A stretch of 64,000 nucleotides of DNA, from assembly GCA_038224325.1 (NCBI GenBank), contig JBBRFL010000012.1, forward strand, positions 10,249-74,248, read 5' to 3'. Positions 1-64,000 of this stretch are shown in pieces (position 1 is the first letter of the stretch; each line of letters starts with the position of its first letter). The DNA comes from Thermoanaerobaculia bacterium. Lineage in GTDB: Bacteria; Acidobacteriota; Thermoanaerobaculia; UBA5066; Gp7-AA6. The translations under genes and the position numbers were made by a program. The notes under the pieces were generated by a model that had not been told where the DNA came from, did no database searches, and saw only the letters and a program-made list of their open reading frames with translations.

Positions 1-2
1 CG

Positions 3-770
3 TGGGGTCTGGACGGTGCGATCTGGTTTACGGAATATGGAGCGGGGAAGATCGGCCGGCTCTCGATCGGCGCGGTTTCGGTGGACCGCCCCGCTCCTGT
101 TCCGCCGAGTCCTCGAGAGAGAAGGACGCGCGTTCGCGCGCCGCGAGACTCGCCGACCGCCTCGCCGATCGCGGACGCGGACCTTTACCTCGCCCCGACG
201 ACGCCTCCGTGCACCGAAGTGACGGAGGTGACCGGGATCTATCAGGACGGTAAAGGCACGTACCTGCCGGGGGACGCGGTCGTATGGGCAGACACGACCA
301 ACGGCATCGACCTGAGGATCAAGCCTCTCTGCTCGGCCGACCGTCAGCTCGACGCGCTCCTGCCCGCCGCTGCGATCGCCCTGCTGACCGGGCCGATGAA
401 CCCCTGCCAGGATTCTGGCGACTTCAACACCATCCAATTGAAGATTCCCGACCTGCAGGGCGCTCCGACGGGTGTCGTCGGCCAGCCATCGCTGCCACCG
501 GACTACTTCAAGGCCGACAGCGTCTATTTCTACTTCCTGGTCGATTCGAATCACGACGGCATCTTCGGGCCCGGTGACGACGGATACAACCTCGTCTGGC
601 AGAGCGGGATCTATCTGACGCGTACGGAACTTCCGGACCGAACCGTCTACGAGCTGACGACGGAGCTCACCTCGTCCGATGCAGAGTTGTTTCGCGGCAT
701 CGGAACCGGAGGCGTGATCGAGGGCGTCTTCTGCGTCCCCCTCCGGCTCACGGCGACGCGCTGGAAGTGA
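3..770 (+). CDS. 5'-truncated protein: end of a Vgb/SMP-30-like beta-propeller repeat, Pro/Arg-rich linker, uncharacterised C-terminal domain
   Basis: The frame of ORF 81..770 is open to the window edge and reads WGLDGAIWFTEYGAGKIGRL, a typical virginiamycin-B-lyase-like blade. Confidence 0.65.
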   Translation, partial: WGLDGAIWFTEYGAGKIGRLSIGAVSVDRPAPVPPSPRERRTRVRAPRDSPTASPIADADLYLAPTTPPCTEVTEVTGIYQDGKGTYLPGDAVVWADTTNGIDLRIKPLCSADRQLDALLPAAAIALLTGPMNPCQDSGDFNTIQLKIPDLQGAPTGVVGQPSLPPDYFKADSVYFYFLVDSNHDGIFGPGDDGYNLVWQSGIYLTRTELPDRTVYELTTELTSSDAELFRGIGTGGVIEGVFCVPLRLTATRWK

Positions 771-843
771 GGTGCCCATGGCCTGGCCTTCATCCGACAG
801 CGTCGCCAACCCTTCCCTTCGAAATACAACCCCCGCTCCTGTA

Positions 844-905
844 TCGTAGGGACGGCCGCGGCGGCCGCTTCTCGACGAGGGCGGGGACGAGCCCCGCCCC
901 TACGA
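844..905. repeat. Inverted pair of GTAG-type REP palindromes (REPIN-like)
   Basis: Plus strand GTAG at 846 is followed by hairpin CGGCCGC-G-GCGGCCG. Minus strand GTAG at 903-900 is followed by GGGCGGGG-CTCGT-CCCCGCCC. The outer ends TCGTAGGG/CCCTACGA are complementary. Confidence 0.7.
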
Positions 906-914
906 GGTGCTCCA

Positions 915-1490
915 ATGATCGCCGGCATCGTCCTCGCCGCGGGAGGCTCGGCGCGCATGGGGAGGCCGAAGATGCCGCTGCCTTTCGGCCGGGGCACGGT
1001 GCTCTCGGCGAGCGTGGCGCCCCTGCTCGCGGCCGGCATCCCCCGCGTGGTCGTCGTGCTCGGGGCCGACGCGGAGGCGGTTCGGGCCGACGCCGGCCTT
1101 CCCGCGGACCCGCGCCTGCGCGTGGTGGTCAACGGGCATTGGCGGGACGGGATGTCGTCCTCCCTTCGCCGCGGCCTGGCCGAATGCGCTGACGCCGAGG
1201 CCGTGGTCGTCGCCCTCGGCGATCAACCGGGACTGACGGCGGCGCGTGTGACCGAGGTCCTCGACGCGTTTCGACCGGGGGTTAAGCTGGTGACTCCGGT
1301 CGCGGGCGTTGTGCCCACGCACCCGGTTCTCTTCTCCCGCGATCTCTTCGGCGAGCTGCGCGCGTTGACGGGAGACTTCGGGGCGCGAGAAGTCGTCCGG
1401 CGCCACGAAGGCGACGCCGTGCGGATCGAGGTCGAGCCTCTGGCGGATGTCGATACCGAAGAGGATTACCGAAGGGCCGGCAGCGATTAG
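915..1490 (+). CDS. MocA-like nucleotidyltransferase (molybdenum cofactor cytidylyltransferase family)
   Basis: Motifs IVLAAGGSARMGRPK, GMSSSL, LGDQP, HPVLF, GDFGAR, DVDT. Confidence 0.8.
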   Translation: MIAGIVLAAGGSARMGRPKMPLPFGRGTVLSASVAPLLAAGIPRVVVVLGADAEAVRADAGLPADPRLRVVVNGHWRDGMSSSLRRGLAECADAEAVVVALGDQPGLTAARVTEVLDAFRPGVKLVTPVAGVVPTHPVLFSRDLFGELRALTGDFGAREVVRRHEGDAVRIEVEPLADVDTEEDYRRAGSD

Positions 1491-2512
1491 TACGCGACGA
1501 GGGCCCGCGCCGACCGGCAGAGTTTCTCCGCGTTCGGGAGGAAGAACTCCTCCAGCGGTGGCGAGTAGGGGACCGGGGTGTCCGGAGCCGTGACGCGCAC
1601 GAGCGGGCCGTCCAGGTACTCGAAGCAGCGCTCCGAGAGGACCGCCGCGATCTCGGCGCCGATGCCGCCGGTGCGCGTGGCCTCGTGCAGGAGGATCGCC
1701 TTGTTGGTCTTCGCGACGGACTCGAGGACCGTCTCCTCGTCCATGGGGAAGAGCGTCCGCAGGTCCACGATCTCGGCGTCGATGCCCTCGGCCTCCAGCG
1801 TCTTCGCGGCCTCGAGCGCGGTCCACACCATGGCGCCGTACGTGATGATGGAGAGGTCGCGCCCCTCGCGGCGGAGGGCCGCCTTCCCGATCGGCACGAT
1901 GTGATCGCCGGACGGCATCTCTTCCTTGATCCGGCGATAGAGGAACTTGTGCTCGAAGAAGAGAACCGGGTCGTCGTCGCGGATGGCCGCCTTGATCAGG
2001 CCCTTGGCGTCCGCGGCCGTCGCGGGCTGCACGACCTTCAAGCCTGGGGTGTGCGCGAAGTAGGCCTCCGGGTTCTGCGAATGGAATGGGCCGCCGTGAA
2101 CTCCGCCGCCGGAGGGGCCGCGGATGACCAGCGGGACGCCGACGCCCGTCCGATAGCGCGACTTCGCCGCGAAGTTCGTGATCATGTCGAACGCGCACGA
2201 GATGAAGTCGATGAACTGCATCTCGGCCACGGGCCGCATCCCCATCATGGCGGCGCCGACCGCGGCGCCGACGATCGCCGTCTCGGCGATCGGCGTATCG
2301 ATGACGCGCTCCTCGCCGAACTCCTCGATGAGCCCGTCCGTGACCTTGAACGCGCCGCCGTAGACGCCGATGTCCTCGCCGAGGAGGAAGACCCTCTCGT
2401 CGCGCGCCATTTCCTCGCGAATCCCCTCGCGGATTGCGTCAACGTAGGTCGTCAAGCCCTTCGCGGTCGGCGCGCCGGTGTCGGGCCCGGCGAGGTGGGG
2501 CGCGCCGGTCAC
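1487..2512 (-). CDS. 2-oxoacid (branched-chain/pyruvate) dehydrogenase E1 beta subunit
   Basis: Motifs GEDIGVYGGAFKVT, DTPIAE, EMQFIDF, HSQNPE. The GTG start overlaps the alpha-subunit stop (GTGA). Confidence 0.92.
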   Translation of the reverse strand: MTGAPHLAGPDTGAPTAKGLTTYVDAIREGIREEMARDERVFLLGEDIGVYGGAFKVTDGLIEEFGEERVIDTPIAETAIVGAAVGAAMMGMRPVAEMQFIDFISCAFDMITNFAAKSRYRTGVGVPLVIRGPSGGGVHGGPFHSQNPEAYFAHTPGLKVVQPATAADAKGLIKAAIRDDDPVLFFEHKFLYRRIKEEMPSGDHIVPIGKAALRREGRDLSIITYGAMVWTALEAAKTLEAEGIDAEIVDLRTLFPMDEETVLESVAKTNKAILLHEATRTGGIGAEIAAVLSERCFEYLDGPLVRVTAPDTPVPYSPPLEEFFLPNAEKLCRSARALVAY

Positions 2513-3516
2513 GACTGCCTCCGCACGATCGCGGGTTCGACCTCCGCCACTCCCGTGGCGTAGACGTTCTGGAGGGCGACCTCGACCGCCGGCAGCGGGC
2601 TCTGCTCGGCGAGCTCGACGTCGCGGTCGACCTCCTCCGTGACGCGCCGGTCCACGGCCGCGAGCTCCTCGGCCGTCGCCGTTCCCGCGTCGACCAGCGC
2701 CCTCAGGTAGCTCTCGATGGGATCCTTCTGACGCCAGGCCTCGAGCTCCGCCGGGGGAACGTACGACTGGGCGTCGTGCTCGGCGTGCCCCTTCATGCGA
2801 TAGGTCACGGCCTCCACCAGGGTCGGGCCGCCGCCCGCGCGCGCGCGATCGACGGCGCGCCGCGCCGATGCGTACACGGCCAGCACGTCGTTTCCGTCCA
2901 CGCTCTCGCCGGGGATCCCGTACGCGGCGGCCTTGTCGGCCAGGCACTTCGCGGCGGTCTGCTTGTGGTACGGCGTCGAGTACGCCCACCCGTTGTTCTC
3001 GGCGATGACGACGAGCGGGAGCTTCTGCACGGCCGCGAAGTTCAGGCCCTCGTGGAAGGCGCCGGTCGAGGTGCCGCCGTCGCCGATCCAGGTCATCGTG
3101 ACGAGGTCTTTCCTCTGCAGGCGCGCGGCGAGTGCGATCCCCGCCATGACGGGGATCAGGGCGCCCAGCATCGAGATGGGGGAGATCACCCCGCGCTCGG
3201 GGCGGCCGAAGTGCAGGTTGCAGTCCTTGCCTCCCGAGGGGGAGGTCGCCCGCGCCATGTACTGGGTCAGCACGTCGCGGGGCGAATACCCCATCACCAG
3301 GATGGCGCCGAGGTTGCGGATCAGCGGCCCGACGATGTCGCCCTTGGAGAGCGCGAAGGCGCTTCCCACGGACGTCGCCTCCTGGCCGAGCGAGCGGTAG
3401 AGGCCGCCGACCACCTTGCCCTGGCGGTACAGGTTCACGAGCTTCTCTTCGACCACGCGGTTCAACCGCATGAGGCGATAGAGGTCGAGCTTCTGTTCGC
3501 GGGTCAGGTCCGGCAC
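2509..3516 (-). CDS. 2-oxoacid dehydrogenase E1 alpha subunit (ThDP-dependent)
   Basis: ThDP motif GDGGTS...ENN, GQEA, YRMKGHAEHD. GGAGG lies upstream of the GTG at 3516. Confidence 0.92.
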   Translation of the reverse strand: MPDLTREQKLDLYRLMRLNRVVEEKLVNLYRQGKVVGGLYRSLGQEATSVGSAFALSKGDIVGPLIRNLGAILVMGYSPRDVLTQYMARATSPSGGKDCNLHFGRPERGVISPISMLGALIPVMAGIALAARLQRKDLVTMTWIGDGGTSTGAFHEGLNFAAVQKLPLVVIAENNGWAYSTPYHKQTAAKCLADKAAAYGIPGESVDGNDVLAVYASARRAVDRARAGGGPTLVEAVTYRMKGHAEHDAQSYVPPAELEAWRQKDPIESYLRALVDAGTATAEELAAVDRRVTEEVDRDVELAEQSPLPAVEVALQNVYATGVAEVEPAIVRRQS

Positions 3517-3589
3517 GGCGCCTCCAGTATGAAGTCTATATGAGCGCCGCGTCCGCGGGGCTCCGCCCGGGCGCTTATGATCGGGCTCC

Positions 3590-4555
3590 ATGGAACCCAA
3601 GGTCTCGGTCTTGATCGCGTCCGACCGCGTGGACACCCTGCTGCCGGCCTGCCTCGATTCGCTCGAGGACCAGGAGGGCGGCGTGCGTGTAGAGGCCGTC
3701 GTGGCGTCGTCCGAGGAGCCGCGGGCCGCGTCCCGCGACGTTCCCGTCCGATGGGTCCCGGCGCCGACCCGGAATCCCGCGCGGAGGAGGAACCTCGCCG
3801 CCGCCGCGGCGCGCGGGTCGATCCTCGCCTTTCTCGACGACGACGCGACCGCGGAGCCCGGATGGCTGGCCGCTGGCATGGCCGCCATGACCCGAGCCGA
3901 GATCGCCGGCGGCCCGGACCTGGGACCGCGGGGGGCGCCGTACGCGGAGCGGCTTTCGAACCTCCTCCTCGCGACGCCCTGGATCGGCAGCGGGGTCCCC
4001 GCGCACGAGTGGAGGCCGCGCGGCGGACCCGTTCGCGCCCCGCACGACGTGGCGCTGTGCAACCTCTTCGTGCGCCGCGAGACCTTCGAGGGCCTTGGCG
4101 GATTCGACGAGTCGCTCGGCTACATCGGCGAAGACACCGACTTCGTGCGGCGCGCGCTCGAAGCGGGTGCCCGCGTCGTGCTCGATCCGGACGTGCGCGT
4201 GCGCCACCGCCGCCGCGCATTCCCGGGGCCCTACGTCGCGCAGCGGTGGCGGTATCGCGTGAAGACGGGATCGCTGCTGGTTCAGAGGCCGGGCCTCCAT
4301 GGCCGGGGACGCGTGCTCGCGCTCCTCGCCGCCGCGTTCGGGGGATCGGCGGGCGCGGCGATTTTCGGGGCGCGCTTCCTCGTCCCCGCGGCGGGCCTCT
4401 ACGTGCTGTCGGCGTGGGCTCTGTCGTTTCCCATCTGGAGGAGAGACCCGGCGCTGGCGCCGGCGGTCCCGCTGGCGTTCGCCGTCCACCATGCGACCTA
4501 CGTCGCGGGCCTGCTCGCGGGCATCGGCCGCGGCGTCCTGGCGGCGGCTCGATGA
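3590..4555 (+). CDS. GT2 family glycosyltransferase with C-terminal membrane helices
   Basis: Motifs RNLAAAAARGSILAFLDDD, GGFDE...GEDTDF, QRWRY; hydrophobic C-terminus. Confidence 0.85.
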   Translation: MEPKVSVLIASDRVDTLLPACLDSLEDQEGGVRVEAVVASSEEPRAASRDVPVRWVPAPTRNPARRRNLAAAAARGSILAFLDDDATAEPGWLAAGMAAMTRAEIAGGPDLGPRGAPYAERLSNLLLATPWIGSGVPAHEWRPRGGPVRAPHDVALCNLFVRRETFEGLGGFDESLGYIGEDTDFVRRALEAGARVVLDPDVRVRHRRRAFPGPYVAQRWRYRVKTGSLLVQRPGLHGRGRVLALLAAAFGGSAGAAIFGARFLVPAAGLYVLSAWALSFPIWRRDPALAPAVPLAFAVHHATYVAGLLAGIGRGVLAAAR

Positions 4556-5640
4556 ACCGGCTGGAGCTGGCGGCGCACTGGGTGCGGGGGCGCGAGACCC
4601 TCCCGCGCTACCTGATCCTCGGGATGACCAACCTGTGCAACTCCAAGTGCGTGACCTGCTTCTACTGGGATCACCTGAACGTCAACCGGCACCTGGAGAT
4701 GCGGCTCGACGAGTACGAAAGGGCGCTGGAGGATCTCGGATCGCTCTACTCGGTGGTCTTGACTGGCGGCGAGCCGACGCTGAACCGCGAGCTTCCCGAC
4801 ATCACCCGGATCCTCTATCGCCGCCACGACGCCTCCAACGTGACGATGCCGACGAACTCGATCATCCCGGAGCAGGTCGAGTCCATCGTGGCCCGGGTTC
4901 TCGAGTCGCGCAGGGACGACCGCCAGACCTTCACGGTCGGCCTTTCGCTCGACCACCTGGGAGAACGGCACGACGTCATCCGCGGCGCGCCCGGCAACTT
5001 CGCCAGGCTGGAAGAAACGTACCGGCGCCTCGCGGCGCTGAAGCGGAAGTCCCGAGGCTTCACCCTCAATGCCCAGACCGTTCTGGCCTCGTTCAACCGC
5101 GACGACGTGCCCGAGATCACCGCCTGGGTCTCCCAGAACCTCCCCGAGCTCGACTTCCACTCGTTCGAGCTGCTGCGGCCGCCCTTTCCGGATCCGGCGA
5201 TCCGCGCGTTGACGGCGGCCGAGTACGCGGAGGCGCTCGCGCACCTTCGGCCCTACTGGGCACGCTTCGACGGCTACAGCCCGCTCCTTCGCAATCTCAA
5301 GGTGGGCGCTCGGACGGCCGAGCTTGAAACGCTCGAGCAGGAACGCATGGTCTATCCCTGCTACGCGGGCACGATCTCGGGCGTGCTCAATCCGGAGGGG
5401 ACCGTCTCGCTGTGCGAGGTCCAGTGGGAGATCGGGAACATCCGCGACTTCGACTACTCCTTCAAGAAAGCGTGGTTCTCAGCGAAGGCCGTCGACATGC
5501 GGCGCCGCATCGCCAACCGGGAGTGCTGGTGCACGCACTCCTGCTTCATGACCTCGTCGCTGCCCTTCTCCGTGAAGGGCGCCGCGCACCTGGCAAAGAC
5601 GGCGCTCCTGCCGTCGATGGGATCCGGAGGTGGAGCGTGA
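4552..5640 (+). CDS. Radical SAM protein with SPASM/twitch domain
   Basis: CNSKCVTC, LTGGEP, C-terminal CYAG...VSLCE...CWCTHSC. The ATG overlaps the GT2 stop. Confidence 0.88.
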   Translation: MNRLELAAHWVRGRETLPRYLILGMTNLCNSKCVTCFYWDHLNVNRHLEMRLDEYERALEDLGSLYSVVLTGGEPTLNRELPDITRILYRRHDASNVTMPTNSIIPEQVESIVARVLESRRDDRQTFTVGLSLDHLGERHDVIRGAPGNFARLEETYRRLAALKRKSRGFTLNAQTVLASFNRDDVPEITAWVSQNLPELDFHSFELLRPPFPDPAIRALTAAEYAEALAHLRPYWARFDGYSPLLRNLKVGARTAELETLEQERMVYPCYAGTISGVLNPEGTVSLCEVQWEIGNIRDFDYSFKKAWFSAKAVDMRRRIANRECWCTHSCFMTSSLPFSVKGAAHLAKTALLPSMGSGGGA

Positions 5641-6122
5641 TCGGAATCCTCGTCTCGATTCTGAGCCTCGTCGTTCTGGCCGCGCCGCCGTCGCCGCCGA
5701 CGCTGCACGATCAACTGCAAGGCACCTGGCGGCTCGTGTCGTACGAGAGCAGCGCCACGGAGGGGCGAATCTGGTTCAAGCGGTTCGGCGACGGCCCAAA
5801 GGGCTACATCCTGTACGACGCCACCGGGCACATGATGGTCGAATTCGAGAAGCTGCCGCCGCCCCCGAAGTTCGCCTCGGGCGACGACTGGTCGCCGACC
5901 GCGGACGAGGCGCGCGCGGCTTACCTCGGCTACGTCGCCTACTTCGGCACGTATACCGTGGACGAGGCCGCGCGCGCGGTCACGCATCATGTCGAGGGCA
6001 GTCTCAACCCCTCGTATTTCGGCACCGACCAGCTTCGCCCGGCGACGCTGGACGGAGACCGGCTCACGCTCTCGGACGGGAAGAACTTCCGCGTCGTGTG
6101 GGAGCGCGTCCGCGTCCGGTAG
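5637..6122 (+). CDS. Secreted lipocalin-like domain protein
   Basis: Signal peptide, GTWRLVS, GYILYDATGHM, YVAYFGTYTVD. Confidence 0.75.
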   Translation: MIGILVSILSLVVLAAPPSPPTLHDQLQGTWRLVSYESSATEGRIWFKRFGDGPKGYILYDATGHMMVEFEKLPPPPKFASGDDWSPTADEARAAYLGYVAYFGTYTVDEAARAVTHHVEGSLNPSYFGTDQLRPATLDGDRLTLSDGKNFRVVWERVRVR

Positions 6123-6135
6123 CGGGGAGGGCCTC

Positions 6136-6594
6136 CTACGGCAGCGGCTTGAGCGTGACCTCGCGGGTCAGATCGGAGCCGACGAACGTGCGCCACTCCA
6201 GCCGGGGCTTCGTCATCTCGCGCTGCTTGTCCTGGTCCTTCGTCTTCCAGTGCTCGGCCTGGATGGCCTTGGACTTCGCGTCGAGCTCGGGGTTGAAATC
6301 CAGCGCCTTGCCGTAGCTCGAGTGCAGCGTCGCGATCGCGATGTCCCAGTCGTTCGCGTCGCGCGGCTGCTTGACGAAGATCTTCGAATCCAGGAGGAGC
6401 CCCTGTTTCTTGGCCTCCGCGGTCGTGGGGAGGGCGTTGGTGCGCAGGTACTTCAGGTAGTCGTCAAAGTGTCCGGGAGTCGTGCGATAGAAGGTGATCT
6501 GCCAGACGGGGCCCTCCGTCCAGTGCTCCTGCGCCAGGGCGGCGCCCGCCAGAAAAAGAGACACCACGGCCGCCAAAAGGGTGAGTTTCTTCAT
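6136..6594 (-). CDS. Secreted hypothetical protein (possible alpha-beta barrel)
   Basis: Clear signal peptide [21 protein letters not shown], strong AGGAGG RBS, GC3-rich codons. Confidence 0.75.
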
Positions 6595-6670
6595 TTGGAT
6601 CCTCCTGGGAACCGGTTGTGTCACGGCCACCCCCGGCGGTCAAGCCGGCCGTTGGCTTAAAATCCCTGCC

Positions 6671-8356
<1,686 letters not shown>

Positions 8357-8361
8357 CCGTC

Positions 8362-8500
8362 GCCTGCGCTGCGCTGCGGGATCTGCCCTGCGGGCACCGG
8401 CGGTCGGCTCGCCCAAAGGGGTTCGACCGACCGCCTGATCCCTTCGCTCCGCTCCGGCTCCCGCAACGCGAGTCGTTTCGCTCGCCCGGACTCGCGAAAC
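8362..8500. repeat. Multi-stem palindromic intergenic element (repeat or structured RNA of unknown class)
   Basis: Nested stems GGGATC(8378)/GATCCC(8437), TGCCC/GGGCA and GGCGGTCGG/CCGACCGCC, then CGCGAGTC(8467)/GACTCGCG(8489). Confidence 0.5.
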
Positions 8501-8631
8501 TTGGTCGCGTCGCGGACGTTTGGGCCACCGCGGGCCACCGCGGCGAGCGAGTGGAGCACCCGCGGAATGCTACAGAATCCACAACACGGACGCCTCCCGG
8601 GGGCCGTTCGCACTCGTGAGAAAATGGGCGG

Positions 8632-9852
<1,221 letters not shown>

Positions 9853-9917
9853 CCGGACCCCGGCCCCCACCCCCAGCCCCGAAGGGCGTATCGTTCAACC
9901 GTTCCCAAGGAGAATTC

Positions 9918-10766
9918 ATGACCGCCAAGACGTTCGAGGTTCTGCCGTCGGTGGGTCCCGGGCCCCGCAACGTCCGTCGTCTCCTGATCGCGGCGGCCCT
10001 CTTCATCCTGCTGGTGATCGGCGCTCCGATCACCGTCGTCCCGGCCGGCCATGTGGGGGTCAAGGACTTCTTCGGCAGCGTCTCGTCCAGCGTGCTCACG
10101 CCCGGCGTCCACGTGGTGCTCCCGTTCACGCGCGTGCACAAGATGTCGATCCAGACCCAGGAACTGAAGGAAACGGCCGAGGTCCCGTCCAAGGAGGGCC
10201 TCGTGATGGATCTCGAGGGGTCGCTCCTCTTCCGGCTGGATCCCGAGAAGGCGGCGGACATGTACAAGACCGTCGGAGCGCACTACATCGAGATCGCGGT
10301 CGTTCCGCAGATTCGCTCGGCGATCCGCGAGATCACGGCGTCGTACGAGGCGAAGGTGATGTACTCCGCCGAGCGAGAGCAGATCGCCCGCGAGACCTTC
10401 GAGCTGGTGAGGAAGATGACGAGCGGCCGCGGGATCATCGTCGAGGCGGTCCTCCTCCGGAAGATCGGTTTGCCCCCGGTCGTCGCCAACGCCATCCAGG
10501 AAAAACTGAAGCGCGAGCAGGAGGCCGAGCAGATGAAGTTCGTCCTGCAGAAGGAGTCGCAGGAAGCGGAGCGCAAGCGGATCGAGGCCCAGGGCATCAC
10601 CGACTTTCAGCGCATCGTCGGGCAGGGGCTGAGTCCCCAGATCCTGGAGTGGAAGGGCATCGAGGCGACCGAGAAGCTCGCGATGAGCCCGAACACGAAG
10701 GTCGTAGTCGTCGGCAACCCGAAGTCCGGCCTGCCTCTCATCCTCGGAGGCGGGGCGGAGAAGTAG
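9918..10766 (+). CDS. SPFH/prohibitin family membrane protein
   Basis: N-terminal TM helix, PAGHVGV, EAERKRIEAQG coiled coil; AGGAG RBS. Confidence 0.88.
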   Translation: MTAKTFEVLPSVGPGPRNVRRLLIAAALFILLVIGAPITVVPAGHVGVKDFFGSVSSSVLTPGVHVVLPFTRVHKMSIQTQELKETAEVPSKEGLVMDLEGSLLFRLDPEKAADMYKTVGAHYIEIAVVPQIRSAIREITASYEAKVMYSAEREQIARETFELVRKMTSGRGIIVEAVLLRKIGLPPVVANAIQEKLKREQEAEQMKFVLQKESQEAERKRIEAQGITDFQRIVGQGLSPQILEWKGIEATEKLAMSPNTKVVVVGNPKSGLPLILGGGAEK

Positions 10767-10769
10767 CGC

Positions 10770-11360
10770 ATGAAGATCGCGATGCCGGCTGCGGTCCTCG
10801 CGGGCGGCGCGTCGCGGCGGATGGGCCGGCCCAAGGCCGCCCTGCCCTATGGCGGCACCACCCTGCTGGAGTACCAGACCACGAAGCTGGCGGCGCTGTT
10901 CGACGAGGTCCTCATCGTCGCCCGGGAGGAGCCGGCCTTCCCGGCCGGGCCGGCTCGAGTCGTCCTCGACGAGGGTCCCGAGCGCGCCGCGATTTACGGA
11001 TTGATTCGCGCCCTCGAAGAAGCGGAGGACCGGATCTTCGTCCTCGCCGTGGATCATCCGGCCGTGACGCCCGTTCTCCTCCGCGCCATCGCCTACCGCA
11101 GCCTGGAGTCCGACGCCGCCGCCGTCGTCCCCCGCGCCGGCGGGCGCCTCCAGCCCCTGGCCGCGGTCTGGCGGCGCCGCTGCCTCGACGCGGCGCGCCG
11201 GCGTCTCCGCGCGGGGGATCTCTCGCTCCAGGACCTCGCGCGAGAGGTCGGCGCCGAGATCTTCGACGAAAGCGAGTGGAGCGCGATCGATCCCTCCGGC
11301 GCGGCGTTCGCCAACCTCAACACGCTGGACGATTACGCGGCGCACCGGGAGAGGGCGTGA
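10770..11360 (+). CDS. mobA: Molybdenum cofactor guanylyltransferase
   Basis: VLAGGASRRMGRPKA, AVDHP, QPLAAVW, FANLNT; lies next to moaC. Confidence 0.82.
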   Translation: MKIAMPAAVLAGGASRRMGRPKAALPYGGTTLLEYQTTKLAALFDEVLIVAREEPAFPAGPARVVLDEGPERAAIYGLIRALEEAEDRIFVLAVDHPAVTPVLLRAIAYRSLESDAAAVVPRAGGRLQPLAAVWRRRCLDAARRRLRAGDLSLQDLAREVGAEIFDESEWSAIDPSGAAFANLNTLDDYAAHRERA

Positions 11361-11890
11361 GCGGGACTCCCGCGCCGCCCCGCAAGCCCCGCCGCCCGCG
11401 TGGAGGCGGGCCCCTGCGACGCAGCCTCCTCCACGTGGACGCCCGCGGCCGCGCGCGCATGGTCGACGTCGGGGGGAAGGCGGTCACGCGGCGGGAGGCC
11501 CTCGCGCGCGGAGTCGTCGAGATGGGGAGCGCGGCCTTCGACGCGCTCGAGTCCGGAAAGCTCGCGAAGGGCGACGCCTTCGCGGTGGCGCGCGTGGCCG
11601 GGATTCAGGCCGCGAAGCGGACCTCGGAGATCGTCCCGCTGTGCCATCCCCTCGCCCTCGATTCCGTGGAGGTCGACGTCGACCTGGACCGCGCCCGTCG
11701 ACGAGCCGTCGTGACCGCGACCGCGCGGATCACGGGCAAGACCGGCGTCGAGATGGAGGCCCTGACCGCCGTTGCGGCCGCGTGCCTCGCGCTCTACGAC
11801 ATGATCAAGGCGTTGGACCGGGGCGCGAGCATCCGGGAGATCCTGCTGGTGCGGAAGTCGGGGGGACGCACCGGCGCGTACGAGCGATAG
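11357..11890 (+). CDS. moaC: Cyclic pyranopterin monophosphate synthase
   Basis: ARMVDV, AAKRTSEIVPLCHP, TGVEMEALT, YDMIKA, KSGG. Confidence 0.94.
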   Translation: MSGTPAPPRKPRRPRGGGPLRRSLLHVDARGRARMVDVGGKAVTRREALARGVVEMGSAAFDALESGKLAKGDAFAVARVAGIQAAKRTSEIVPLCHPLALDSVEVDVDLDRARRRAVVTATARITGKTGVEMEALTAVAAACLALYDMIKALDRGASIREILLVRKSGGRTGAYER

Positions 11891-11896
11891 CGGGGC

Positions 11897-12919
11897 TCAG
11901 CCTCCGCGCGTGTGCATCTCCAGGTGGGGATCTCGCCGCAGCTCGGTGATCGGGAAGAGCGGTGAGCGGTTGCGCAGTTCCAGGCGCTCCTCCGCGCCGC
12001 GATCGTCCCGTGCCGACCACCCGCGCGTGATCCGCTCCCGCAATTCCTCCGCCGAGGCTCCGGCGCGCAGCGGGCCGCGCAGGTCGACGCCGCGCGAGGC
12101 ATAGAGACACAGGTACCAGAGGCCGTCGGCCGTGAGTCGACTCCGGTCGCAGCTCCGGCAGAAGGGCGCCGTCGTCGAGGCGATGATCCCGAAGATCGTC
12201 CCGTCCGACAGGCGGAAGCGCTGCGCCGGCGCCGAGCCCCCGTCCGGCAGCGGCTCGGCCGCGCCGTAGCTCCGCGCGAGGATCTTCCGAATCTCGCTCC
12301 CCGGTACGACACGCTCGGGAGTCCAGTGGGTGGCGCCGCCCACGTCCATGTACTCGATGAACCGGACCTCCGCGCCCCAGCTCTTTCCCGCCTCGAGGAG
12401 GTCGGCGAGCTCGTCGTCGTTGGTCCCCCGGAGGACCACCGTGTCGATCTTGATCGAGTCGAAGCCGGCGCTCGCGGCCGACGCGATGCCCGCGAGCACC
12501 TTGTCGAGCGCGTCCGACCGGGTCAGCTCCCGGAATCGTTCCGGGCGCAGCGTGTCCAGGCTGACCGTGATTCGATCGAGCCCGGCTTCCCTCAGCGGAC
12601 GGGCCTGGTCGCTCAGCAGCACGCCGTTGGTCGTCATCGCGAGATCCCGGATTCGGGAAATGCCGGCCAGGATCCGCACGAGCTCGGGAAGGCCCTGGCG
12701 CACGAGCGGCTCTCCGCCCGTCAGCCGCACGCGATCGACGCCCGCCTCCGCGAAGATCTCCGCGAGAGTCCCGATCTCCTCGAAGCGCAGCAGGTCGTGG
12801 CGGGGCAGCCACGCGTACTCCGCCTCCGGCATGCAGTACGCGCACCGGAGGTTACAGCGGTCCGTGACCGAGAGGCGAAGGTTCCGGAGGGGTCGGCCCC
12901 GGGTGTCGAAGAGCTCCAT
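11897..12919 (-). CDS. moaA: GTP 3',8-cyclase
   Basis: LRLSVTDRCNLRCAYCMP, LTGGEP, FCRSCDRSRLTADG...LCL, C-terminal GG. Confidence 0.95.
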   Translation of the reverse strand: MELFDTRGRPLRNLRLSVTDRCNLRCAYCMPEAEYAWLPRHDLLRFEEIGTLAEIFAEAGVDRVRLTGGEPLVRQGLPELVRILAGISRIRDLAMTTNGVLLSDQARPLREAGLDRITVSLDTLRPERFRELTRSDALDKVLAGIASAASAGFDSIKIDTVVLRGTNDDELADLLEAGKSWGAEVRFIEYMDVGGATHWTPERVVPGSEIRKILARSYGAAEPLPDGGSAPAQRFRLSDGTIFGIIASTTAPFCRSCDRSRLTADGLWYLCLYASRGVDLRGPLRAGASAEELRERITRGWSARDDRGAEERLELRNRSPLFPITELRRDPHLEMHTRGG

Positions 12920-12926
12920 GCGTGGT

Positions 12927-12933
12927 TATATTA
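12927..12933. promoter_or_regulatory. Overlapping divergent -10 boxes for moaA and mog
   Basis: TATATT on + (12927-32, 6 nt before the mog GTG) and TAATAT on - (12933-28, 8 nt before the moaA ATG) in a 19-bp gap. Confidence 0.55.
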
Positions 12934-12938
12934 GCCGC

Positions 12939-13442
12939 GTGAGCATCCGGGTGGCCATCGTCACGGTCTCCGACGGCGCCGCGGCGGGGGCCCGGTCGGA
13001 TCGCGGCGGCCCCGCGTGCGAGGAGGCCCTGAGGGTCTCCGGCGTCGAGCACCGGGTGGTTTCGCGCGAGGTGATACCCGACGAGGCCAGGCAGGTGGCC
13101 CGGGCGGTGCGCGTCCGCGCCGACGCCGGCGACGCCGACCTGATCCTGCTGACCGGCGGGACGGGAGTGTCCCCCCGCGACCGGACCCCCGAGGGCGTCC
13201 GCGAGGTGATCGACTTCGAGGTTCCGGGTCTCGCGGAGAAGATGCGCTCGGAGACCTCCCGCGGCTTTCCCGCCGCGTACCTGTCCCGCCAGATCGTCGG
13301 AGTGCGCCGCCGGACCCTCGTGGTGGCGCTGCCCGGCTCGCCCCGCGGAGCGGCCGACTGCCTCGCCGCGATCCTCGGCCTCTTACCGCACGCGATTGCG
13401 CTCATCCAGGGCGCGCGCCCCGACCACCCCGACCCGGCGTGA
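12939..13442 (+). CDS. mog: Molybdopterin adenylyltransferase (Mog/MoaB family)
   Basis: IVTVSD, DRGGP, IPDE, LTGGTGVSPRDRTPE, LPGSP. Confidence 0.88.
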   Translation: MSIRVAIVTVSDGAAAGARSDRGGPACEEALRVSGVEHRVVSREVIPDEARQVARAVRVRADAGDADLILLTGGTGVSPRDRTPEGVREVIDFEVPGLAEKMRSETSRGFPAAYLSRQIVGVRRRTLVVALPGSPRGAADCLAAILGLLPHAIALIQGARPDHPDPA

Positions 13443-13476
13443 GCGGCCTCGCGCCGTGGAAGCAGCTCGTCAGGCG

Positions 13477-15153
13477 ATGAGCCCGGTCCGCGCCGGAATC
13501 GACGGGCTCCTCGAGAGCTCGTGGCCGATCGCCGGCAAGCGCATCGGCCTCATCAGCAACCCGTCGGGGGTGACCGGCTCCGGCGTCCCGACGTGGAAGG
13601 CGCTGCGCGGGGCGGCGAACTCTCGCCTCGTGCGGCTCTTCGGGCCCGAGCACGGGCTGCAGGGGGGAGCGGTGTACATGGAGGCGGTCGGCGCCTCGAT
13701 CCACGCGGCGTCGGGACTCCCGATCGTGTCGCTGTACGGAAGCTCCGCGGAGAGCCTCAAGCCGCGGCGCGAGGATTTCGCGGACCTGGAGGCGATCGTC
13801 TTCGACATCGCCGACGTCGGGAGCCGCTACTACACGTACATCTGGACGATGATGCTGGCGATGGAGGCCTGCGCGAGCGCGCGCCTGCGCTTCGTCGTGT
13901 GCGACCGGCCCAACCCGATCGGCGGCTCCGTCGAGGGAGCGCCCCAGTCGACCGGCTACCTGACTTTCGTGGGGCTCCACCCGATTCCCGTGCGCCACGG
14001 GATGACGGCCGGCGAGCTGGCGAGGCTCTTCGCCGCGGAGCGCAAGCTCGATCTCGACCTCGTCGTCTGCCCCGCCGCCGGTTGGGCGCGCGACATGCCG
14101 TTCGCTTCGACCGGCTTGCCCTGGGTCGCGCCTTCGCCCAACATGCCCTCGCCCGCGACGGCGCTGTTGTATCCGGGGATGTGCCTGCTCGAGGGCACGA
14201 ACCTCTCGGAGGGAAGGGGCACGACCCGCCCCTTCGAGCTCGTCGGCGCCCCGTGGCTCGAGTCGCAGACCCTGGCCGATTCCTTGAACGCCCTGGCGAT
14301 GCCCGGAGTCTCGTTCCTTCCCTCAGCGTTCCGTCCGATGTTCGACAAGCACTCCGGCAAGACCTGCGAGGGTGCGTTCCTCCGCGTGACCGACGCCGAG
14401 TCGTTCCGGCCGTTCCAGACGGGGCTCAAGATCATCGAGACCGCGCGGCGCCTGGCCCCCCTCGAGTTTCGATGGCGCGCCGAGCCGTACGAGTTCGATT
14501 CCCGGCCCGCGATCGATCTCCTGACGGGCTCTCCCCGCTTCCGGGAGACGCTCGAGCAGGGCGGGAGCCTCCGGGCGGAAATCGCGCGCCACTTCGACGC
14601 CGTCGCGCCGTTCCTGGAGCGGCGCGAGTCCTTCCTCATGTACCCGGACCGGCGGCCCGCCGCGGTCGCGTTCGTCGGCGGCCACGACTCCGGAAAGACC
14701 AGCGTGATCGTCGAGCTGGTGCCCCGCCTGGCGGCCCGGGGTCTCCGCGTCGGCACGATCAAGCACACGACGCGGGACGTGCCGGACGACACGCCGGGCA
14801 AGGACTCCCAGCGCCACGCCGCTGCCGGAGCGGCGGTGGGCGCGCTGGTCACGCCGGAGCGCACGACGGCCCGCCGGTTCGGCCCGGAGGAGCCGCTCGA
14901 GGCGGTGCTCCGCCGCGAATTCTCGGACTGCGACCTCGTCCTCGTGGAGGGTTATAAGTCCCTCCCGATTCCCCGCATCGAGGTGCTGCGGACCTCCGCC
15001 GCGCGCCCCGACGTCTTCGAGCCGGCCGCCCGCATATCGGATGGGCCCTTCACGGGTTCGGTTCCCACGCTGTCGTTCGGCGACTGGGACGCGATCGTCG
15101 CGACCGTCCTGCAGCTGGCCGGCCTCGACCGTTCGCCGGATCCGAAGAAGTGA
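13477..15153 (+). CDS. NamZ/DUF1343 exo-beta-N-acetylmuramidase fused to a C-terminal MobB domain
   Basis: FGPEHG, DIADVGSRYYTY, DRPNP, PSPNMP and EGTNLSEGRGTTRPFE, then in frame FVGGHDSGKT...VGTIKH...GKDS...DLVLVEGYK. Confidence 0.85.
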   Translation: MSPVRAGIDGLLESSWPIAGKRIGLISNPSGVTGSGVPTWKALRGAANSRLVRLFGPEHGLQGGAVYMEAVGASIHAASGLPIVSLYGSSAESLKPRREDFADLEAIVFDIADVGSRYYTYIWTMMLAMEACASARLRFVVCDRPNPIGGSVEGAPQSTGYLTFVGLHPIPVRHGMTAGELARLFAAERKLDLDLVVCPAAGWARDMPFASTGLPWVAPSPNMPSPATALLYPGMCLLEGTNLSEGRGTTRPFELVGAPWLESQTLADSLNALAMPGVSFLPSAFRPMFDKHSGKTCEGAFLRVTDAESFRPFQTGLKIIETARRLAPLEFRWRAEPYEFDSRPAIDLLTGSPRFRETLEQGGSLRAEIARHFDAVAPFLERRESFLMYPDRRPAAVAFVGGHDSGKTSVIVELVPRLAARGLRVGTIKHTTRDVPDDTPGKDSQRHAAAGAAVGALVTPERTTARRFGPEEPLEAVLRREFSDCDLVLVEGYKSLPIPRIEVLRTSAARPDVFEPAARISDGPFTGSVPTLSFGDWDAIVATVLQLAGLDRSPDPKK

Positions 15154-15806
15154 GGCCCGGGGGCGAGCCCTCCTTCGTCGTCTTCGACCTGGACGGCACG
15201 CTCATCGACGGCTACGCGGCGATCGGCGACGCTTTGGGCTTCGCGATGCGCCGCCTCGGCGTGCCGGAGCTCTCGCCCGAGCGGGTGCGCGCGATGGTCG
15301 GCCGCGGCCTGGAGACGCTCCTCGAAGACGCAGTCGGCGCGGAGCGCGCGGACGAGGGAGTGCGACTGTTTCGCGAGCGGTATCCGGAGGTGGCGGTCGA
15401 GAAGTCCCACCTCCTGCCCGATGTCGGGAGCGTGCTGGAGATTCTCGCGGGACGCGGCCACCCGATGGCGGTCGCTTCCAACAAGCCCGCCCGTTTCTCC
15501 CGGATGATCCTCGAGGCGAAGGGGATCGGCGGGCGGTTCCGCGCCGTCGGCGGTCCCGACGCGGAGACCCCGCCCAAGCCCGATCCCGCAATGCTCCGGA
15601 TGCTGATGTCCGGGGCCGGGCGCGCCGCGCAGGACACCCTCGTCGTCGGGGACATGGAGGTCGACTACGAGTTCGCGCGCGCCGCGGGATGCCGGGTCGC
15701 GTTGATTCCGGGAGGCTCCCGCTCGCGGAAGGATCTGGCCGCCCTGGAGGCCGACGCGCATCTGGATCGGATCGCCGATCTCCCGGAGTGGATCGCGCGC
15801 GCCTGA
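15150..15806 (+). CDS. HAD-family phosphatase (phosphoglycolate phosphatase-like)
   Basis: FDLDGTLID, ASNK, KPDP, VGD. Confidence 0.85.
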   Translation: MRPGGEPSFVVFDLDGTLIDGYAAIGDALGFAMRRLGVPELSPERVRAMVGRGLETLLEDAVGAERADEGVRLFRERYPEVAVEKSHLLPDVGSVLEILAGRGHPMAVASNKPARFSRMILEAKGIGGRFRAVGGPDAETPPKPDPAMLRMLMSGAGRAAQDTLVVGDMEVDYEFARAAGCRVALIPGGSRSRKDLAALEADAHLDRIADLPEWIARA

Positions 15807-15855
15807 ACGCCGAGTCGGCGCCGGGAGGCGCCCGGTCGGCTAGAATCCGGCCCTC

Positions 15856-16965
15856 ATGAACACGACGTTCGATTCGACCGGCGGGTGCGCGGGAGAAGTT
15901 CGCTTCTTCCTCCCGGGCCCCGTCTGGGTGCGCGAGGCCGTGCGCCAGGCGATGGCGCACGAGGCGATCGGGCACCGCGGGAAGGCGTTCGCCGACCTCT
16001 ATGGGCGCATCCTCCCGCGCCTGAAGCGGCTGTTCCGGACGGAGGGGTTCGCCTTCACTGCGACCTCCGCGGCGACCGGGCTGTGGGAGGCTGCGCTCGC
16101 GAACGTGGATCCCGAGCGCGTGCTGGCGATCACGTCGGGCGCGTTCTCCGAGCGGTGGGCCGCCTGCGCGCGAGACCTCCGCCTCGCGGTGGACGTCCTC
16201 GAGGCGCCTTGGGGGACCCCTGTCGATCCGGCGGAGGTGCGCCGCGCGCTCGGGAAGGCGCGGTACGACGCCGTCACCGTCGTCCACTCCGAGACCTCGA
16301 CCGGGACGCTCAACGATCTCGCCGCGATCGCGCGCGAGGTCCGCGAGGGATCCAACGCGTTCCTGCTCGCCGACGTCGTCACCTCGCTGGCGGGATCCCC
16401 CGTCGAGACCGACGCGTGGGGACTCGACTTCGCGCTCTCGGGGTCGCAGAAGGCGCTCGCGCTTCCGCCCGGTCTCTCCGTCGCATTCGCCTCGCAGCGC
16501 TACCTGCGGAGCGCGCGCGACCGGTCCCGCGCGCACTACCTGCGGCTCTCGGAAACGGAAGCGTTCGCTCAAAAGAACCAGACTCCCTACACGCCCTCGA
16601 CGCCGCATCTGTTCGCCCTGGACCTCCAGCTTGATCACGTGCTGGCGGAGACCCTCGAGGGCCGCTGGGCTCGCCACGAGGCGATGCGCGACCGGGTCCA
16701 AGTGTGGGCGGCCGAGAGGGGCTACTCCTACGCTCCTCCGGAGGGCGCCCGCTCCTGGACCGTCTCCTGCCTCAGGCCCCCGCCGGGCGTGTCCGCCGAG
16801 GCCCTCGTGGCGAAGGCGAAGGAGCGGGGGTTCACGATCGGCGGCGGTTACGGGCCGTGGAAGAGCGCCACCTTCCGCATCGGGCACATGGGGGACGTGG
16901 ACCTCGCCTCCCTCGACGCGCTGCTCTCCGTCCTCGACGTCTGCGCGCGGGAGGCCGCGGCGTGA
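15856..16965 (+). CDS. Class V PLP aminotransferase (serine-pyruvate/SerC-alternative type)
   Basis: LPGPV, HRG, VHSETSTG, SGSQKALALPPG, FRIGHMG. Confidence 0.88.
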   Translation: MNTTFDSTGGCAGEVRFFLPGPVWVREAVRQAMAHEAIGHRGKAFADLYGRILPRLKRLFRTEGFAFTATSAATGLWEAALANVDPERVLAITSGAFSERWAACARDLRLAVDVLEAPWGTPVDPAEVRRALGKARYDAVTVVHSETSTGTLNDLAAIAREVREGSNAFLLADVVTSLAGSPVETDAWGLDFALSGSQKALALPPGLSVAFASQRYLRSARDRSRAHYLRLSETEAFAQKNQTPYTPSTPHLFALDLQLDHVLAETLEGRWARHEAMRDRVQVWAAERGYSYAPPEGARSWTVSCLRPPPGVSAEALVAKAKERGFTIGGGYGPWKSATFRIGHMGDVDLASLDALLSVLDVCAREAAA

Positions 16966-18539
16966 GCCGGGTCCTGGTCGCCGAGAAGATCGCCGCGGCC
17001 GGGCTCGAAATGATCCGCAAGGCGGGGCACGAGGTCGTGGACCTCGCCGGCGCCTCCCGCGAGCGGCTCCTCGAGGCGCTGGCCGACGCCGATGCGCTCC
17101 TGGTCCGCAGCGCGACGAAGGTCGATGCGGCGTTGCTGGAGGCCGCGCCCCGCCTGACGGTCGTGGGCCGGGCGGGGGTCGGCGTGGACAACGTGGACGT
17201 GCCCGCTGCGTCCGCCCGCGGCGTGCTCGTGCTCAACTCACCCACGGGCAACGTCGTCTCGGCCGTCGAGCACACGTTCGCCGTGCTGCTCGCGTTGCTT
17301 CGCCGGGTGCCCGAGGCGGCGGCGTCGATGGCCGCGGGCCGCTGGGAGAAGTCGAAGTTCCTGGGGTCGGAGCTCGCGGGCAAGACCGTCGGCATCGTCG
17401 GCCTGGGACAGGTCGGGTCCCGCGTCGCCTCGCGGGCCCGCGCGTTCGAGGCCCGCGTGATCGCCCACGACCCCTTCCTTCCGCTCGAGAAGGCGCAGGA
17501 GATGGGCGTGCCCCTGGTGGCGCTCGACAGCCTCCTCGAGCAGTCGGACGTCGTGACGCTGCACTCGACGGCGTCGGAGAAGGGAAGGGCCCTGATCGGG
17601 AGGGACGAGATCGCCCGGATGCGGCCCGGCGCGGTGCTCGTCAACGTCGCACGCGGCAGCCTCGTGGATCGGGCTGCGCTGCACGAGGCGATCTCGCAGG
17701 GGCGGCTGGCCGGAGCGGCGCTCGACGTGTTCGATCCCGAGCCGCCCGACCCCGACGATCCGCTCCTGAAGCTGCCCAACGTCGTCGCGACCCCGCACCT
17801 CGGGGCCTCGACCGTGGAGGCCCAGGAGCGCGTCTCGATCCAGACGGTCGAGGCTCTCCTGGCGGCGCTCGCCGGGGCGCCGTACGTTCCCGCCGTGAAC
17901 CTGCCCTTCCGCGGGCCCAAGGATTCCGAGGGCGCCTCGGGATGGATGCGGCTGGCCGAGCGGACGGCGCACTTCCTGGCGGTCGTCGGCGGAGGGCGGT
18001 TCACCCGCCTCGCGGTGGAGACCTGGGGCCTGCCGGAGGACCTGCTCCGGCCCGTCGCTGTCGCCGCGGTGAAGGGCGCGCTCGAGACGCAGACGCCGGA
18101 GACCGTCAACTACGTCAACGCGCTGTACGTCGCGCAGGATCGCGGTCTCTCGGTCAGCGAGACGCGGCACGAGGATCCGGGGACCTACGCGCGGTCGCTG
18201 CGCGTCACGCTGACGGGCGCCGCGCGGTCCGGGAGCGCCGACGCCACCCTCTTCGCGGGACGCGACGCCCGAGTCGTGGCCGTGGACGGGCTGCCGCTCG
18301 AGTTCCGGCCGGAGGGAACCGTCGTCTTCCTTCGCAACCGGGATGTTCCGGGCGTCGTCGGAAGCGTGGGAACCATCCTCGGGGAAGCGGGAGTGAACAT
18401 CGCGAACTTCTCGCTCGCCCGCGGCCGCGGAGAGGAGGCCGCCGCCGTGATCGCCGTCGACTCCGCTCCGCCCCGGAGCGTGCTCGAGCGGCTGCAGCAG
18501 ACCCCCGCCGTGGAAGAGGTGCGCGTGGTGAGCTGGTGA
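16962..18539 (+). CDS. serA: D-3-phosphoglycerate dehydrogenase (long form with ACT domain)
   Basis: VRSATKV, GRAGVGVDN, GLGQVG, NVARG, TPHLGAST, C-terminal ACT domain (DVPGVVG...NIANF). Confidence 0.93.
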   Translation: MSRVLVAEKIAAAGLEMIRKAGHEVVDLAGASRERLLEALADADALLVRSATKVDAALLEAAPRLTVVGRAGVGVDNVDVPAASARGVLVLNSPTGNVVSAVEHTFAVLLALLRRVPEAAASMAAGRWEKSKFLGSELAGKTVGIVGLGQVGSRVASRARAFEARVIAHDPFLPLEKAQEMGVPLVALDSLLEQSDVVTLHSTASEKGRALIGRDEIARMRPGAVLVNVARGSLVDRAALHEAISQGRLAGAALDVFDPEPPDPDDPLLKLPNVVATPHLGASTVEAQERVSIQTVEALLAALAGAPYVPAVNLPFRGPKDSEGASGWMRLAERTAHFLAVVGGGRFTRLAVETWGLPEDLLRPVAVAAVKGALETQTPETVNYVNALYVAQDRGLSVSETRHEDPGTYARSLRVTLTGAARSGSADATLFAGRDARVVAVDGLPLEFRPEGTVVFLRNRDVPGVVGSVGTILGEAGVNIANFSLARGRGEEAAAVIAVDSAPPRSVLERLQQTPAVEEVRVVSW

Positions 18540-19600
18540 GCCGGACCCGCGTCGTCGTGCTGTTCGGCGGGCGCTCCGTCGAGCGCGAGGTGTCGCGGAT
18601 TTCGGCCCGGACGATCTGCGCGGCGCTCGATCCGTCGCGGTACGAGGTGATCCCGCTCGCCGTCGGGCGGGACGGAAGGTTTCTCGACGCGGCCGGGTCC
18701 GCGCGGCTCCTCGCGTCCGACCCCGTTCCGGAAAAATACCGGATCGCCGACACGGTCTCCGGCGCCGCGATCTTGCCGGCGGAAATCGCGCCCGGGAGAG
18801 CCGACATCGTGTTCCCGATCATCCACGGGACGACCGGCGAGGACGGCGCCCTGCAGGGATTCCTGGAGACGCTCGACGTCCCGTACGTCGGGGCGGGTGT
18901 CACGGCGTCGGCGGTCGGCATGGACAAGGCCGTTTTCAAGGCGATCCTGCGCGACGCCGGCATCCCGGTTCCCCGGGCGATGGTGCTGCGGGCGGCCGCC
19001 GACTCCGGCCGGGCGGCGGGCATGCCCCTCCCGGTGTTCGTCAAGCCCTCGTGCGGCGGATCCTCCGTGGGTGTGACGAAGGTCAAGCGCTCCGAGGATC
19101 TCGAGCCCGCGGTGGCGCTCGCCCTGCGCTACGACGAGCGCGTCCTCGTGGAGGAGGCCATCGACGCCCGCGAGCTCGAGTGCGCGGTTCTCGGCAACGA
19201 CGAGCCCGAGGCGTCAGTCCCGGGGGAGATCGTTCCGGGTCGCGAGTTCTACGACTACGACGACAAGTACCGGGACGACAAGGCGAAGCTCCTCATCCCG
19301 GCCGCGGTCGCGGGGGCCGTCGCGGCGGAGGCCCGGCGGCTCGCCGTCGCGGTCTTCCGGCTCTGTGGAGTCTCCGGGATGGCGCGCGTGGACTTCTTCC
19401 TGGAGCGGGGCACGGACCGCCTGCTCGTCAACGAGATCAACACCCTGCCCGGTTTCACGGCGATTTCTATGTACCCGAAGCTCTGGGAGGCGAGCGGGCT
19501 CCCGCTGCCGAAGCTCCTGGACGAGCTCATCCGGCTGGGGCTCGAGCGCCGGGAGAAGCGCCGTCGGCTGCTGACCGAGCCACCGGCCGAGCTGTCGTAG
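18536..19600 (+). CDS. ddl: D-alanine--D-alanine ligase
   Basis: FGGRSVEREVS, HGTTGEDG, MDK, GSSVG, FYDYDDKY, NEINTLPGFT. Confidence 0.94.
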   Translation: MSRTRVVVLFGGRSVEREVSRISARTICAALDPSRYEVIPLAVGRDGRFLDAAGSARLLASDPVPEKYRIADTVSGAAILPAEIAPGRADIVFPIIHGTTGEDGALQGFLETLDVPYVGAGVTASAVGMDKAVFKAILRDAGIPVPRAMVLRAAADSGRAAGMPLPVFVKPSCGGSSVGVTKVKRSEDLEPAVALALRYDERVLVEEAIDARELECAVLGNDEPEASVPGEIVPGREFYDYDDKYRDDKAKLLIPAAVAGAVAAEARRLAVAVFRLCGVSGMARVDFFLERGTDRLLVNEINTLPGFTAISMYPKLWEASGLPLPKLLDELIRLGLERREKRRRLLTEPPAELS

Positions 19601-19609
19601 ACCGAGGCT

Positions 19610-20548
19610 CTACTCCCCGTCGACTCCGGCCTCCGCGAGGACGAACGGAGGCGTCCGGGGCTCGCCGGGCAGGACCGAGGCCGCCCCGCCGCGGGTGAGC
19701 GCCCAGCGGTGCAGCCAGGTGATCCCGGCCGGACCGACGTACGCGTCCGGCGACTCGTAGGCTCCGTCCGCGAGCGCGTCGGCGAGCGCCACGAAGCGAT
19801 AGCCCCGGCGCCGCATCATGGCGGCGAGGTCTCCGAACCGGTCCGCGTTGAGGGCGTTGGCGTGGACGAGCAGGATCTGAGCAATCTCCCGGCGAAACAG
19901 CGCGCGGGACTGACGCTCGAAGTAGTCGAACTTCGCCTCCATGTACGGAACGTATGCGTCCGCGATCCGGGCCCGCGCCGCCGAGTCGCCGCGCGCGGCG
20001 GCGTTCGCGTATGCGCGCGCGAAGATCCAGTCCGAGTTGTCGTGCGTCACCGGCGCGATCGCGTATCCCCTCGCCGCGAGAAATCTCTCGAGAGATCCCT
20101 TCGCGTCGAGGTCGCGGCCGGTGTGCAGGAAGGGGTGCCGGAAGTACCGCAGCCGCCGCCCCCCCTCGGCGAGCAGGCGTGCCGTCACCTCCTCGCCCCG
20201 GACGACGTCGGCCTCGAATGCGGCCAGGTCCGTGCGGTGGAGGTCCGGATGGGAGAACGTGTGGTTTCCGAGGTCGAGGCCGGCGTCGAGCCAGCTCCGG
20301 AGCACGGCGATGCGCCGCGGGTCGCGGTCCCCCGAGACGAGGAGCTTGTCCTCGTTGACGAAGCCGATCGCCGGTACTCCCGCGGCGCGGATCGCCGCGA
20401 GGAGCCTGCCCGTCATCGTCTCGATCGCCGCCGTCCCCGCGCCGATCACGGAGACGCCGGGCAGGTCGTCGAACGTCACGGCGACCCGGCGGCCGACCGG
20501 CGGCCCGGCGAGGCACAGCAGGGCGAGCGCGAGAGCCGCGGGGCTCAG
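19610..20548 (-). CDS. Secreted polysaccharide deacetylase (CE4/NodB); probable CTG start
   Basis: VAVTFDDLP, GNHTFSH, YFRHPFL, ILLVHAN. The signal-like N-terminus begins at a CTG overlapping the upstream TGA. Confidence 0.8.
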   Translation of the reverse strand: MSPAALALALLCLAGPPVGRRVAVTFDDLPGVSVIGAGTAAIETMTGRLLAAIRAAGVPAIGFVNEDKLLVSGDRDPRRIAVLRSWLDAGLDLGNHTFSHPDLHRTDLAAFEADVVRGEEVTARLLAEGGRRLRYFRHPFLHTGRDLDAKGSLERFLAARGYAIAPVTHDNSDWIFARAYANAAARGDSAARARIADAYVPYMEAKFDYFERQSRALFRREIAQILLVHANALNADRFGDLAAMMRRRGYRFVALADALADGAYESPDAYVGPAGITWLHRWALTRGGAASVLPGEPRTPPFVLAEAGVDGE

Positions 20549-22890
20549 TTCTTCTCCGCCATGCGGACCGGCGAGGCCGGGAGGCGATCGAGCACCGGCA
20601 GGCCGGCGCCGTCGTAACGCCCGAAGGAGAGAACGCCCGTCGGGCACATCTGGACGCAGGCCGAGCAGCGCACGCACTCGGGGTCCTCCATGGGCAGCCC
20701 CTTGTTGGCGAAGTTCATGATGTCGATGCCCTGGTGGCAGACCGACGTGCAGACGTTGCACGAGATGCACTTGGACTTCTCCGCGAAGATGCGGAACCGC
20801 GAGAACCGCGTGTAGATGTGCATCAGCGCCGCCAGGGGGCAAGCGAAGCGGCACCAGACGCGGCCGGAGAACCAGAAGTAGGCGCTCACCCCCACGATCC
20901 CGGCGAGGAACATGTCGACGGCGTGGTAGTAGTTCAGCTCGATCCCCAACGGGTGCCACCCGGAGAGCAGCCCGTCGTAGAACCTCCGGGCCGCCTCGCC
21001 GACGCGCGTCGAGGGCCACGTCCACGAGATCGCGCGCCCCACGAAGAGGAGGACCGCGAGCGCGAGGATCGCCTGTCCCACCATGTTCATCCGGTTCCAG
21101 AACGGCCCATGCGGCATCTTCTGGCGGTGCGCGTCCCCGAGCGTCTCGGCCAGCGCTCCGCACGAGCAGATCCACCCGCAGTAGGCGCCCTTGCCCCATC
21201 GGCGGATGATCAGGGGAATCAGGACGAACGTCTGCACGAAGCAGATCGCCAGCCACCAGCTCATCGGCTTCGCGGAGAAGACGTTCCAGATGAAGAGCGG
21301 CCAAGCGAGGATGAAACCGAAGGCGCGCCAGTACTCCCGCCTGTGCCCGTAGTCGGCGGCCGGGAAGAGGTGGTCGGCGAGGGTCTTCCCGAATCCGGCC
21401 TCGAAGGCGCCGTTGTGGCCCAGGTACGGAAGGATCACGAACGGCAGGAGGAACAGCGGGATCCACTGGACGAGCGTCAGCGCGACCGTCTGCCACGTCA
21501 CGTACGGCGTCCTGCGCCGGCGGATGCGGCGGATTCCGAACAGGAGCACCGCCGTGCAGTACGCAAGCGAGTAGTAGAAGCCGGGATCCTTCAGCGAGAT
21601 GGAGAGCGTACCGCCGAGCGTCGACGGATCCGCCGAGAGCGCCGGGAGGCTGTAGGGGAAGAGCCGGTTTCTCCGGAAGAACTGGTTGACGGCTCCGCTC
21701 GCCTTCCAGTTGTAGAGGAAGACGCAGAAGACGAAGAACGCGATGCAGCCCGCCCACGTCGCCGGGGTCCACTCCCCGCGAATCGGCATCTTCGAGCGGC
21801 GGAAGAAGTCGAGCGGCGCCTCGCGTCCGAGCATGGTGAAGACCACGTCGTTCTCCAGCGTCGAGGCCTTCCCCGCATCGTCCTCGAGGACGACGGTCTT
21901 CTCCTCGACGCGTTTCACGCGGGTTCCCAGGGCGAGTCGCACCGACCCCACGCGCGCCGGATCGGCCTTCTGGAACGCGCCCGTGGCGGTCGTGACGAGA
22001 TCGGAGGTGGGGTGCTCGATCCCGACGTGCGCGGACGGGTTCTTCTCCAGGATCGCGAGTTTCTCGACGTTCCCGGGCTTGGGCCGCGAGAACTCCCTCT
22101 TGCGATAGGACAGCGTGACGTGGGCTCCGCTGCCGGCGAGAGCGATGGCGCACTCGAGCGCCGAGTCCCCGCCGCCGACGACCAGGGCGTGCTGGCCCGC
22201 GAACTCCCGGGGGTCATAGAGCCGGTTGTAGACCTTGTCCCGCTCCTCGCCGGGGACGTCGAGCTTGCGGTGATTGCCGCTGCGGCCAATCGCGACGATC
22301 GCGCGCCGGGCGCGGGTCACCGTCCGGCCGTCGCCGTGATGCAGGAGCAGCCGGTTGCCCTCGCGCTCGATGCGATCGATGCGCGCGGAAGTCACCTCCA
22401 CGCCCGCGGCCCGTCGCTCGCGTTCCAGGTCCTCGAGCAGCAGCTCCTTGGGATGAACCTCCGAGCGGAACTGCAGCTTGCCCGCCGGAGTCATGCCGAC
22501 GGGGTAGGTGTAGATCGGCTTGGCCTTCGGAAAGTTCACGACCGTGGCGAACGGCTCGGCGGCCTCGAAGATCTGAAACGCGAGGCCGGCGCGGCGGGCC
22601 TCGATCGCGGCCGCGACCCCCGAGACTCCCGCCCCCACGATCGCGAGGTCGAGCACTCCCTCCTCGGGTCCGCGCCTCGAGGCGAAGTCGGGCTCCGCGA
22701 GGATTGCCTGGACCGCGCGGGCCCCGCCGTCCGAGGAAAACTTCAGCAGCGGGATTCCCGTGAGATCGCCCGTGACGCGGACGCCCGGGACCGCGGTCGC
22801 GCCGCCCTCGCCGACCTCCGGGAGCGGCTCCACGGTTCCCGCGGGCCATCGCGTGTGAAGCCAGCGCGCGTAGCGGGCCACGGGGTTCAT
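20545..22890 (-). CDS. FAD/NAD(P)H oxidoreductase (TrxR-like) fused to a NapH/NosR-type membrane 4Fe-4S domain
   Basis: IVGAGVSG, VVGGGDSA, several TM helices, YCGWICSCG, WCRFACP, CISCNVCTSVC, CVRCSACVQMCP. Confidence 0.85.
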   Translation of the reverse strand: MNPVARYARWLHTRWPAGTVEPLPEVGEGGATAVPGVRVTGDLTGIPLLKFSSDGGARAVQAILAEPDFASRRGPEEGVLDLAIVGAGVSGVAAAIEARRAGLAFQIFEAAEPFATVVNFPKAKPIYTYPVGMTPAGKLQFRSEVHPKELLLEDLERERRAAGVEVTSARIDRIEREGNRLLLHHGDGRTVTRARRAIVAIGRSGNHRKLDVPGEERDKVYNRLYDPREFAGQHALVVGGGDSALECAIALAGSGAHVTLSYRKREFSRPKPGNVEKLAILEKNPSAHVGIEHPTSDLVTTATGAFQKADPARVGSVRLALGTRVKRVEEKTVVLEDDAGKASTLENDVVFTMLGREAPLDFFRRSKMPIRGEWTPATWAGCIAFFVFCVFLYNWKASGAVNQFFRRNRLFPYSLPALSADPSTLGGTLSISLKDPGFYYSLAYCTAVLLFGIRRIRRRRTPYVTWQTVALTLVQWIPLFLLPFVILPYLGHNGAFEAGFGKTLADHLFPAADYGHRREYWRAFGFILAWPLFIWNVFSAKPMSWWLAICFVQTFVLIPLIIRRWGKGAYCGWICSCGALAETLGDAHRQKMPHGPFWNRMNMVGQAILALAVLLFVGRAISWTWPSTRVGEAARRFYDGLLSGWHPLGIELNYYHAVDMFLAGIVGVSAYFWFSGRVWCRFACPLAALMHIYTRFSRFRIFAEKSKCISCNVCTSVCHQGIDIMNFANKGLPMEDPECVRCSACVQMCPTGVLSFGRYDGAGLPVLDRLPASPVRMAEKN

Positions 22891-22925
22891 GGGAGCCTCA
22901 TTCTATAGAGCTAAGCTCTCCCGAG

Positions 22926-23834
22926 ATGCCCGAACTGCCCGACATCCTCGCGTATCTCGCGGCGCTTGCTGCCCGCGTGACGGGAAAGACGCTCCGGTCG
23001 GTTCGCCTGGGGAGCCCGTTCCTCCTGCGCTCGGTCGCGCCGCCCCTCAGCGACGCGGAGGGCCGGCGCGTCGTCGGCCTGAGCCGGATGGGCAAGCGGA
23101 TCGTCTTCGCGCTCGAGGGCGAGCTCTTCCTCGTCCTGCACCTGATGGTCTCCGGCCGCCTCCACTGGCGCAAGCCCCGCGCGAAGGTGGGAGGGCGGGG
23201 AGCGCTCTGCTCCCTGGACTTCGACGACGGCTCCCTCGTCCTCTCGGAGGCGAGCGCCAGGAAGCGCGCCTCCCTCTACCTCGTAGCGGGGCGCGCGGCG
23301 CTCTCCGAGTTCGAGCGGGGCGGCCTCGAGGTGCTGGAGTCGGACGGGCCCGCCTTCCGTGAGGCCCTGCTGCGGGAGAACCGCACCCTCAAGCGCGCGC
23401 TGACGGATCCGCGGCTCTTCTCGGGGATCGGCAATGCCTACTCCGACGAGATCCTGCACCGGGCCCGGCTCTCGCCGGCGAAGCGGACGCGTCAGATGTC
23501 CGACCCCGAGATCGAGGCCCTCCACGACGCGGTGCGCGGAGTGCTCGGCGAGTGGTCGCGGCGGCTCGCGGGGGAGGCGGCGCGGGCCTTTCCCGAGAAG
23601 GTCACGGCCTTTCGCGAGGGCATGGCGGTGCACGGGCGCTACGGAAAGCCGTGCCCGTCGTGCGGCGGGCCGATCCAGAGGATCGTGTACGCCGAGAACG
23701 AGTCCAACTACTGTCCCGCGTGCCAGACGGGCGGGAAGCTCCTGGCGGACCGCGCCCTGTCGCAGCTCCTGCGCGGCGACTGGCCGAAGACCCTGGAGGA
23801 GCTGGAGGAGCGCAAGCGGGGAGAGTCCGAGTAG
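22926..23834 (+). CDS. Fpg/Nei family DNA glycosylase/AP lyase
   Basis: N-terminal MPELP, RMGK, GIGNAYSDEIL H2TH motif, C4 zinc finger CPSC...CPACQ. Confidence 0.9.
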   Translation: MPELPDILAYLAALAARVTGKTLRSVRLGSPFLLRSVAPPLSDAEGRRVVGLSRMGKRIVFALEGELFLVLHLMVSGRLHWRKPRAKVGGRGALCSLDFDDGSLVLSEASARKRASLYLVAGRAALSEFERGGLEVLESDGPAFREALLRENRTLKRALTDPRLFSGIGNAYSDEILHRARLSPAKRTRQMSDPEIEALHDAVRGVLGEWSRRLAGEAARAFPEKVTAFREGMAVHGRYGKPCPSCGGPIQRIVYAENESNYCPACQTGGKLLADRALSQLLRGDWPKTLEELEERKRGESE

Positions 23835-23845
23835 GCGGGTCCGGG

Positions 23846-24808
23846 TTACGGGACCTCGCCCCGCAGGATGGCGGCCAGCTTCTCCGGATCGATGTTCCCG
23901 CCGGAGACGACGCAGGCGATCGAGCCGCGCAGATCCCGCCCCGGCCGGAGCGCTGCGGCCACGGCGGCGGCGCCCGCTCCCTCGGCGATGACGCGCGCGC
24001 GGCCGGCGAGCAGGGCGATCGCGGCGGCGATCTCCGGGAGCGTCGCCACCAGCGATCCCGCGAGCACCCGGCTCGCGAGCGGCCACATCTCCGGGAGGAC
24101 GCTGCCGGCGCCGATCCCGTCGACGAAGCTCTGCCGGTGCTCGATCGGGACGGGTTTCCCCGCGGCCAGGGCGGCGGAAAACGGAGCCGCGGTGTCGACC
24201 TCGCACGCGAACGTCCGCGCCGAGGGGCGCAACGCCCCGACCGCGCAGGCGATCCCGCAGGAGAGCCCGCCGCCCCCGAAGGGCACCAGGATCGTCTCGA
24301 CGCCCGGGAGGTCCTCGAGAATCTCCAGCCCGATCGTCCCGTTGCCGGCGACGACCGCGGGGTCCGCCACGGGGTGGATGAAAAACCCGTCGACGCCGGG
24401 GTAGTGGTGTTCCACGAGGACCTGCCACCAGCGCTCGAAGGGAAGCTTCACGATCCGTGCTCCGAGCCGCTCGATCGCATCGAGCTTGGACTGAGGCGCG
24501 CGGTCCGGGACGATCACCGTGCACGGGATGCCCCTCTCCCGGGCGTTCCAGGCGACTCCCTGGGCCATGTTCCCCGCGCTGGCCGTGTAGACGCCGCGCG
24601 CGAGCCGCTGTTCACCAGCCAGCGCCATCGCGTTTCCGGCGCCCCGCAGCTTGAATGAGCCGATCGGCTGGAGGCTCTCGAGCTTGAGATGGACCTCGAC
24701 GGGAGACTCGATCGCGAGGCGCACGAGCGGAGTGCGCAACGCGAAGCCCGCGATCCGCTCCCGCGCGGCGCGAATCTCCTCCAGCGAGACCGGCTCAATC
24801 GCCCTCGT
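23846..24808 (-). CDS. PLP-dependent threonine/serine dehydratase (serine racemase-like); start uncertain, possibly ACG
   Basis: LKLESLQPIGSFKLRG, SAGN, VPFGGGGL, EGAGA, VSGGN. The family-typical N-terminus (SLEEIRAARERI) extends upstream of the TTG at 24739. Confidence 0.85.
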   Translation of the reverse strand, partial: TRAIEPVSLEEIRAARERIAGFALRTPLVRLAIESPVEVHLKLESLQPIGSFKLRGAGNAMALAGEQRLARGVYTASAGNMAQGVAWNARERGIPCTVIVPDRAPQSKLDAIERLGARIVKLPFERWWQVLVEHHYPGVDGFFIHPVADPAVVAGNGTIGLEILEDLPGVETILVPFGGGGLSCGIACAVGALRPSARTFACEVDTAAPFSAALAAGKPVPIEHRQSFVDGIGAGSVLPEMWPLASRVLAGSLVATLPEIAAAIALLAGRARVIAEGAGAAAVAAALRPGRDLRGSIACVVSGGNIDPEKLAAILRGEVP

Positions 24809-25805
24809 CGCGGCCTCCGCCGAACTCGAGCGATGTGCCCGCTCCGGAAGCCCGCGCGCGGTCGTAGATGAGCTGCGCGGCGGCCAGGTCTTCGATGGCG
24901 AGCCCGACGGACTTGAAGAGAGTGATCTCCTCGGGAGACGTCCGGCCGGGGACGAGCCCGAGCTCCAGCTCCCCGAGCTCTCCCCGGATGTGCGCGTCGT
25001 CCACCGCGCCCTCGTCGCGGGGAATCAGGAAGTCGCCCGCCTCAGCGAGCGCCGACTCGCGGCGATCGACGAAGAGCCGCGAGCGCACGACCGCCGCCGT
25101 GTCCACCTCCCGGGCCGAGGCCACGCTTGAGCCGACGGCGTTGACGTGGGCGCCGGGGGAGAGCCAGTCGCCGCGCAGGATCGGCACGCGCGAGGACGTC
25201 ACGGTGCAGACGATGTCTGAGCCGGAGACCGCCTCCTCGACCGATTCGCAGGCGGTGATCGGGATGGCGCTCCGCGCGGATTCCCGCCGGGCGAAGGCGC
25301 GGGCCCGGTCGAGCGTTTTGCTCGCGACGCGGACGCTACGGATCGGCCGCACGAGGAGCATCGCCTCGAGGTGGGTGCGGGCCTGCACGCCCGAGCCGAC
25401 GAGGGCCAGGTCCTTCGCGTCCTCCCGCGCGAGCCGGCGCGTGGCGACGGCGGAGACCGCCGCGGTGCGGATCGCGGTGATGGACGTCGCGTCGAGGATC
25501 GCGAGGAGCCGGCCCCGCTTGCCCTCGAAGAGCAGGACCGCGCCCTGGTGCGAATCGAGCTCGGTGCCCTCGTTGCCGGGAAAGAAGGTCACGGCCTTCA
25601 CCCCCATCGCCTCCCGCGCCGCCCACTGGGAGGGCATGAGGCCGAGCGCCCCGGTACGGTCCGGGACCCAGACGATCTGCCGCAAGGGCATGGTCGCCTG
25701 GCCGCGCGCGAGGGAGGCGAGCGCGCTCGCCATCGCCTCGATGCACTCCGCCATCGGCAGGAGCTTCGGGATCTCGCGCTGGCCGACGATCAGGACTTCG
25801 GGCAT
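24795..25805 (-). CDS. Ornithine cyclodeaminase / mu-crystallin family protein
   Basis: TAIRTAAVS, GSGVQA, GAHVNAVG, LFKSVGLAIED. Confidence 0.9.
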   Translation of the reverse strand: MPEVLIVGQREIPKLLPMAECIEAMASALASLARGQATMPLRQIVWVPDRTGALGLMPSQWAAREAMGVKAVTFFPGNEGTELDSHQGAVLLFEGKRGRLLAILDATSITAIRTAAVSAVATRRLAREDAKDLALVGSGVQARTHLEAMLLVRPIRSVRVASKTLDRARAFARRESARSAIPITACESVEEAVSGSDIVCTVTSSRVPILRGDWLSPGAHVNAVGSSVASAREVDTAAVVRSRLFVDRRESALAEAGDFLIPRDEGAVDDAHIRGELGELELGLVPGRTSPEEITLFKSVGLAIEDLAAAQLIYDRARASGAGTSLEFGGGRDEGD

Positions 25806-25835
25806 CGCCTCGCTCCTACTGTCATCGTCCCGCTC

Positions 25836-26876
25836 TTACTGCCACCGGAAGATCTTCATCGCGACGGCGAAGCTGACGGCGGCCCACGCGGCCAGGATCA
25901 GCAGGTCGCCTCCGATCGCGGTCAGCCCCTTGCCCTCCAGCATGACGGCGCGCAGCGCGTTGTTCAACGCCGTCAGCGGAAGGGCCTGGATGAGGGGCTG
26001 TGCGGCCTTCGGGAAGCGCGAGGAGGAGAAGAAGACCCCCGACAGCAGCCACATCGGCACCATCACGAGGTTCATGAGCCCGCTCGCCGCCTCGAGCGTC
26101 TTCGCGCGCGCGACCACGAGGAGCCCGATGCCCGCGAAGGCGATCGCCCCGAGGACGGTCGTCAGCCCCAGCAGGGGCAGCGAGCCCCGGATCGGAACGC
26201 GGAAGGCGGCGACGCCGAACGCGAGGATCAGCACCACCTCTAGGATCAGGAACACGAACCGCGAGGAGATCTGCGCGAGGAGAAAGTCGGACTTGCGCAT
26301 GGGGGTCGCCACCATGAGCTTCAGGGTCTTCTTGAGCCGCGCGTTCACGATCGAGAAGCCGATGCCCCAGATGCCCGTGCCCATCAGGTTGAGCCCCAGG
26401 ATCCCGGGCAGCAGGAAGTCGATGTAGCGGGAGCCCTTCTCGTGCACCTCCGATTCGCGAAACGCGACGGGGTCCCTGCGGCCGGCGGCGCGCTGGACCG
26501 CGTCGTCGAGCTCCAGGCGCGCGATGCGCGCGTCGGGGCGAGTCGGGTCGAAGTGATAGACGAGCGGCTCGGCGTTCTCGACCAGCAGCGCGATCTTTCC
26601 GGTCCGCAGCGCCTCCAGCCCCTCCGCGACGGTCCCGTACACCGTCGTCGTCAGCGCGGGGGAGGACAGCGGCCTGCCGCCGAGCGGCCGCAGCCCCGCC
26701 TCTCCCGCGATGCCGATCGCGACCCGGTCGGCCGGCCGGTCGCGGAACGCGAATCCGAGGACGACGGCCATGATGATCGGGAACGCGAAGACCCAGAACA
26801 GCGCCTCCGGCTCGCGCACGAACTCGAGGACTCGCGCCCGGGTCAGCGCGAACAGGGGATTGCGGCGCTCACTCAT
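25836..26876 (-). CDS. ABC-2 type transporter permease
   Basis: FWVFAFP, YIDFLLPG, LSGVFF, ALPLT, C-terminal FRW. Confidence 0.88.
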   Translation of the reverse strand: MSERRNPLFALTRARVLEFVREPEALFWVFAFPIIMAVVLGFAFRDRPADRVAIGIAGEAGLRPLGGRPLSSPALTTTVYGTVAEGLEALRTGKIALLVENAEPLVYHFDPTRPDARIARLELDDAVQRAAGRRDPVAFRESEVHEKGSRYIDFLLPGILGLNLMGTGIWGIGFSIVNARLKKTLKLMVATPMRKSDFLLAQISSRFVFLILEVVLILAFGVAAFRVPIRGSLPLLGLTTVLGAIAFAGIGLLVVARAKTLEAASGLMNLVMVPMWLLSGVFFSSSRFPKAAQPLIQALPLTALNNALRAVMLEGKGLTAIGGDLLILAAWAAVSFAVAMKIFRWQ

Positions 26877-27795
26877 CGCGCAGCTCCCGCCCCGTCAGCG
26901 CGATGAAGACGTCCTCGAGGGTCGAGCGATGCGTCGAGAGCGACACGAGCCTCGCCCCCGCGCCGTCCAGCGCGGAGATGAGCGCCGGCACGGCCTGCGC
27001 GAGGTCCTGCGCGGCGAGCAGCCACCGGCCGTCGCGCTCCCGGCGCTCGCCGATGCCGGGAATCGCGGCGAGCAGGATCTCGGCGACCGGGGGCTCGGTC
27101 GCGAACTCGATGATGTGCGGCGCGCGGAGGTCCGCCACCAGGTTCGCGGGGGTCCCCTGGGCGATGATCCGCCCGTGGTCGACGACGGCGACCCGGTCGC
27201 AGAGCCGCTCGGCCTCCTCCATGTAGTGCGTCGTGAGGAGGACGGTGCGCCCCGCCGCCTTGAGCGCCGCGATCCGCTCCCAGAGCTGGAGGCGGCTCTG
27301 GGGATCGAGGCCCGTCGTCGGCTCGTCCAGGAAGAGGAGCTCGGGATCCCCCGCGAGCGCGCAGGCGACCGCCAGCCGTTGCCTCTGGCCGCCCGAGAGC
27401 TTGCCGACGCGCGCGTCCCGCTTCTCCTCGAGGGACATGTCCGCGAGGAGCCGCTCGGGGGATCGTCCCCTCCGGTAGAAGGAGCGGAATAGCTCGAGAG
27501 TCTCGTAGACCGTAAGCTTCTCGGTCAGGCGGCTCTCCTGGAGCGAGATCCCGAGGCGCTCGCGCAGCTCGCGCTCGTGGCTGCCCCAGCGGCGCCCGAG
27601 GACCGTGACGTCACCCTCGTCCGGGCGCGTCAGGCCCTCGAGGATCTCGATCGTCGTGGTCTTTCCGGCGCCGTTGGGGCCGAGCAGGCCGAAGCACTCG
27701 CCGGGCGCGATCTCGAGGTCGACGCCGTCCACGGCGCGGACGTCGCCGTAGTGCTTCTTCAGTCCGCGGCAGGAGATCGCGGGTGCGGCGCTCAT
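26869..27795 (-). CDS. ABC transporter ATP-binding protein
   Basis: GPNGAGKTT, LSGGQ, LFLDEPT, TTHYMEEAE. Confidence 0.93.
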   Translation of the reverse strand: MSAAPAISCRGLKKHYGDVRAVDGVDLEIAPGECFGLLGPNGAGKTTTIEILEGLTRPDEGDVTVLGRRWGSHERELRERLGISLQESRLTEKLTVYETLELFRSFYRRGRSPERLLADMSLEEKRDARVGKLSGGQRQRLAVACALAGDPELLFLDEPTTGLDPQSRLQLWERIAALKAAGRTVLLTTHYMEEAERLCDRVAVVDHGRIIAQGTPANLVADLRAPHIIEFATEPPVAEILLAAIPGIGERRERDGRWLLAAQDLAQAVPALISALDGAGARLVSLSTHRSTLEDVFIALTGRELRDE

Positions 27796-27821
27796 GGGGA
27801 GGAGGATTCTAAGGGCTGGCG

Positions 27822-28502
27822 CTAGCGGGCCGAGACGACGACGCCCTCGAATCCCGCCGCCTCCAGGCGCCGCAGGACCGACTCGGCGTCGGCGCGGCTG
27901 CTCAGAGGGCCGACCTTGACCCGGGTCAGGCCCGCGAAGGGCTCGAGGTAGGACTCGAATCCCGCGGCTTGCAGACGCTCCCTGTGCCGGTCCGCGCGCT
28001 CGCTCTCGCCGAAGGACCCCGCCTGGACGGCCCACGCCCCGGTCGGGGCGCCCGGCTCGGGATCGCTCCCCGCGCGGCGGACGAGCCGCAGCCGCACGGG
28101 CGCGACTCCCGGGCCGATCACGCCGATCCGGCGGGCCGCCTCGCGCGAGAGGTCGATGATCCGGCCCCGCACGAACGGCCCCCGGTCGTTGATGCGGACG
28201 CGCACGCTCTTTCCGCTGTCCACGTTGGTCACCTCGACGACGGTGCCGAGCGGAAGGTCCCGGTGCGCGGCGGTCAGGCGGTCGGTGTCGAAGATCTCTC
28301 CCGAGGAAGTCGGCTTGCCGTCGAACCCGTCGCCTCCTCCGTACCAGGACGCCATCCCCTCCTCGCTCCATTCCGTCGGAGGAGGCGCCGAGCCCGCCGG
28401 CGCGGGCGCCGGAGCCAGCGCGCGCCGCGAGGCGCAGGCCGAGCAGAAGAGGCAGAAGAGGGCGAGGAGGACGCCGAGGAGATGCCGGCGCCGGCCGATC
28501 AC
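27822..28502 (-). CDS. rlpA: Septal lytic transglycosylase RlpA lipoprotein (DPBB + SPOR)
   Basis: Lipobox-like CSAC, GMASWYG, TAAHRDLP, RINDRGPF, IDLS, SPOR motif VQAGSF. Confidence 0.9.
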   Translation of the reverse strand: MIGRRRHLLGVLLALFCLFCSACASRRALAPAPAPAGSAPPPTEWSEEGMASWYGGGDGFDGKPTSSGEIFDTDRLTAAHRDLPLGTVVEVTNVDSGKSVRVRINDRGPFVRGRIIDLSREAARRIGVIGPGVAPVRLRLVRRAGSDPEPGAPTGAWAVQAGSFGESERADRHRERLQAAGFESYLEPFAGLTRVKVGPLSSRADAESVLRRLEAAGFEGVVVSAR

Positions 28503-29926
28503 ACGCGCACGGGAGAGCTCTGCGCCGCGGCGGCCCCCGCGAGGGCCGGATCGAGCTCCTCGCGAACGAAGACCTCGACCTGCTCCGCGGCGCGGCCGAT
28601 CAGCTTCTCCGGCTGGACCGCCTCGGCGAGCTGAGCCGGCGTCAGCCCGAAGGCCGGGTCCCCGGCGACTCGGTCCAGGAGATCCGCCGGGTCGCCCGTC
28701 TCGCTGCGGCGCTCTGCCGCGGCCCGCGCGTGGACGCGCAGCTTCTCGTGGAGCTCCTGCCGGTCGCCTCCCCGGCGGACGGCCTCCATCAGCAGATTCT
28801 CGGTGGCCAGGAACGGGATCTCGGCCTCGAGCCGGCGCCGGCAGACCTCCGGGTGCACGACGAGGCCGCCGACGACGTTCTCCATCAGGATCAGGATTGC
28901 GTCGGCGGCGAGGAACGCCTCGGGCACGGCGATCCGCTTGTTGGCGGAGTCGTCGAGAGTGCGCTCGAGCCACTGCGTGGCGGCGGTCATCGCCGTGTCG
29001 AGCGAGAGCGCGATGACGTGGCGGGCGAGCGAGCAGATGCGCTCGGCCCGCATCGGGTTGCGCTTGTACGGCATCGCCGAGGAGCCCACCTGCGAGGACT
29101 CGAACGGCTCCTCGAGCTCGCCCTCGTGCTGCAGCAGGCGCAGATCCGAGCCGACCTTGTGGAGGCTCTGCGCGAGCGAGGAGAGGGCGTGAACGACGCG
29201 ATCGTCCTGCTTGCGCGAGTACGTCTGCCCGGACACGATCTGGAGCCGCTCGAACCCGGCGCGCCGGGCGATGGACGAGTCGAGGTCCTGGACTTTCGCG
29301 GAGTCGCCGTCGAAGAGCCGGAGGAAGGACGCCTGCGTCCCCGTCGCGCCCTTGGCCCCCAGGAACCGCAGCCCCGCGCGCGTGGCGCGGACCTCCTCGA
29401 GGTCCATGAGGAGATCGGAGGCCCACAGCGCGGCGCGCTTTCCGACCGTCGTCGGCTGAGCCGGCTGGTAGTGCGTGTAGGCGAGCGCGGGCAGGTCCCG
29501 GTGCGCGAGGGCGAAATCGCGCAGCCTGCGAAGGACCGACACGAGGCGCCGCTCCACCAGGGCGAGTGCGTCGCGCATCTGGATCAGGTCCCCGTTGTCG
29601 GTGACGAAGGCCGAGGTCGCGCCCCAGTGGATGATGCCGCGGGCCGCCGGCGCCGCCTCTCCGAAGACGCGGACGTGCGCCATCACGTCGTGCCGGGTGC
29701 GCGCCTCCTCCGCCTCGGCTGCCGCGAAGTCGATGTCGGACTGGTGGGAGCGCATCTGCTCGATCGCGTCATCGGAGATCGGAAGGCCGAGCCGGCGCTC
29801 CTCCTCGGCGAGCCAGAGCCAAAGCTGGCGCCAGATCTCGAACTTCCGTTGCGGCGAAAAGAGCCCCGACATCTCGGCCGAGGCGTAGCGCTCGGCCAGC
29901 GGGTTGACGTACCCGTCAGTCTTCAC
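28499..29926 (-). CDS. purB: Adenylosuccinate lyase
   Basis: RHDVMAH, HWGATS, THYQPAQ, GSSAMPYKRNP. Confidence 0.95.
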   Translation of the reverse strand: MKTDGYVNPLAERYASAEMSGLFSPQRKFEIWRQLWLWLAEEERRLGLPISDDAIEQMRSHQSDIDFAAAEAEEARTRHDVMAHVRVFGEAAPAARGIIHWGATSAFVTDNGDLIQMRDALALVERRLVSVLRRLRDFALAHRDLPALAYTHYQPAQPTTVGKRAALWASDLLMDLEEVRATRAGLRFLGAKGATGTQASFLRLFDGDSAKVQDLDSSIARRAGFERLQIVSGQTYSRKQDDRVVHALSSLAQSLHKVGSDLRLLQHEGELEEPFESSQVGSSAMPYKRNPMRAERICSLARHVIALSLDTAMTAATQWLERTLDDSANKRIAVPEAFLAADAILILMENVVGGLVVHPEVCRRRLEAEIPFLATENLLMEAVRRGGDRQELHEKLRVHARAAAERRSETGDPADLLDRVAGDPAFGLTPAQLAEAVQPEKLIGRAAEQVEVFVREELDPALAGAAAAQSSPVRV

Positions 29927-30113
29927 TGCCGACTTCTTCTCCGATGTTGAACATGCGAGGCTCGTCGTTGCCGCACACCAGGCAGGTCGCCTCGGTGATC
30001 CGGCCGTCCTCGACCTCGAAGACGTAGCAGGGCGTTCCGCAGTGCGTGCACATGAGGTAGTCGACCTCGCGGTCTTCCTGCGGCTTTCGGTGCGGGGTAT
30101 CCGGATTGTCCAC
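29916..30113 (-). CDS. Small zinc-ribbon protein
   Basis: CTHC...CLVC, GGAGG RBS, overlaps the purB start; alternative GTG at 30119. Confidence 0.65.
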   Translation of the reverse strand: MDNPDTPHRKPQEDREVDYLMCTHCGTPCYVFEVEDGRITEATCLVCGNDEPRMFNIGEEVGSED

Positions 30114-30185
30114 GGGCACCTCCGCGCCATTCTCGCACTCCGGGCGGCACCCCGACAAGGCGGGCCCCGTGTAAGATCCGCCCCC

Positions 30186-30467
30186 ATGACGCTTCTCGAG
30201 CTGGTGCTCTTCCTGGTCATCGCGGCCGTCGCCGGCGGCCTGGGTCGAGCGATCGCGGGCGGCACCCAGGGCGGGTGCATCGTCTCGATCGTCCTCGGCT
30301 TCATCGGCGCGATGCTCGGCTCCTGGATCGCGCGCAAGGCGAAGCTCCCCGAGCTATTCGTCGTCAAGCTGGGCGACGGGCCACCGTTTCCGTTCCTGTG
30401 GGCCGTCATCGGTGCGGCGCTCTTCGTCGCGATCGTGGTGGCGCTGTCGGGAGGCCGGCGGGACTAG
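30186..30467 (+). CDS. GlsB/YeaQ/YmgE (transglycosylase-associated) membrane protein
   Basis: Three hydrophobic segments, IVLGFIGAMLG, AVIGA. Confidence 0.8.
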   Translation: MTLLELVLFLVIAAVAGGLGRAIAGGTQGGCIVSIVLGFIGAMLGSWIARKAKLPELFVVKLGDGPPFPFLWAVIGAALFVAIVVALSGGRRD

Positions 30468-30519
30468 TCTCGCCTCGCCCGGACATCATTTGTCCCCGTT
30501 CGGGCGCTATTCTGGAATC

Positions 30520-31614
30520 ATGGCTTCCACCACGGTCTCGATCGGCCTCGGCCTGGCGATCCTCGCGCTGATCGCCGGCGTGAGCGCGCTGTTCCTCGCC
30601 CGCTCCCGCGACGCCGCCGCGCGGATGGATCGCCTGCTGGGCGAGACCTCCGGCGCGCGCGAGGCGTCCCAGTCGGTGGACCGGCGGTTCGACGAGCTGC
30701 GGCGATCGCTCGACCTCCGGGTCGCGTCCGTCGAGAAGCGTCTCGACACGGGCCAGCAGAGCCTCGCCGAGCATCTGGGCAAGTCCGGCCACCTGCTACG
30801 CGAGGTGGGCGAGAAGCTGGGCCGGCTCCACGAGACTTCCCTCAAGATCGAGCGCCTCGCCGGAGAGGTGACCCGACTGGAGGACCTCCTCAAGCCGCCC
30901 AAGCTCCGCGGCACGCTCGGGGAGATGTTCCTGGAGCAGGCGCTCGGGCAGGTCCTGCCGCCCGGAGCGTATGCGACTCAGCACCCGCTGGGCGACGGGG
31001 TCGTCGTCGACGCGGTGGTGTTCGTCCAGGATCGGGTCGTCCCCGTGGACAGCAAGTTCCCCCTGGAGAACTACCGCCGCTCCCACGAGGGAGAGGACGA
31101 GGCGGAGAAGAAGCGCGCGCACCAGCAGTTCTGCCGCGACGTGCGAAAGCACGTGGACTCGATCGCCGAGAAATACATTCGACCGGCCAGCGGTACCTGC
31201 GACTTCGCCCTCATGTACGTGCCCGCCGAGGCGGTCTACAGCGAGATCGCTGCGGACGGTGAGGACTGCGCGCTGGCCGACTATGCGGCCTCCAAGCGCG
31301 TGATCCCGGTATCCCCCCGACTGCTGTACGCCTATCTGTCCACGATCGCCCTGGGCCTGCGGGGAGTCGCCCTCCAGGAGAACGCCCGCGAGGTACATCA
31401 GAACCTGGCGGACCTGGCGCGGCTCTGGGACCGGGTCGGAGGCCCCCTGGAGAAGCTTGGCGCGCACCTCGGCAACGCCCAGAAGCAGTACGAGGAGACC
31501 TCGAAGGCGTTCGACCGCTTCACGACGCGCCTCGAGACGATCGCCGAGAAGGCGGACGGGGAGCTCGAAACGTCCCGCGCGAGCGCGACCCTGCCGCTCC
31601 TGCCGCCGTCCTGA
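30520..31614 (+). CDS. rmuC: DNA recombination protein RmuC
   Basis: N-terminal TM and coiled coil, RGTLGE, VDSKFP, KYI, DFALMYVPAEAVY, VSP. Confidence 0.9.
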   Translation: MASTTVSIGLGLAILALIAGVSALFLARSRDAAARMDRLLGETSGAREASQSVDRRFDELRRSLDLRVASVEKRLDTGQQSLAEHLGKSGHLLREVGEKLGRLHETSLKIERLAGEVTRLEDLLKPPKLRGTLGEMFLEQALGQVLPPGAYATQHPLGDGVVVDAVVFVQDRVVPVDSKFPLENYRRSHEGEDEAEKKRAHQQFCRDVRKHVDSIAEKYIRPASGTCDFALMYVPAEAVYSEIAADGEDCALADYAASKRVIPVSPRLLYAYLSTIALGLRGVALQENAREVHQNLADLARLWDRVGGPLEKLGAHLGNAQKQYEETSKAFDRFTTRLETIAEKADGELETSRASATLPLLPPS

Positions 31615-31700
31615 GGGCCGATCCCCGCGGCGCCGATCGTGTCCCCTCTCCCGCCGGTCTCGGCGGCTGATAGAATCCCCCGCTTCCGCTCGAGTCCTTT

Positions 31701-32996
31701 ATGAGCCTCAAAGTCACTTCCGAGATCGGCAAGCTCAAGTCCGTGCTCGTCCACCTGCCGGGTCCCGAGATCGACCGGATGGTGCCGTCGATGATGGAGG
31801 AGCTGTTGTTCGACGACATCCTCTACGGGAACCGCGCCCGGGAGGAGCACCGGCGGTTCCAACAGGTCCTGGGCTACGTCGCCGACGAAGTGCTGGAGAT
31901 TCAGGACCTTCTCGAGGACGTCCTCGCCGTCCCGGAGCAGCGCAGTGCGATCGTGGACGACCTCGGGAAGACGCTCGGCTGGGGGCCCGACATGGATTAC
32001 CGCCTCCGGGACCTAACGGCCGAGCAGCTAGCCGCGGCGCTGATCGTCGGCATCGAGAAGCCGGCCCCGGAGATGGCGCGCGAGGCCGCGGAGCTGTACG
32101 CATTGCCCCCGATCCCGAACTACTTCTTCCAGCGCGATCCCCTCGTGATCGTGGGGGAGCGCGCGATCCGGTGCGCGATGGCCACGTCCGCCCGGCTGAG
32201 GGAGCCCTTGCTGTCGGGGTACGTTCTCTCGCTGCATCCGAAGTTCTCCGGCGCCGAGGGGGGCAAGTTCTGGTTCCAGGAATTCTCCGCGGACTACGCG
32301 CCCTCCTCCTCCTACGCGCGCATGCGGCCGACCCTCGAGGGCGGAGACATCCTCATCCTCCGCGAGGACCTGCTGGCGATCGGCTACTCGGAGCGCACCG
32401 AGAAGACCACGATCGAGCGGCTGGCGGAGGCCTTCAAGGCGCGCAAGTCACCCATCAAGCGCATCCTGGTCGTCGCGATCCCGCCGCAGCGCTCCTACAT
32501 GCACCTCGACACGGTCTTCACCCGGATCTCGCCGGAGGAGTGCCTCGTGTACGGTCCCATGATTCTGCCGGACGGGGCGGAGGAGGCGGACGTCTACGAG
32601 TGCGACCTGACCAAGCGCGAGATCACGTGGACCACGGAGAAGGACCTCCTGTCGGCCCTGAAGGCCCAGAAGCTCGACCTGAAGCCGGTCCGCTGCGGTG
32701 GTGAGGATCCCATCGCGGAGCGGCGCGAGCAGTGGACCGACGGAGCCAACGCCTTCGCGCTCGCGCCCGGAGTGATCCTGATGTACGACCGCAACGAGGC
32801 CACCGCGGCCGAGCTCGCACGCGCCGGGTACACGGTCGTCGACGAGGCCGACCTGCTGCTCGGCAAGGAGGAGCTGGAGCTCTGGAAGCCCACCAAGAAA
32901 TACGTGATCCTCCTCGCCGCCCACGAGCTCTCCCGCGCCCGCGGCGGTCCCCGCTGCATGGCGATGCCCCTCGTCCGGGAAGACGTCAAGCCGTAA
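31701..32996 (+). CDS. arcA: Arginine deiminase
   Basis: SEIGKLKSVLVH, FQRD, LEGGD, MHLDTV, ELSRARGGPRCM. Confidence 0.93.
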   Translation: MSLKVTSEIGKLKSVLVHLPGPEIDRMVPSMMEELLFDDILYGNRAREEHRRFQQVLGYVADEVLEIQDLLEDVLAVPEQRSAIVDDLGKTLGWGPDMDYRLRDLTAEQLAAALIVGIEKPAPEMAREAAELYALPPIPNYFFQRDPLVIVGERAIRCAMATSARLREPLLSGYVLSLHPKFSGAEGGKFWFQEFSADYAPSSSYARMRPTLEGGDILILREDLLAIGYSERTEKTTIERLAEAFKARKSPIKRILVVAIPPQRSYMHLDTVFTRISPEECLVYGPMILPDGAEEADVYECDLTKREITWTTEKDLLSALKAQKLDLKPVRCGGEDPIAERREQWTDGANAFALAPGVILMYDRNEATAAELARAGYTVVDEADLLLGKEELELWKPTKKYVILLAAHELSRARGGPRCMAMPLVREDVKP

Positions 32997-33012
32997 CGCG
33001 CCCGCGTTCTCG

Positions 33013-33987
33013 ATGAACCCGACTCCCTTCTTCTCCTTCGTTCGCCCGCTCGCGGTCGTGGCGTTCGGCGGCAACGCGCTACTCCGCCCCGAGGACTCGG
33101 GATCGACCGCCGACCAGCTGGTGCGGGCGCGCGAGGCCGTGCGCAAGCTCATTCCGATCCTCGGAAAGGGGTACGAGCTCATCGTCGTGCACGGGAACGG
33201 GCCCCAGGTCGGCAACATCCTGATCCAGGCGGAGGAGGCCGCGGACCGGGTTCCCCCGCAGACCCTCGACTTTTGCGTCGCGCAGACGGAGGGCTCGATG
33301 GGATTCCTGCTCGAGCTCGCGTTCGACAACGAGCTGCCTCGCGCGGGCTTCCGCAAGCAGGTCGTGACGATCATGACGCAGGTCGAGGTCGACGCCGCCG
33401 ATCCGGCGTTTCAGAAACCGTCCAAGCCCGTTGGCCCGTTCTTCGCGAAGGAGCGCGCCGAGCTGCTGCAGAAGACCTCGGGCTGGACGATGGTCGAGGA
33501 CTCGGGCCGCGGCTGGCGAAAGGTCGTAGCCTCGCCCAAGCCCCGCGCGGTGCGCGGGGTCGAGGTGGCCGCGGCGCTGATCAACCGGGGGCACATCGTG
33601 ATCGCGGCCGGCGGAGGCGGCATCCCCGTGGTGGTCACCGACGACGGAGAGGTGAGGGGAGTGGAGGCGGTCATCGACAAGGACTACGCGGCCTCGATGC
33701 TGGCCGCGTCGCTCTCGGCCAACCTCTTCATCATCCTGACGGGTGTCGAGCGGGTCTCGACGGACTTCGGAAAGCCCTCGGCGAAGGAGCTCCCCGAGAT
33801 CGACGTCGCGACCGCGAAGAGGCTCCTGGCGGAGGGGCAGTTCCCCGCGGGGAGCATGGGTCCGAAGATCGACGCGGCGATCCGGTTCGTCGAAGCGGGC
33901 GGCCACGAGGTCCTCGTGACCCGAGCCGAGGCGCTTTCGGAGGCGCTCGAGGGGAAGACGGGAACTTTCATCCGCCCGAACCGATGA
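33013..33987 (+). CDS. arcC: Carbamate kinase
   Basis: AFGGNAL, HGNGPQVG, KPVGPF, GGGGIPV, VIDKD, GSMGPK. Confidence 0.94.
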   Translation: MNPTPFFSFVRPLAVVAFGGNALLRPEDSGSTADQLVRAREAVRKLIPILGKGYELIVVHGNGPQVGNILIQAEEAADRVPPQTLDFCVAQTEGSMGFLLELAFDNELPRAGFRKQVVTIMTQVEVDAADPAFQKPSKPVGPFFAKERAELLQKTSGWTMVEDSGRGWRKVVASPKPRAVRGVEVAAALINRGHIVIAAGGGGIPVVVTDDGEVRGVEAVIDKDYAASMLAASLSANLFIILTGVERVSTDFGKPSAKELPEIDVATAKRLLAEGQFPAGSMGPKIDAAIRFVEAGGHEVLVTRAEALSEALEGKTGTFIRPNR

Positions 33988-34000
33988 CCCGCGGCGGGGC

Positions 34001-35032
34001 GTGACTCACTCCTTGAGCGCGAGGCGCCGCTTCCCGCGCGGACTCGGGCCCGCGAGCTTCGGGTTGCTGGTGCTCGCCCTGGCGGTCGCCGGGGGCTTCG
34101 CGCTCCTGCACCGGCGCGGTGCGGGGCCAGGGGCGGGACCGGGGGAGAGCTCCCCGGCGACGGTCACGCTCGATCGGGTAGAGCTGCGCTTGAAGCCGGC
34201 GCGCGATGGAGCCGCGACGACGGCGCTCACCCGGGGCGACCGCGTCCGGGTCACCGATGAGCGCGGCCCCTGGGTCGAGGTCGAAGCCGGCGCCGGCGCG
34301 GGCGCGAAGGGTTTCCTGCCGGCGGAATCGGTCGAGCGGGACTCGGATCGCGACGCGCGGCAGCGCCGGGCGAAGACGCTGCTCGCGTTCCCTCCCGTCT
34401 ACGGCGTCGTGGGAGAGGACGCGGAGATCGTCCTCGCGCCCGATCCCCTGGCGCCGCGGGGTGGGCACCTGACCCGGGGAACGGTGATTCCCATCCACTC
34501 CGTGGATCATTCGTACTTCGCCTTTCGCGACGAGAAGCTGGGACTCGCCTTCGTCAACTCGTCGCAGGTCGATCTCGTCCCGAGAGACCCTCGGCAGCCC
34601 GCGATCCGTCCGGAGAAAACGCGGGCGCTGAAGAACCTGACGGTCGTCAACCTGAACGGAGAACCGCCGCCGGAGGAGGAGCCGCCGGCGGATTTCCCGG
34701 TCGTCCCCGAATCGGAGCCGGTGGCCACCGCGCCGAAGCCTCCGCCGGGCTCGATCGAGCCGCCGTCCATCCGGACGCGGGTGGATCCCGCCTACCCGGA
34801 GGCGGCGCGGCGAGCGGGAATCGAGGGGACCGTCGAGCTCGAGGTCGCGATCGACGCATCCGGGAAGGTGACCGACGTCGAGGTGGTGCGGGGCCTGCCT
34901 CTGGGCCTGTCCGACGCCGCCGCGGACGCCGTGCGCCGCTGGACCTATCGGCCGGCGCGAGGGCCCGGGGGCTTCGTTGCGTCGCGCAAGACCGTTCGGA
35001 TTCGTTTCGCGCTGGAGGGCGCGCAGCCGTGA
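34001..35032 (+). CDS. Membrane-anchored protein with SH3b-like domain(s) and a TonB C-terminal domain
   Basis: TM anchor; LTRGDRVRV...WVEV...GFLP; Pro-rich linker; YPEAARRAGIEGTV...AVRRWTYRPA. Confidence 0.78.
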   Translation: MTHSLSARRRFPRGLGPASFGLLVLALAVAGGFALLHRRGAGPGAGPGESSPATVTLDRVELRLKPARDGAATTALTRGDRVRVTDERGPWVEVEAGAGAGAKGFLPAESVERDSDRDARQRRAKTLLAFPPVYGVVGEDAEIVLAPDPLAPRGGHLTRGTVIPIHSVDHSYFAFRDEKLGLAFVNSSQVDLVPRDPRQPAIRPEKTRALKNLTVVNLNGEPPPEEEPPADFPVVPESEPVATAPKPPPGSIEPPSIRTRVDPAYPEAARRAGIEGTVELEVAIDASGKVTDVEVVRGLPLGLSDAAADAVRRWTYRPARGPGGFVASRKTVRIRFALEGAQP

Positions 35033-35077
35033 CGGCGCTTCGCGATCCCCGGGCGCGCTTATAATTCGCGAGATCCC

Positions 35078-36691
35078 ATGCTCCAGGTTCTCTACGAAAC
35101 TGACGGGCGCTCCCAGGTGTTCACGATGCTTCGGGATGCCGCCTCGATCGGACGGGCCACCGACAACGACATCGTCCTGAACGATTTCTCCGTCTCGCGG
35201 CGCCACGCGTTGCTCAAGAGGGAAAACGACGACTGGGTCCTTTACGACAACGGGTCCACCAACGGCATTCGCCTCAACGACGCCACCGTTCCGAAGGCCG
35301 TCGTCAAGGACGGGGACCAGGCGATGGTCGGAACCTTCCTCCTTCGATTCCGCGACGACCCGACCGTCTCGAGGGGCCAGCGGGACCGCCTGATGGATTC
35401 CACTTCGACCTGCATCCGGTCGATCGCGGAATTCAACGCGGACTTCGGCCTCGAGCGCGGCGTCCCGGCCTCGCCGGATTCCACGGCCGATCGCAAGCGC
35501 GTCGTCCTGGACGTCGGGTACAAGAACAAGATCTTCGAGATCCTGGTCCAGGTCGCAAAGGCGCTGATCTCCGCCGACGACCTGGCCACCGTGCTCGACA
35601 AGGTGATGGACCTGATCTTCGAGTTCCTGGCGGTCGATCGAGGCTTCCTGCTCCTGGAGGAGGAGGGGATGCTCCGCCTGCGGATCTCGCGGTACAAGTC
35701 GAAGAAGAGGATGACATCCGACGGCTCGGCTCCGTACTCGCGCACGATCGTCGACATGGTCGTGGGGCAGAAGGTCGCGGTGCTGACCTCGGACGCCCAG
35801 ACGGACCAGCGTTTCGAGAGCGGCGATTCGATCCGGATGCAGCAGATCCGCTCGGCGATGTGCGCCCCGCTGTGGAACCAGGAGTCCGTGATCGGCGTGA
35901 TCTACGTCGATTCCCCGCTCCACGCGGGCAGCTTCTCGGAGCGGGACCTCGATCTCTTAACCGCGCTCGCCAACTTCGCAGCCGTCGCCATCGAGCGAGC
36001 GCGGCTGCACGAGCGCGTGATCGAGGAGAAGCGCATCCGGGGGCGGCTCGAGAGGTACCACTCGCCGCAGGTGGTCGAGGAGATCATCACCGACGTCACC
36101 GCGACCGGGGACTGGAAGGCGGTTCGCACGAAGGTCGTGACCGTGCTCTTCGCCGACCTCGTGGGCTTCACGAGCTGGTCCGAGAAGATGCCGGCCGAGA
36201 CGCTCGCCCGGATGCTGACGGAATTCTTCACGCTCGCCTCGGAGGAAGTGTTCGCGAGCGGGGGGACCATCGACAAGTTCATCGGCGACGCGGTCATGGC
36301 CTTTTTCGGCGCGCCCCTCGACCAGGCCGACCACGCGGATCGCGCCGTTATGGCGGCGCTGCGCATCCGGGAGGGAGTGACGGTTTGGAACCGCGCGCGC
36401 GCGGAGCGGGGAGAGCTTCCCCTGGAGGTCCGAATCGCGCTGAACACGGGCGACGCGATCGTCGGCGACATCGGCTCGCACCGCCGCGTCGACTACACCG
36501 TGCTTGGAAACGCGGTCAACGTCGCCGCGCGCATGGAGGAGTTCGTCGCGCAGCCCGGGGACGTCGTGATCGGCCCGGCGACCTACGAGGCCGTGCGGGA
36601 GAAATACGACACGGCCCAGCTCGGGCGCTTCGCCCTCAAGGGACTCTCGACCCAGGTTCCGCTCTACAAGGTCCTCGGACCGCTCCCGTAG
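35078..36691 (+). CDS. FHA-GAF-class III adenylate/guanylate cyclase
   Basis: FHA IGR...SRRHA...STNG; GAF SAMCAPL...GVIYVD; cyclase LFADLVGFT, DKFIGDAVM, DYTVLGNAVNVAAR (K/D pair favours ATP). Confidence 0.9.
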   Translation: MLQVLYETDGRSQVFTMLRDAASIGRATDNDIVLNDFSVSRRHALLKRENDDWVLYDNGSTNGIRLNDATVPKAVVKDGDQAMVGTFLLRFRDDPTVSRGQRDRLMDSTSTCIRSIAEFNADFGLERGVPASPDSTADRKRVVLDVGYKNKIFEILVQVAKALISADDLATVLDKVMDLIFEFLAVDRGFLLLEEEGMLRLRISRYKSKKRMTSDGSAPYSRTIVDMVVGQKVAVLTSDAQTDQRFESGDSIRMQQIRSAMCAPLWNQESVIGVIYVDSPLHAGSFSERDLDLLTALANFAAVAIERARLHERVIEEKRIRGRLERYHSPQVVEEIITDVTATGDWKAVRTKVVTVLFADLVGFTSWSEKMPAETLARMLTEFFTLASEEVFASGGTIDKFIGDAVMAFFGAPLDQADHADRAVMAALRIREGVTVWNRARAERGELPLEVRIALNTGDAIVGDIGSHRRVDYTVLGNAVNVAARMEEFVAQPGDVVIGPATYEAVREKYDTAQLGRFALKGLSTQVPLYKVLGPLP

Positions 36692-36723
36692 CCTCGCACG
36701 CGGCCGTGGCAGAATCCTGATCC

Positions 36724-37281
36724 GTGGGATCCCTACCGCTCGTCTTCGTGACCGGCCGCCCCGAGAAGGCGCTGGAGGCCCGGAGGATGGGCTTCCGCGT
36801 CGAGCACCTCGACCTCGATCTGCCCGAGCCGCAGGCCCTGGATCCCTCGGAGATCGTCGAGGCCAAGGTCCGGAGCGCGTACCAGATCCTTTCGCGCCCG
36901 GTCCTCGTGGAGGACAGCGGCCTGTCCATACGGGCGTGGAATGGCTTCCCGGGCGCGCTCGTCAAGTGGCTCGAGAAGAGCGCGGGAGTCGGGACGCTGG
37001 CGCGAATGCTGGACGGGTTCCCGGACCGGCGAGCCACCGCGGTCTGCGCGATCGCCTACTGCGACGGCGCCGAGGTGATGACCGCGCGCGGAGCGACGGA
37101 GGGCTCGATCGCGCCGGAGCCCCGGGGCGAGGCGGGCTTCGGATGGGACGTCCTGTTCGTCCCGGAGGGAAGCGAGCGCACGTTCGCGGAGATGGCGCCA
37201 GAGGAAAAGGACCGCGTCTCGCACCGCCGCCGGGCCTGGGAGGCGCTCGCGGACAAGCTTCCGCTTCCCCCCCGGGGATGA
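36724..37281 (+). CDS. Non-canonical purine NTP pyrophosphatase (HAM1/ITPase)
   Basis: FVTG, VEDSGL, FGWD, KDRVSHR. Confidence 0.9.
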   Translation: MGSLPLVFVTGRPEKALEARRMGFRVEHLDLDLPEPQALDPSEIVEAKVRSAYQILSRPVLVEDSGLSIRAWNGFPGALVKWLEKSAGVGTLARMLDGFPDRRATAVCAIAYCDGAEVMTARGATEGSIAPEPRGEAGFGWDVLFVPEGSERTFAEMAPEEKDRVSHRRRAWEALADKLPLPPRG

Positions 37282-38435
37282 GCGCGCGCCGGTCGGGGAC
37301 TCTCGCTCTCGCAGTCCTCGCGGCCGCCCTCTCCGTGCGCGCGGGTTGCGCCCTCGACGCTCCTGCGGCCCGCACGTACTCCCTCCGGTCCGGCCGTTCC
37401 CTGCGCGTCGAGACGTTCGTCGAGGGGCTCGAGGTGCCCTGGTCGATCGTCTTCACGTCTCCGTCGCGGATGCTGGTGAGCGAGCGTCCCGGCCGCATTC
37501 GGGTCGTCGAGGGCGGCGTCCTCCAGGCCCGGCCGCTGTCCGTAGTCGCCGACATCGAGGCCCGCGGCGAGAGCGGCCTGATGGGGCTCGCGGTGGCGCC
37601 CGACTACGCGCGATCGCGCCACATCTTCGCGGCCTACGCCTACGACACGGCGGGCGGGCCGCGGGTTCGCGTGGTCCGGCTCCGGGACGACGGTTCCGGG
37701 GTGTCGGAACGCACGGTGATCGTCGAGGGGATTTCCGCGGCGCAATTCCACGCCGGGTGCCGTCTGCGATTCGGGCCCGACGCGAAGCTCTACGTCACGA
37801 CCGGCGACGCGACGGACGGGCCAATCGCCCAGCGGATGGACTCGCTCAGTGGAAAGACGCTTCGGTTGAACGCGGACGGGGCGATTCCCTCGGACAATCC
37901 CTTTCCCGGATCGCGGGTCTACTCGCTGGGCCACCGGAACTCGCAGGGACTGGACTGGGATCCAAGGTCCGGCCTGCAGTTCCAGACCGAACACGGCCCG
38001 TCCGGATTCGACGGGCCCGGAGGCGGCGACGAGGTCAACATCGTCGAGCCCGGCAAGAACTACGGCTGGCCGCTGATCCACCACCGCGAGACCCGCGCGG
38101 GGCTCGAGTCGCCCCTTCTCGAGTACACGCCGGCCGTCGCGCCCTCGGGCGCCTCGTTTTGCCGCGGGGGACTCCTGCCGTCCTTCGATGGCGACTTCTT
38201 CTTCGCCGCGCTTCGCGGGGAAAAATTGATCCGGGTTCGGCTCGAGCCCGTCAACCGGCGACGCGTGGCCGAGACCGAGGAGCTCTTCGCGGGCGCGTAC
38301 GGCCGCCTGCGCGACGCGGTCTTCGGGCCGGATGGGGCCCTGTACGTCGCCACGAGCAATCGCGACGGACGGGGTCGGGCCCGAACGGGGGACGACCGCA
38401 TCCTGCGGGTCGTCGAGATCTCGACCCCTCGTTGA
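37278..38435 (+). CDS. PQQ-dependent aldose sugar dehydrogenase (YliI/GSDH family)
   Basis: Signal peptide, PWSIVF, ERPGR, FHAGCRLRFGPD, GHRNSQG, EHGP, GRLRD. Confidence 0.88.
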   Translation: MSARRSGTLALAVLAAALSVRAGCALDAPAARTYSLRSGRSLRVETFVEGLEVPWSIVFTSPSRMLVSERPGRIRVVEGGVLQARPLSVVADIEARGESGLMGLAVAPDYARSRHIFAAYAYDTAGGPRVRVVRLRDDGSGVSERTVIVEGISAAQFHAGCRLRFGPDAKLYVTTGDATDGPIAQRMDSLSGKTLRLNADGAIPSDNPFPGSRVYSLGHRNSQGLDWDPRSGLQFQTEHGPSGFDGPGGGDEVNIVEPGKNYGWPLIHHRETRAGLESPLLEYTPAVAPSGASFCRGGLLPSFDGDFFFAALRGEKLIRVRLEPVNRRRVAETEELFAGAYGRLRDAVFGPDGALYVATSNRDGRGRARTGDDRILRVVEISTPR

Positions 38436-38497
38436 ACGGCGATCCCGGATTTCGCGTTCGGTCGGGGGCGAAAAGCGGTAAATTCCCGCTTTACTTC

Positions 38498-39217
38498 ATG
38501 GAACTTGCGGAGGTCGTTGGACAGCTTTCCGGGCTACGGCGGTTCGCCGTCCGCTCGCTCGGCGGCGAGTCGCCGGACGAAGCGCTCGTGCGGGGCCCGG
38601 GCCTGGTCGGCGACCGCATCTACGGCCTCTTCGACGAGGAGGAGGGTGCGCCGCTGACGGCGCGCAACGCGCCGTTCCTGCTCCGGTATCGCGTCCGGTA
38701 CCTGGATTCCATGGTCGAGGGCGGCGACCTGGAGCCCTGGATCCGCGTCAAGGCCCCGGACGGCAGCGAGACCCCGCTCTCGGACCCCCGATGGGTCAAC
38801 GGCGTCGCGCAGCGCTATGGACGGCCGGTGAGCCTGCGACGGACCGAGGCGACCGCGAATTCCGCGCCCCTCCATCTCCTCTCGGTGCCCACGGTGCGCT
38901 TCCTCGAGAAGCAGTACGGCGGGCCGCTCGAGCCGATGCGGCTGCGCTCGAACCTTCTCCTGGATCTGCCCGAGGCGCGGGCGTTCGAAGAGGATCGATG
39001 GATCGGGCGCCAGATCTGGATCGGCGACGTGCTGCTCGAGATCGTGAAGCAGTGCGACGAATGCATCGTCACGAGCCTCGACGCGCAGACGCCGGAGCGC
39101 TCCCCGGGCGTGCTCAACGCGATCGCCCGGGGTCGCGGAGGCATGACGGGAGTGTACGCGCGCGCCCTGACCGGGAATCGAGTGCGCGTGGGAGACCCGG
39201 TCTCGATCGTCGGCTGA
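38498..39217 (+). CDS. MOSC domain protein (YcbX/mARC-like, divergent)
   Basis: RRFAVRS, GLVGDR, LHLLS, RLRSN, AFEEDRW, CDECIV, GVYA. Confidence 0.75.
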   Translation: MELAEVVGQLSGLRRFAVRSLGGESPDEALVRGPGLVGDRIYGLFDEEEGAPLTARNAPFLLRYRVRYLDSMVEGGDLEPWIRVKAPDGSETPLSDPRWVNGVAQRYGRPVSLRRTEATANSAPLHLLSVPTVRFLEKQYGGPLEPMRLRSNLLLDLPEARAFEEDRWIGRQIWIGDVLLEIVKQCDECIVTSLDAQTPERSPGVLNAIARGRGGMTGVYARALTGNRVRVGDPVSIVG

Positions 39218-39232
39218 TAGACTCGCGATCGA

Positions 39233-39643
39233 ATGTCGCGACCCATTCGCGTCCTCATCGCCAAGCCCGGGCTCGACGGGCACGACCGGGGCGCCAAGAT
39301 CATCGCCCGGGCGCTTCGGGACGCGGGGATGGAGGTCATCTACTCCGGCCTGCGCCAGACTCCCGAGCAGGTGGTCGCCGCCGCGATCCAGGAGGACGCC
39401 GACGTCATCGGATTGTCGATCCTGTCGGGCGCGCACAACGTGCTGTTCCCCGAGATCCTGAAGCTTCTGAAGGAGCGCGGCGGCGAGGACATACTGGTCG
39501 TCGCGGGAGGGATCATCCCCGATAAGGACATCGCCAGCCTCAAGGCGATGGGCATCCGCGAGATCTTCCTCCCCGGAACGCCGACTCAGACCCTCGTCGA
39601 CTACATCCGCAAAGAGGCGGGACAGAAGATCGCGCGCGGCTAG
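39233..39643 (+). CDS. B12-binding small subunit of an acyl-CoA mutase
   Basis: [10 protein letters not shown] (DxHxxG), [14 protein letters not shown]. Confidence 0.92.
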
Positions 39644-39651
39644 CGGAAACG

Positions 39652-41265
39652 ATGGATCCGATCGCGAGCCAGCTCGACGCGCACTCCTCCGAGTTCCTGG
39701 ATCGCGCCCGCGCCATGGAGGCCCTGGTGGGCGGCCTCCGCGAGGAGCTGGACCGCGCCCGCCGCGGCGGCGCCGGAAGGGACCGCCACGCCGAGCAGAA
39801 GAAGATGTTCGTACGCGACCGCATCGACGCCCTGCTGGACCCCGGTTCCCCGTTTCTCGAGCTCTCGCCGCTGGCGGCGCACGGCATGTACGACGGGGAG
39901 GCGCCGGGCGCCGGCCTCGTCACGGGGATCGGCCGGGTATCCGACCGCGAGGTGATGATCATCGCCAACGACGCCACCGTCAAGGGCGGGACGTATTTCC
40001 CGATCACGGTCAAGAAGCACCTCCGGGCCCAGCAGATCGCCGAGGAGAACCGGCTGCCCTGCCTCTACCTCGTGGATTCGGGGGGCGCCTACCTTCCGCT
40101 CCAGGCCGACGTCTTTCCGGACCGCGAGCACTTCGGGCGCATCTTCTTCAACCAGGCGAGGATGTCCGCGAAACGAATCCCGCAGATCGCCGCGGTGATG
40201 GGGTCCTGCACCGCCGGCGGCGCGTACGTCCCCGCGATGTCCGACGAGACGGTGATCGTCAAGGGCACGGGCACGATCTTCCTGGCGGGCCCCCCGCTCG
40301 TGAAGGCGGCCACCGGCGAGGACGTCTCCGCGGAGGAGTTGGGGGGGGCCGACGTGCACACGCGCGTCTCCGGGGTGGCCGACTACATGGCCGAGAACGA
40401 CGCCGAGGCGCTGACGATCGCGCGCGCTCTCGTGGGGAACCTGGGCGGCTCGAAGACCCTTCCCGCCGATCGGCTCGATCCGGAGGAGCCCGCCTTCGAT
40501 CCCCGCGAGATCTACGGGATCCTCCCGCGCGACCTGCGAAAGCCCTACGACGTCCGGGAGGTCATCGCGCGGCTGGTCGACGGCTCGCGGTTCGAGGAGT
40601 TCAAGGCGCGCTACGGCACCACGCTGGTCTGCGGCATGGCGCGCCTGAGCGGCTTCCTGATCGGCATCGTGGCCAACAACGGCATCCTCTTCTCCGAGTC
40701 CGCGCTGAAGGCGACGCACTTCATCCAGGTGTGCGCCCGCCGGAAGATCCCGCTCCTCTTCCTCCAGAACATCACGGGGTTCATGGTCGGAAAGGAATAC
40801 GAGCGCGGCGGGATCGCGAAGGATGGGGCAAAGATGGTGCACGCCGTGGCGAACGCGGCCGTCCCCAAGCTGACCGTGATCATCGGCGGCTCGTTCGGCG
40901 CCGGCAACTACGGCATGTGCGGGCGCGCCTTCGACCCCCGTTTCCTCTTCGTGTGGCCCAACGCGCGAGTCTCCGTGATGGGCGGCCCCCAGGCCGCCGC
41001 GGTGCTCTCCACCGTCAAGCAGGATCAGCTCGCTCGCGCGGCGAAGCCGGCGAAGCCGGCGATGACGGCGGCGGAGGTCGCGGAGTTCGAGCGGCCGACT
41101 CGCGAGAAGTACGAGGTCGAGGGCCACCCGTACTACTCGACGGCCCGATTGTGGGACGACGGCGTCCTCGACCCCGCGCAGACGCGCACCGCGCTGTCCC
41201 TCGCGCTCTCGGCCGCATACAACGCGCCGATTCCGGAGACGGAGTTCGGCGTGTTCCGGATGTAA
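39652..41265 (+). CDS. liuB: 3-methylcrotonyl-CoA carboxylase beta (carboxyltransferase)
   Basis: [39 protein letters not shown]-terminal FGVFRM. Confidence 0.9.
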
Positions 41266-41269
41266 GGCC

Positions 41270-42034
41270 ATGCGCGCATTCGCCCTCGTCCTACTCGCCG
41301 CCGTCGCGTCCTCCGGGCCGCTCACCTTCACCCTCAGGGTCCACGGCGAGACGGAGCTGAGCGCCACGATCTCCGGGCCCGCCGCGGACCTCCCGCCGGG
41401 GGCCTTCCGCGGAACGATCGCGATGAACGGATCGCCGTCCGAGATGCCCGTCGCGGGTACGGTCGGTCACGCGGGAGGCCGGTGGACGCTTCCGGTCGTC
41501 GTTCGTTACGCGGACGTGCCCGCCGATTGGGCCGAGCACTTCCGGCCGGACACCTTCACGTACCGGCTCCGCGGCGCCTCCACGGGCGGCGCGCCCCGCG
41601 AGTGGACCGGCACGCTTCCGTGGAAAGACGTCGCGGTCGAGTCGGACAAGGAGAGCGGCGCGGAGTTCCTCCAGCTCGAGACCGTCCGGCTCACGGAGAT
41701 GTCGCTCCTGTCGAGCGCGGCCGAGGCGATCCTCGCGGTTCGCAATCCTTTCTCCTTCCCCCTGAAGATCGCCGAGTCGGAATACGCGCTCTCCGTCAAC
41801 GGCCGCGAGGTCGGGGAGGGGTCTACGCGGGGCCTCCTCCTCCATCCCGCGCAGAAGAGCGTCCTGTCGCTTCCGATCGAGATCGACCACGCGGGGCTCA
41901 TCTCGGCGGCCGGGCAGGCGCTGCTGTCCGGCGGCGAGATCGCGGCCAAGCTTCACGGCAGGCTCGTCGTGCGTCTCAAGGGAGGCGACCTCACGGTGCC
42001 GCTCGATCTCTCGGGGCACCTCGCGAGCCCATGA
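41270..42034 (+). CDS. Secreted LEA type 2/WHy domain protein
   Basis: Signal peptide; VRNPFSFPL...Y.LSVNGREVGEG. Confidence 0.7.
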   Translation: MRAFALVLLAAVASSGPLTFTLRVHGETELSATISGPAADLPPGAFRGTIAMNGSPSEMPVAGTVGHAGGRWTLPVVVRYADVPADWAEHFRPDTFTYRLRGASTGGAPREWTGTLPWKDVAVESDKESGAEFLQLETVRLTEMSLLSSAAEAILAVRNPFSFPLKIAESEYALSVNGREVGEGSTRGLLLHPAQKSVLSLPIEIDHAGLISAAGQALLSGGEIAAKLHGRLVVRLKGGDLTVPLDLSGHLASP

Positions 42035-42828
42035 CCCCTTCCGACTACACGCGCCTGCGCGTCGAGCGCAGGGGGCCTGTCGCCCGGATCGCTCTGGCCC
42101 GCAGCGAGGTCCGCAACGCGTTCGACGACGTGCTCATCGCCGAGCTCACACGCGCCTTCGGCGACGCGGCGCAGGACGCCGGCGTTCGCGTCGTGGTTCT
42201 CTCGGGGGACGGGCCAACGTTCTGCGCCGGCGCGGACGTCGGCTGGATGCGCCGGGCCGGAGCCTATTCGCGCGAGGAGAACGAGGCGGACGCGCAGCGC
42301 ATGGCCCGGATGCTGCGCGCGATCGACTCCTGCCCTCGTCCGGTGATCGCGCTGGCGCACGGCGCGGCGATCGGCGGAGGCGTCGGGCTAGTGGCCGCGG
42401 CCGACATCGCGATCGCCGCAGAGGGGACGATCTTCTCGCTCGCGGAGGTTCGCCTGGGGATCCTGCCGTCGGTCATCTCCCCGTACGTCCTCCGCGCGAT
42501 CGGGCCGCGTTTCGCGCGCGACGTGTTTCTGACCGGCGAGCGCTTCGATGCGAACGAGGCCGCGCGCATGGGGCTGGTCCACCGGGTCGTGCCGGCGTCC
42601 GAGCTCGAGGCGGCGGGCGCCGCGAAGGTCGCCTCGCTCCTGCAGTCCGGTCCCGAGGCCGTCGGCGTGGCCAAGCGGCTGATCGAGCAGGTGACGGGAA
42701 TGAACCCGGAGGACGCGCTGGCGCTGACGGCGCGGACGATCGCCGAGCGCCGGGCGTCGGCGGAGGCTCGGGAAGGCCTGACGGCGTTTCTGGAGAAGCG
42801 CAAGCCGTCGTGGGCCGGAGGAGAGTGA
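42031..42828 (+). CDS. liuC: Enoyl-CoA hydratase (methylglutaconyl-CoA hydratase-like)
   Basis: RNAFD, FCAGAD, GGGVG, EVRLGILP, EGLTAFLEKR; lies in liu context. Confidence 0.82.
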   Translation: MTPSDYTRLRVERRGPVARIALARSEVRNAFDDVLIAELTRAFGDAAQDAGVRVVVLSGDGPTFCAGADVGWMRRAGAYSREENEADAQRMARMLRAIDSCPRPVIALAHGAAIGGGVGLVAAADIAIAAEGTIFSLAEVRLGILPSVISPYVLRAIGPRFARDVFLTGERFDANEAARMGLVHRVVPASELEAAGAAKVASLLQSGPEAVGVAKRLIEQVTGMNPEDALALTARTIAERRASAEAREGLTAFLEKRKPSWAGGE

Positions 42829-42829
42829 A

Positions 42830-43057
42830 GTGAAGGGAACCCAGGAGCTTCTGACCTGCCCCCGGTGCGCAAAGGGATTCTTCGCGTGGCGCCCGGCCGA
42901 CCTGCCGGGAGCCCGCGTCAAGTGCTACTTCTGCGGAAACCAGTTCGAGGACGAGGCCGCGCAGCGACCGGCCGCACCGCCCCCGGACACCGCGGCCAAT
43001 CCGCCGGCCGCCGCGGCACCTGCGGTCCCGCTTGACGCCGGCAAGCCCGCCTCTTGA
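42830..43057 (+). CDS. Small zinc-ribbon protein with Pro/Ala tail
   Basis: CPRC...VKCYFCGNQF; fills the gap between flanking genes exactly. Confidence 0.65.
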   Translation: MKGTQELLTCPRCAKGFFAWRPADLPGARVKCYFCGNQFEDEAAQRPAAPPPDTAANPPAAAAPAVPLDAGKPAS

Positions 43058-44535
43058 GAAGGCCCGTGTTGCGAAGACTCCTGGCGCTGGCCGTCCTGGC
43101 GTTGTGCTCGCGCGCGCAGGCGCCGGGGCAGGAGGACCCGACGGCCGCGCTGATGGAACGGCTGACGGGCCCCTCTTCACGCCTAGAGGTGAACCTCCGG
43201 GTGCTGACCGATGAGATCGGAGGGCGCGTGACCGGCAGCGCGGGCTACGAGAGCTCGCTGCGCTGGGGCGTCGAGGCATTCCGCCGGGCCGGCGTCGATT
43301 CGGTCGCGCTCGAGCCCTATCCTGTTCCGGCGAAGTGGGAGGCCGTTTCCGCGACCGCCGAAGTCGTCGAGCCGTCTCGCTTCCCGGTGCGGATCGTTTC
43401 CTACGGCCTCGCGCCCTCCACAAGCGGCGAGCAAACCGCCCTCGTCGTGGACGCGAGCGCCGGTCTCCCGGCCGACTTCGAGAGGCTCGGCGCGAGGGCG
43501 CGCGGCGCGATCGTGCTGGTTCGCACCGAGCCCATGAAATCTTTCGACGATCTCTTCGCCGAGTACCTCGCGGCTCCCGGGGTGATGCGCGCCGCGATCG
43601 CCCACGGCGCCGCCGCGATCCTGTTCCTCTCGACGCGTCCCCGCGGGCTCCTGTACCGGCACACGATCACGTGGGGACCTATCGCGCCCATCCCGATGGC
43701 GCAGATCCGCCGGGAGGACGGCCTGCGGCTGGCGCGCCTGATCGACTCCGGCCGCCCGCTGAGGCTCAAGCTGGACATCCGGAACCGGGTCGGCGGACCC
43801 TGGCAGCCCTCCAACGTGGTCGCCGAGATCCGCGGAAGCGAGCACCCCGAGGAGATCGTCTTGCTCGGCGCGCACCTGGATTCCTGGGATCTTGGAACCG
43901 GAGCGCTCGACAATGGCGTCAACTGCGCGCTGGTGGTGGACGTCGCCCGCGCGATCGCGGAGGGCCCGCGTCCGAAGCGCACGATCCGCTTCGTCCTCTT
44001 CACGAGCGAGGAGACGGGCCTCCTGGGTTCCCTCGGTTACGTCCGTTCGCACCGGGCGGAGCTGCCCCTCCACGTCGCGGTCGTGATCCACGACATCGGC
44101 GACGGAAAGATCGTCGGCTATTACAGCAACGGCCGGCCCGACCTCGAGGCCCCTCTCCGCGCGATCCTCTCGCCGCTCGCCCCCCTGGGCGCGTCGGGGA
44201 TCAACGGCGAGGCTCTCCTCGGGACCGATAACTTCGATTTCCTCCTGGAGGGAGTTCCCAATCTCGTGGCCGACCAGCAGGCGGACCGCTACCTCGCCGA
44301 CTACCACGCGGAATCGGACACCTTCGACAAGGTCGACCTCGATCTCGCGCGGCGCAACGCGGCCGTGGCCGCCGTGACCGTCCGCGGAATCGCGAACGCC
44401 CCGGCTCGCCTGGGACCGCGACAGGCTCGCGCCGAGGTCGGTCGGGTGCTCGAGGAAGGAAAGCTCGACACCCAGATGAAGACCTACGGGTTGTGGAGCG
44501 ACTGGGAGAGCGGAAAGCGCGGTCGCGAGAGGTGA
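43054..44535 (+). CDS. Secreted M28 peptidase with PA domain (carboxypeptidase Q-like)
   Basis: GAHLDSWD, GALDN, SEETG, YHAESD. Confidence 0.88.
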   Translation: MRRPVLRRLLALAVLALCSRAQAPGQEDPTAALMERLTGPSSRLEVNLRVLTDEIGGRVTGSAGYESSLRWGVEAFRRAGVDSVALEPYPVPAKWEAVSATAEVVEPSRFPVRIVSYGLAPSTSGEQTALVVDASAGLPADFERLGARARGAIVLVRTEPMKSFDDLFAEYLAAPGVMRAAIAHGAAAILFLSTRPRGLLYRHTITWGPIAPIPMAQIRREDGLRLARLIDSGRPLRLKLDIRNRVGGPWQPSNVVAEIRGSEHPEEIVLLGAHLDSWDLGTGALDNGVNCALVVDVARAIAEGPRPKRTIRFVLFTSEETGLLGSLGYVRSHRAELPLHVAVVIHDIGDGKIVGYYSNGRPDLEAPLRAILSPLAPLGASGINGEALLGTDNFDFLLEGVPNLVADQQADRYLADYHAESDTFDKVDLDLARRNAAVAAVTVRGIANAPARLGPRQARAEVGRVLEEGKLDTQMKTYGLWSDWESGKRGRER

Positions 44536-46007
44536 GGCGACTCCTCGTCGCCAATCGCGGTGAGATCGCCGTCCGGATCTCCCGCACGGCTCGCGAGATG
44601 GGTCTCGAGACCGTTGCGGTATACGCCGGGGACGATGCAAACGCGCTCCACGCGCGCGCGATGAATCGATCCGCGTCGCTCGGGCCCGGCGCCGCGGCGG
44701 AGACGTACCTCTCGATCCCGCGGATCCTCGAGGCCGCCCGCGCCACGGGGAGCGACGCGATCCATCCCGGTTACGGGTTCCTCTCGGAGAGCGCGGCCTT
44801 CGCGCGGGCCGTTGGAAGCGCGGGCCTCGTCTGGGTCGGGCCGCCGCCGGAGGCCATCGAGGCGATGGGAGGGAAGCTCGCGGCCCGCGCCCGGATGGAA
44901 GCGGCCGGGGTCCCGGTGATGCCCGGCTCCCGGCCGGGCGCGTCGAGCGACGCCGATCTCGTGAGCGAGGCGACCCGGCTCGGATTCCCCGTCCTGATCA
45001 AGGCGTCGGCGGGAGGCGGAGGGAAGGGAATGTCGCGGGTGGACTCCGCCGCCGATATGCCGGCCGCTCTCGCGGAGGGGCGCCGACTCGCGAGCGCCTC
45101 CTTCGGGGACGACACCATCTATCTCGAGCGGCTCCTCGCGGACTGCCGGCACGTCGAGTTCCAGGTGTTCGGCGATTCGACGGGCCGCATCGTGCATCTC
45201 TTCGAGCGCGAGTGCAGCGTCCAGCGCCGGCACCAGAAGATCGTGGAGGAAGCGCCGAGTGCGGCGCTCGATCCCGGCCTCCGCCGCGCGATGGGGGAGG
45301 CCGCGGTCCGCGCCGCGAGCGCGGTGCGCTACGTGGGAGCCGGAACCATCGAGTTCCTCCTGGACGCCGATCGCCAATTCCACTTCCTGGAGATGAACAC
45401 GCGCCTCCAGGTCGAGCACGCCGTCACCGAGGAGACGCTGGGATGCGATCTCGTCCGAGCGCAGCTCGAGGTGGCGCAGGGCCTTCCGATGCCCGCCTCC
45501 TGGAGCGACGGGACGCTCGTCCCTCGCGGCCACTCGATCGAGATGCGCCTCTACGCCGAGGACCCTATCGAGTTCCTGCCGCGCTCGGGCCGCCTCCTCG
45601 AATACCGGGAGCCGTCCGGGCCGGGGATTCGCGTGGATTCGGGCGTCGAGAGGGGCAGCGTGGTGGGACTCGAATACGACCCGATGCTCGCGAAGCTGAT
45701 CGTCTGGGGCCCGGACCGGCCCGCCGCAATCGGCCGCGCGCGGCGCGCGCTGGCGGAATGGGTCGTGCTCGGTGTCGAGACGAACATGCCCTTGCTGCGC
45801 GCCGTGATCGACTCGGAGGCGTTTGGATCGGGCCGCTACTCGACGGACCTCGTCTCGCGCCTGCCGCGGCCGGCCGCGGGGGAGCCGCCGGACGCGGCCT
45901 GGATCGCCGCGGCGCTGGCGGACTCGGCCCCCCTGGGCGCGCGCGGGGACGCCGCTCCGGCGGCGGCCGATCCCTGGACGAGCGCATCGGGCTGGAGGCT
46001 CGGATGA
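44532..46007 (+). CDS. Biotin carboxylase (MCC alpha N-terminal part)
   Basis: ANRGEIA, HPGYGFLSE, GGGGKGM, RECSVQRRHQK, EMNTRLQVEH; no biotinyl domain. Confidence 0.92.
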   Translation: MRRLLVANRGEIAVRISRTAREMGLETVAVYAGDDANALHARAMNRSASLGPGAAAETYLSIPRILEAARATGSDAIHPGYGFLSESAAFARAVGSAGLVWVGPPPEAIEAMGGKLAARARMEAAGVPVMPGSRPGASSDADLVSEATRLGFPVLIKASAGGGGKGMSRVDSAADMPAALAEGRRLASASFGDDTIYLERLLADCRHVEFQVFGDSTGRIVHLFERECSVQRRHQKIVEEAPSAALDPGLRRAMGEAAVRAASAVRYVGAGTIEFLLDADRQFHFLEMNTRLQVEHAVTEETLGCDLVRAQLEVAQGLPMPASWSDGTLVPRGHSIEMRLYAEDPIEFLPRSGRLLEYREPSGPGIRVDSGVERGSVVGLEYDPMLAKLIVWGPDRPAAIGRARRALAEWVVLGVETNMPLLRAVIDSEAFGSGRYSTDLVSRLPRPAAGEPPDAAWIAAALADSAPLGARGDAAPAAADPWTSASGWRLG

Positions 46008-46471
46008 GCGGCGCGCGGCTGCGGAGCGGCGACGCGGCGCGTGAGATTGGCGTCGAGGGCGATGCGGCGCTCATCGACGGCCGCCGCGTCGAGTTCGAGC
46101 GACGCCTGGCGGAGGGCCGCGTCGAGGGGATCGCGATCCGCGGTCGAGAGCATCGCATCGTCGCTGCGCGGGACGGGCGCCGCGTGTTCGTCTGGTGCGA
46201 CGGAACGGCCTGGACGTTTGAGCGCGTCGCGGCGACGCGGACCGCCGGCATGCGGGATCACGGGCAGGACCTGATCTCGCCCATGCCCGGCCGGGTGCGC
46301 CGGACGATGGTGGCCGATGGAGAGAGCGTGGCCCGCGGTCAGGTGCTCCTCGTCCTCGAGGCCATGAAGATGGAACATTCGATCCGGTCGCCGGCGGACG
46401 GGACCGTCCGCCTGAGGGTCCGGGAGGGCGATCGGGTCGAGGCCGGAGTGGAGCTGGCTCAGATTGAATAG
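46004..46471 (+). CDS. Biotin carboxyl carrier protein with BT-like N-terminus (MCC alpha C-terminal part)
   Basis: SPMPG...EAMKME; ATGA overlap with the biotin carboxylase stop. Confidence 0.88.
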   Translation: MSGARLRSGDAAREIGVEGDAALIDGRRVEFERRLAEGRVEGIAIRGREHRIVAARDGRRVFVWCDGTAWTFERVAATRTAGMRDHGQDLISPMPGRVRRTMVADGESVARGQVLLVLEAMKMEHSIRSPADGTVRLRVREGDRVEAGVELAQIE

Positions 46472-46506
46472 CGAACGGCGAATCGCTCGACCATAATCCT
46501 CATCCG

Positions 46507-47448
46507 ATGGACTCCCGGGAAGACCAGCCGCTTCGCCGCCCTCACCTCCCCGAGCGCGTGACCGTGTACGAGGTGGGGCCGCGCGACGGTCTGCAGAACG
46601 AGTCCGAGACGCTGACGGTCGCCGCGCGCGCGGAGTTCGTGGACCGCCTGACCGACGCGGGCCTGCCGGCGATCGAGGTGGGCTCCTTCGTGTCCGCCGC
46701 GGCCATTCCCCAACTCGCCGACACCGAGGAGGTGTACCGCCGGATCCATCGGGCGAGCGGCGTGCGCTATCCCGCGCTCGTGCCCAATTTGAGGGGCCTC
46801 GAGCGCGCCCTGGAGTCGGGCGTGCGCGAGATCGCCGTCTTCACCGCCGCATCGGAGACGTTCAACCGCAAGAACATCCACGCCGGCGTGGACGAGTCCA
46901 TCGAGCGATTCCGCCCCGTCGTCACCCGGGCGCTCGAGGAAAAGGTCCGCGTGCGCGGCTACGTGTCCACCGCTTTCGGCTGCCCGTACGAGGGGGAGGT
47001 CGCGCCCGAGGCGGTGCGCGAGGTGGTCCACAAGCTGCTGGACCTTCCCGTCGACGAGATCTCCGTGGGGGACACGATCGGAGTGGCCACTCCCTCGGGG
47101 GTCTTCGACGTCATCGAGGCTCTCTACGATTCCGGCGTCACGCGTGGAGTGCTCGCGCTCCACTTTCACGACACGCGCGGCACGGCTCTGGCGAATGTCT
47201 ACGCCGGGCTGCAATGCGGGATCACGACGTACGATTCTTCGGCGGGGGGACTGGGCGGCTGCCCGTACGCGCCCGGCGCCTCCGGAAATCTCGCGACCGA
47301 GGACCTCCTGTATCTGCTCGATGGATTGGGAATCCAGACGGGTGTGACGCTGTCCCGCGTGGTCGAGGCGTCGCGCTTTCTCTCCGGGGCGTTGGGCCAC
47401 CGGCCTCCGGGCCGCTATCTGGCCGCCGTCTGGGGCCCTCCGAGTTGA
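46507..47448 (+). CDS. liuE: Hydroxymethylglutaryl-CoA lyase
   Basis: EVGPRDGLQNE, FGCPYEG, HFHDT, GGCPYAPGASGN. Confidence 0.93.
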   Translation: MDSREDQPLRRPHLPERVTVYEVGPRDGLQNESETLTVAARAEFVDRLTDAGLPAIEVGSFVSAAAIPQLADTEEVYRRIHRASGVRYPALVPNLRGLERALESGVREIAVFTAASETFNRKNIHAGVDESIERFRPVVTRALEEKVRVRGYVSTAFGCPYEGEVAPEAVREVVHKLLDLPVDEISVGDTIGVATPSGVFDVIEALYDSGVTRGVLALHFHDTRGTALANVYAGLQCGITTYDSSAGGLGGCPYAPGASGNLATEDLLYLLDGLGIQTGVTLSRVVEASRFLSGALGHRPPGRYLAAVWGPPS

Positions 47449-47493
47449 CAGAATCGCCGAGTCCGTTTAACCTTTTGACCTACTGAAGGTTAA
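47445..47493 (+). promoter_or_regulatory. Sigma70-type promoter with an overlapping 8-bp inverted repeat
   Basis: TTGACA(47445)-17 bp-TAACCT(47468); TTAACCTT-N11-AAGGTTAA at 47467-47493. Confidence 0.65.
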
Positions 47494-47497
47494 CGGA

Positions 47498-48808
47498 GTG
47501 GCAAAAAAGATTCTCCTGGCCGACGACAGCCTGACGATTCAGAAGGTCGTCGAGCTGACGTTCTCCGACAGCGAGTACGTCCTTCTCTGCGTGTCCAACG
47601 GACAGAGGGCTCTGGAGAAGGTCGCGGAGGAAGCCCCGGACCTGATCCTCGCCGACGTCGTCATGCCGGAGAAGAACGGCTACGAGGTCTGCGAGGCGAT
47701 CAAGGCCAACCCCGCCACCGCGCGCATTCCCGTGATCCTGCTGTCGGGCACGTTCGAGCCCTTCGACAAGGACCGCGCGGAGCGGCTCGGCTGCGACGCG
47801 ATCGTGTCCAAGCCGTTTGACTCGCAGCAGCTCCTGCGACAGGTCGAGGCGCTGCTGGCGCGAGCTCCCGAGGACGTGCCGTCGACGGCCACGATGGCCA
47901 TCCCGACAATGACGAATCCACAGCCTCCCGCCGCCGCGGCCTCGTCCCGGGCGCCCGCGGAGCAGGGCTTCATGGCGGAGGACTTCACCGCCAGTATTCG
48001 CGTTCCGCCCTCCATCTCGGGCGGCCCGGACCTCTTCGAGGAGGAATACGGGCAGGCCGACGTGGAGTCCGCGATCGCCGCGTTCGAGAAGGCTCATCCC
48101 GAATTCAGCCACGCCGACGAGAGCCCCACGTCCTCCGCGATGGCGCTCGGGGACGCGGGCGAGACCCGCCCGGCGGCCGACGAGGAATCTGCGCAGCCGC
48201 AGCCGGCCCTGGCCAGCTGGCTCCGCGAGGAACCCGAGGCGCCCGCCGCCGCGCCGACGGCGACCGACCCCGCGCCCGCGCCGTTCTGGGTGCCGCGGGA
48301 GCCGGAGCCCGACCTCCAGCCGATCCCCTTCGGAGGCGACGACACCTACCCGCGCCACTTCGACTCGCCCTCGATGCGAGCCGACGAGGCGCCGACGCAG
48401 CAGATTCCCCTCGCCGCCGAGTATGCCTCGCTCTCGCGCCCCTCTCTCTCGGATTCGGAGCGCGACACGGACAAGACGCCGAAAGCCGCCGCGCCGGCGG
48501 AGACCGCAACACCCGCCGAGGCCGCTGCGCCGGGCGGAGCGACTCCCGCCTACTCGGAGCCCCCGGTCTCCCGGGAGATCGAGGTCCTCGCGCAGACCAC
48601 CTCCATCGGGCAGCTGAAGGAGATGCTCTCCTCCGTATCCCGAAGCGAGGGGGGCCTGTCGGAGGAAGACATCGATCGGCTCGCCTCGCGAGTGGTCGAA
48701 CGGTTGTCCGAAAAGATCGTTCGCGAGATCGCCTGGGAGGTGATCCCGGACGTCGCGGAGCTCCTGATCAAGCAGCGGATCAAGGAGCTCGAGGCCGGCG
48801 CCGAATAA
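47498..48808 (+). CDS. RomR-like response regulator (receiver, acidic Pro/Ala linker, conserved helical C-terminus)
   Basis: ILLADDS, DVVMP, SKPF; C-terminal EKIVREIAWEVIPDVAELLIKQRIKEL; lies upstream of valS. Confidence 0.8.
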   Translation: MAKKILLADDSLTIQKVVELTFSDSEYVLLCVSNGQRALEKVAEEAPDLILADVVMPEKNGYEVCEAIKANPATARIPVILLSGTFEPFDKDRAERLGCDAIVSKPFDSQQLLRQVEALLARAPEDVPSTATMAIPTMTNPQPPAAAASSRAPAEQGFMAEDFTASIRVPPSISGGPDLFEEEYGQADVESAIAAFEKAHPEFSHADESPTSSAMALGDAGETRPAADEESAQPQPALASWLREEPEAPAAAPTATDPAPAPFWVPREPEPDLQPIPFGGDDTYPRHFDSPSMRADEAPTQQIPLAAEYASLSRPSLSDSERDTDKTPKAAAPAETATPAEAAAPGGATPAYSEPPVSREIEVLAQTTSIGQLKEMLSSVSRSEGGLSEEDIDRLASRVVERLSEKIVREIAWEVIPDVAELLIKQRIKELEAGAE

Positions 48809-48834
48809 GAGGGCTCCCCGCGTTCTGATATATG

Positions 48835-48858
48835 AAAGGGCTTCGAGAGCCCTTTTTT
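48835..48858 (+). terminator. Intrinsic-terminator-like hairpin abutting the valS start
   Basis: AAAGGGCT-TCGAG-AGCCCTTT followed by TTT; the valS ATG is at 48860. Confidence 0.55.
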
Positions 48859-48859
48859 G

Positions 48860-51511
48860 ATGCCCGAGAAACCCGTCATCGCCGAGCCGGCCGAGGCCTC
48901 CGAAGGTCTGCCCAAGACCTTCGATCCGGCGCTCTTCGAAGCACGGTGGTACGAGACCTGGGAACGCGACGGACGCTTCCAGCCCGTCGGCCCGCCCGGA
49001 TCCCCGCGGTTTGTCATGGTGATCCCGCCGCCCAACGTGACCGGACGCCTTCACATCGGCCACGCCTACGGCCGCACGATCGAGGACATCCTGGCCCGCT
49101 GGATGCGGATGCGCGGCTACCGCGTGCTCTGGGTCCCCGGAACCGACCACGCCGGCATCGCGACGCAGATGGTCGTCGAGCGCGAGCTCCAAAAGGAGGG
49201 AACCGACCGCCGGGCCCTCGGCCGCGAGCGCTTCATCGAGCGCGTCTGGGAGTGGCGTCGCGCGTCCGGCGACACGATCCTGGGCCAGCTCCGAAAGCTC
49301 GGCTGCTCACTCGACTGGTCGAGGCTTCGATTCACCCTGGACCCGGCCCTCTCCCGAGCCGTCCGGCACGCGTTCGTGCAGCTCTACCGCGACGGCCTGA
49401 TATACCGGGGCCGCTACGTCGTGAACTGGTGCCCCGGATGCGGCACGGCCGTCTCCGACCTCGAGGTGATCGAGAAGACGACGGCGGGCAGCCTCTACAA
49501 GATCCTTTACGACGTGCCGGGAGTGCCGGAGGGCGCCGTCGTGGCGACCACCCGGCCCGAGACCATGCTGGGCGACACGGCTCTGGCGATCCACCCGGAG
49601 GATCCCCGGAACGCGCACCTGCGCGGGAAGCGGGCGATCCTGCCGATCGCAGGCCGCGAGTTGCCGGTGGTCGAGGATGCGATCCTCGTCGACCGGGATT
49701 TCGGCACGGGGATCGTCAAGGTGACCCCGGCCCACGACGCCAACGACTACGCAGTGGCGCAGAGGCACGACCTGCCGGCGGTCGTGGTGATCGGGCCGGA
49801 CGGAAAGATGACGGCGGCCGCGGGGGAGTACGCGGGGCTGGACCGATTCGAGGCTCGCAAGCGCATCGTCGAACGGCTCGAGAAGGAGGATCGGCTCGTC
49901 GCGGTCGAGCCGCACGAGATCGCGCTGGGGACCTGCCAGCGGTCGGACGACGTGATTGAGCCGTACCTGTCGGAGCAGTGGTTCGTGAAGGTGAAGCCGC
50001 TCGCAGAGCCGGCGATCGCTGCCGTGCGCGCGGGCGCCGTGCGGTTCGTGCCGGAGTCCTGGGCCAAGACGTACTTCTCCTGGATGGAGAACATCCGCGA
50101 CTGGTGCATATCGCGGCAGCTGTGGTGGGGGCACCGCATTCCCGCCTTCACCTGCGAGAACGGCCACGTCCTCGTGGAGGAGGAGGATCCTGTCGCGTGC
50201 GGGCAATGCGGCTCCGCCCGCCTCGTCCAGGATCCGGACGTGCTGGACACGTGGTTCTCCTCGCAGCTCTGGCCGTTCTCCGTGATGGGATGGCCGGAGC
50301 GGACGGCGGACCTGGCCGACTTCTATCCCACGGACGTTCTCGTGACCGGTTACGACATCCTCTTCTTCTGGGTCGCGCGGATGATCATGGCGGGCCTGCG
50401 CTTTACGGGCGAGCCGCCCTTCTCGACGGTGCACCTCCACGGCCTGGTGCGCGTAGGCGGCGAGAAGATGTCCAAGACCCGCGGCAACGTGATCGATCCC
50501 CTGGAGGCCATCGAGGAGTTCGGCGCCGACGCGGTGCGGTTCACGCTCGCCTCCGCCGCCTCCTCGGGACCGACGGTCTCCGTGGAGCGCGGCCGGATGG
50601 CGGGCTCTCGAAACTTCGCGACCAAGATCTGGAGCGCGGCGCGCTTCACGCTGGCCCAGCTCGAGGGAAAGGACACGCCCCCGTCTCCGCGCGGGCTCTC
50701 GCTCCGACTGCCGGATCGCTGGATCCTCTCGCGGCTCGACGCCGCGTCGGCGGAGATCCAACGCCACCTCGAGGGATTCCGGTTCGACGAGGCCGCCGCC
50801 GAGATCTACGGATTTCTCTGGCATGAGCTGTGCGACGGCTACCTGGAGATGGCCAAGCCGGTGCTTTCGGGGCCGGATCCCGATGCGGCCCGCGCCACCC
50901 GGAGCGTCCTGCGCAAGTGCCTGGCGGATTCTCTCGCGCTCCTCCATCCGTTCATGCCGTTCGTGACGGAGGAGCTGTGGGAGAAGCTGACGGGGAAACC
51001 CGGCACGCTCGTGGCGACTCCCTATCCCGAGTCGTCGGGGGAGTGGCGGGACCTACCGGCGGAGGCCTCCGTCGAGGCGCTGCGTGCGATCGTGACCCGC
51101 GTCCGGACCTTCCGCACCGAGCGCGGGGCGCCGCCCACATCGCCCGTGGCCCTCGCCATCGACCCCCGATCGCCGCCGCGGGCGGTCGTGGGCGACCTCG
51201 AGATCCTGTCGCCCATCCTGCGACACCTCGGACGGCTCTCGAGTCTGGCCTTCGAAACGCCCTCGTCCGGGGTCTTTCGGGACGTGGTCGCCGGAATCCA
51301 GCTGGGCCTGGCCCTTCCGGAGGGATCCGTTCCGGACCCGGAGGGCCGCACGGCGAAGGCGCTGGCCGAGGTGGACGCCGAGATCGCCCAGCTCTCCGCG
51401 AAGCTCCAGAACCCGGACTATCTCTCCAAGGCTCCCGCGCCCGTCGTCGAGAAGACGCGGATGCGGTTGCGTGAGCTCGAGACGAAGCGAGCCGCCCTGG
51501 GTTCGCAGTGA
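48860..51511 (+). CDS. valS: Valine--tRNA ligase
   Basis: PPPNVTGRLHIGH, DWCISRQLWWGH, KMSKT, C-terminal coiled coil KAPAPVV. Confidence 0.96.
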   Translation: MPEKPVIAEPAEASEGLPKTFDPALFEARWYETWERDGRFQPVGPPGSPRFVMVIPPPNVTGRLHIGHAYGRTIEDILARWMRMRGYRVLWVPGTDHAGIATQMVVERELQKEGTDRRALGRERFIERVWEWRRASGDTILGQLRKLGCSLDWSRLRFTLDPALSRAVRHAFVQLYRDGLIYRGRYVVNWCPGCGTAVSDLEVIEKTTAGSLYKILYDVPGVPEGAVVATTRPETMLGDTALAIHPEDPRNAHLRGKRAILPIAGRELPVVEDAILVDRDFGTGIVKVTPAHDANDYAVAQRHDLPAVVVIGPDGKMTAAAGEYAGLDRFEARKRIVERLEKEDRLVAVEPHEIALGTCQRSDDVIEPYLSEQWFVKVKPLAEPAIAAVRAGAVRFVPESWAKTYFSWMENIRDWCISRQLWWGHRIPAFTCENGHVLVEEEDPVACGQCGSARLVQDPDVLDTWFSSQLWPFSVMGWPERTADLADFYPTDVLVTGYDILFFWVARMIMAGLRFTGEPPFSTVHLHGLVRVGGEKMSKTRGNVIDPLEAIEEFGADAVRFTLASAASSGPTVSVERGRMAGSRNFATKIWSAARFTLAQLEGKDTPPSPRGLSLRLPDRWILSRLDAASAEIQRHLEGFRFDEAAAEIYGFLWHELCDGYLEMAKPVLSGPDPDAARATRSVLRKCLADSLALLHPFMPFVTEELWEKLTGKPGTLVATPYPESSGEWRDLPAEASVEALRAIVTRVRTFRTERGAPPTSPVALAIDPRSPPRAVVGDLEILSPILRHLGRLSSLAFETPSSGVFRDVVAGIQLGLALPEGSVPDPEGRTAKALAEVDAEIAQLSAKLQNPDYLSKAPAPVVEKTRMRLRELETKRAALGSQ

Positions 51512-52284
51512 TCGGTTTCGCGCAGGGCTGGATCGATCCGGACGCGTGGACCGCGATCGAGAACTGCGTCTGCATTCATCGCACGCCCTCCTCCAACCTG
51601 CTGGCCCGCGGCCTGATCGAGATGTATTTCGACGAGGGCCAGAATCTCGCGACGACCGTTCTGGTCGCCGAGAGCCAGCCCGGGGCCTACGGCCGCAACG
51701 GCCGCGCGTGGGCGGCTCCCGAGGGGAAGGGCCTCTACCTGACGGTGATCCGGCGTTCGATCGCGGGCGAGCCCCTCTCGCTCGTGCCGATCGCGTTCGG
51801 GCGCTGGGCCGCCGAGGTCCTCCGGGAGCAGACGGGCGCCGCGGTCGAGCTGAAGTGGCCCAACGACCTCTACGCGCGAAGTCGGAAGCTCGCGGGCGTG
51901 ATCGCGGAGTCCCGAACGCAGGGGGAAGACACGTATCTCGCCGCCGGGATCGGCATCAACGTGCGGGGTCCCGCGAGCGGTCTCGGTGTGCCCCACGCCA
52001 CCACCATCGAAGAGGAGACCGGCCGCGCGTTTCCGTTGCCGGCGCTCCTGCAGGCCCTGCTGGACCGCTTCGACCGAGAGCTCGCGGCCCCGAAGTGGGA
52101 GCGGGAGGCCTCCGCCTGGGAGCTGGCTTCCCTGCACCGGCCGGGCGACCGGCTGACGATCCGCCGCGCGGGTGGCGAGGAGGTCACGGGCGAGTATCTC
52201 GGGCTCGATCCCTCCGGTTTCCTGCGGCTCCGAACCGAGACCGGCGAGGCCGTCGTCGGAAGCGGCGAGGTCGCGCAGTGGTGA
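51508..52284 (+). CDS. birA: Biotin--protein ligase (class I, no HTH)
   Basis: Q...GRNGRAW, LKWPND, KLAGVIAE, GIGIN. Confidence 0.85.
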   Translation: MIGFAQGWIDPDAWTAIENCVCIHRTPSSNLLARGLIEMYFDEGQNLATTVLVAESQPGAYGRNGRAWAAPEGKGLYLTVIRRSIAGEPLSLVPIAFGRWAAEVLREQTGAAVELKWPNDLYARSRKLAGVIAESRTQGEDTYLAAGIGINVRGPASGLGVPHATTIEEETGRAFPLPALLQALLDRFDRELAAPKWEREASAWELASLHRPGDRLTIRRAGGEEVTGEYLGLDPSGFLRLRTETGEAVVGSGEVAQW

Positions 52285-53072
52285 GCGCGGCGGCCGACAC
52301 GCTGCTCGCGGTCGACGTGGGCAACACCAACACGGTCCTGGGACTCTGGCGCGGAACCGAGCTCGCGAGGCATTGGAGGCTCACGACGCGCCGCGATGCG
52401 ACAGCGGACGAGATCGCACTGTCGGTCCGCGGGCTGTTCGCCTCCGGCCCGGAGCCCGAGCCGCTGTCCACGATGCGCGTGATCGTCGCAAGCGTCGTGC
52501 CGTCACTGCGGTTTCCCATGCGCCAGGCGTTCCGGCAGATCGCGGATCGCGAGCCCGTCTTCGTGGAGCCGGGGATCAAGACCGGGATGCCGATCCTCTA
52601 CGAGGTGCCCCAGGAGGTCGGGGCCGACCGCATCGTCAACGCCGTCGCTGCGCACGCGCAAGTGGGCGGACCCTGCATCGTCGTGGACTTCGGAACCGCC
52701 ACGACGTTCGACGTGGTGACCGCGCGGGGCGAGTATGCCGGCGGGGTGATCGTGCCGGGGATCATGGTCTCCGCGGAGGCCCTCTTCGAGAAGGCCGCGA
52801 GGCTCTGGCGGGTCGAGATCCGGAAACCCGATCGCGTCGTTGGGAAAACCACGACGGGCTCGATTCAATCGGGCCTCTACTTCGGGTACCTGTCGCTCGT
52901 GGACGGGATGATCGACCGCATCGTGGCGGAGGTGGGGGGCAAGCCGCGAGTGATCGCGACGGGAGGCCTGGCGGAGCTCTTCGGCAGCGGGTCGGAGCGG
53001 ATCGAGGAGGTCGACCCCCTGCTTACGCTGAAGGGCCTGCGGCTGATCGATGAGCGAAACCGCGGAGGATAG
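52281..53072 (+). CDS. coaX: Type III pantothenate kinase
   Basis: VDVGNTN, ASVVP, VGADR, VDFGTATT, ATGG. Confidence 0.94.
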   Translation: MSAAADTLLAVDVGNTNTVLGLWRGTELARHWRLTTRRDATADEIALSVRGLFASGPEPEPLSTMRVIVASVVPSLRFPMRQAFRQIADREPVFVEPGIKTGMPILYEVPQEVGADRIVNAVAAHAQVGGPCIVVDFGTATTFDVVTARGEYAGGVIVPGIMVSAEALFEKAARLWRVEIRKPDRVVGKTTTGSIQSGLYFGYLSLVDGMIDRIVAEVGGKPRVIATGGLAELFGSGSERIEEVDPLLTLKGLRLIDERNRGG

Positions 53073-53712
53073 GGAGTTCTACGCCGCCGCCGAGGCAGCC
53101 TTCATCCGGAGGCGCGGCACCCCGTTTTTGCTCTCGCCGACGGACTTCGCCCTCCTGAAGCAGTGGCGCGCACTGGGCGTCCCGCTCGAGGCCGTGGAGG
53201 CGGGGATCGACGATGCGTTCACGCGGCGCGAGGAGCGATCGGCGATCGGCCGCGTCAACTCGCTCGCGTACTGCCGCGACGCCGTCCTCTCGGCCTGGGA
53301 GCGGCGCGCGGAGACCGATCGCGGCAAGGGCTCGAGGACGCGCGGGGCCGAGCCGGATCCGGGCCCCGCGCTGGCGGAGCTGATCCGCCGGCTGGAGGAG
53401 GTGCGGAGCGCGCGCCCTGAGCTGGACGGACCCCTGGTGTCCGCCCTGCGGTCCCTGGCCCGCCTCGACCCGTCCCGCAAGAAACCCGAGGAGATCGAGT
53501 CTTCGCTGGCGCGCCTCGATAAGCGCCTCGCCGGCGAATTGTACGCAGCGTTCCCTGACGAGGAGCGGGACGCCCTCGACCGCCATGTGGCGAAGCTCCT
53601 GGCGGGCGCCGGGGATCGGATGGACGCCGCGACCGCGGAGCGCACGAAGCGCGCGCTTTCGCGCCGAGCCGTCCGGGAACGGCTGGAACTGCCGCGACTC
53701 TCCCTCCTGTGA
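53050..53712 (+). CDS. Hypothetical helical protein (possible DnaD/DnaB_2-like N-terminal domain)
   Basis: Tightly overlaps both neighbours; LSPTDFALLKQW...SLAYCRDAVLSAW. Confidence 0.65.
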   Translation: MSETAEDREFYAAAEAAFIRRRGTPFLLSPTDFALLKQWRALGVPLEAVEAGIDDAFTRREERSAIGRVNSLAYCRDAVLSAWERRAETDRGKGSRTRGAEPDPGPALAELIRRLEEVRSARPELDGPLVSALRSLARLDPSRKKPEEIESSLARLDKRLAGELYAAFPDEERDALDRHVAKLLAGAGDRMDAATAERTKRALSRRAVRERLELPRLSLL

Positions 53713-55028
53713 GGATCCGCTCCGCGCCGGAGACCGAGGCGGGCGACCGGGCCGAGGGTCCGACGCGTCGCGTGCGAATCGAGAAGCTGGCGCCGACGGG
53801 GGAGGGCATCGCCCGAACACCCGAGGGCGTGGGCTTCATCGACCGGGCTCTCCCGGGGGAGCTCGTCGAGACAAGTATCTACGAGAGGCGCCGGCGGTTC
53901 TGGCGGGGAAGCCTGCGGGGGATTCTGGAGCGCTCTCCCGACCGTCGGGAGTCCGTTCACGCCTCCTGCGCGGGATGCGACTGGGCCCACTTCGACGAGG
54001 CGGCCGCCCGCGGCGCCAAGAGGGAGCTCTTCCTGGAGACGATGCAGCGGATCGGTAAGCTCGACCCCGCTCTCTTCCGAGAGGCGTCCGTGGCGACGTC
54101 GGAGGCGGGATACCGGATTCGAACGCGCCTCCACGCGGCGGGCCGCGGGGCCGAGGCACGGATCGGATATTTCGCGCCGGGCTCGCATCGCGTCGTCGAG
54201 GCCGGGGTCTGCGAGGCCCTCTCGCGGCGGACGCGGGACCTGCTGCCGGCCGTTCGCGACGCGATCGCCGCCGTCCCGGGCGGCGCCTCCGAGGTCGCGG
54301 TGCTGGAGGATCTCGCGGGTGCCCGCCGGCTGATTCGCGTGACGGTGAGCGCGACGCCGAACGCGGCGGAGGCCGAGGCGCTCGGCCGCCGCCTCTCCGC
54401 GCGCTTCGAGGGCGTTCGAATTCGATCGACGGAGGGCCCGGTCCTGCGGGAGGGCGGGTGGCGCCGGCTGACGATGGAGGTCGGCGGCTCGCGCCATCGC
54501 GTCTCGGTCGATTCGTTCTTTCAGGGAAATCGCTCCCTCGTGCATGCGCTCGCCGAGGACGTGCGGCGCGACGCCGCGCTCGTGCCCCCGGGGGAGGCGC
54601 TCGACGCGTTCGGCGGCGTCGGCCTGTTCGCCGGCGCGCTGCTGTCCGGAGGGCACAGGGTCACCTCGGTCGAGAGCGACCCGGACGTCGCCGCCGACGC
54701 GCGGGCGACCCGGGAGGACTGGGACGGGCGCGACCGATGGGCTATCGAGGAGGCCTCGATCGGCAATTTCCTCCGGGCGAGGGAGTCGCGCTTCGACGTC
54801 GTCGTCGTGGATCCGCCGCGCGCGGGACTCGGGGCGGAACTCGCCGTCGAGCTCGCGAAACGCTCTCGCCGGCTCTTCGTCTACGTGTCGTGCGATCCCG
54901 CGACGCTCGCCCGCGACCTCCCCGCGATCCGGGACGCGGGATTCGAAATCCGCCGCTCCCGGCTCTACGACCTCTTCGCCTTCACGCACCGGGTCGAGGC
55001 GGTCGTCGCGCTCGAGCGGACCGCTTGA
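53709..55028 (+). CDS. TRAM-domain RNA m5U methyltransferase (RlmD/TrmA family)
   Basis: ALPGE, CAGC, YRIR, SFFQGN, LDAFGGVG, DPPRAG, YVSCDPATLARD. Confidence 0.88.
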   Translation: MRIRSAPETEAGDRAEGPTRRVRIEKLAPTGEGIARTPEGVGFIDRALPGELVETSIYERRRRFWRGSLRGILERSPDRRESVHASCAGCDWAHFDEAAARGAKRELFLETMQRIGKLDPALFREASVATSEAGYRIRTRLHAAGRGAEARIGYFAPGSHRVVEAGVCEALSRRTRDLLPAVRDAIAAVPGGASEVAVLEDLAGARRLIRVTVSATPNAAEAEALGRRLSARFEGVRIRSTEGPVLREGGWRRLTMEVGGSRHRVSVDSFFQGNRSLVHALAEDVRRDAALVPPGEALDAFGGVGLFAGALLSGGHRVTSVESDPDVAADARATREDWDGRDRWAIEEASIGNFLRARESRFDVVVVDPPRAGLGAELAVELAKRSRRLFVYVSCDPATLARDLPAIRDAGFEIRRSRLYDLFAFTHRVEAVVALERTA

Positions 55029-57400
55029 TCCGGCCGGTCCTCGACGCGGGCGAGTCGCCTGCCGCGCCCGCGGCGATGTGGCTCGTGACGGGGATCTATC
55101 TCGGCGCCTGGTCCGTGAGGGGCCTCCCGGCGGCGATCGCGCTGGTCGTCCTCTCCGCAGCGTGGATGGCGCTCCGAGCGCGCCGCCGCGGGTGCGGACG
55201 GGTTCCGGCGCTGGCATTCGCGGCGTTCTGGCTCGGCGCGGGCTTCACGTCGGGGCGCGCGCGGATCGCGATGCCAGCGGAGCAGGCGCGCCGAACGTTC
55301 GTTCACGCGGTCTCGGGCGGGCCCGCAGCGGATGTGGTCGAGGGTGTGCTCGCGGATTTCTGGAGCGGGACGCCTCCCCGCGCCCGTACGATTCTGCGTG
55401 CCGAGCGGCTCCGGGTCGGGGGGAGCGAGTTGCCGTTCCGCGCGGAGGTGGTGGTGTTCCTGTCGGGAGAGTCGCCGGCCCTTCCCGTCGCGGATCGGGG
55501 AGATCGCGTGCGGCTGACCGGGCGGCTCGAGCCCGAGGACCTGTCCGCATCCGAGCGGGACATTCCCCTCCCCTGGCCCCGGTATCGGATGTCTGTGAAG
55601 AGCGCGTTCCTCATCGACCGTCTGGGTTCGACCCCGCTTTCCTTCGCGACACTCCCGAACCGCGCGCTGTTTCGCGCGCTCTCCCGGCCGCGGGGATCGG
55701 GCGAGGATTTCGAGCGCGACGTGCGCGGCCCGCTGGCCGCACTGCTCCTGGGGCGGACGGCGGAGCTCGATCGTGGAATGGTTGCTCGATTTCGCCGCGG
55801 CGGGCAATATCACCTCCTGGTCGTCTCCGGGCTCCACGTGGTGCTCGCCGCGGGACTGGCGGCGCTCGCCCTCGCGATCCTGCGGATCGAGGGAAAGCGG
55901 CGCGACGTCGCCATGCTCCTCGCCGTCCTTCTCTTCGTGCTCGTCGGCGGCGTGAACCCTCCCGCGGTGCGCGCGGGCCTAGTGGTCGGGATTCTGCTGA
56001 CGACTCGCCTGCTCGAGCGCCCGATCCCGGGGGCGCAGGCGATCGGACTCTCGGCCGGCATCCTGTTTCTCGGCGCGCCGGATCAGGTGTTCTCGATCGG
56101 CTCGGTTCTGACCTTCGCAGCCGTGTGCGGGATCGCCCTGCTCGCGCGCCCGATCGCCTCCGCGCTGCCGTCACGACCGCGCTGGCTCATGGGAAGCCTC
56201 GCGGTCGCGTTGGCGGCGGAGTGCGCCACCGCGCCGGCGCTGCTCTGGAGGTTCAACATCGTCGCCGCGGGGGCCTGGCTGAGCGCCCCGTTCTCGATCC
56301 CACTTTCGGCCGCGCTGATCGCGGGCGGCGCCTTGCTGCTCGCCGCCTACTCCCTGGGATTGCCCGGCGCGCTCCTGGAATCGCTCTTCGGGTCCGGCGT
56401 GCGGGCGCTCGAGTGGATGGCGGAGCGGGCAGCCGGGATGGCGTTTCTTCGTCCGACGCCCCCGCTCCCCGGCGTGATCCTGGTGGGCGCGCTCCTCGCC
56501 GCCGGCGCTCTCTCCCGCGGTCCTCTTCGCACGGCGGGGTTCGCCACGGCGGCCGCCCTGTTCCTCGCCCTCGCGCTCCGCGCCGGAGCGCCGGGCCCCC
56601 GGGAGGGGTTTTCGATCGAGGCCCTCGACGTGGGCCAGGGCGACGCGGTCCTCCTGCGATGGAAGAGGCGCGCGATGCTCGTCGACGGGGGCGGGCCCTT
56701 CGACCCCGGCTCGACGGACTTCGGGCGCACGCGGCTCCTCCCCAAGCTGCTCGACCGCGGCGTCACGCGCCTCGACGTCGTTCTGCTGACCCACCCGCAT
56801 CCGGACCACGCTCTCGGACTCTTCGCGGCGATCGAGGAGCTTCCCGTGGACCTCCTCGCCCGCTCGACCGGCGAGGACGAGGGAGGACTGTACGCGCGTC
56901 TCGAGGCGCTCGCGGCCCGGCGCGGAGTTCCCGTCCGGCCGCTTCTCGACGGCGACTGCCTCGACCTCGACGGAGCACGAGTCTCCGTCCTCCACTCGGG
57001 CGGGCGGAGGCGGAAGACGGACGCGGTGAACAACCAGTCCGTGGTGGCCCTCTTCGAGCGAGGGGGGCGGGCCGCGCTCCTGACGGGCGACGCGGGAGCT
57101 CCGACGGAGGCCGACCTGGTGGCGACCGGCGGCTCGCTGACGCCGATCGACGTCCTGAAGGTCGGGCACCACGGGAGCCGCACGTCGACGTCGGCCGCGT
57201 TCGTCGCGGCGCTGCGGCCCCGCGTCGCGCTCCTCTCCTGCGGGAGGCGCAACCGCTTCGGCCACCCCGCGCCCGAGACCCTCGCGACCCTGGCGCGCTT
57301 CTGCGTCCCGGTGCTCCGCACGGATCTCCGGTCCGACTGCCGGATCGACCTCGAGCCGGGCCGCACACTCCTCGCCTGGCGCGGTAACCTCGCGCCATGA
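55025..57400 (+). CDS. comEC: ComEC/Rec2 DNA uptake channel
   Basis: HLLVVSGLHV, many TM helices, DVGQGD, LTHPHPDH, LTGD, KVGHHGS, NRFGHP. TTG start inferred from the TTGA overlap. Confidence 0.9.
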   Translation: MIRPVLDAGESPAAPAAMWLVTGIYLGAWSVRGLPAAIALVVLSAAWMALRARRRGCGRVPALAFAAFWLGAGFTSGRARIAMPAEQARRTFVHAVSGGPAADVVEGVLADFWSGTPPRARTILRAERLRVGGSELPFRAEVVVFLSGESPALPVADRGDRVRLTGRLEPEDLSASERDIPLPWPRYRMSVKSAFLIDRLGSTPLSFATLPNRALFRALSRPRGSGEDFERDVRGPLAALLLGRTAELDRGMVARFRRGGQYHLLVVSGLHVVLAAGLAALALAILRIEGKRRDVAMLLAVLLFVLVGGVNPPAVRAGLVVGILLTTRLLERPIPGAQAIGLSAGILFLGAPDQVFSIGSVLTFAAVCGIALLARPIASALPSRPRWLMGSLAVALAAECATAPALLWRFNIVAAGAWLSAPFSIPLSAALIAGGALLLAAYSLGLPGALLESLFGSGVRALEWMAERAAGMAFLRPTPPLPGVILVGALLAAGALSRGPLRTAGFATAAALFLALALRAGAPGPREGFSIEALDVGQGDAVLLRWKRRAMLVDGGGPFDPGSTDFGRTRLLPKLLDRGVTRLDVVLLTHPHPDHALGLFAAIEELPVDLLARSTGEDEGGLYARLEALAARRGVPVRPLLDGDCLDLDGARVSVLHSGGRRRKTDAVNNQSVVALFERGGRAALLTGDAGAPTEADLVATGGSLTPIDVLKVGHHGSRTSTSAAFVAALRPRVALLSCGRRNRFGHPAPETLATLARFCVPVLRTDLRSDCRIDLEPGRTLLAWRGNLAP

Positions 57401-58335
57401 CGCCGGACGGGCGCCCGGCGCTCCTCGTCGTGGTGGGCCCCACGGGCTCGGGCAAGTCCGACGTTGCGCACGAGGTCGCGCTCGCGAGGCGCGGCGAGGT
57501 CGTTTCCGCCGACGCGTTTGCCGTGTACCGCGGGATGGACGTCGGGACCGCCAAGCCGACTGAGACGCGCATGCGGGAGGTGCGGTACCACCTGGTGGAC
57601 GTGGCGGAACCGGAGGAGCCGTTTTCGGCCGGGCGTTTCGCCGCGGAGGCCCGGCAGGCCATCGAGGAAATTTGTGAGCGCGGCTCGTTGCCGATCGTCT
57701 GCGGTGGCAGCGGCTTCTACCTGGCGGCGTTGCTCGACGGCCTTCCGCCCGGCTCACTGCGCGACGATCCGATCCGCTCGGCGCTCGCCGGTTGGGCCGG
57801 CCGGGTAGGCGGCGCGACGGCGCATCGGATGCTCGCCCTGAACGATCCCGCCTCTGCCTCCCGGATTCCGGAGGAAAACCTCAAGTACACGCTGAGGGCC
57901 CTCGAGATTCTCCTCCTGACGGGCGCCCCCCCGTCCCGGCGAGTCCTGGCATCCGACGGATGGTCGCGCCGGTTTCGCGTGATCTCGCTCGGGCTGCGCC
58001 CGGAGGCGACGCAACTTAGTGTTAGGATTGAAGATCGAGTTCGTTGGATGATGAGCTCGGGTTGGGATATCGAGGTTCGGCGTCTCCTCGATCGCGGGCT
58101 TTCGTCGGACTCAAATTCCTTTCAAGCGATCGGGTATCAGGAGGTGGCGGAGTGGATCCTCGGACGGATCTCGAAGGCGGAGGCGGAGGCGCGGATCGTG
58201 AGCGCGACGCGAGCGCTGGCAAAGCGGCAGAAGACCTGGCTCTCCCGCGACCGCCAAATTCACTGGGTGGCCCCCGGCCAGGCCAGCGCAGCGGCTTTCG
58301 CGCTTCTGGGCGAGCCGGAGGGCATGGAGAAGTGA
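57397..58335 (+). CDS. miaA: tRNA dimethylallyltransferase
   Basis: GPTGSGKS, YRGMDVGTAKP, GGSGFY, RALE, QAIGY, AKRQKTW. Confidence 0.93.
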   Translation: MTPDGRPALLVVVGPTGSGKSDVAHEVALARRGEVVSADAFAVYRGMDVGTAKPTETRMREVRYHLVDVAEPEEPFSAGRFAAEARQAIEEICERGSLPIVCGGSGFYLAALLDGLPPGSLRDDPIRSALAGWAGRVGGATAHRMLALNDPASASRIPEENLKYTLRALEILLLTGAPPSRRVLASDGWSRRFRVISLGLRPEATQLSVRIEDRVRWMMSSGWDIEVRRLLDRGLSSDSNSFQAIGYQEVAEWILGRISKAEAEARIVSATRALAKRQKTWLSRDRQIHWVAPGQASAAAFALLGEPEGMEK

Positions 58336-58556
58336 TGAACAAGGCGCCCATCAACGTGCAGGACTCCTTCTTCTACAACCTGCGCAAGGACAACGTCCCC
58401 GTCACCGTGAGGCTGACGTCCGGGGAGGAGCGCCTGGGACGGCTCAGGCGATTCGACAAATTCGCCCTCGTGCTGGAAGTCGACGGCCGCGAGGAGATGA
58501 TCTACAAGCACGCCATCGCGTCGATCCGGCCGGAGAGCCTGCCTTCCAGCACGTGA
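58335..58556 (+). CDS. hfq: RNA chaperone Hfq
   Basis: NVQDSFF.NLRK, FDKF, IYKHAI; canonical miaA-hfq order. Confidence 0.93.
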   Translation: MNKAPINVQDSFFYNLRKDNVPVTVRLTSGEERLGRLRRFDKFALVLEVDGREEMIYKHAIASIRPESLPSST

Positions 58557-58569
58557 TCCGAGGGGGTCG

Positions 58570-59952
58570 TTGAGGGGCTTACTCGCGGTTGTGGACCCTC
58601 TCGCCCGGCCGGCCTCGCTTCGCTCCCTCGGCTCGACGCGCCTCCCCTCGTTTTTGCTGGCCGGCTGGGCCGTGCTCGCGCTCCTCTGCGGCGGCTGCGC
58701 TTCGCGCGCCGCAGGGCCGGTGAGAGACCGGTTCCCGCTCGATCCGCGGGAGGGGCTCACGTCCGCATCGGGGGGATCCGTCGAGCGGGGCTGGCTCGCA
58801 CTCGAGGCCGGCGAGATCGCCCGCGCCCGGGCCGAGTTCGAGCGCGAGTCTTCGGAGCCCTCGCGCCGGGCCGCCTCGATCGGGATCATCGAGACCCTGG
58901 TTCTCGAAAAGCGCCCCGCGGATGCGGCCGCGCGCTGCGCCGAGGTCCTCTCCGAAGGGGAGGCGACGGTGCCCCTCTGGACCGCCTGCGGCGAGGCCTA
59001 CGCGGGGTCCGGCGACCCGATCCGCGCCTACGAGCTCTACGATCGCGCGGCGTCCCGCGCGCCCACCCGCCGCGGCGTCGCGGAGCGCGCGGATGAGCTG
59101 CGCGCCCCCGCGACGTCGGCGGTGCTGTCCTCCGCGGAAGAGGCGGCGTCGGCCGGCCGGCGCGAACAGGCGCGCGCTCGACTCGGCCAGGCGCTCGCCT
59201 GGAACCCCGGCGACGCGGAGGTGCTCGTCCGGGTGGCGGAGGTCGAGTGCTCGGCCGGCGAAAAGGATAGCGCGCTCCGGTACTACCGGGACGCGCTGGC
59301 GCTCGGAGGCCTGGACGACGCCGCCCGGCGGCGGGCCGGCGACCTCGCGCTGGAGATGGGCGACTACTCGATGGCGGTGACGGTGTTCGATTCTCTTGCG
59401 ATCCGGGATCCGGGATCGCGCGATCGCGCCGCGGAGGCGCGCCTCGCGTTTCGGATCGATAACTGGCCGGACGTCGAGCGCCAGGCGGCGCGGGCGCGCC
59501 GTCTGACCCGGGCGAGCGCGGCGCTGCTGGCGTGGTGGATGTTTCCGGAGGTCCGCGACGCGCGGGTCCGTTCCGGGGTCGTGGCGAGCGACGTCCTCGA
59601 GCGCAGGGACAGCCGCGTGATGATGCGCGCCGTCTCCCTCGGACTGCTCGACGTCGACTCCGAGACCCATAGGGCCCGTCCGGACGGCCCGCTCACCCGG
59701 GCGGCGGCCGCGCAGCTGATGCTTCGCCTGGCCCACCTTCTGGGCGGGGCGGGCGGGGCGGGCGGGGCCGCGGGCTGTCTCTCCGCGCCGGCCCCGTCGG
59801 CGCGCGCCGGCGGGGAAGCGGTGCGGCTGGCCACGCGGTGCGGTCTGCTGTCAGAATCGGGAGGGGCCGTCGTGGGCGGGCCGGAGATGACCCGAGGACT
59901 GGACCGGCTGCGATCGGCTCGAGCGTTGGGGGAAGCGGCCAGCCATGATTGA
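58570..59952 (+). CDS. TPR-repeat lipoprotein with an SLH-like C-terminal region
   Basis: Lipobox-like LCGGC, helical TPR-type repeats, LTRASAA and RPDGPLTRAAAA motifs; start uncertain. Confidence 0.6.
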   Translation: MRGLLAVVDPLARPASLRSLGSTRLPSFLLAGWAVLALLCGGCASRAAGPVRDRFPLDPREGLTSASGGSVERGWLALEAGEIARARAEFERESSEPSRRAASIGIIETLVLEKRPADAAARCAEVLSEGEATVPLWTACGEAYAGSGDPIRAYELYDRAASRAPTRRGVAERADELRAPATSAVLSSAEEAASAGRREQARARLGQALAWNPGDAEVLVRVAEVECSAGEKDSALRYYRDALALGGLDDAARRRAGDLALEMGDYSMAVTVFDSLAIRDPGSRDRAAEARLAFRIDNWPDVERQAARARRLTRASAALLAWWMFPEVRDARVRSGVVASDVLERRDSRVMMRAVSLGLLDVDSETHRARPDGPLTRAAAAQLMLRLAHLLGGAGGAGGAAGCLSAPAPSARAGGEAVRLATRCGLLSESGGAVVGGPEMTRGLDRLRSARALGEAASHD

Positions 59953-60640
59953 CCCATCCGTATTCCAGCGAGTCTCGTTGTTCGCGGATCTCGAGGAGGC
60001 CGAGCTCCAGACCCTCTCGCGCGTCGCCTCGGTCCGAGGGTACGCGGCCGGCACCCCGATCCTGCGCGAGGCCGAGCCGGGCGACCTCTTCTTCGTGCTC
60101 GTCAGCGGCGAGGTGAAGGTGTTCGTGGATTCCGCGGATGGGCGCGAGGTCGTCCTGACGCACCTTCAGGCGGGCGATTTCTTCGGAGAGATGGCTCTCT
60201 TCGAGGACGAGGCGCGGAGCGCGTCGGTCATGGCGATCGCGGATTCGGAGCTCGTCGTCCTGGCGCGCCCGGACTTCCTGTCGGTCCTGCAGAACGACTT
60301 CTCGCTGACCCGGAAGATCCTCAAGACGCTCTCGGCTCGGCTCCGACGCGCCAACGACGTGATCGAGTCGCTGGCTCTCCTCGACGTCGGCGGCCGCCTG
60401 GCGCGGTACCTTCTCCGTCTGGCGGACGAGTCGGGCAAGGCGCCCCTGGACGGCTATTACGTCGTCACCCGTCCGACGCACCAGGAGATCGCCAACTCGA
60501 TCGGCGCGACCCGCGAGACGGTGACCCGCATGCTGCGCCAGTTCGAGGACCGCAAGCTGATCCGGGTCCAGGGCTCGACGGTCTGGGTCCCGGCCAACGT
60601 GCCTCCGGGGGCGCGGGCGAACGAATGGAGCCGCCGGTGA
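59945..60640 (+). CDS. Crp/Fnr family transcriptional regulator (cNMP-binding)
   Basis: FFGEMAL...RSASV; HTH THQEIANSIGATRETVTR. Confidence 0.92.
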   Translation: MIDPSVFQRVSLFADLEEAELQTLSRVASVRGYAAGTPILREAEPGDLFFVLVSGEVKVFVDSADGREVVLTHLQAGDFFGEMALFEDEARSASVMAIADSELVVLARPDFLSVLQNDFSLTRKILKTLSARLRRANDVIESLALLDVGGRLARYLLRLADESGKAPLDGYYVVTRPTHQEIANSIGATRETVTRMLRQFEDRKLIRVQGSTVWVPANVPPGARANEWSRR

Positions 60641-61212
60641 GGGGTCCCTGGACCCTGCCCAACTTCATCACGCTGCTCCGTCTCGCGACGCTGCCGTTCT
60701 TCCTGCTTTCGATCGCCGAGGGACGCTTCGGCATCGCGCTCGCCCTGTTCGTTTCGGCCGGGATCTCCGACGGCATCGACGGATTCCTCGCCCGCCGATT
60801 CGACATGCGCTCGGCCCTCGGGGCCTACCTGGACCCCATCGCCGACAAGCTCCTCCTGATGTCCTCCTACGTTTTCCTCGCGATTCCCTCCTACCCCGGC
60901 CGCTACAAGATGCCGGTCTGGCTCGTGGTCCTGGTGCTCTCGCGGGACTTCCTCCTCATGCTGGTGGGGCTGCTCCTGATCCTGACCTCGGGCCGCAAGC
61001 GGTTTCCGCCGACCTGGGCGGGCAAGGTTACGACCGTCACGCTGATCGTCAACGTCCTCTTCGTGCTCTGCGCGAACCTCTGGAGCTGGCCCGAGCCGGT
61101 CGTCATCGTGGGATACGGCGCGGCCGCGACGATGACCGTCCTGTCGGGCTTCGACTACGTTTACCGGGTGGCGCGCAACCCGGACGAGCCCGTCGCGAGT
61201 CCCGCGTCTTGA
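60637..61212 (+). CDS. CDP-alcohol phosphatidyltransferase (PgsA/Cls-like)
   Basis: LPNFITLLR, DGIDGFLAR...GAYLDPIADK; alternative start at 60625. Confidence 0.88.
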   Translation: MRGPWTLPNFITLLRLATLPFFLLSIAEGRFGIALALFVSAGISDGIDGFLARRFDMRSALGAYLDPIADKLLLMSSYVFLAIPSYPGRYKMPVWLVVLVLSRDFLLMLVGLLLILTSGRKRFPPTWAGKVTTVTLIVNVLFVLCANLWSWPEPVVIVGYGAAATMTVLSGFDYVYRVARNPDEPVASPAS

Positions 61213-61475
61213 TCTTCCTCCGGCTGCTCTCCCGGCCCGACTGCCACCTGTGCGAGCAGATGCGGGCCGACGTCGAGCGCCTCCTGGAGGGCCGCGACCA
61301 CGAGTGGGAGATCGTGGACGTGGACTCGGACGACGAGATCGCGAGGCGATGGTCCGACTCGATCCCCGTGCTCTTCGTCAACGGCCGGCTCTTCGCCAAG
61401 CTGCGGATCCCCAAGCTCGCGGCCGGTCTTCGCATGATGCGCGCGGCCGCCGGAGAGGAGACGGCCCGGCCGTGA
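61209..61475 (+). CDS. Glutaredoxin-like protein (DUF836 type)
   Basis: SRPDCHLC, VDVD, IPVLFVNG. Confidence 0.8.
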   Translation: MIFLRLLSRPDCHLCEQMRADVERLLEGRDHEWEIVDVDSDDEIARRWSDSIPVLFVNGRLFAKLRIPKLAAGLRMMRAAAGEETARP

Positions 61476-62269
61476 CCGGCTTCGCCCGGATCGGGATGCT
61501 GGCGGCGGCGTTGCATGCCCACCCCGCGGGCTCGGGAGTCCTCCTGGAGGATCTCAGCTGGGTCGAGGCGGAGCGCATTCTGAAGCCGGAGACCGTGATC
61601 GTCGTTCCGCTCGGAGCGGAGTCCAAGGAGCACGGACCCCACCTCAAGCTCAAGAACGACTTCCTGATCGCCGAGTACCTGAAGAATCGGGTGCGCGAGC
61701 GCGCGGACGTCGTCATCGCGCCCACGGTGAACTATCACTTCTATCCGGCGTTCGTGGAGTACCCGGGCTCGACGAGCCTGCGGCTGGAGACGGCGCGGGA
61801 TCTGATCGTCGACATCTGTCGCGGGCTGTCGCGCTTCGGTCCGAGGCGTTTCTACGTCCTGAACACGGGCGTGTCGACCGTCAGCGCGCTGGCGCCGGCG
61901 GCCGAGGCGCTCGCCGCGGACGGAATCCTGCTCCGCTACACCGACCTGCTCGAGTGCATGGAGCCGATCGAGAAGGAGGTCTGCAAGCAGGATGGCGGCA
62001 CCCACGCCGACGAAGCCGAGACGTCCATGATGCTGTACATGGCCCCGGCCAGTGTCGAGATGGGCAAGGCGGTCAAGGACTATCACCCGGGAGAGGGCCG
62101 CCTGACGCGGGACCCGAAGAAGGAGGGGATGACCTACTCTGCCTCCGGAGTCTTCGGCGACGCGACCCTGGCGACCCGCGAGAAGGGCAGGCGAATCACC
62201 GAGGCGCTCGTGGCCGTGATCCTGCGGGAGATCGAGGAGCTGCGCCGAGCCGAGCCACCGTCGAAGTAG
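61472..62269 (+). CDS. Creatininase family amidohydrolase
   Basis: PLGA...EHGPHL...D, YPGS, HADEAETS, SGVFGD...AT.EKG. Confidence 0.85.
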   Translation: MTGFARIGMLAAALHAHPAGSGVLLEDLSWVEAERILKPETVIVVPLGAESKEHGPHLKLKNDFLIAEYLKNRVRERADVVIAPTVNYHFYPAFVEYPGSTSLRLETARDLIVDICRGLSRFGPRRFYVLNTGVSTVSALAPAAEALAADGILLRYTDLLECMEPIEKEVCKQDGGTHADEAETSMMLYMAPASVEMGKAVKDYHPGEGRLTRDPKKEGMTYSASGVFGDATLATREKGRRITEALVAVILREIEELRRAEPPSK

Positions 62270-62281
62270 AGGCTCCGCGCC

Positions 62282-64000
62282 TCAGGGCTCCTCGCGCGCG
62301 TGCGCCCGTACCTGCGCGACCTGCCGGGCGAGGACGGGCGCGGCGTCCTGGAATCTCGCGAGAACCCGCTGCGACAGGGGATCGTCGGGCGCGATCCCCT
62401 CGACGAGGTCCTCGATGCGGCTGCGGCGCGCCACGAGTTCGGCGAACGTCTGGGCCCAGGTCCCCACCGATTCGAGGATGCGGCCGCTCTCGTACTCGAC
62501 GACCGGGAGATCGTCGGCGTGCGGGGCGGTCTCGCCCACCCACCGGCGCACGTCCCGCGGGGCGAGAAGCATGTAGGACAACAGGTCGGCTGGATCGGCG
62601 GCTCCGATTCGCGACAGATCCTCGGCGATCGCCGCCTGCGCGACTCGGCGGGCGAGGTCCGAGAGCCGCACCGTCGGCTCGGGGGTCGCGAGCACGATCG
62701 TGAACGAGTTCTCGACCGAGTGCGGATACCAGATGCTGACGTTCGGAAAGACGTTCTGGAAGGCGCGAATGATGCCGCGGTAGTTCTCGGGAAGCAGCGA
62801 ATACATGGGCAGCCACATCGAGATCACGCCTCCCGGCTTCAGGCGGCGGGCGCAGAGCCGGAAGTAGTCCTCCGTGTAGAGCGATCCGTTGCCCGCGTAG
62901 CGGGGGTGGATCGAGTCGGACAGGATGACGTCGAAGGCCTCGTCGGAGGCGAGGACGAAGTTGCGCCCGTCGTTGATGGTCAGCCGGATACGCGGGTCGG
63001 AGAGGACCCCGTGGTTGACCCCGCGAAAGAACCGGTCCGCGGCCCGAGGCACCTCGGGCGAGATCTCCGCGATCCGCATCTCGTCGACCGGATGGCGGGA
63101 GACGGAGTACGCCGTTCCTCCGGAGCCGAAGCCGATGTGCAGGATCCTGCGAGGATCCGCGCAGAGGGCGAGCGGAAGGTGGGCCTGGAGCTTCTGGATC
63201 ACGACGAGATCGGGCGAGGTTCCCGCGACGTTGACTCCGTTGAGCTCGAGCGACAACGCGGAGGACTTCGTGGCGTACCGCTTGACGGCGACCGTGGCCG
63301 TGACGTCTTCGCGGAAAAAGACGAGGTCCCTCCGCGGCACGTTGGAGAGCACGCCGGCCGACAGAATCACTCCGTCTCGAGGGGGGAGAAACGACAGGGC
63401 GACGAGGCCCGCGAGCGCGAGGCGCAGGGGCCAGCTCCTGGGGTGGAGGACGCAGGCCATCGCGGCTCCCAGGAGCCCCGTCAGGATCAACGCGTTCTGG
63501 GAGCCGAGCACGGGAATCGCGGCGAATCCGGTGAGCAGCGATCCGCCGATTCCCCCGAGCGTGTTGACGGAATAGATCGCGGCGACATCGGCCGGGGCCG
63601 TGGACTCGGAGCGGCTGGCGGCCCGCAGCAGGAGCGCGAAGCTCAGTCCCATGAGAAACGTCGGGGGAAGGAGGTAGACGCCCGTCGCGATGCCCTGGGC
63701 CACGAGGAGCCCCGAGTACGTGTGAACGTGGAGCACCGAAGTCGCGACGGAGACCAGGACGCCGTTGTAACGCGGGAAGGCGAGGACCTGCAGAACGAGG
63801 GTCGAGCCCAGCGCGAGCTGGGTCATCGCGATGGCTCGCCGGAGGTCGGCGGGGGCGATGGCGGCGCCCGTGAGGCTTCCGCCAACCAGCCCGGTGAGGA
63901 AGATGGCGAGCATCAGCGCGAACGCGTACACCGAGGAGCCGAGGTACAGGATCAGCACGCGCGTCCAGAGGACTTCGTCCGCCATGGCGCACGCTCCGGT
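62282..64000 (-). CDS. Membrane-fused spermidine-synthase-like protein (5'-truncated)
   Basis: EVLWTR...GSSVYAF, Y..NTLG, IGFGSG, EISPEV, NDGRNF, FDVILSD. The frame is open to the window edge. Confidence 0.85.
   Translation of the reverse strand, partial: TGACAMADEVLWTRVLILYLGSSVYAFALMLAIFLTGLVGGSLTGAAIAPADLRRAIAMTQLALGSTLVLQVLAFPRYNGVLVSVATSVLHVHTYSGLLVAQGIATGVYLLPPTFLMGLSFALLLRAASRSESTAPADVAAIYSVNTLGGIGGSLLTGFAAIPVLGSQNALILTGLLGAAMACVLHPRSWPLRLALAGLVALSFLPPRDGVILSAGVLSNVPRRDLVFFREDVTATVAVKRYATKSSALSLELNGVNVAGTSPDLVVIQKLQAHLPLALCADPRRILHIGFGSGGTAYSVSRHPVDEMRIAEISPEVPRAADRFFRGVNHGVLSDPRIRLTINDGRNFVLASDEAFDVILSDSIHPRYAGNGSLYTEDYFRLCARRLKPGGVISMWLPMYSLLPENYRGIIRAFQNVFPNVSIWYPHSVENSFTIVLATPEPTVRLSDLARRVAQAAIAEDLSRIGAADPADLLSYMLLAPRDVRRWVGETAPHADDLPVVEYESGRILESVGTWAQTFAELVARRSRIEDLVEGIAPDDPLSQRVLARFQDAAPVLARQVAQVRAHAREEP

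Follow-up and report, generated by a model that had tools for sequence, protein, structure and literature searches.

An in-frame fusion of a NamZ-type (GH171/DUF1343) domain to MobB, conserved within one order of Thermoanaerobaculia

The window analysed here is a stretch of 64,000 nucleotides from an uncultured Thermoanaerobaculia bacterium. In this window, the NamZ_N and NamZ_C domains (GH171/DUF1343) are joined in frame to MobB within one gene (Table 1). This confirms the fusion of two complete domains proposed in a sequence-only reading of the same DNA: the frame is open, the three Pfam domains are present and the motifs quoted at that time were all located. Starting from the TTG at 13396 instead would lengthen the protein by 27 residues, which are charged and not hydrophobic; the ATG at 13477 matches the orthologue starts in an alignment. 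The lack of a signal peptide, also noted earlier, was borne out by comparison with the 4k05 construct, against which the NamZ domain begins at residue 4, and the NamZ half of the fusion is therefore cytoplasmic. The peptide that spans the junction is FLMYPDRRPAAVAFVGGHDSGK. The database name for the whole 558-aa protein is "MobB", an annotation that hides a complete GH171 domain.

A Pfam search of this 95.6%-complete metagenome-assembled genome (MAG) returned the fusion gene as the only NamZ_N match and the only MobB match. The genome also encodes MobA, MoaA, MoaC, Mog and, on contig 52, MoeA, as well as four PF00384 bis-MGD enzyme matches. Downstream from the fusion, the HAD-family phosphatase has phosphoglycolate phosphatase as its best match, below the cut-off, and scores only 60 bits with the MupP model.

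Table 1. Positions of the NamZ-MobB fusion gene, its domains and motifs, and the neighbouring genes in the window
Feature	Position	Strand	Remarks
mobA-like guanylyltransferase	10770..11360	+	Pfam NTP_transf_3; best NCBIfam matches are MobA families, all below cut-offs
moaC	11459..11890	+	Pfam domain from 11459; true start somewhat upstream
moaA	11897..12919	-	radical SAM and Mob_synth_C
mog/moaB-type MoCF_biosynth gene	12918..13442	+	start ATG 12918 or GTG 12939; stops 34 nt before the fusion gene
NamZ-MobB fusion gene	13477..15153	+	558 aa plus stop; open frame, three Pfam domains
NamZ_N domain	13543..14151	+	residues 23-225; Pfam E 5.8e-70
FGPEHG motif, invariant	13639-13656	+	within NamZ_N; Glu58 is the putative catalytic Glu
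NamZ_C domain	14164..14643	+	residues 230-389; Pfam E 2.4e-48
SEGRGTTRPFE	14206-14238	+	within NamZ_C; Arg247 is the conserved Arg
FLMYPDRRPAAVAF	14632-14673	+	motif region quoted in the sequence-only reading, spanning the junction
internal ATG (Met388)	14638..14640	+	proposed start of free MobB; not conserved
junction PDRRPAA	14644..14664	+	residues 390-396; very short linker (~5 residues), predicted ordered
MobB domain	14665..15135	+	residues 397-553; Pfam match 397-513, E 3.2e-30
Walker A GGHDSGKT	14677-14700	+	MobB domain
IKHT	14758-14769	+	MobB domain
GKDS	14797-14808	+	MobB domain
DLVLVEGYK	14932-14958	+	MobB domain
HAD-family phosphatase	15150..15806	+	GTG start overlaps the TGA stop of the fusion (GTGA)
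class-V aminotransferase	15856-16965	+	first gene of the 15856..19600 block
serA	about 16962-18539	+	middle of the 15856..19600 block
ddl	about 18548-19600	+	last gene of the 15856..19600 block

The N-terminal half scores 235.3 bits with NamZ_N (PF07075, cut-off 26.9) and 165.2 bits with NamZ_C (PF20732, cut-off 25). The DUF1343 fold was recovered by phmmer against 4k05 (E 3.7e-66) and by Foldseek, with TM scores of 0.91 for 4k05 and 0.82 for 4jja, normalised to target length. Fused orthologues come from three families within a single order of Thermoanaerobaculia, all uncultured Acidobacteria, hereafter f1 (the family of the window), f2 and f3. Across 16 such orthologues from the three families, the segments FGPEHG, DRPNP, SPN and SE.RGT.RPFE hold the invariant residues of the NamZ half, with Glu58 (in FGPEHG) and Arg247 unchanged in 16/16. 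In a wider set of 106 fused and unfused NamZ sequences, Arg247 is invariant, Glu58 is at least 90% conserved and every invariant position is kept in the fusion protein. In Bacillus subtilis NamZ (BsNamZ), Glu92 was described at the end of beta-strand 2 and Arg279 is the conserved arginine of the C-domain (PMC8054146). Glu58 and Arg247 were mapped to this numbering by position and offset only, and Glu58, like Glu92, directly follows the second beta-strand (49-56), here in the AlphaFold2 model. Judged from these similarities, the N-terminal 390 residues would form a cytoplasmic exo-hexosaminidase domain of the GH171 (NamZ) type, presumably with the usual job of the family.

Export and co-occurrence with MurQ, which are traits of studied members rather than of the Pfam family, were not observed for the fusion. 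NamZ usually co-occurs with MurQ (PMC8054146), whereas MurQ was not found above its cut-off in this genome (best score 30 bits vs 302). AnmK was not found in the genome either, and its two full-length APH-family kinases both lack a MurU-like neighbour. Among 20 long NamZ representatives that were scanned, a beta-lactamase fold is fused in eight and AnmK in one. Because relatives of NamZ are thus joined to peptidoglycan-recycling enzymes, a cell-wall role is supported for the NamZ lineage, its cytoplasmic members included.

MobB is a P-loop GTP-binding accessory protein for the final stages in which the bis-MGD cofactor of molybdenum or tungsten is assembled. The C-terminal half of the fusion reaches 105.4 bits with the NCBIfam equivalog TIGR00176 mobB (cut-off 76.2) and 105.2 bits with Pfam MobB PF03205 (cut-off 26.6), and Foldseek aligns it to the MobB structures 1np6, 1p9n, 4nkr, 1xjc and 2f1r with TM scores of 0.72-0.79 (0.74-0.76 for E. 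coli MobB). In all 16 orthologues, G401, G406, K407, T408, K429, H430, G441, D443, S444, D486, E491 and G492 are invariant, a pattern of Walker A, KH, G.DS and D.V..EG that aligns to E. coli MobB. On the strength of this match, the C-terminal 160 residues are taken to be a genuine MobB, likely to carry out the usual job of its family. PMC13197769 describes MobB as dispensable in E. coli and, in Methylorubrum, as essential for the maturation of a tungsten formate dehydrogenase and as binding MoeA1. In addition, two f2 genomes have bis-MGD enzymes with MobB absent. Since MobB is dispensable in E. coli and lacking in these f2 genomes, the fact that the fusion is the sole copy does not prove a role in molybdenum cofactor (Moco) synthesis.

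It had been suggested that free MobB could be produced from an internal ATG at 14638. This ATG exists, but the other 15 orthologues in the alignment carry Leu, Ile or Val at the corresponding residue, and the sole GGAG near it lies ~18 nt upstream. Because Met388 is not conserved, free MobB is therefore no conserved product.

A gene that is mis-assembled, that owes its open frame to a frameshift masking a stop, or that is decaying as a pseudogene might also present such an architecture, and split-looking database entries (e.g., P0299, a 160-aa MobB on a 196-kb contig) as well as a copy broken across three frames in genome G003 could be taken to point in this direction. However, at the P0299 locus (L060) the frame is shifted once, precisely at the junction; its relatives L061-L064 are 87-92% identical, and one of them, L062, lies on the G350 contig, where the frame is intact. 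More than 30 independent genomes have the intact fusion frame, in some cases on contigs of 2.9-4.5 Mb, and a Logan DNA contig from an unrelated sample spans 14615-14961 without an indel. Furthermore, both halves are under similar purifying selection (dN/dS about 0.15-0.2; in the closest pairs, NamZ has 0.15-0.20 and MobB 0.16-0.21), which also argues against decay. An artefact is thus extremely improbable and can be regarded as effectively refuted. In Logan contigs from RNA libraries of relatives, both halves are covered and the junction is not; hence these contigs do not prove transcription.

A search for the combined DUF1343 and MobB architecture, as the sequence-only reading had envisaged, recovered it in three families and in over 100 clusters of public proteins. 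In a set of 41 relatives compared for uninterrupted matches over the two domains, the match runs across both in 18 of the 25 genomes of the window's genus, in five of seven f3 genomes and in seven of nine f2 genomes; the other seven genomes of the genus comprise three fragments at contig ends, one broken frame and three without a match. In a sample of the class (121 genomes), exactly one MobB was counted in 14/14 f1, 10/12 f2 and 3/3 f3 genomes; among the matches listed, its open frame is 531-958 aa long. At least 120 public clusters at 90% identity, among the clusters listed, all carry PF03205, PF07075 and PF20732, and the NamZ-MobB architecture also appears in two clusters of the ESM Atlas, with 87 and 51 members. 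C-terminal extensions in L012 and L014 contain no additional domain. In a search for a cultured carrier, the fused matches listed were all from MAGs.

Outside the order, as in the sister families, NamZ stands alone, its matches stopping at about residue 390 (301 genomes), and MobB is encoded by itself on another contig or as a fusion with MobA. The possibility that relatives encode NamZ and MobB separately and unlinked therefore holds outside the order but fails inside it, where the two are fused wherever the locus is assembled. Of the 301 sampled Acidobacteriota genomes, 249 match the fusion protein, and most of the matches listed cover the NamZ part only. Cytoplasmic NamZ-like enzymes are thus widespread in this phylum, which has 0 occurrences in the founding NamZ paper (PMC8054146).

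Several candidates for intermediate or derived states were rejected. Genome G214, from another order, was considered as an older split form; the 145-aa frame that follows its NamZ stop resembles MobB only marginally (E 0.015) and has neither a P-loop nor a Pfam match. In G156 and G173, considered as fusions, the matches pass residue 450 only through stops, and Pfam finds NamZ alone in G156. G007, G017 and G021 were considered as natural deletions, but they lack MoaC too and keep bis-MGD enzymes, suggesting that the locus is probably unassembled; G007 also lacks the DNA of the cluster. Short MobB-only database proteins, considered as split genes, are on short contigs, or occur with NamZ_C, or, in the single case looked at (L060), stem from a frameshift at the junction.

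The gene had been placed within a Moco cluster, and this context is correct for the window and its own family f1. It does not extend to f2 and f3, where the fusion gene lies between SpoIID or SpoIIE and the aminotransferase-serA-ddl block, with no adjoining Moco genes. Synteny of this block with NamZ is conserved across the class, and the older conserved arrangement is NamZ-aminotransferase-serA-ddl rather than one with Moco genes. The position directly after mobA-moaC-moaA-mog in f1 is consistent with the MobB part serving Moco. Genome compaction, which had been offered as a cause of the fusion, is unsupported, because the carriers have genomes of 3-6 Mb and the fusion is fixed across the order.

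AlphaFold2 predicts the 558-aa protein as one compact body with a pTM of 0.90 (0.82 for an f2 orthologue of 46% identity) and a pLDDT of 92-93 in the residue blocks 381-400, which include the junction. Foldseek found no solved chain that covers both NamZ and MobB. In these models, the ordered linker of 5 residues and the pTM values could reflect a fixed interface between NamZ and MobB, which would count against a purely incidental fusion, since such a fusion does not predict one. The halves may then be functionally coupled as one rigid machine, in which the NamZ-like hydrolase is under the control of the nucleotide state of MobB, or MobB is gated by the NamZ half, tying cell-wall turnover to molybdenum or tungsten cofactor maturation or to GTP status. 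The ~5-residue linker conserved in length across the three families, pTM values higher than expected from the NamZ domain alone (70% of residues) and the retention of the fusion down to 45-49% identity with similar constraint on both halves would all fit this proposal. However, AlphaFold often packs domains with short linkers anyway, and the genes are unlinked outside the order; in G393, NamZ and MobB are divergent and 1.9 kb apart, but the other genomes of its family (f11) show no such proximity. A full-text literature search found no paper linking MobB with DUF1343 or NamZ and none on the architecture, in agreement with the earlier statement that no link was known. Coupling is possible but rather unlikely. 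Less likely still is its boldest version, a rigid co-evolved unit where the GTP state of the P-loop is coupled to the glycosidase-fold domain, whether as a nucleotide-gated cytoplasmic muramidase that connects cell-wall turnover with Mo/W cofactor maturation or with DUF1343 as a new component of Moco or tungsten cofactor (Wco) assembly. MobB is poorly understood, and if one of these forms were true, it would gain a new partner and its function could be approached in a new way.

Alternatively, the NamZ half could have been repurposed, with DUF1343 having no peptidoglycan role and serving MobB as a dimerising or scaffolding body or, given its Rossmann-like fold, by binding a pterin or a nucleotide. 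In that case the fusion as a whole would act in Moco or Wco maturation. Its NamZ is the only one in a genome with no MurQ or AnmK detected and no MurU-like neighbour of the APH-family kinases, and it follows the Moco genes in f1. MobB is also said, in the literature on 1NP6, to be a dimer in studied species. NamZ is likewise dimeric where it was studied (PMC8054146). Nevertheless, a scaffold would not require the retention of all NamZ-invariant residues, including the putative catalytic Glu58 and Arg247, and the older gene neighbours are SpoIID and ddl rather than Moco genes. Moreover, close unfused relatives are joined to AnmK or AmiE-like domains, and repurposing thus appears improbable.

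The architecture and its distribution are shown, as are the conservation of each half and a compact fold in the prediction. The protein is probably stable, bifunctional and specific to its lineage, with a cytoplasmic NamZ-like hydrolase fused to a genuine MobB. Such a fusion would have arisen a single time, at the base of one order of Thermoanaerobaculia or close to it, when a namZ gene already located upstream of aminotransferase-serA-ddl gained mobB at its 3′ end, and may have been kept since then because both activities are needed; it would not require biochemical coupling of the halves. The role of MobB is still debated, and its long-kept fusion to a non-Moco enzyme would either be a clear case of gene fusion that is neutral yet irreversible or point to a partner so far unrecognised.

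The NamZ_N and NamZ_C architecture and fold are common to the fusion and to BsNamZ (YbbC, the founding member of GH171), 4K05 (BF0371) and 4JJA (BF0379), and the Glu after beta-strand 2 and the C-domain Arg of BsNamZ are conserved. In contrast, BsNamZ is secreted (PMC8054146), whereas the fusion has no signal peptide, carries a C-terminal MobB and comes from a genome in which MurQ was not found. Similarly, E. coli MobB (1NP6, 1P9N), 4NKR, 1XJC and 2F1R share the P-loop fold, Walker A, KH, GKDS and LVEG with the fusion, in which the N-terminus of MobB is, unlike that of standalone MobB, attached to a 390-aa glycosidase domain; other MobBs of the same class are only 30-45% identical to it. MobB is a frequent fusion partner, as in the catalogued MobA/MobB (NF011056, NF011059), MobB/MoeA (NF011060), MobB/FeS-domain (NF011062-65) and MobB/unknown-domain (NF011066) proteins, and sister families of the class have MobB-MobA. 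All these catalogued models score far below their cut-offs on the NamZ-MobB protein. Most of their partners belong to the Moco pathway, while MobB is C-terminal here and is joined to a peptidoglycan-type glycosidase. NamZ is a frequent partner as well, in fusions with an AmiE-like beta-lactamase fold, AnmK, an SSF transporter or peptidase C26; several of these partners act on cell-wall fragments, and MobB, with no known cell-wall role, is the outlier among them.

The sequence-only reading had proposed an in-frame fusion of NamZ with MobB, and this is borne out by a single open frame carrying three Pfam domains, whose MobB part also passes the NCBI equivalog model TIGR00176 (105.4 bits, cut-off 76.2). 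All the motifs quoted in that reading lie where it placed them. In a search of solved structures, the DUF1343 proteins 4K05 and 4JJA, both from Bacteroides fragilis, align to the first 390 residues and E. coli MobB (1NP6, 1P9N) to residues 397-541 (E ~9e-17). The proposed absence of a signal peptide also holds: residue 4 already pairs with residue 13 of the 4K05 construct, and the 27 residues that the optional TTG start would add are rich in Arg, Pro and Thr, leaving no room for one. An internal start at Met388 (ATG at 14638) giving free MobB is not sustained: at this position the other 15 of 16 aligned orthologues have Leu, Ile or Val, and no Shine-Dalgarno sequence was found at a working distance from its codon in the window.

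Coordinates of the fusion gene, its domains and the other features discussed
Feature	Position	Strand	Remarks
Fusion gene, frame without stops	window 13396 (TTG) or 13477 (ATG) to TGA 15151-15153	+	558 residues from ATG
NamZ_N	residues 23-225	+	Pfam E 5.8e-70
NamZ_C	residues 230-389	+	Pfam E 2.4e-48
MobB	residues 397-513	+	Pfam E 3.2e-30
TANNNT hexamer	directly upstream of fusion start		L005, L007-L012, L014, L018, L019, L021, L024, L025, L027, L028
moaA and mog, divergent	window 12918-12939		moaA (-) start 12919; mog (+) start 12918 or 12939; zero intergenic space
MOSC-domain protein and RlpA-like (DPBB_1 + SPOR) lytic transglycosylase	window 37346-39214 and 27825-29426 (-)
MobB-MobA fusion, L022 (G413, sister family f8)	2736-4886	+	MobB N-terminal
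MobB-MobA fusion, L023 (G393, sister family f11)	2281-4254	-	MobB N-terminal
Frame continuing past NamZ TAG stop, L015 (G214:C35, another order)	5405-5872		145 residues
Best bis-MGD enzyme match of the window's genome	G000:C48:16350-17621	-	one in-frame TGA
APH-family kinase + peptidase M23 + class-III aminotransferase, L071 (G000:C1)	1623-4688	-	1022-aa open frame

The fusion is a real gene and not an assembly accident. In the window's genome, a 3.66-Mb MAG of 102 contigs (95.6% complete), the only NamZ_N match and the only MobB match are both the fusion gene, and the protein is matched in 38 of 41 related genomes, the window's own included. Within the genus, 18 of 25 genomes have an uninterrupted match that begins no later than residue 4 and extends at least to residue 553; in G005, G009 and G015 it consists of fragments ending at contig ends, and in G003, a 75%-complete, 10-contig assembly, it is split over three frames. 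Two further families of the order carry a match across both domains, f2 in 7 of 9 genomes and f3, as a single match, in 5 of 7 (one being the unpublished G030). Three genomes of the genus (G007, G017, G021) gave no match among the 41. MoaC was not found in them either, and the entire mobA-mog DNA is missing from G007, yet all three keep bis-MGD (MGD, molybdopterin-guanine dinucleotide) enzymes; true deletions were therefore rejected, and the locus is most likely unassembled.

Databases agree. All 120 of the 90%-identity clusters among the matches listed in a search of 5.8 billion proteins have the three Pfam domains; for some of them the contig is 1.3-4.1 Mb long, and sources that name these proteins call them "MobB". 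In the ESM Atlas, two clusters of 87 and 51 members are built the same way, from Acidobacteriota wherever the phylum is known. The architecture is already catalogued, automatically; the carriers among the matches listed are all uncultured MAGs, and a full-text literature search found no paper combining MobB with DUF1343 or with NamZ. As for the proposed read check of the junction, a contig from an unrelated soil sample spans 14615-14961 with zero indels, and RNA-library contigs from relatives map to both halves without bridging the junction. Short MobB-only proteins (at least 59% identity) are on short contigs or still have NamZ_C attached. The protein P0299 (locus L060, long contig), whose gene carries one frameshift, precisely at the junction, was considered as a split gene and rejected; L061-L064 are 87-92% identical to L060, and L062, on a contig of G350, has an intact frame.

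NamZ-MobB is a real, conserved and order-specific architecture from two known families. A phylum sample gave matches in 249 of 301 genomes; among the best 150 matches listed, only those in the window's genome (G000), G006, G064 (unpublished), G025, G027 and G029 run through both domains without a stop, and all six genomes are from the window's order. Most of the others listed cover NamZ only and end close to residue 390. In a class sample of 121 genomes, exactly one MobB is present in 14/14 genomes of f1 (the window's family), 10/12 of f2 and 3/3 of f3, where its frame is open over 531-958 aa among the matches listed; the f2 genomes G039 and G040 have no MobB, and their sole NamZ is an unfused paralogue. 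In other families of the class a small gene encodes MobB, either at a distance or on a different contig, or MobB is joined to MobA, and these MobBs are only 30-45% identical to that of the fused clade. A search of 15 billion proteins, represented at 50% identity, gave among its best 150 matches the full-length fusions P0121, P0124 and P0126 and four fragmentary fusions; the remainder are NamZ alone or NamZ with something else. From this distribution, the simplest history is one fusion event at or near the base of the order; a weaker, independent one in another group may have fallen outside the best-150 lists. MobB is fused to MobA in two sister families, and in one of these genomes (G393) an unfused NamZ lies 1.9 kb away in divergent orientation. 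The frame following the NamZ stop in G214 has marginal MobB similarity (E 0.015), no P-loop was found in it, and either decay of a MobB or chance may account for it.

The molybdenum cofactor (Moco) neighbours named in the sequence-only reading are present, a mobA-like gene, moaC, moaA (- strand) and mog lying upstream of the fusion. Downstream, an HAD phosphatase whose GTG start overlaps the fusion stop is followed by a class-V aminotransferase, serA and ddl. The Moco neighbourhood is limited to f1 (the window, G006, G020, G064 and L060): in G006 and G020 a distance of 1.7 to 2.5 kb separates the fusion from MoaC upstream of it, the public locus L060 has the order mog-fusion-HAD as judged by sequence likeness, and the neighbourhood is also present in G064, the unpublished genome that is the basis for the gene order of a second genus in f1. 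In f2, SpoIID is on one side of the fusion and a zinc-ADH gene on the other, with aminotransferase, serA and ddl after; in f3 the fusion precedes aminotransferase and serA, with a SpoIIE-domain gene divergent. Because the same block recurs in all three families and, as aminotransferase and serA, behind the unfused NamZ of G214, the aminotransferase-serA-ddl block is the ancestral address of namZ. There mobB would have joined namZ, with the other Moco genes ending up upstream in f1. The window's moaA and mog, lacking intergenic space, must have promoters inside each other's coding sequence or leaderless mRNAs. Neither the MOSC-domain protein nor the lytic transglycosylase adjoins the fusion.

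In 15 of 25 orthologous loci, one of them in the unpublished G030, the predicted start is preceded by a TANNNT hexamer (TAAGAT, TAGAAT or TAGACT) whose end lies 5-13 nt upstream of it, against a chance expectation of ~0.9% per locus, the loci being related to each other. It was not found at the window's own copy. The hexamer resembles a -10 box, and its position suggests that the gene has a promoter of its own and an mRNA with a very short leader or none.

Both halves look functional from their conservation. Across 16 fused orthologues of the three families (45-84% identity to the window's protein), the invariant NamZ residues are FGPEHG (Glu58), D110/D113, R117-YYT, DRPNP, H174-G, PSPN, YPG, E239 and S244-E-x-R247-GT-x-RPFE, and those of MobB are Walker A G401, G406, K407 and T408, K429-H430, G441/D443-S444 and D486/E491-G492. 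When the alignment was extended by 42 unfused NamZ sequences, the fused clade kept every family-wide invariant NamZ residue. Glu92, at the C-terminal end of beta-strand 2, and Arg279 are proposed as key NamZ residues in an excerpt of PMC8054146; Glu58 of the fusion comes after strand 49-56 of the AlphaFold2 model, and the offset of ~34 residues is in line with the domain start in that excerpt. Nei-Gojobori dN/dS for the closest pairs is 0.15-0.20 (NamZ) and 0.16-0.21 (MobB), rough values since dS (0.3-0.9) is partly saturated.

The AlphaFold2 model (106-row alignment) has a mean pLDDT of 92.2, a pTM of 0.90 and a junction pLDDT of 92-93; an f2 orthologue (46% identical) gave 92.4 and 0.82, with a somewhat softer junction. 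NamZ makes up 70% of the chain, so pTM values such as these suggest a MobB positioned against it with some confidence. Foldseek recovered the known fold of each domain and no solved chain spanning both. The tight junction keeps alive a coupling of the two halves, which we consider unlikely, and the idea that cofactor assembly has recruited the DUF1343 domain, which seems more doubtful still. The fusion is probably bifunctional, its halves keeping their usual, unrelated jobs.

For MobB, that job would be as GTP-binding accessory of MGD formation, which the excerpt of PMC13197769 describes as non-essential in E. coli; in Methylorubrum extorquens, MobB is essential for the W-bis-MGD formate dehydrogenase and binds MoeA1 (PMC13197769, same excerpt). 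The window's genome needs bis-MGD: it has four PF00384 matches, and one of the four contains an in-frame TGA, as is typical of selenocysteine enzymes; its best bis-MGD enzyme match is probably of the selenocysteine formate dehydrogenase type. It encodes MobA, MoaA, MoaC, Mog and, on another contig, MoeA. As to a downstream route for MurNAc, it has one GH3 NagZ-like gene; neither MurQ (above cut-off) nor AnmK, a cytoplasmic kinase, was found in it, the two APH-family kinases that it encodes at full length both lack a nucleotidyltransferase neighbour, and a non-exhaustive search gave no MurU-AmgK cassette. One long frame joins an APH-family kinase to two other domains (L071). Domain content indicates that NamZ relatives are repeatedly joined to peptidoglycan-turnover enzymes: 8 of 20 long representatives scanned carry an AmiE-like beta-lactamase fold, and one (P0212) carries AnmK. 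Sodium:solute symporter and peptidase C26 domains are joined to NamZ in P0160 and P0197, respectively, the latter domain being gamma-glutamyl hydrolase-like.
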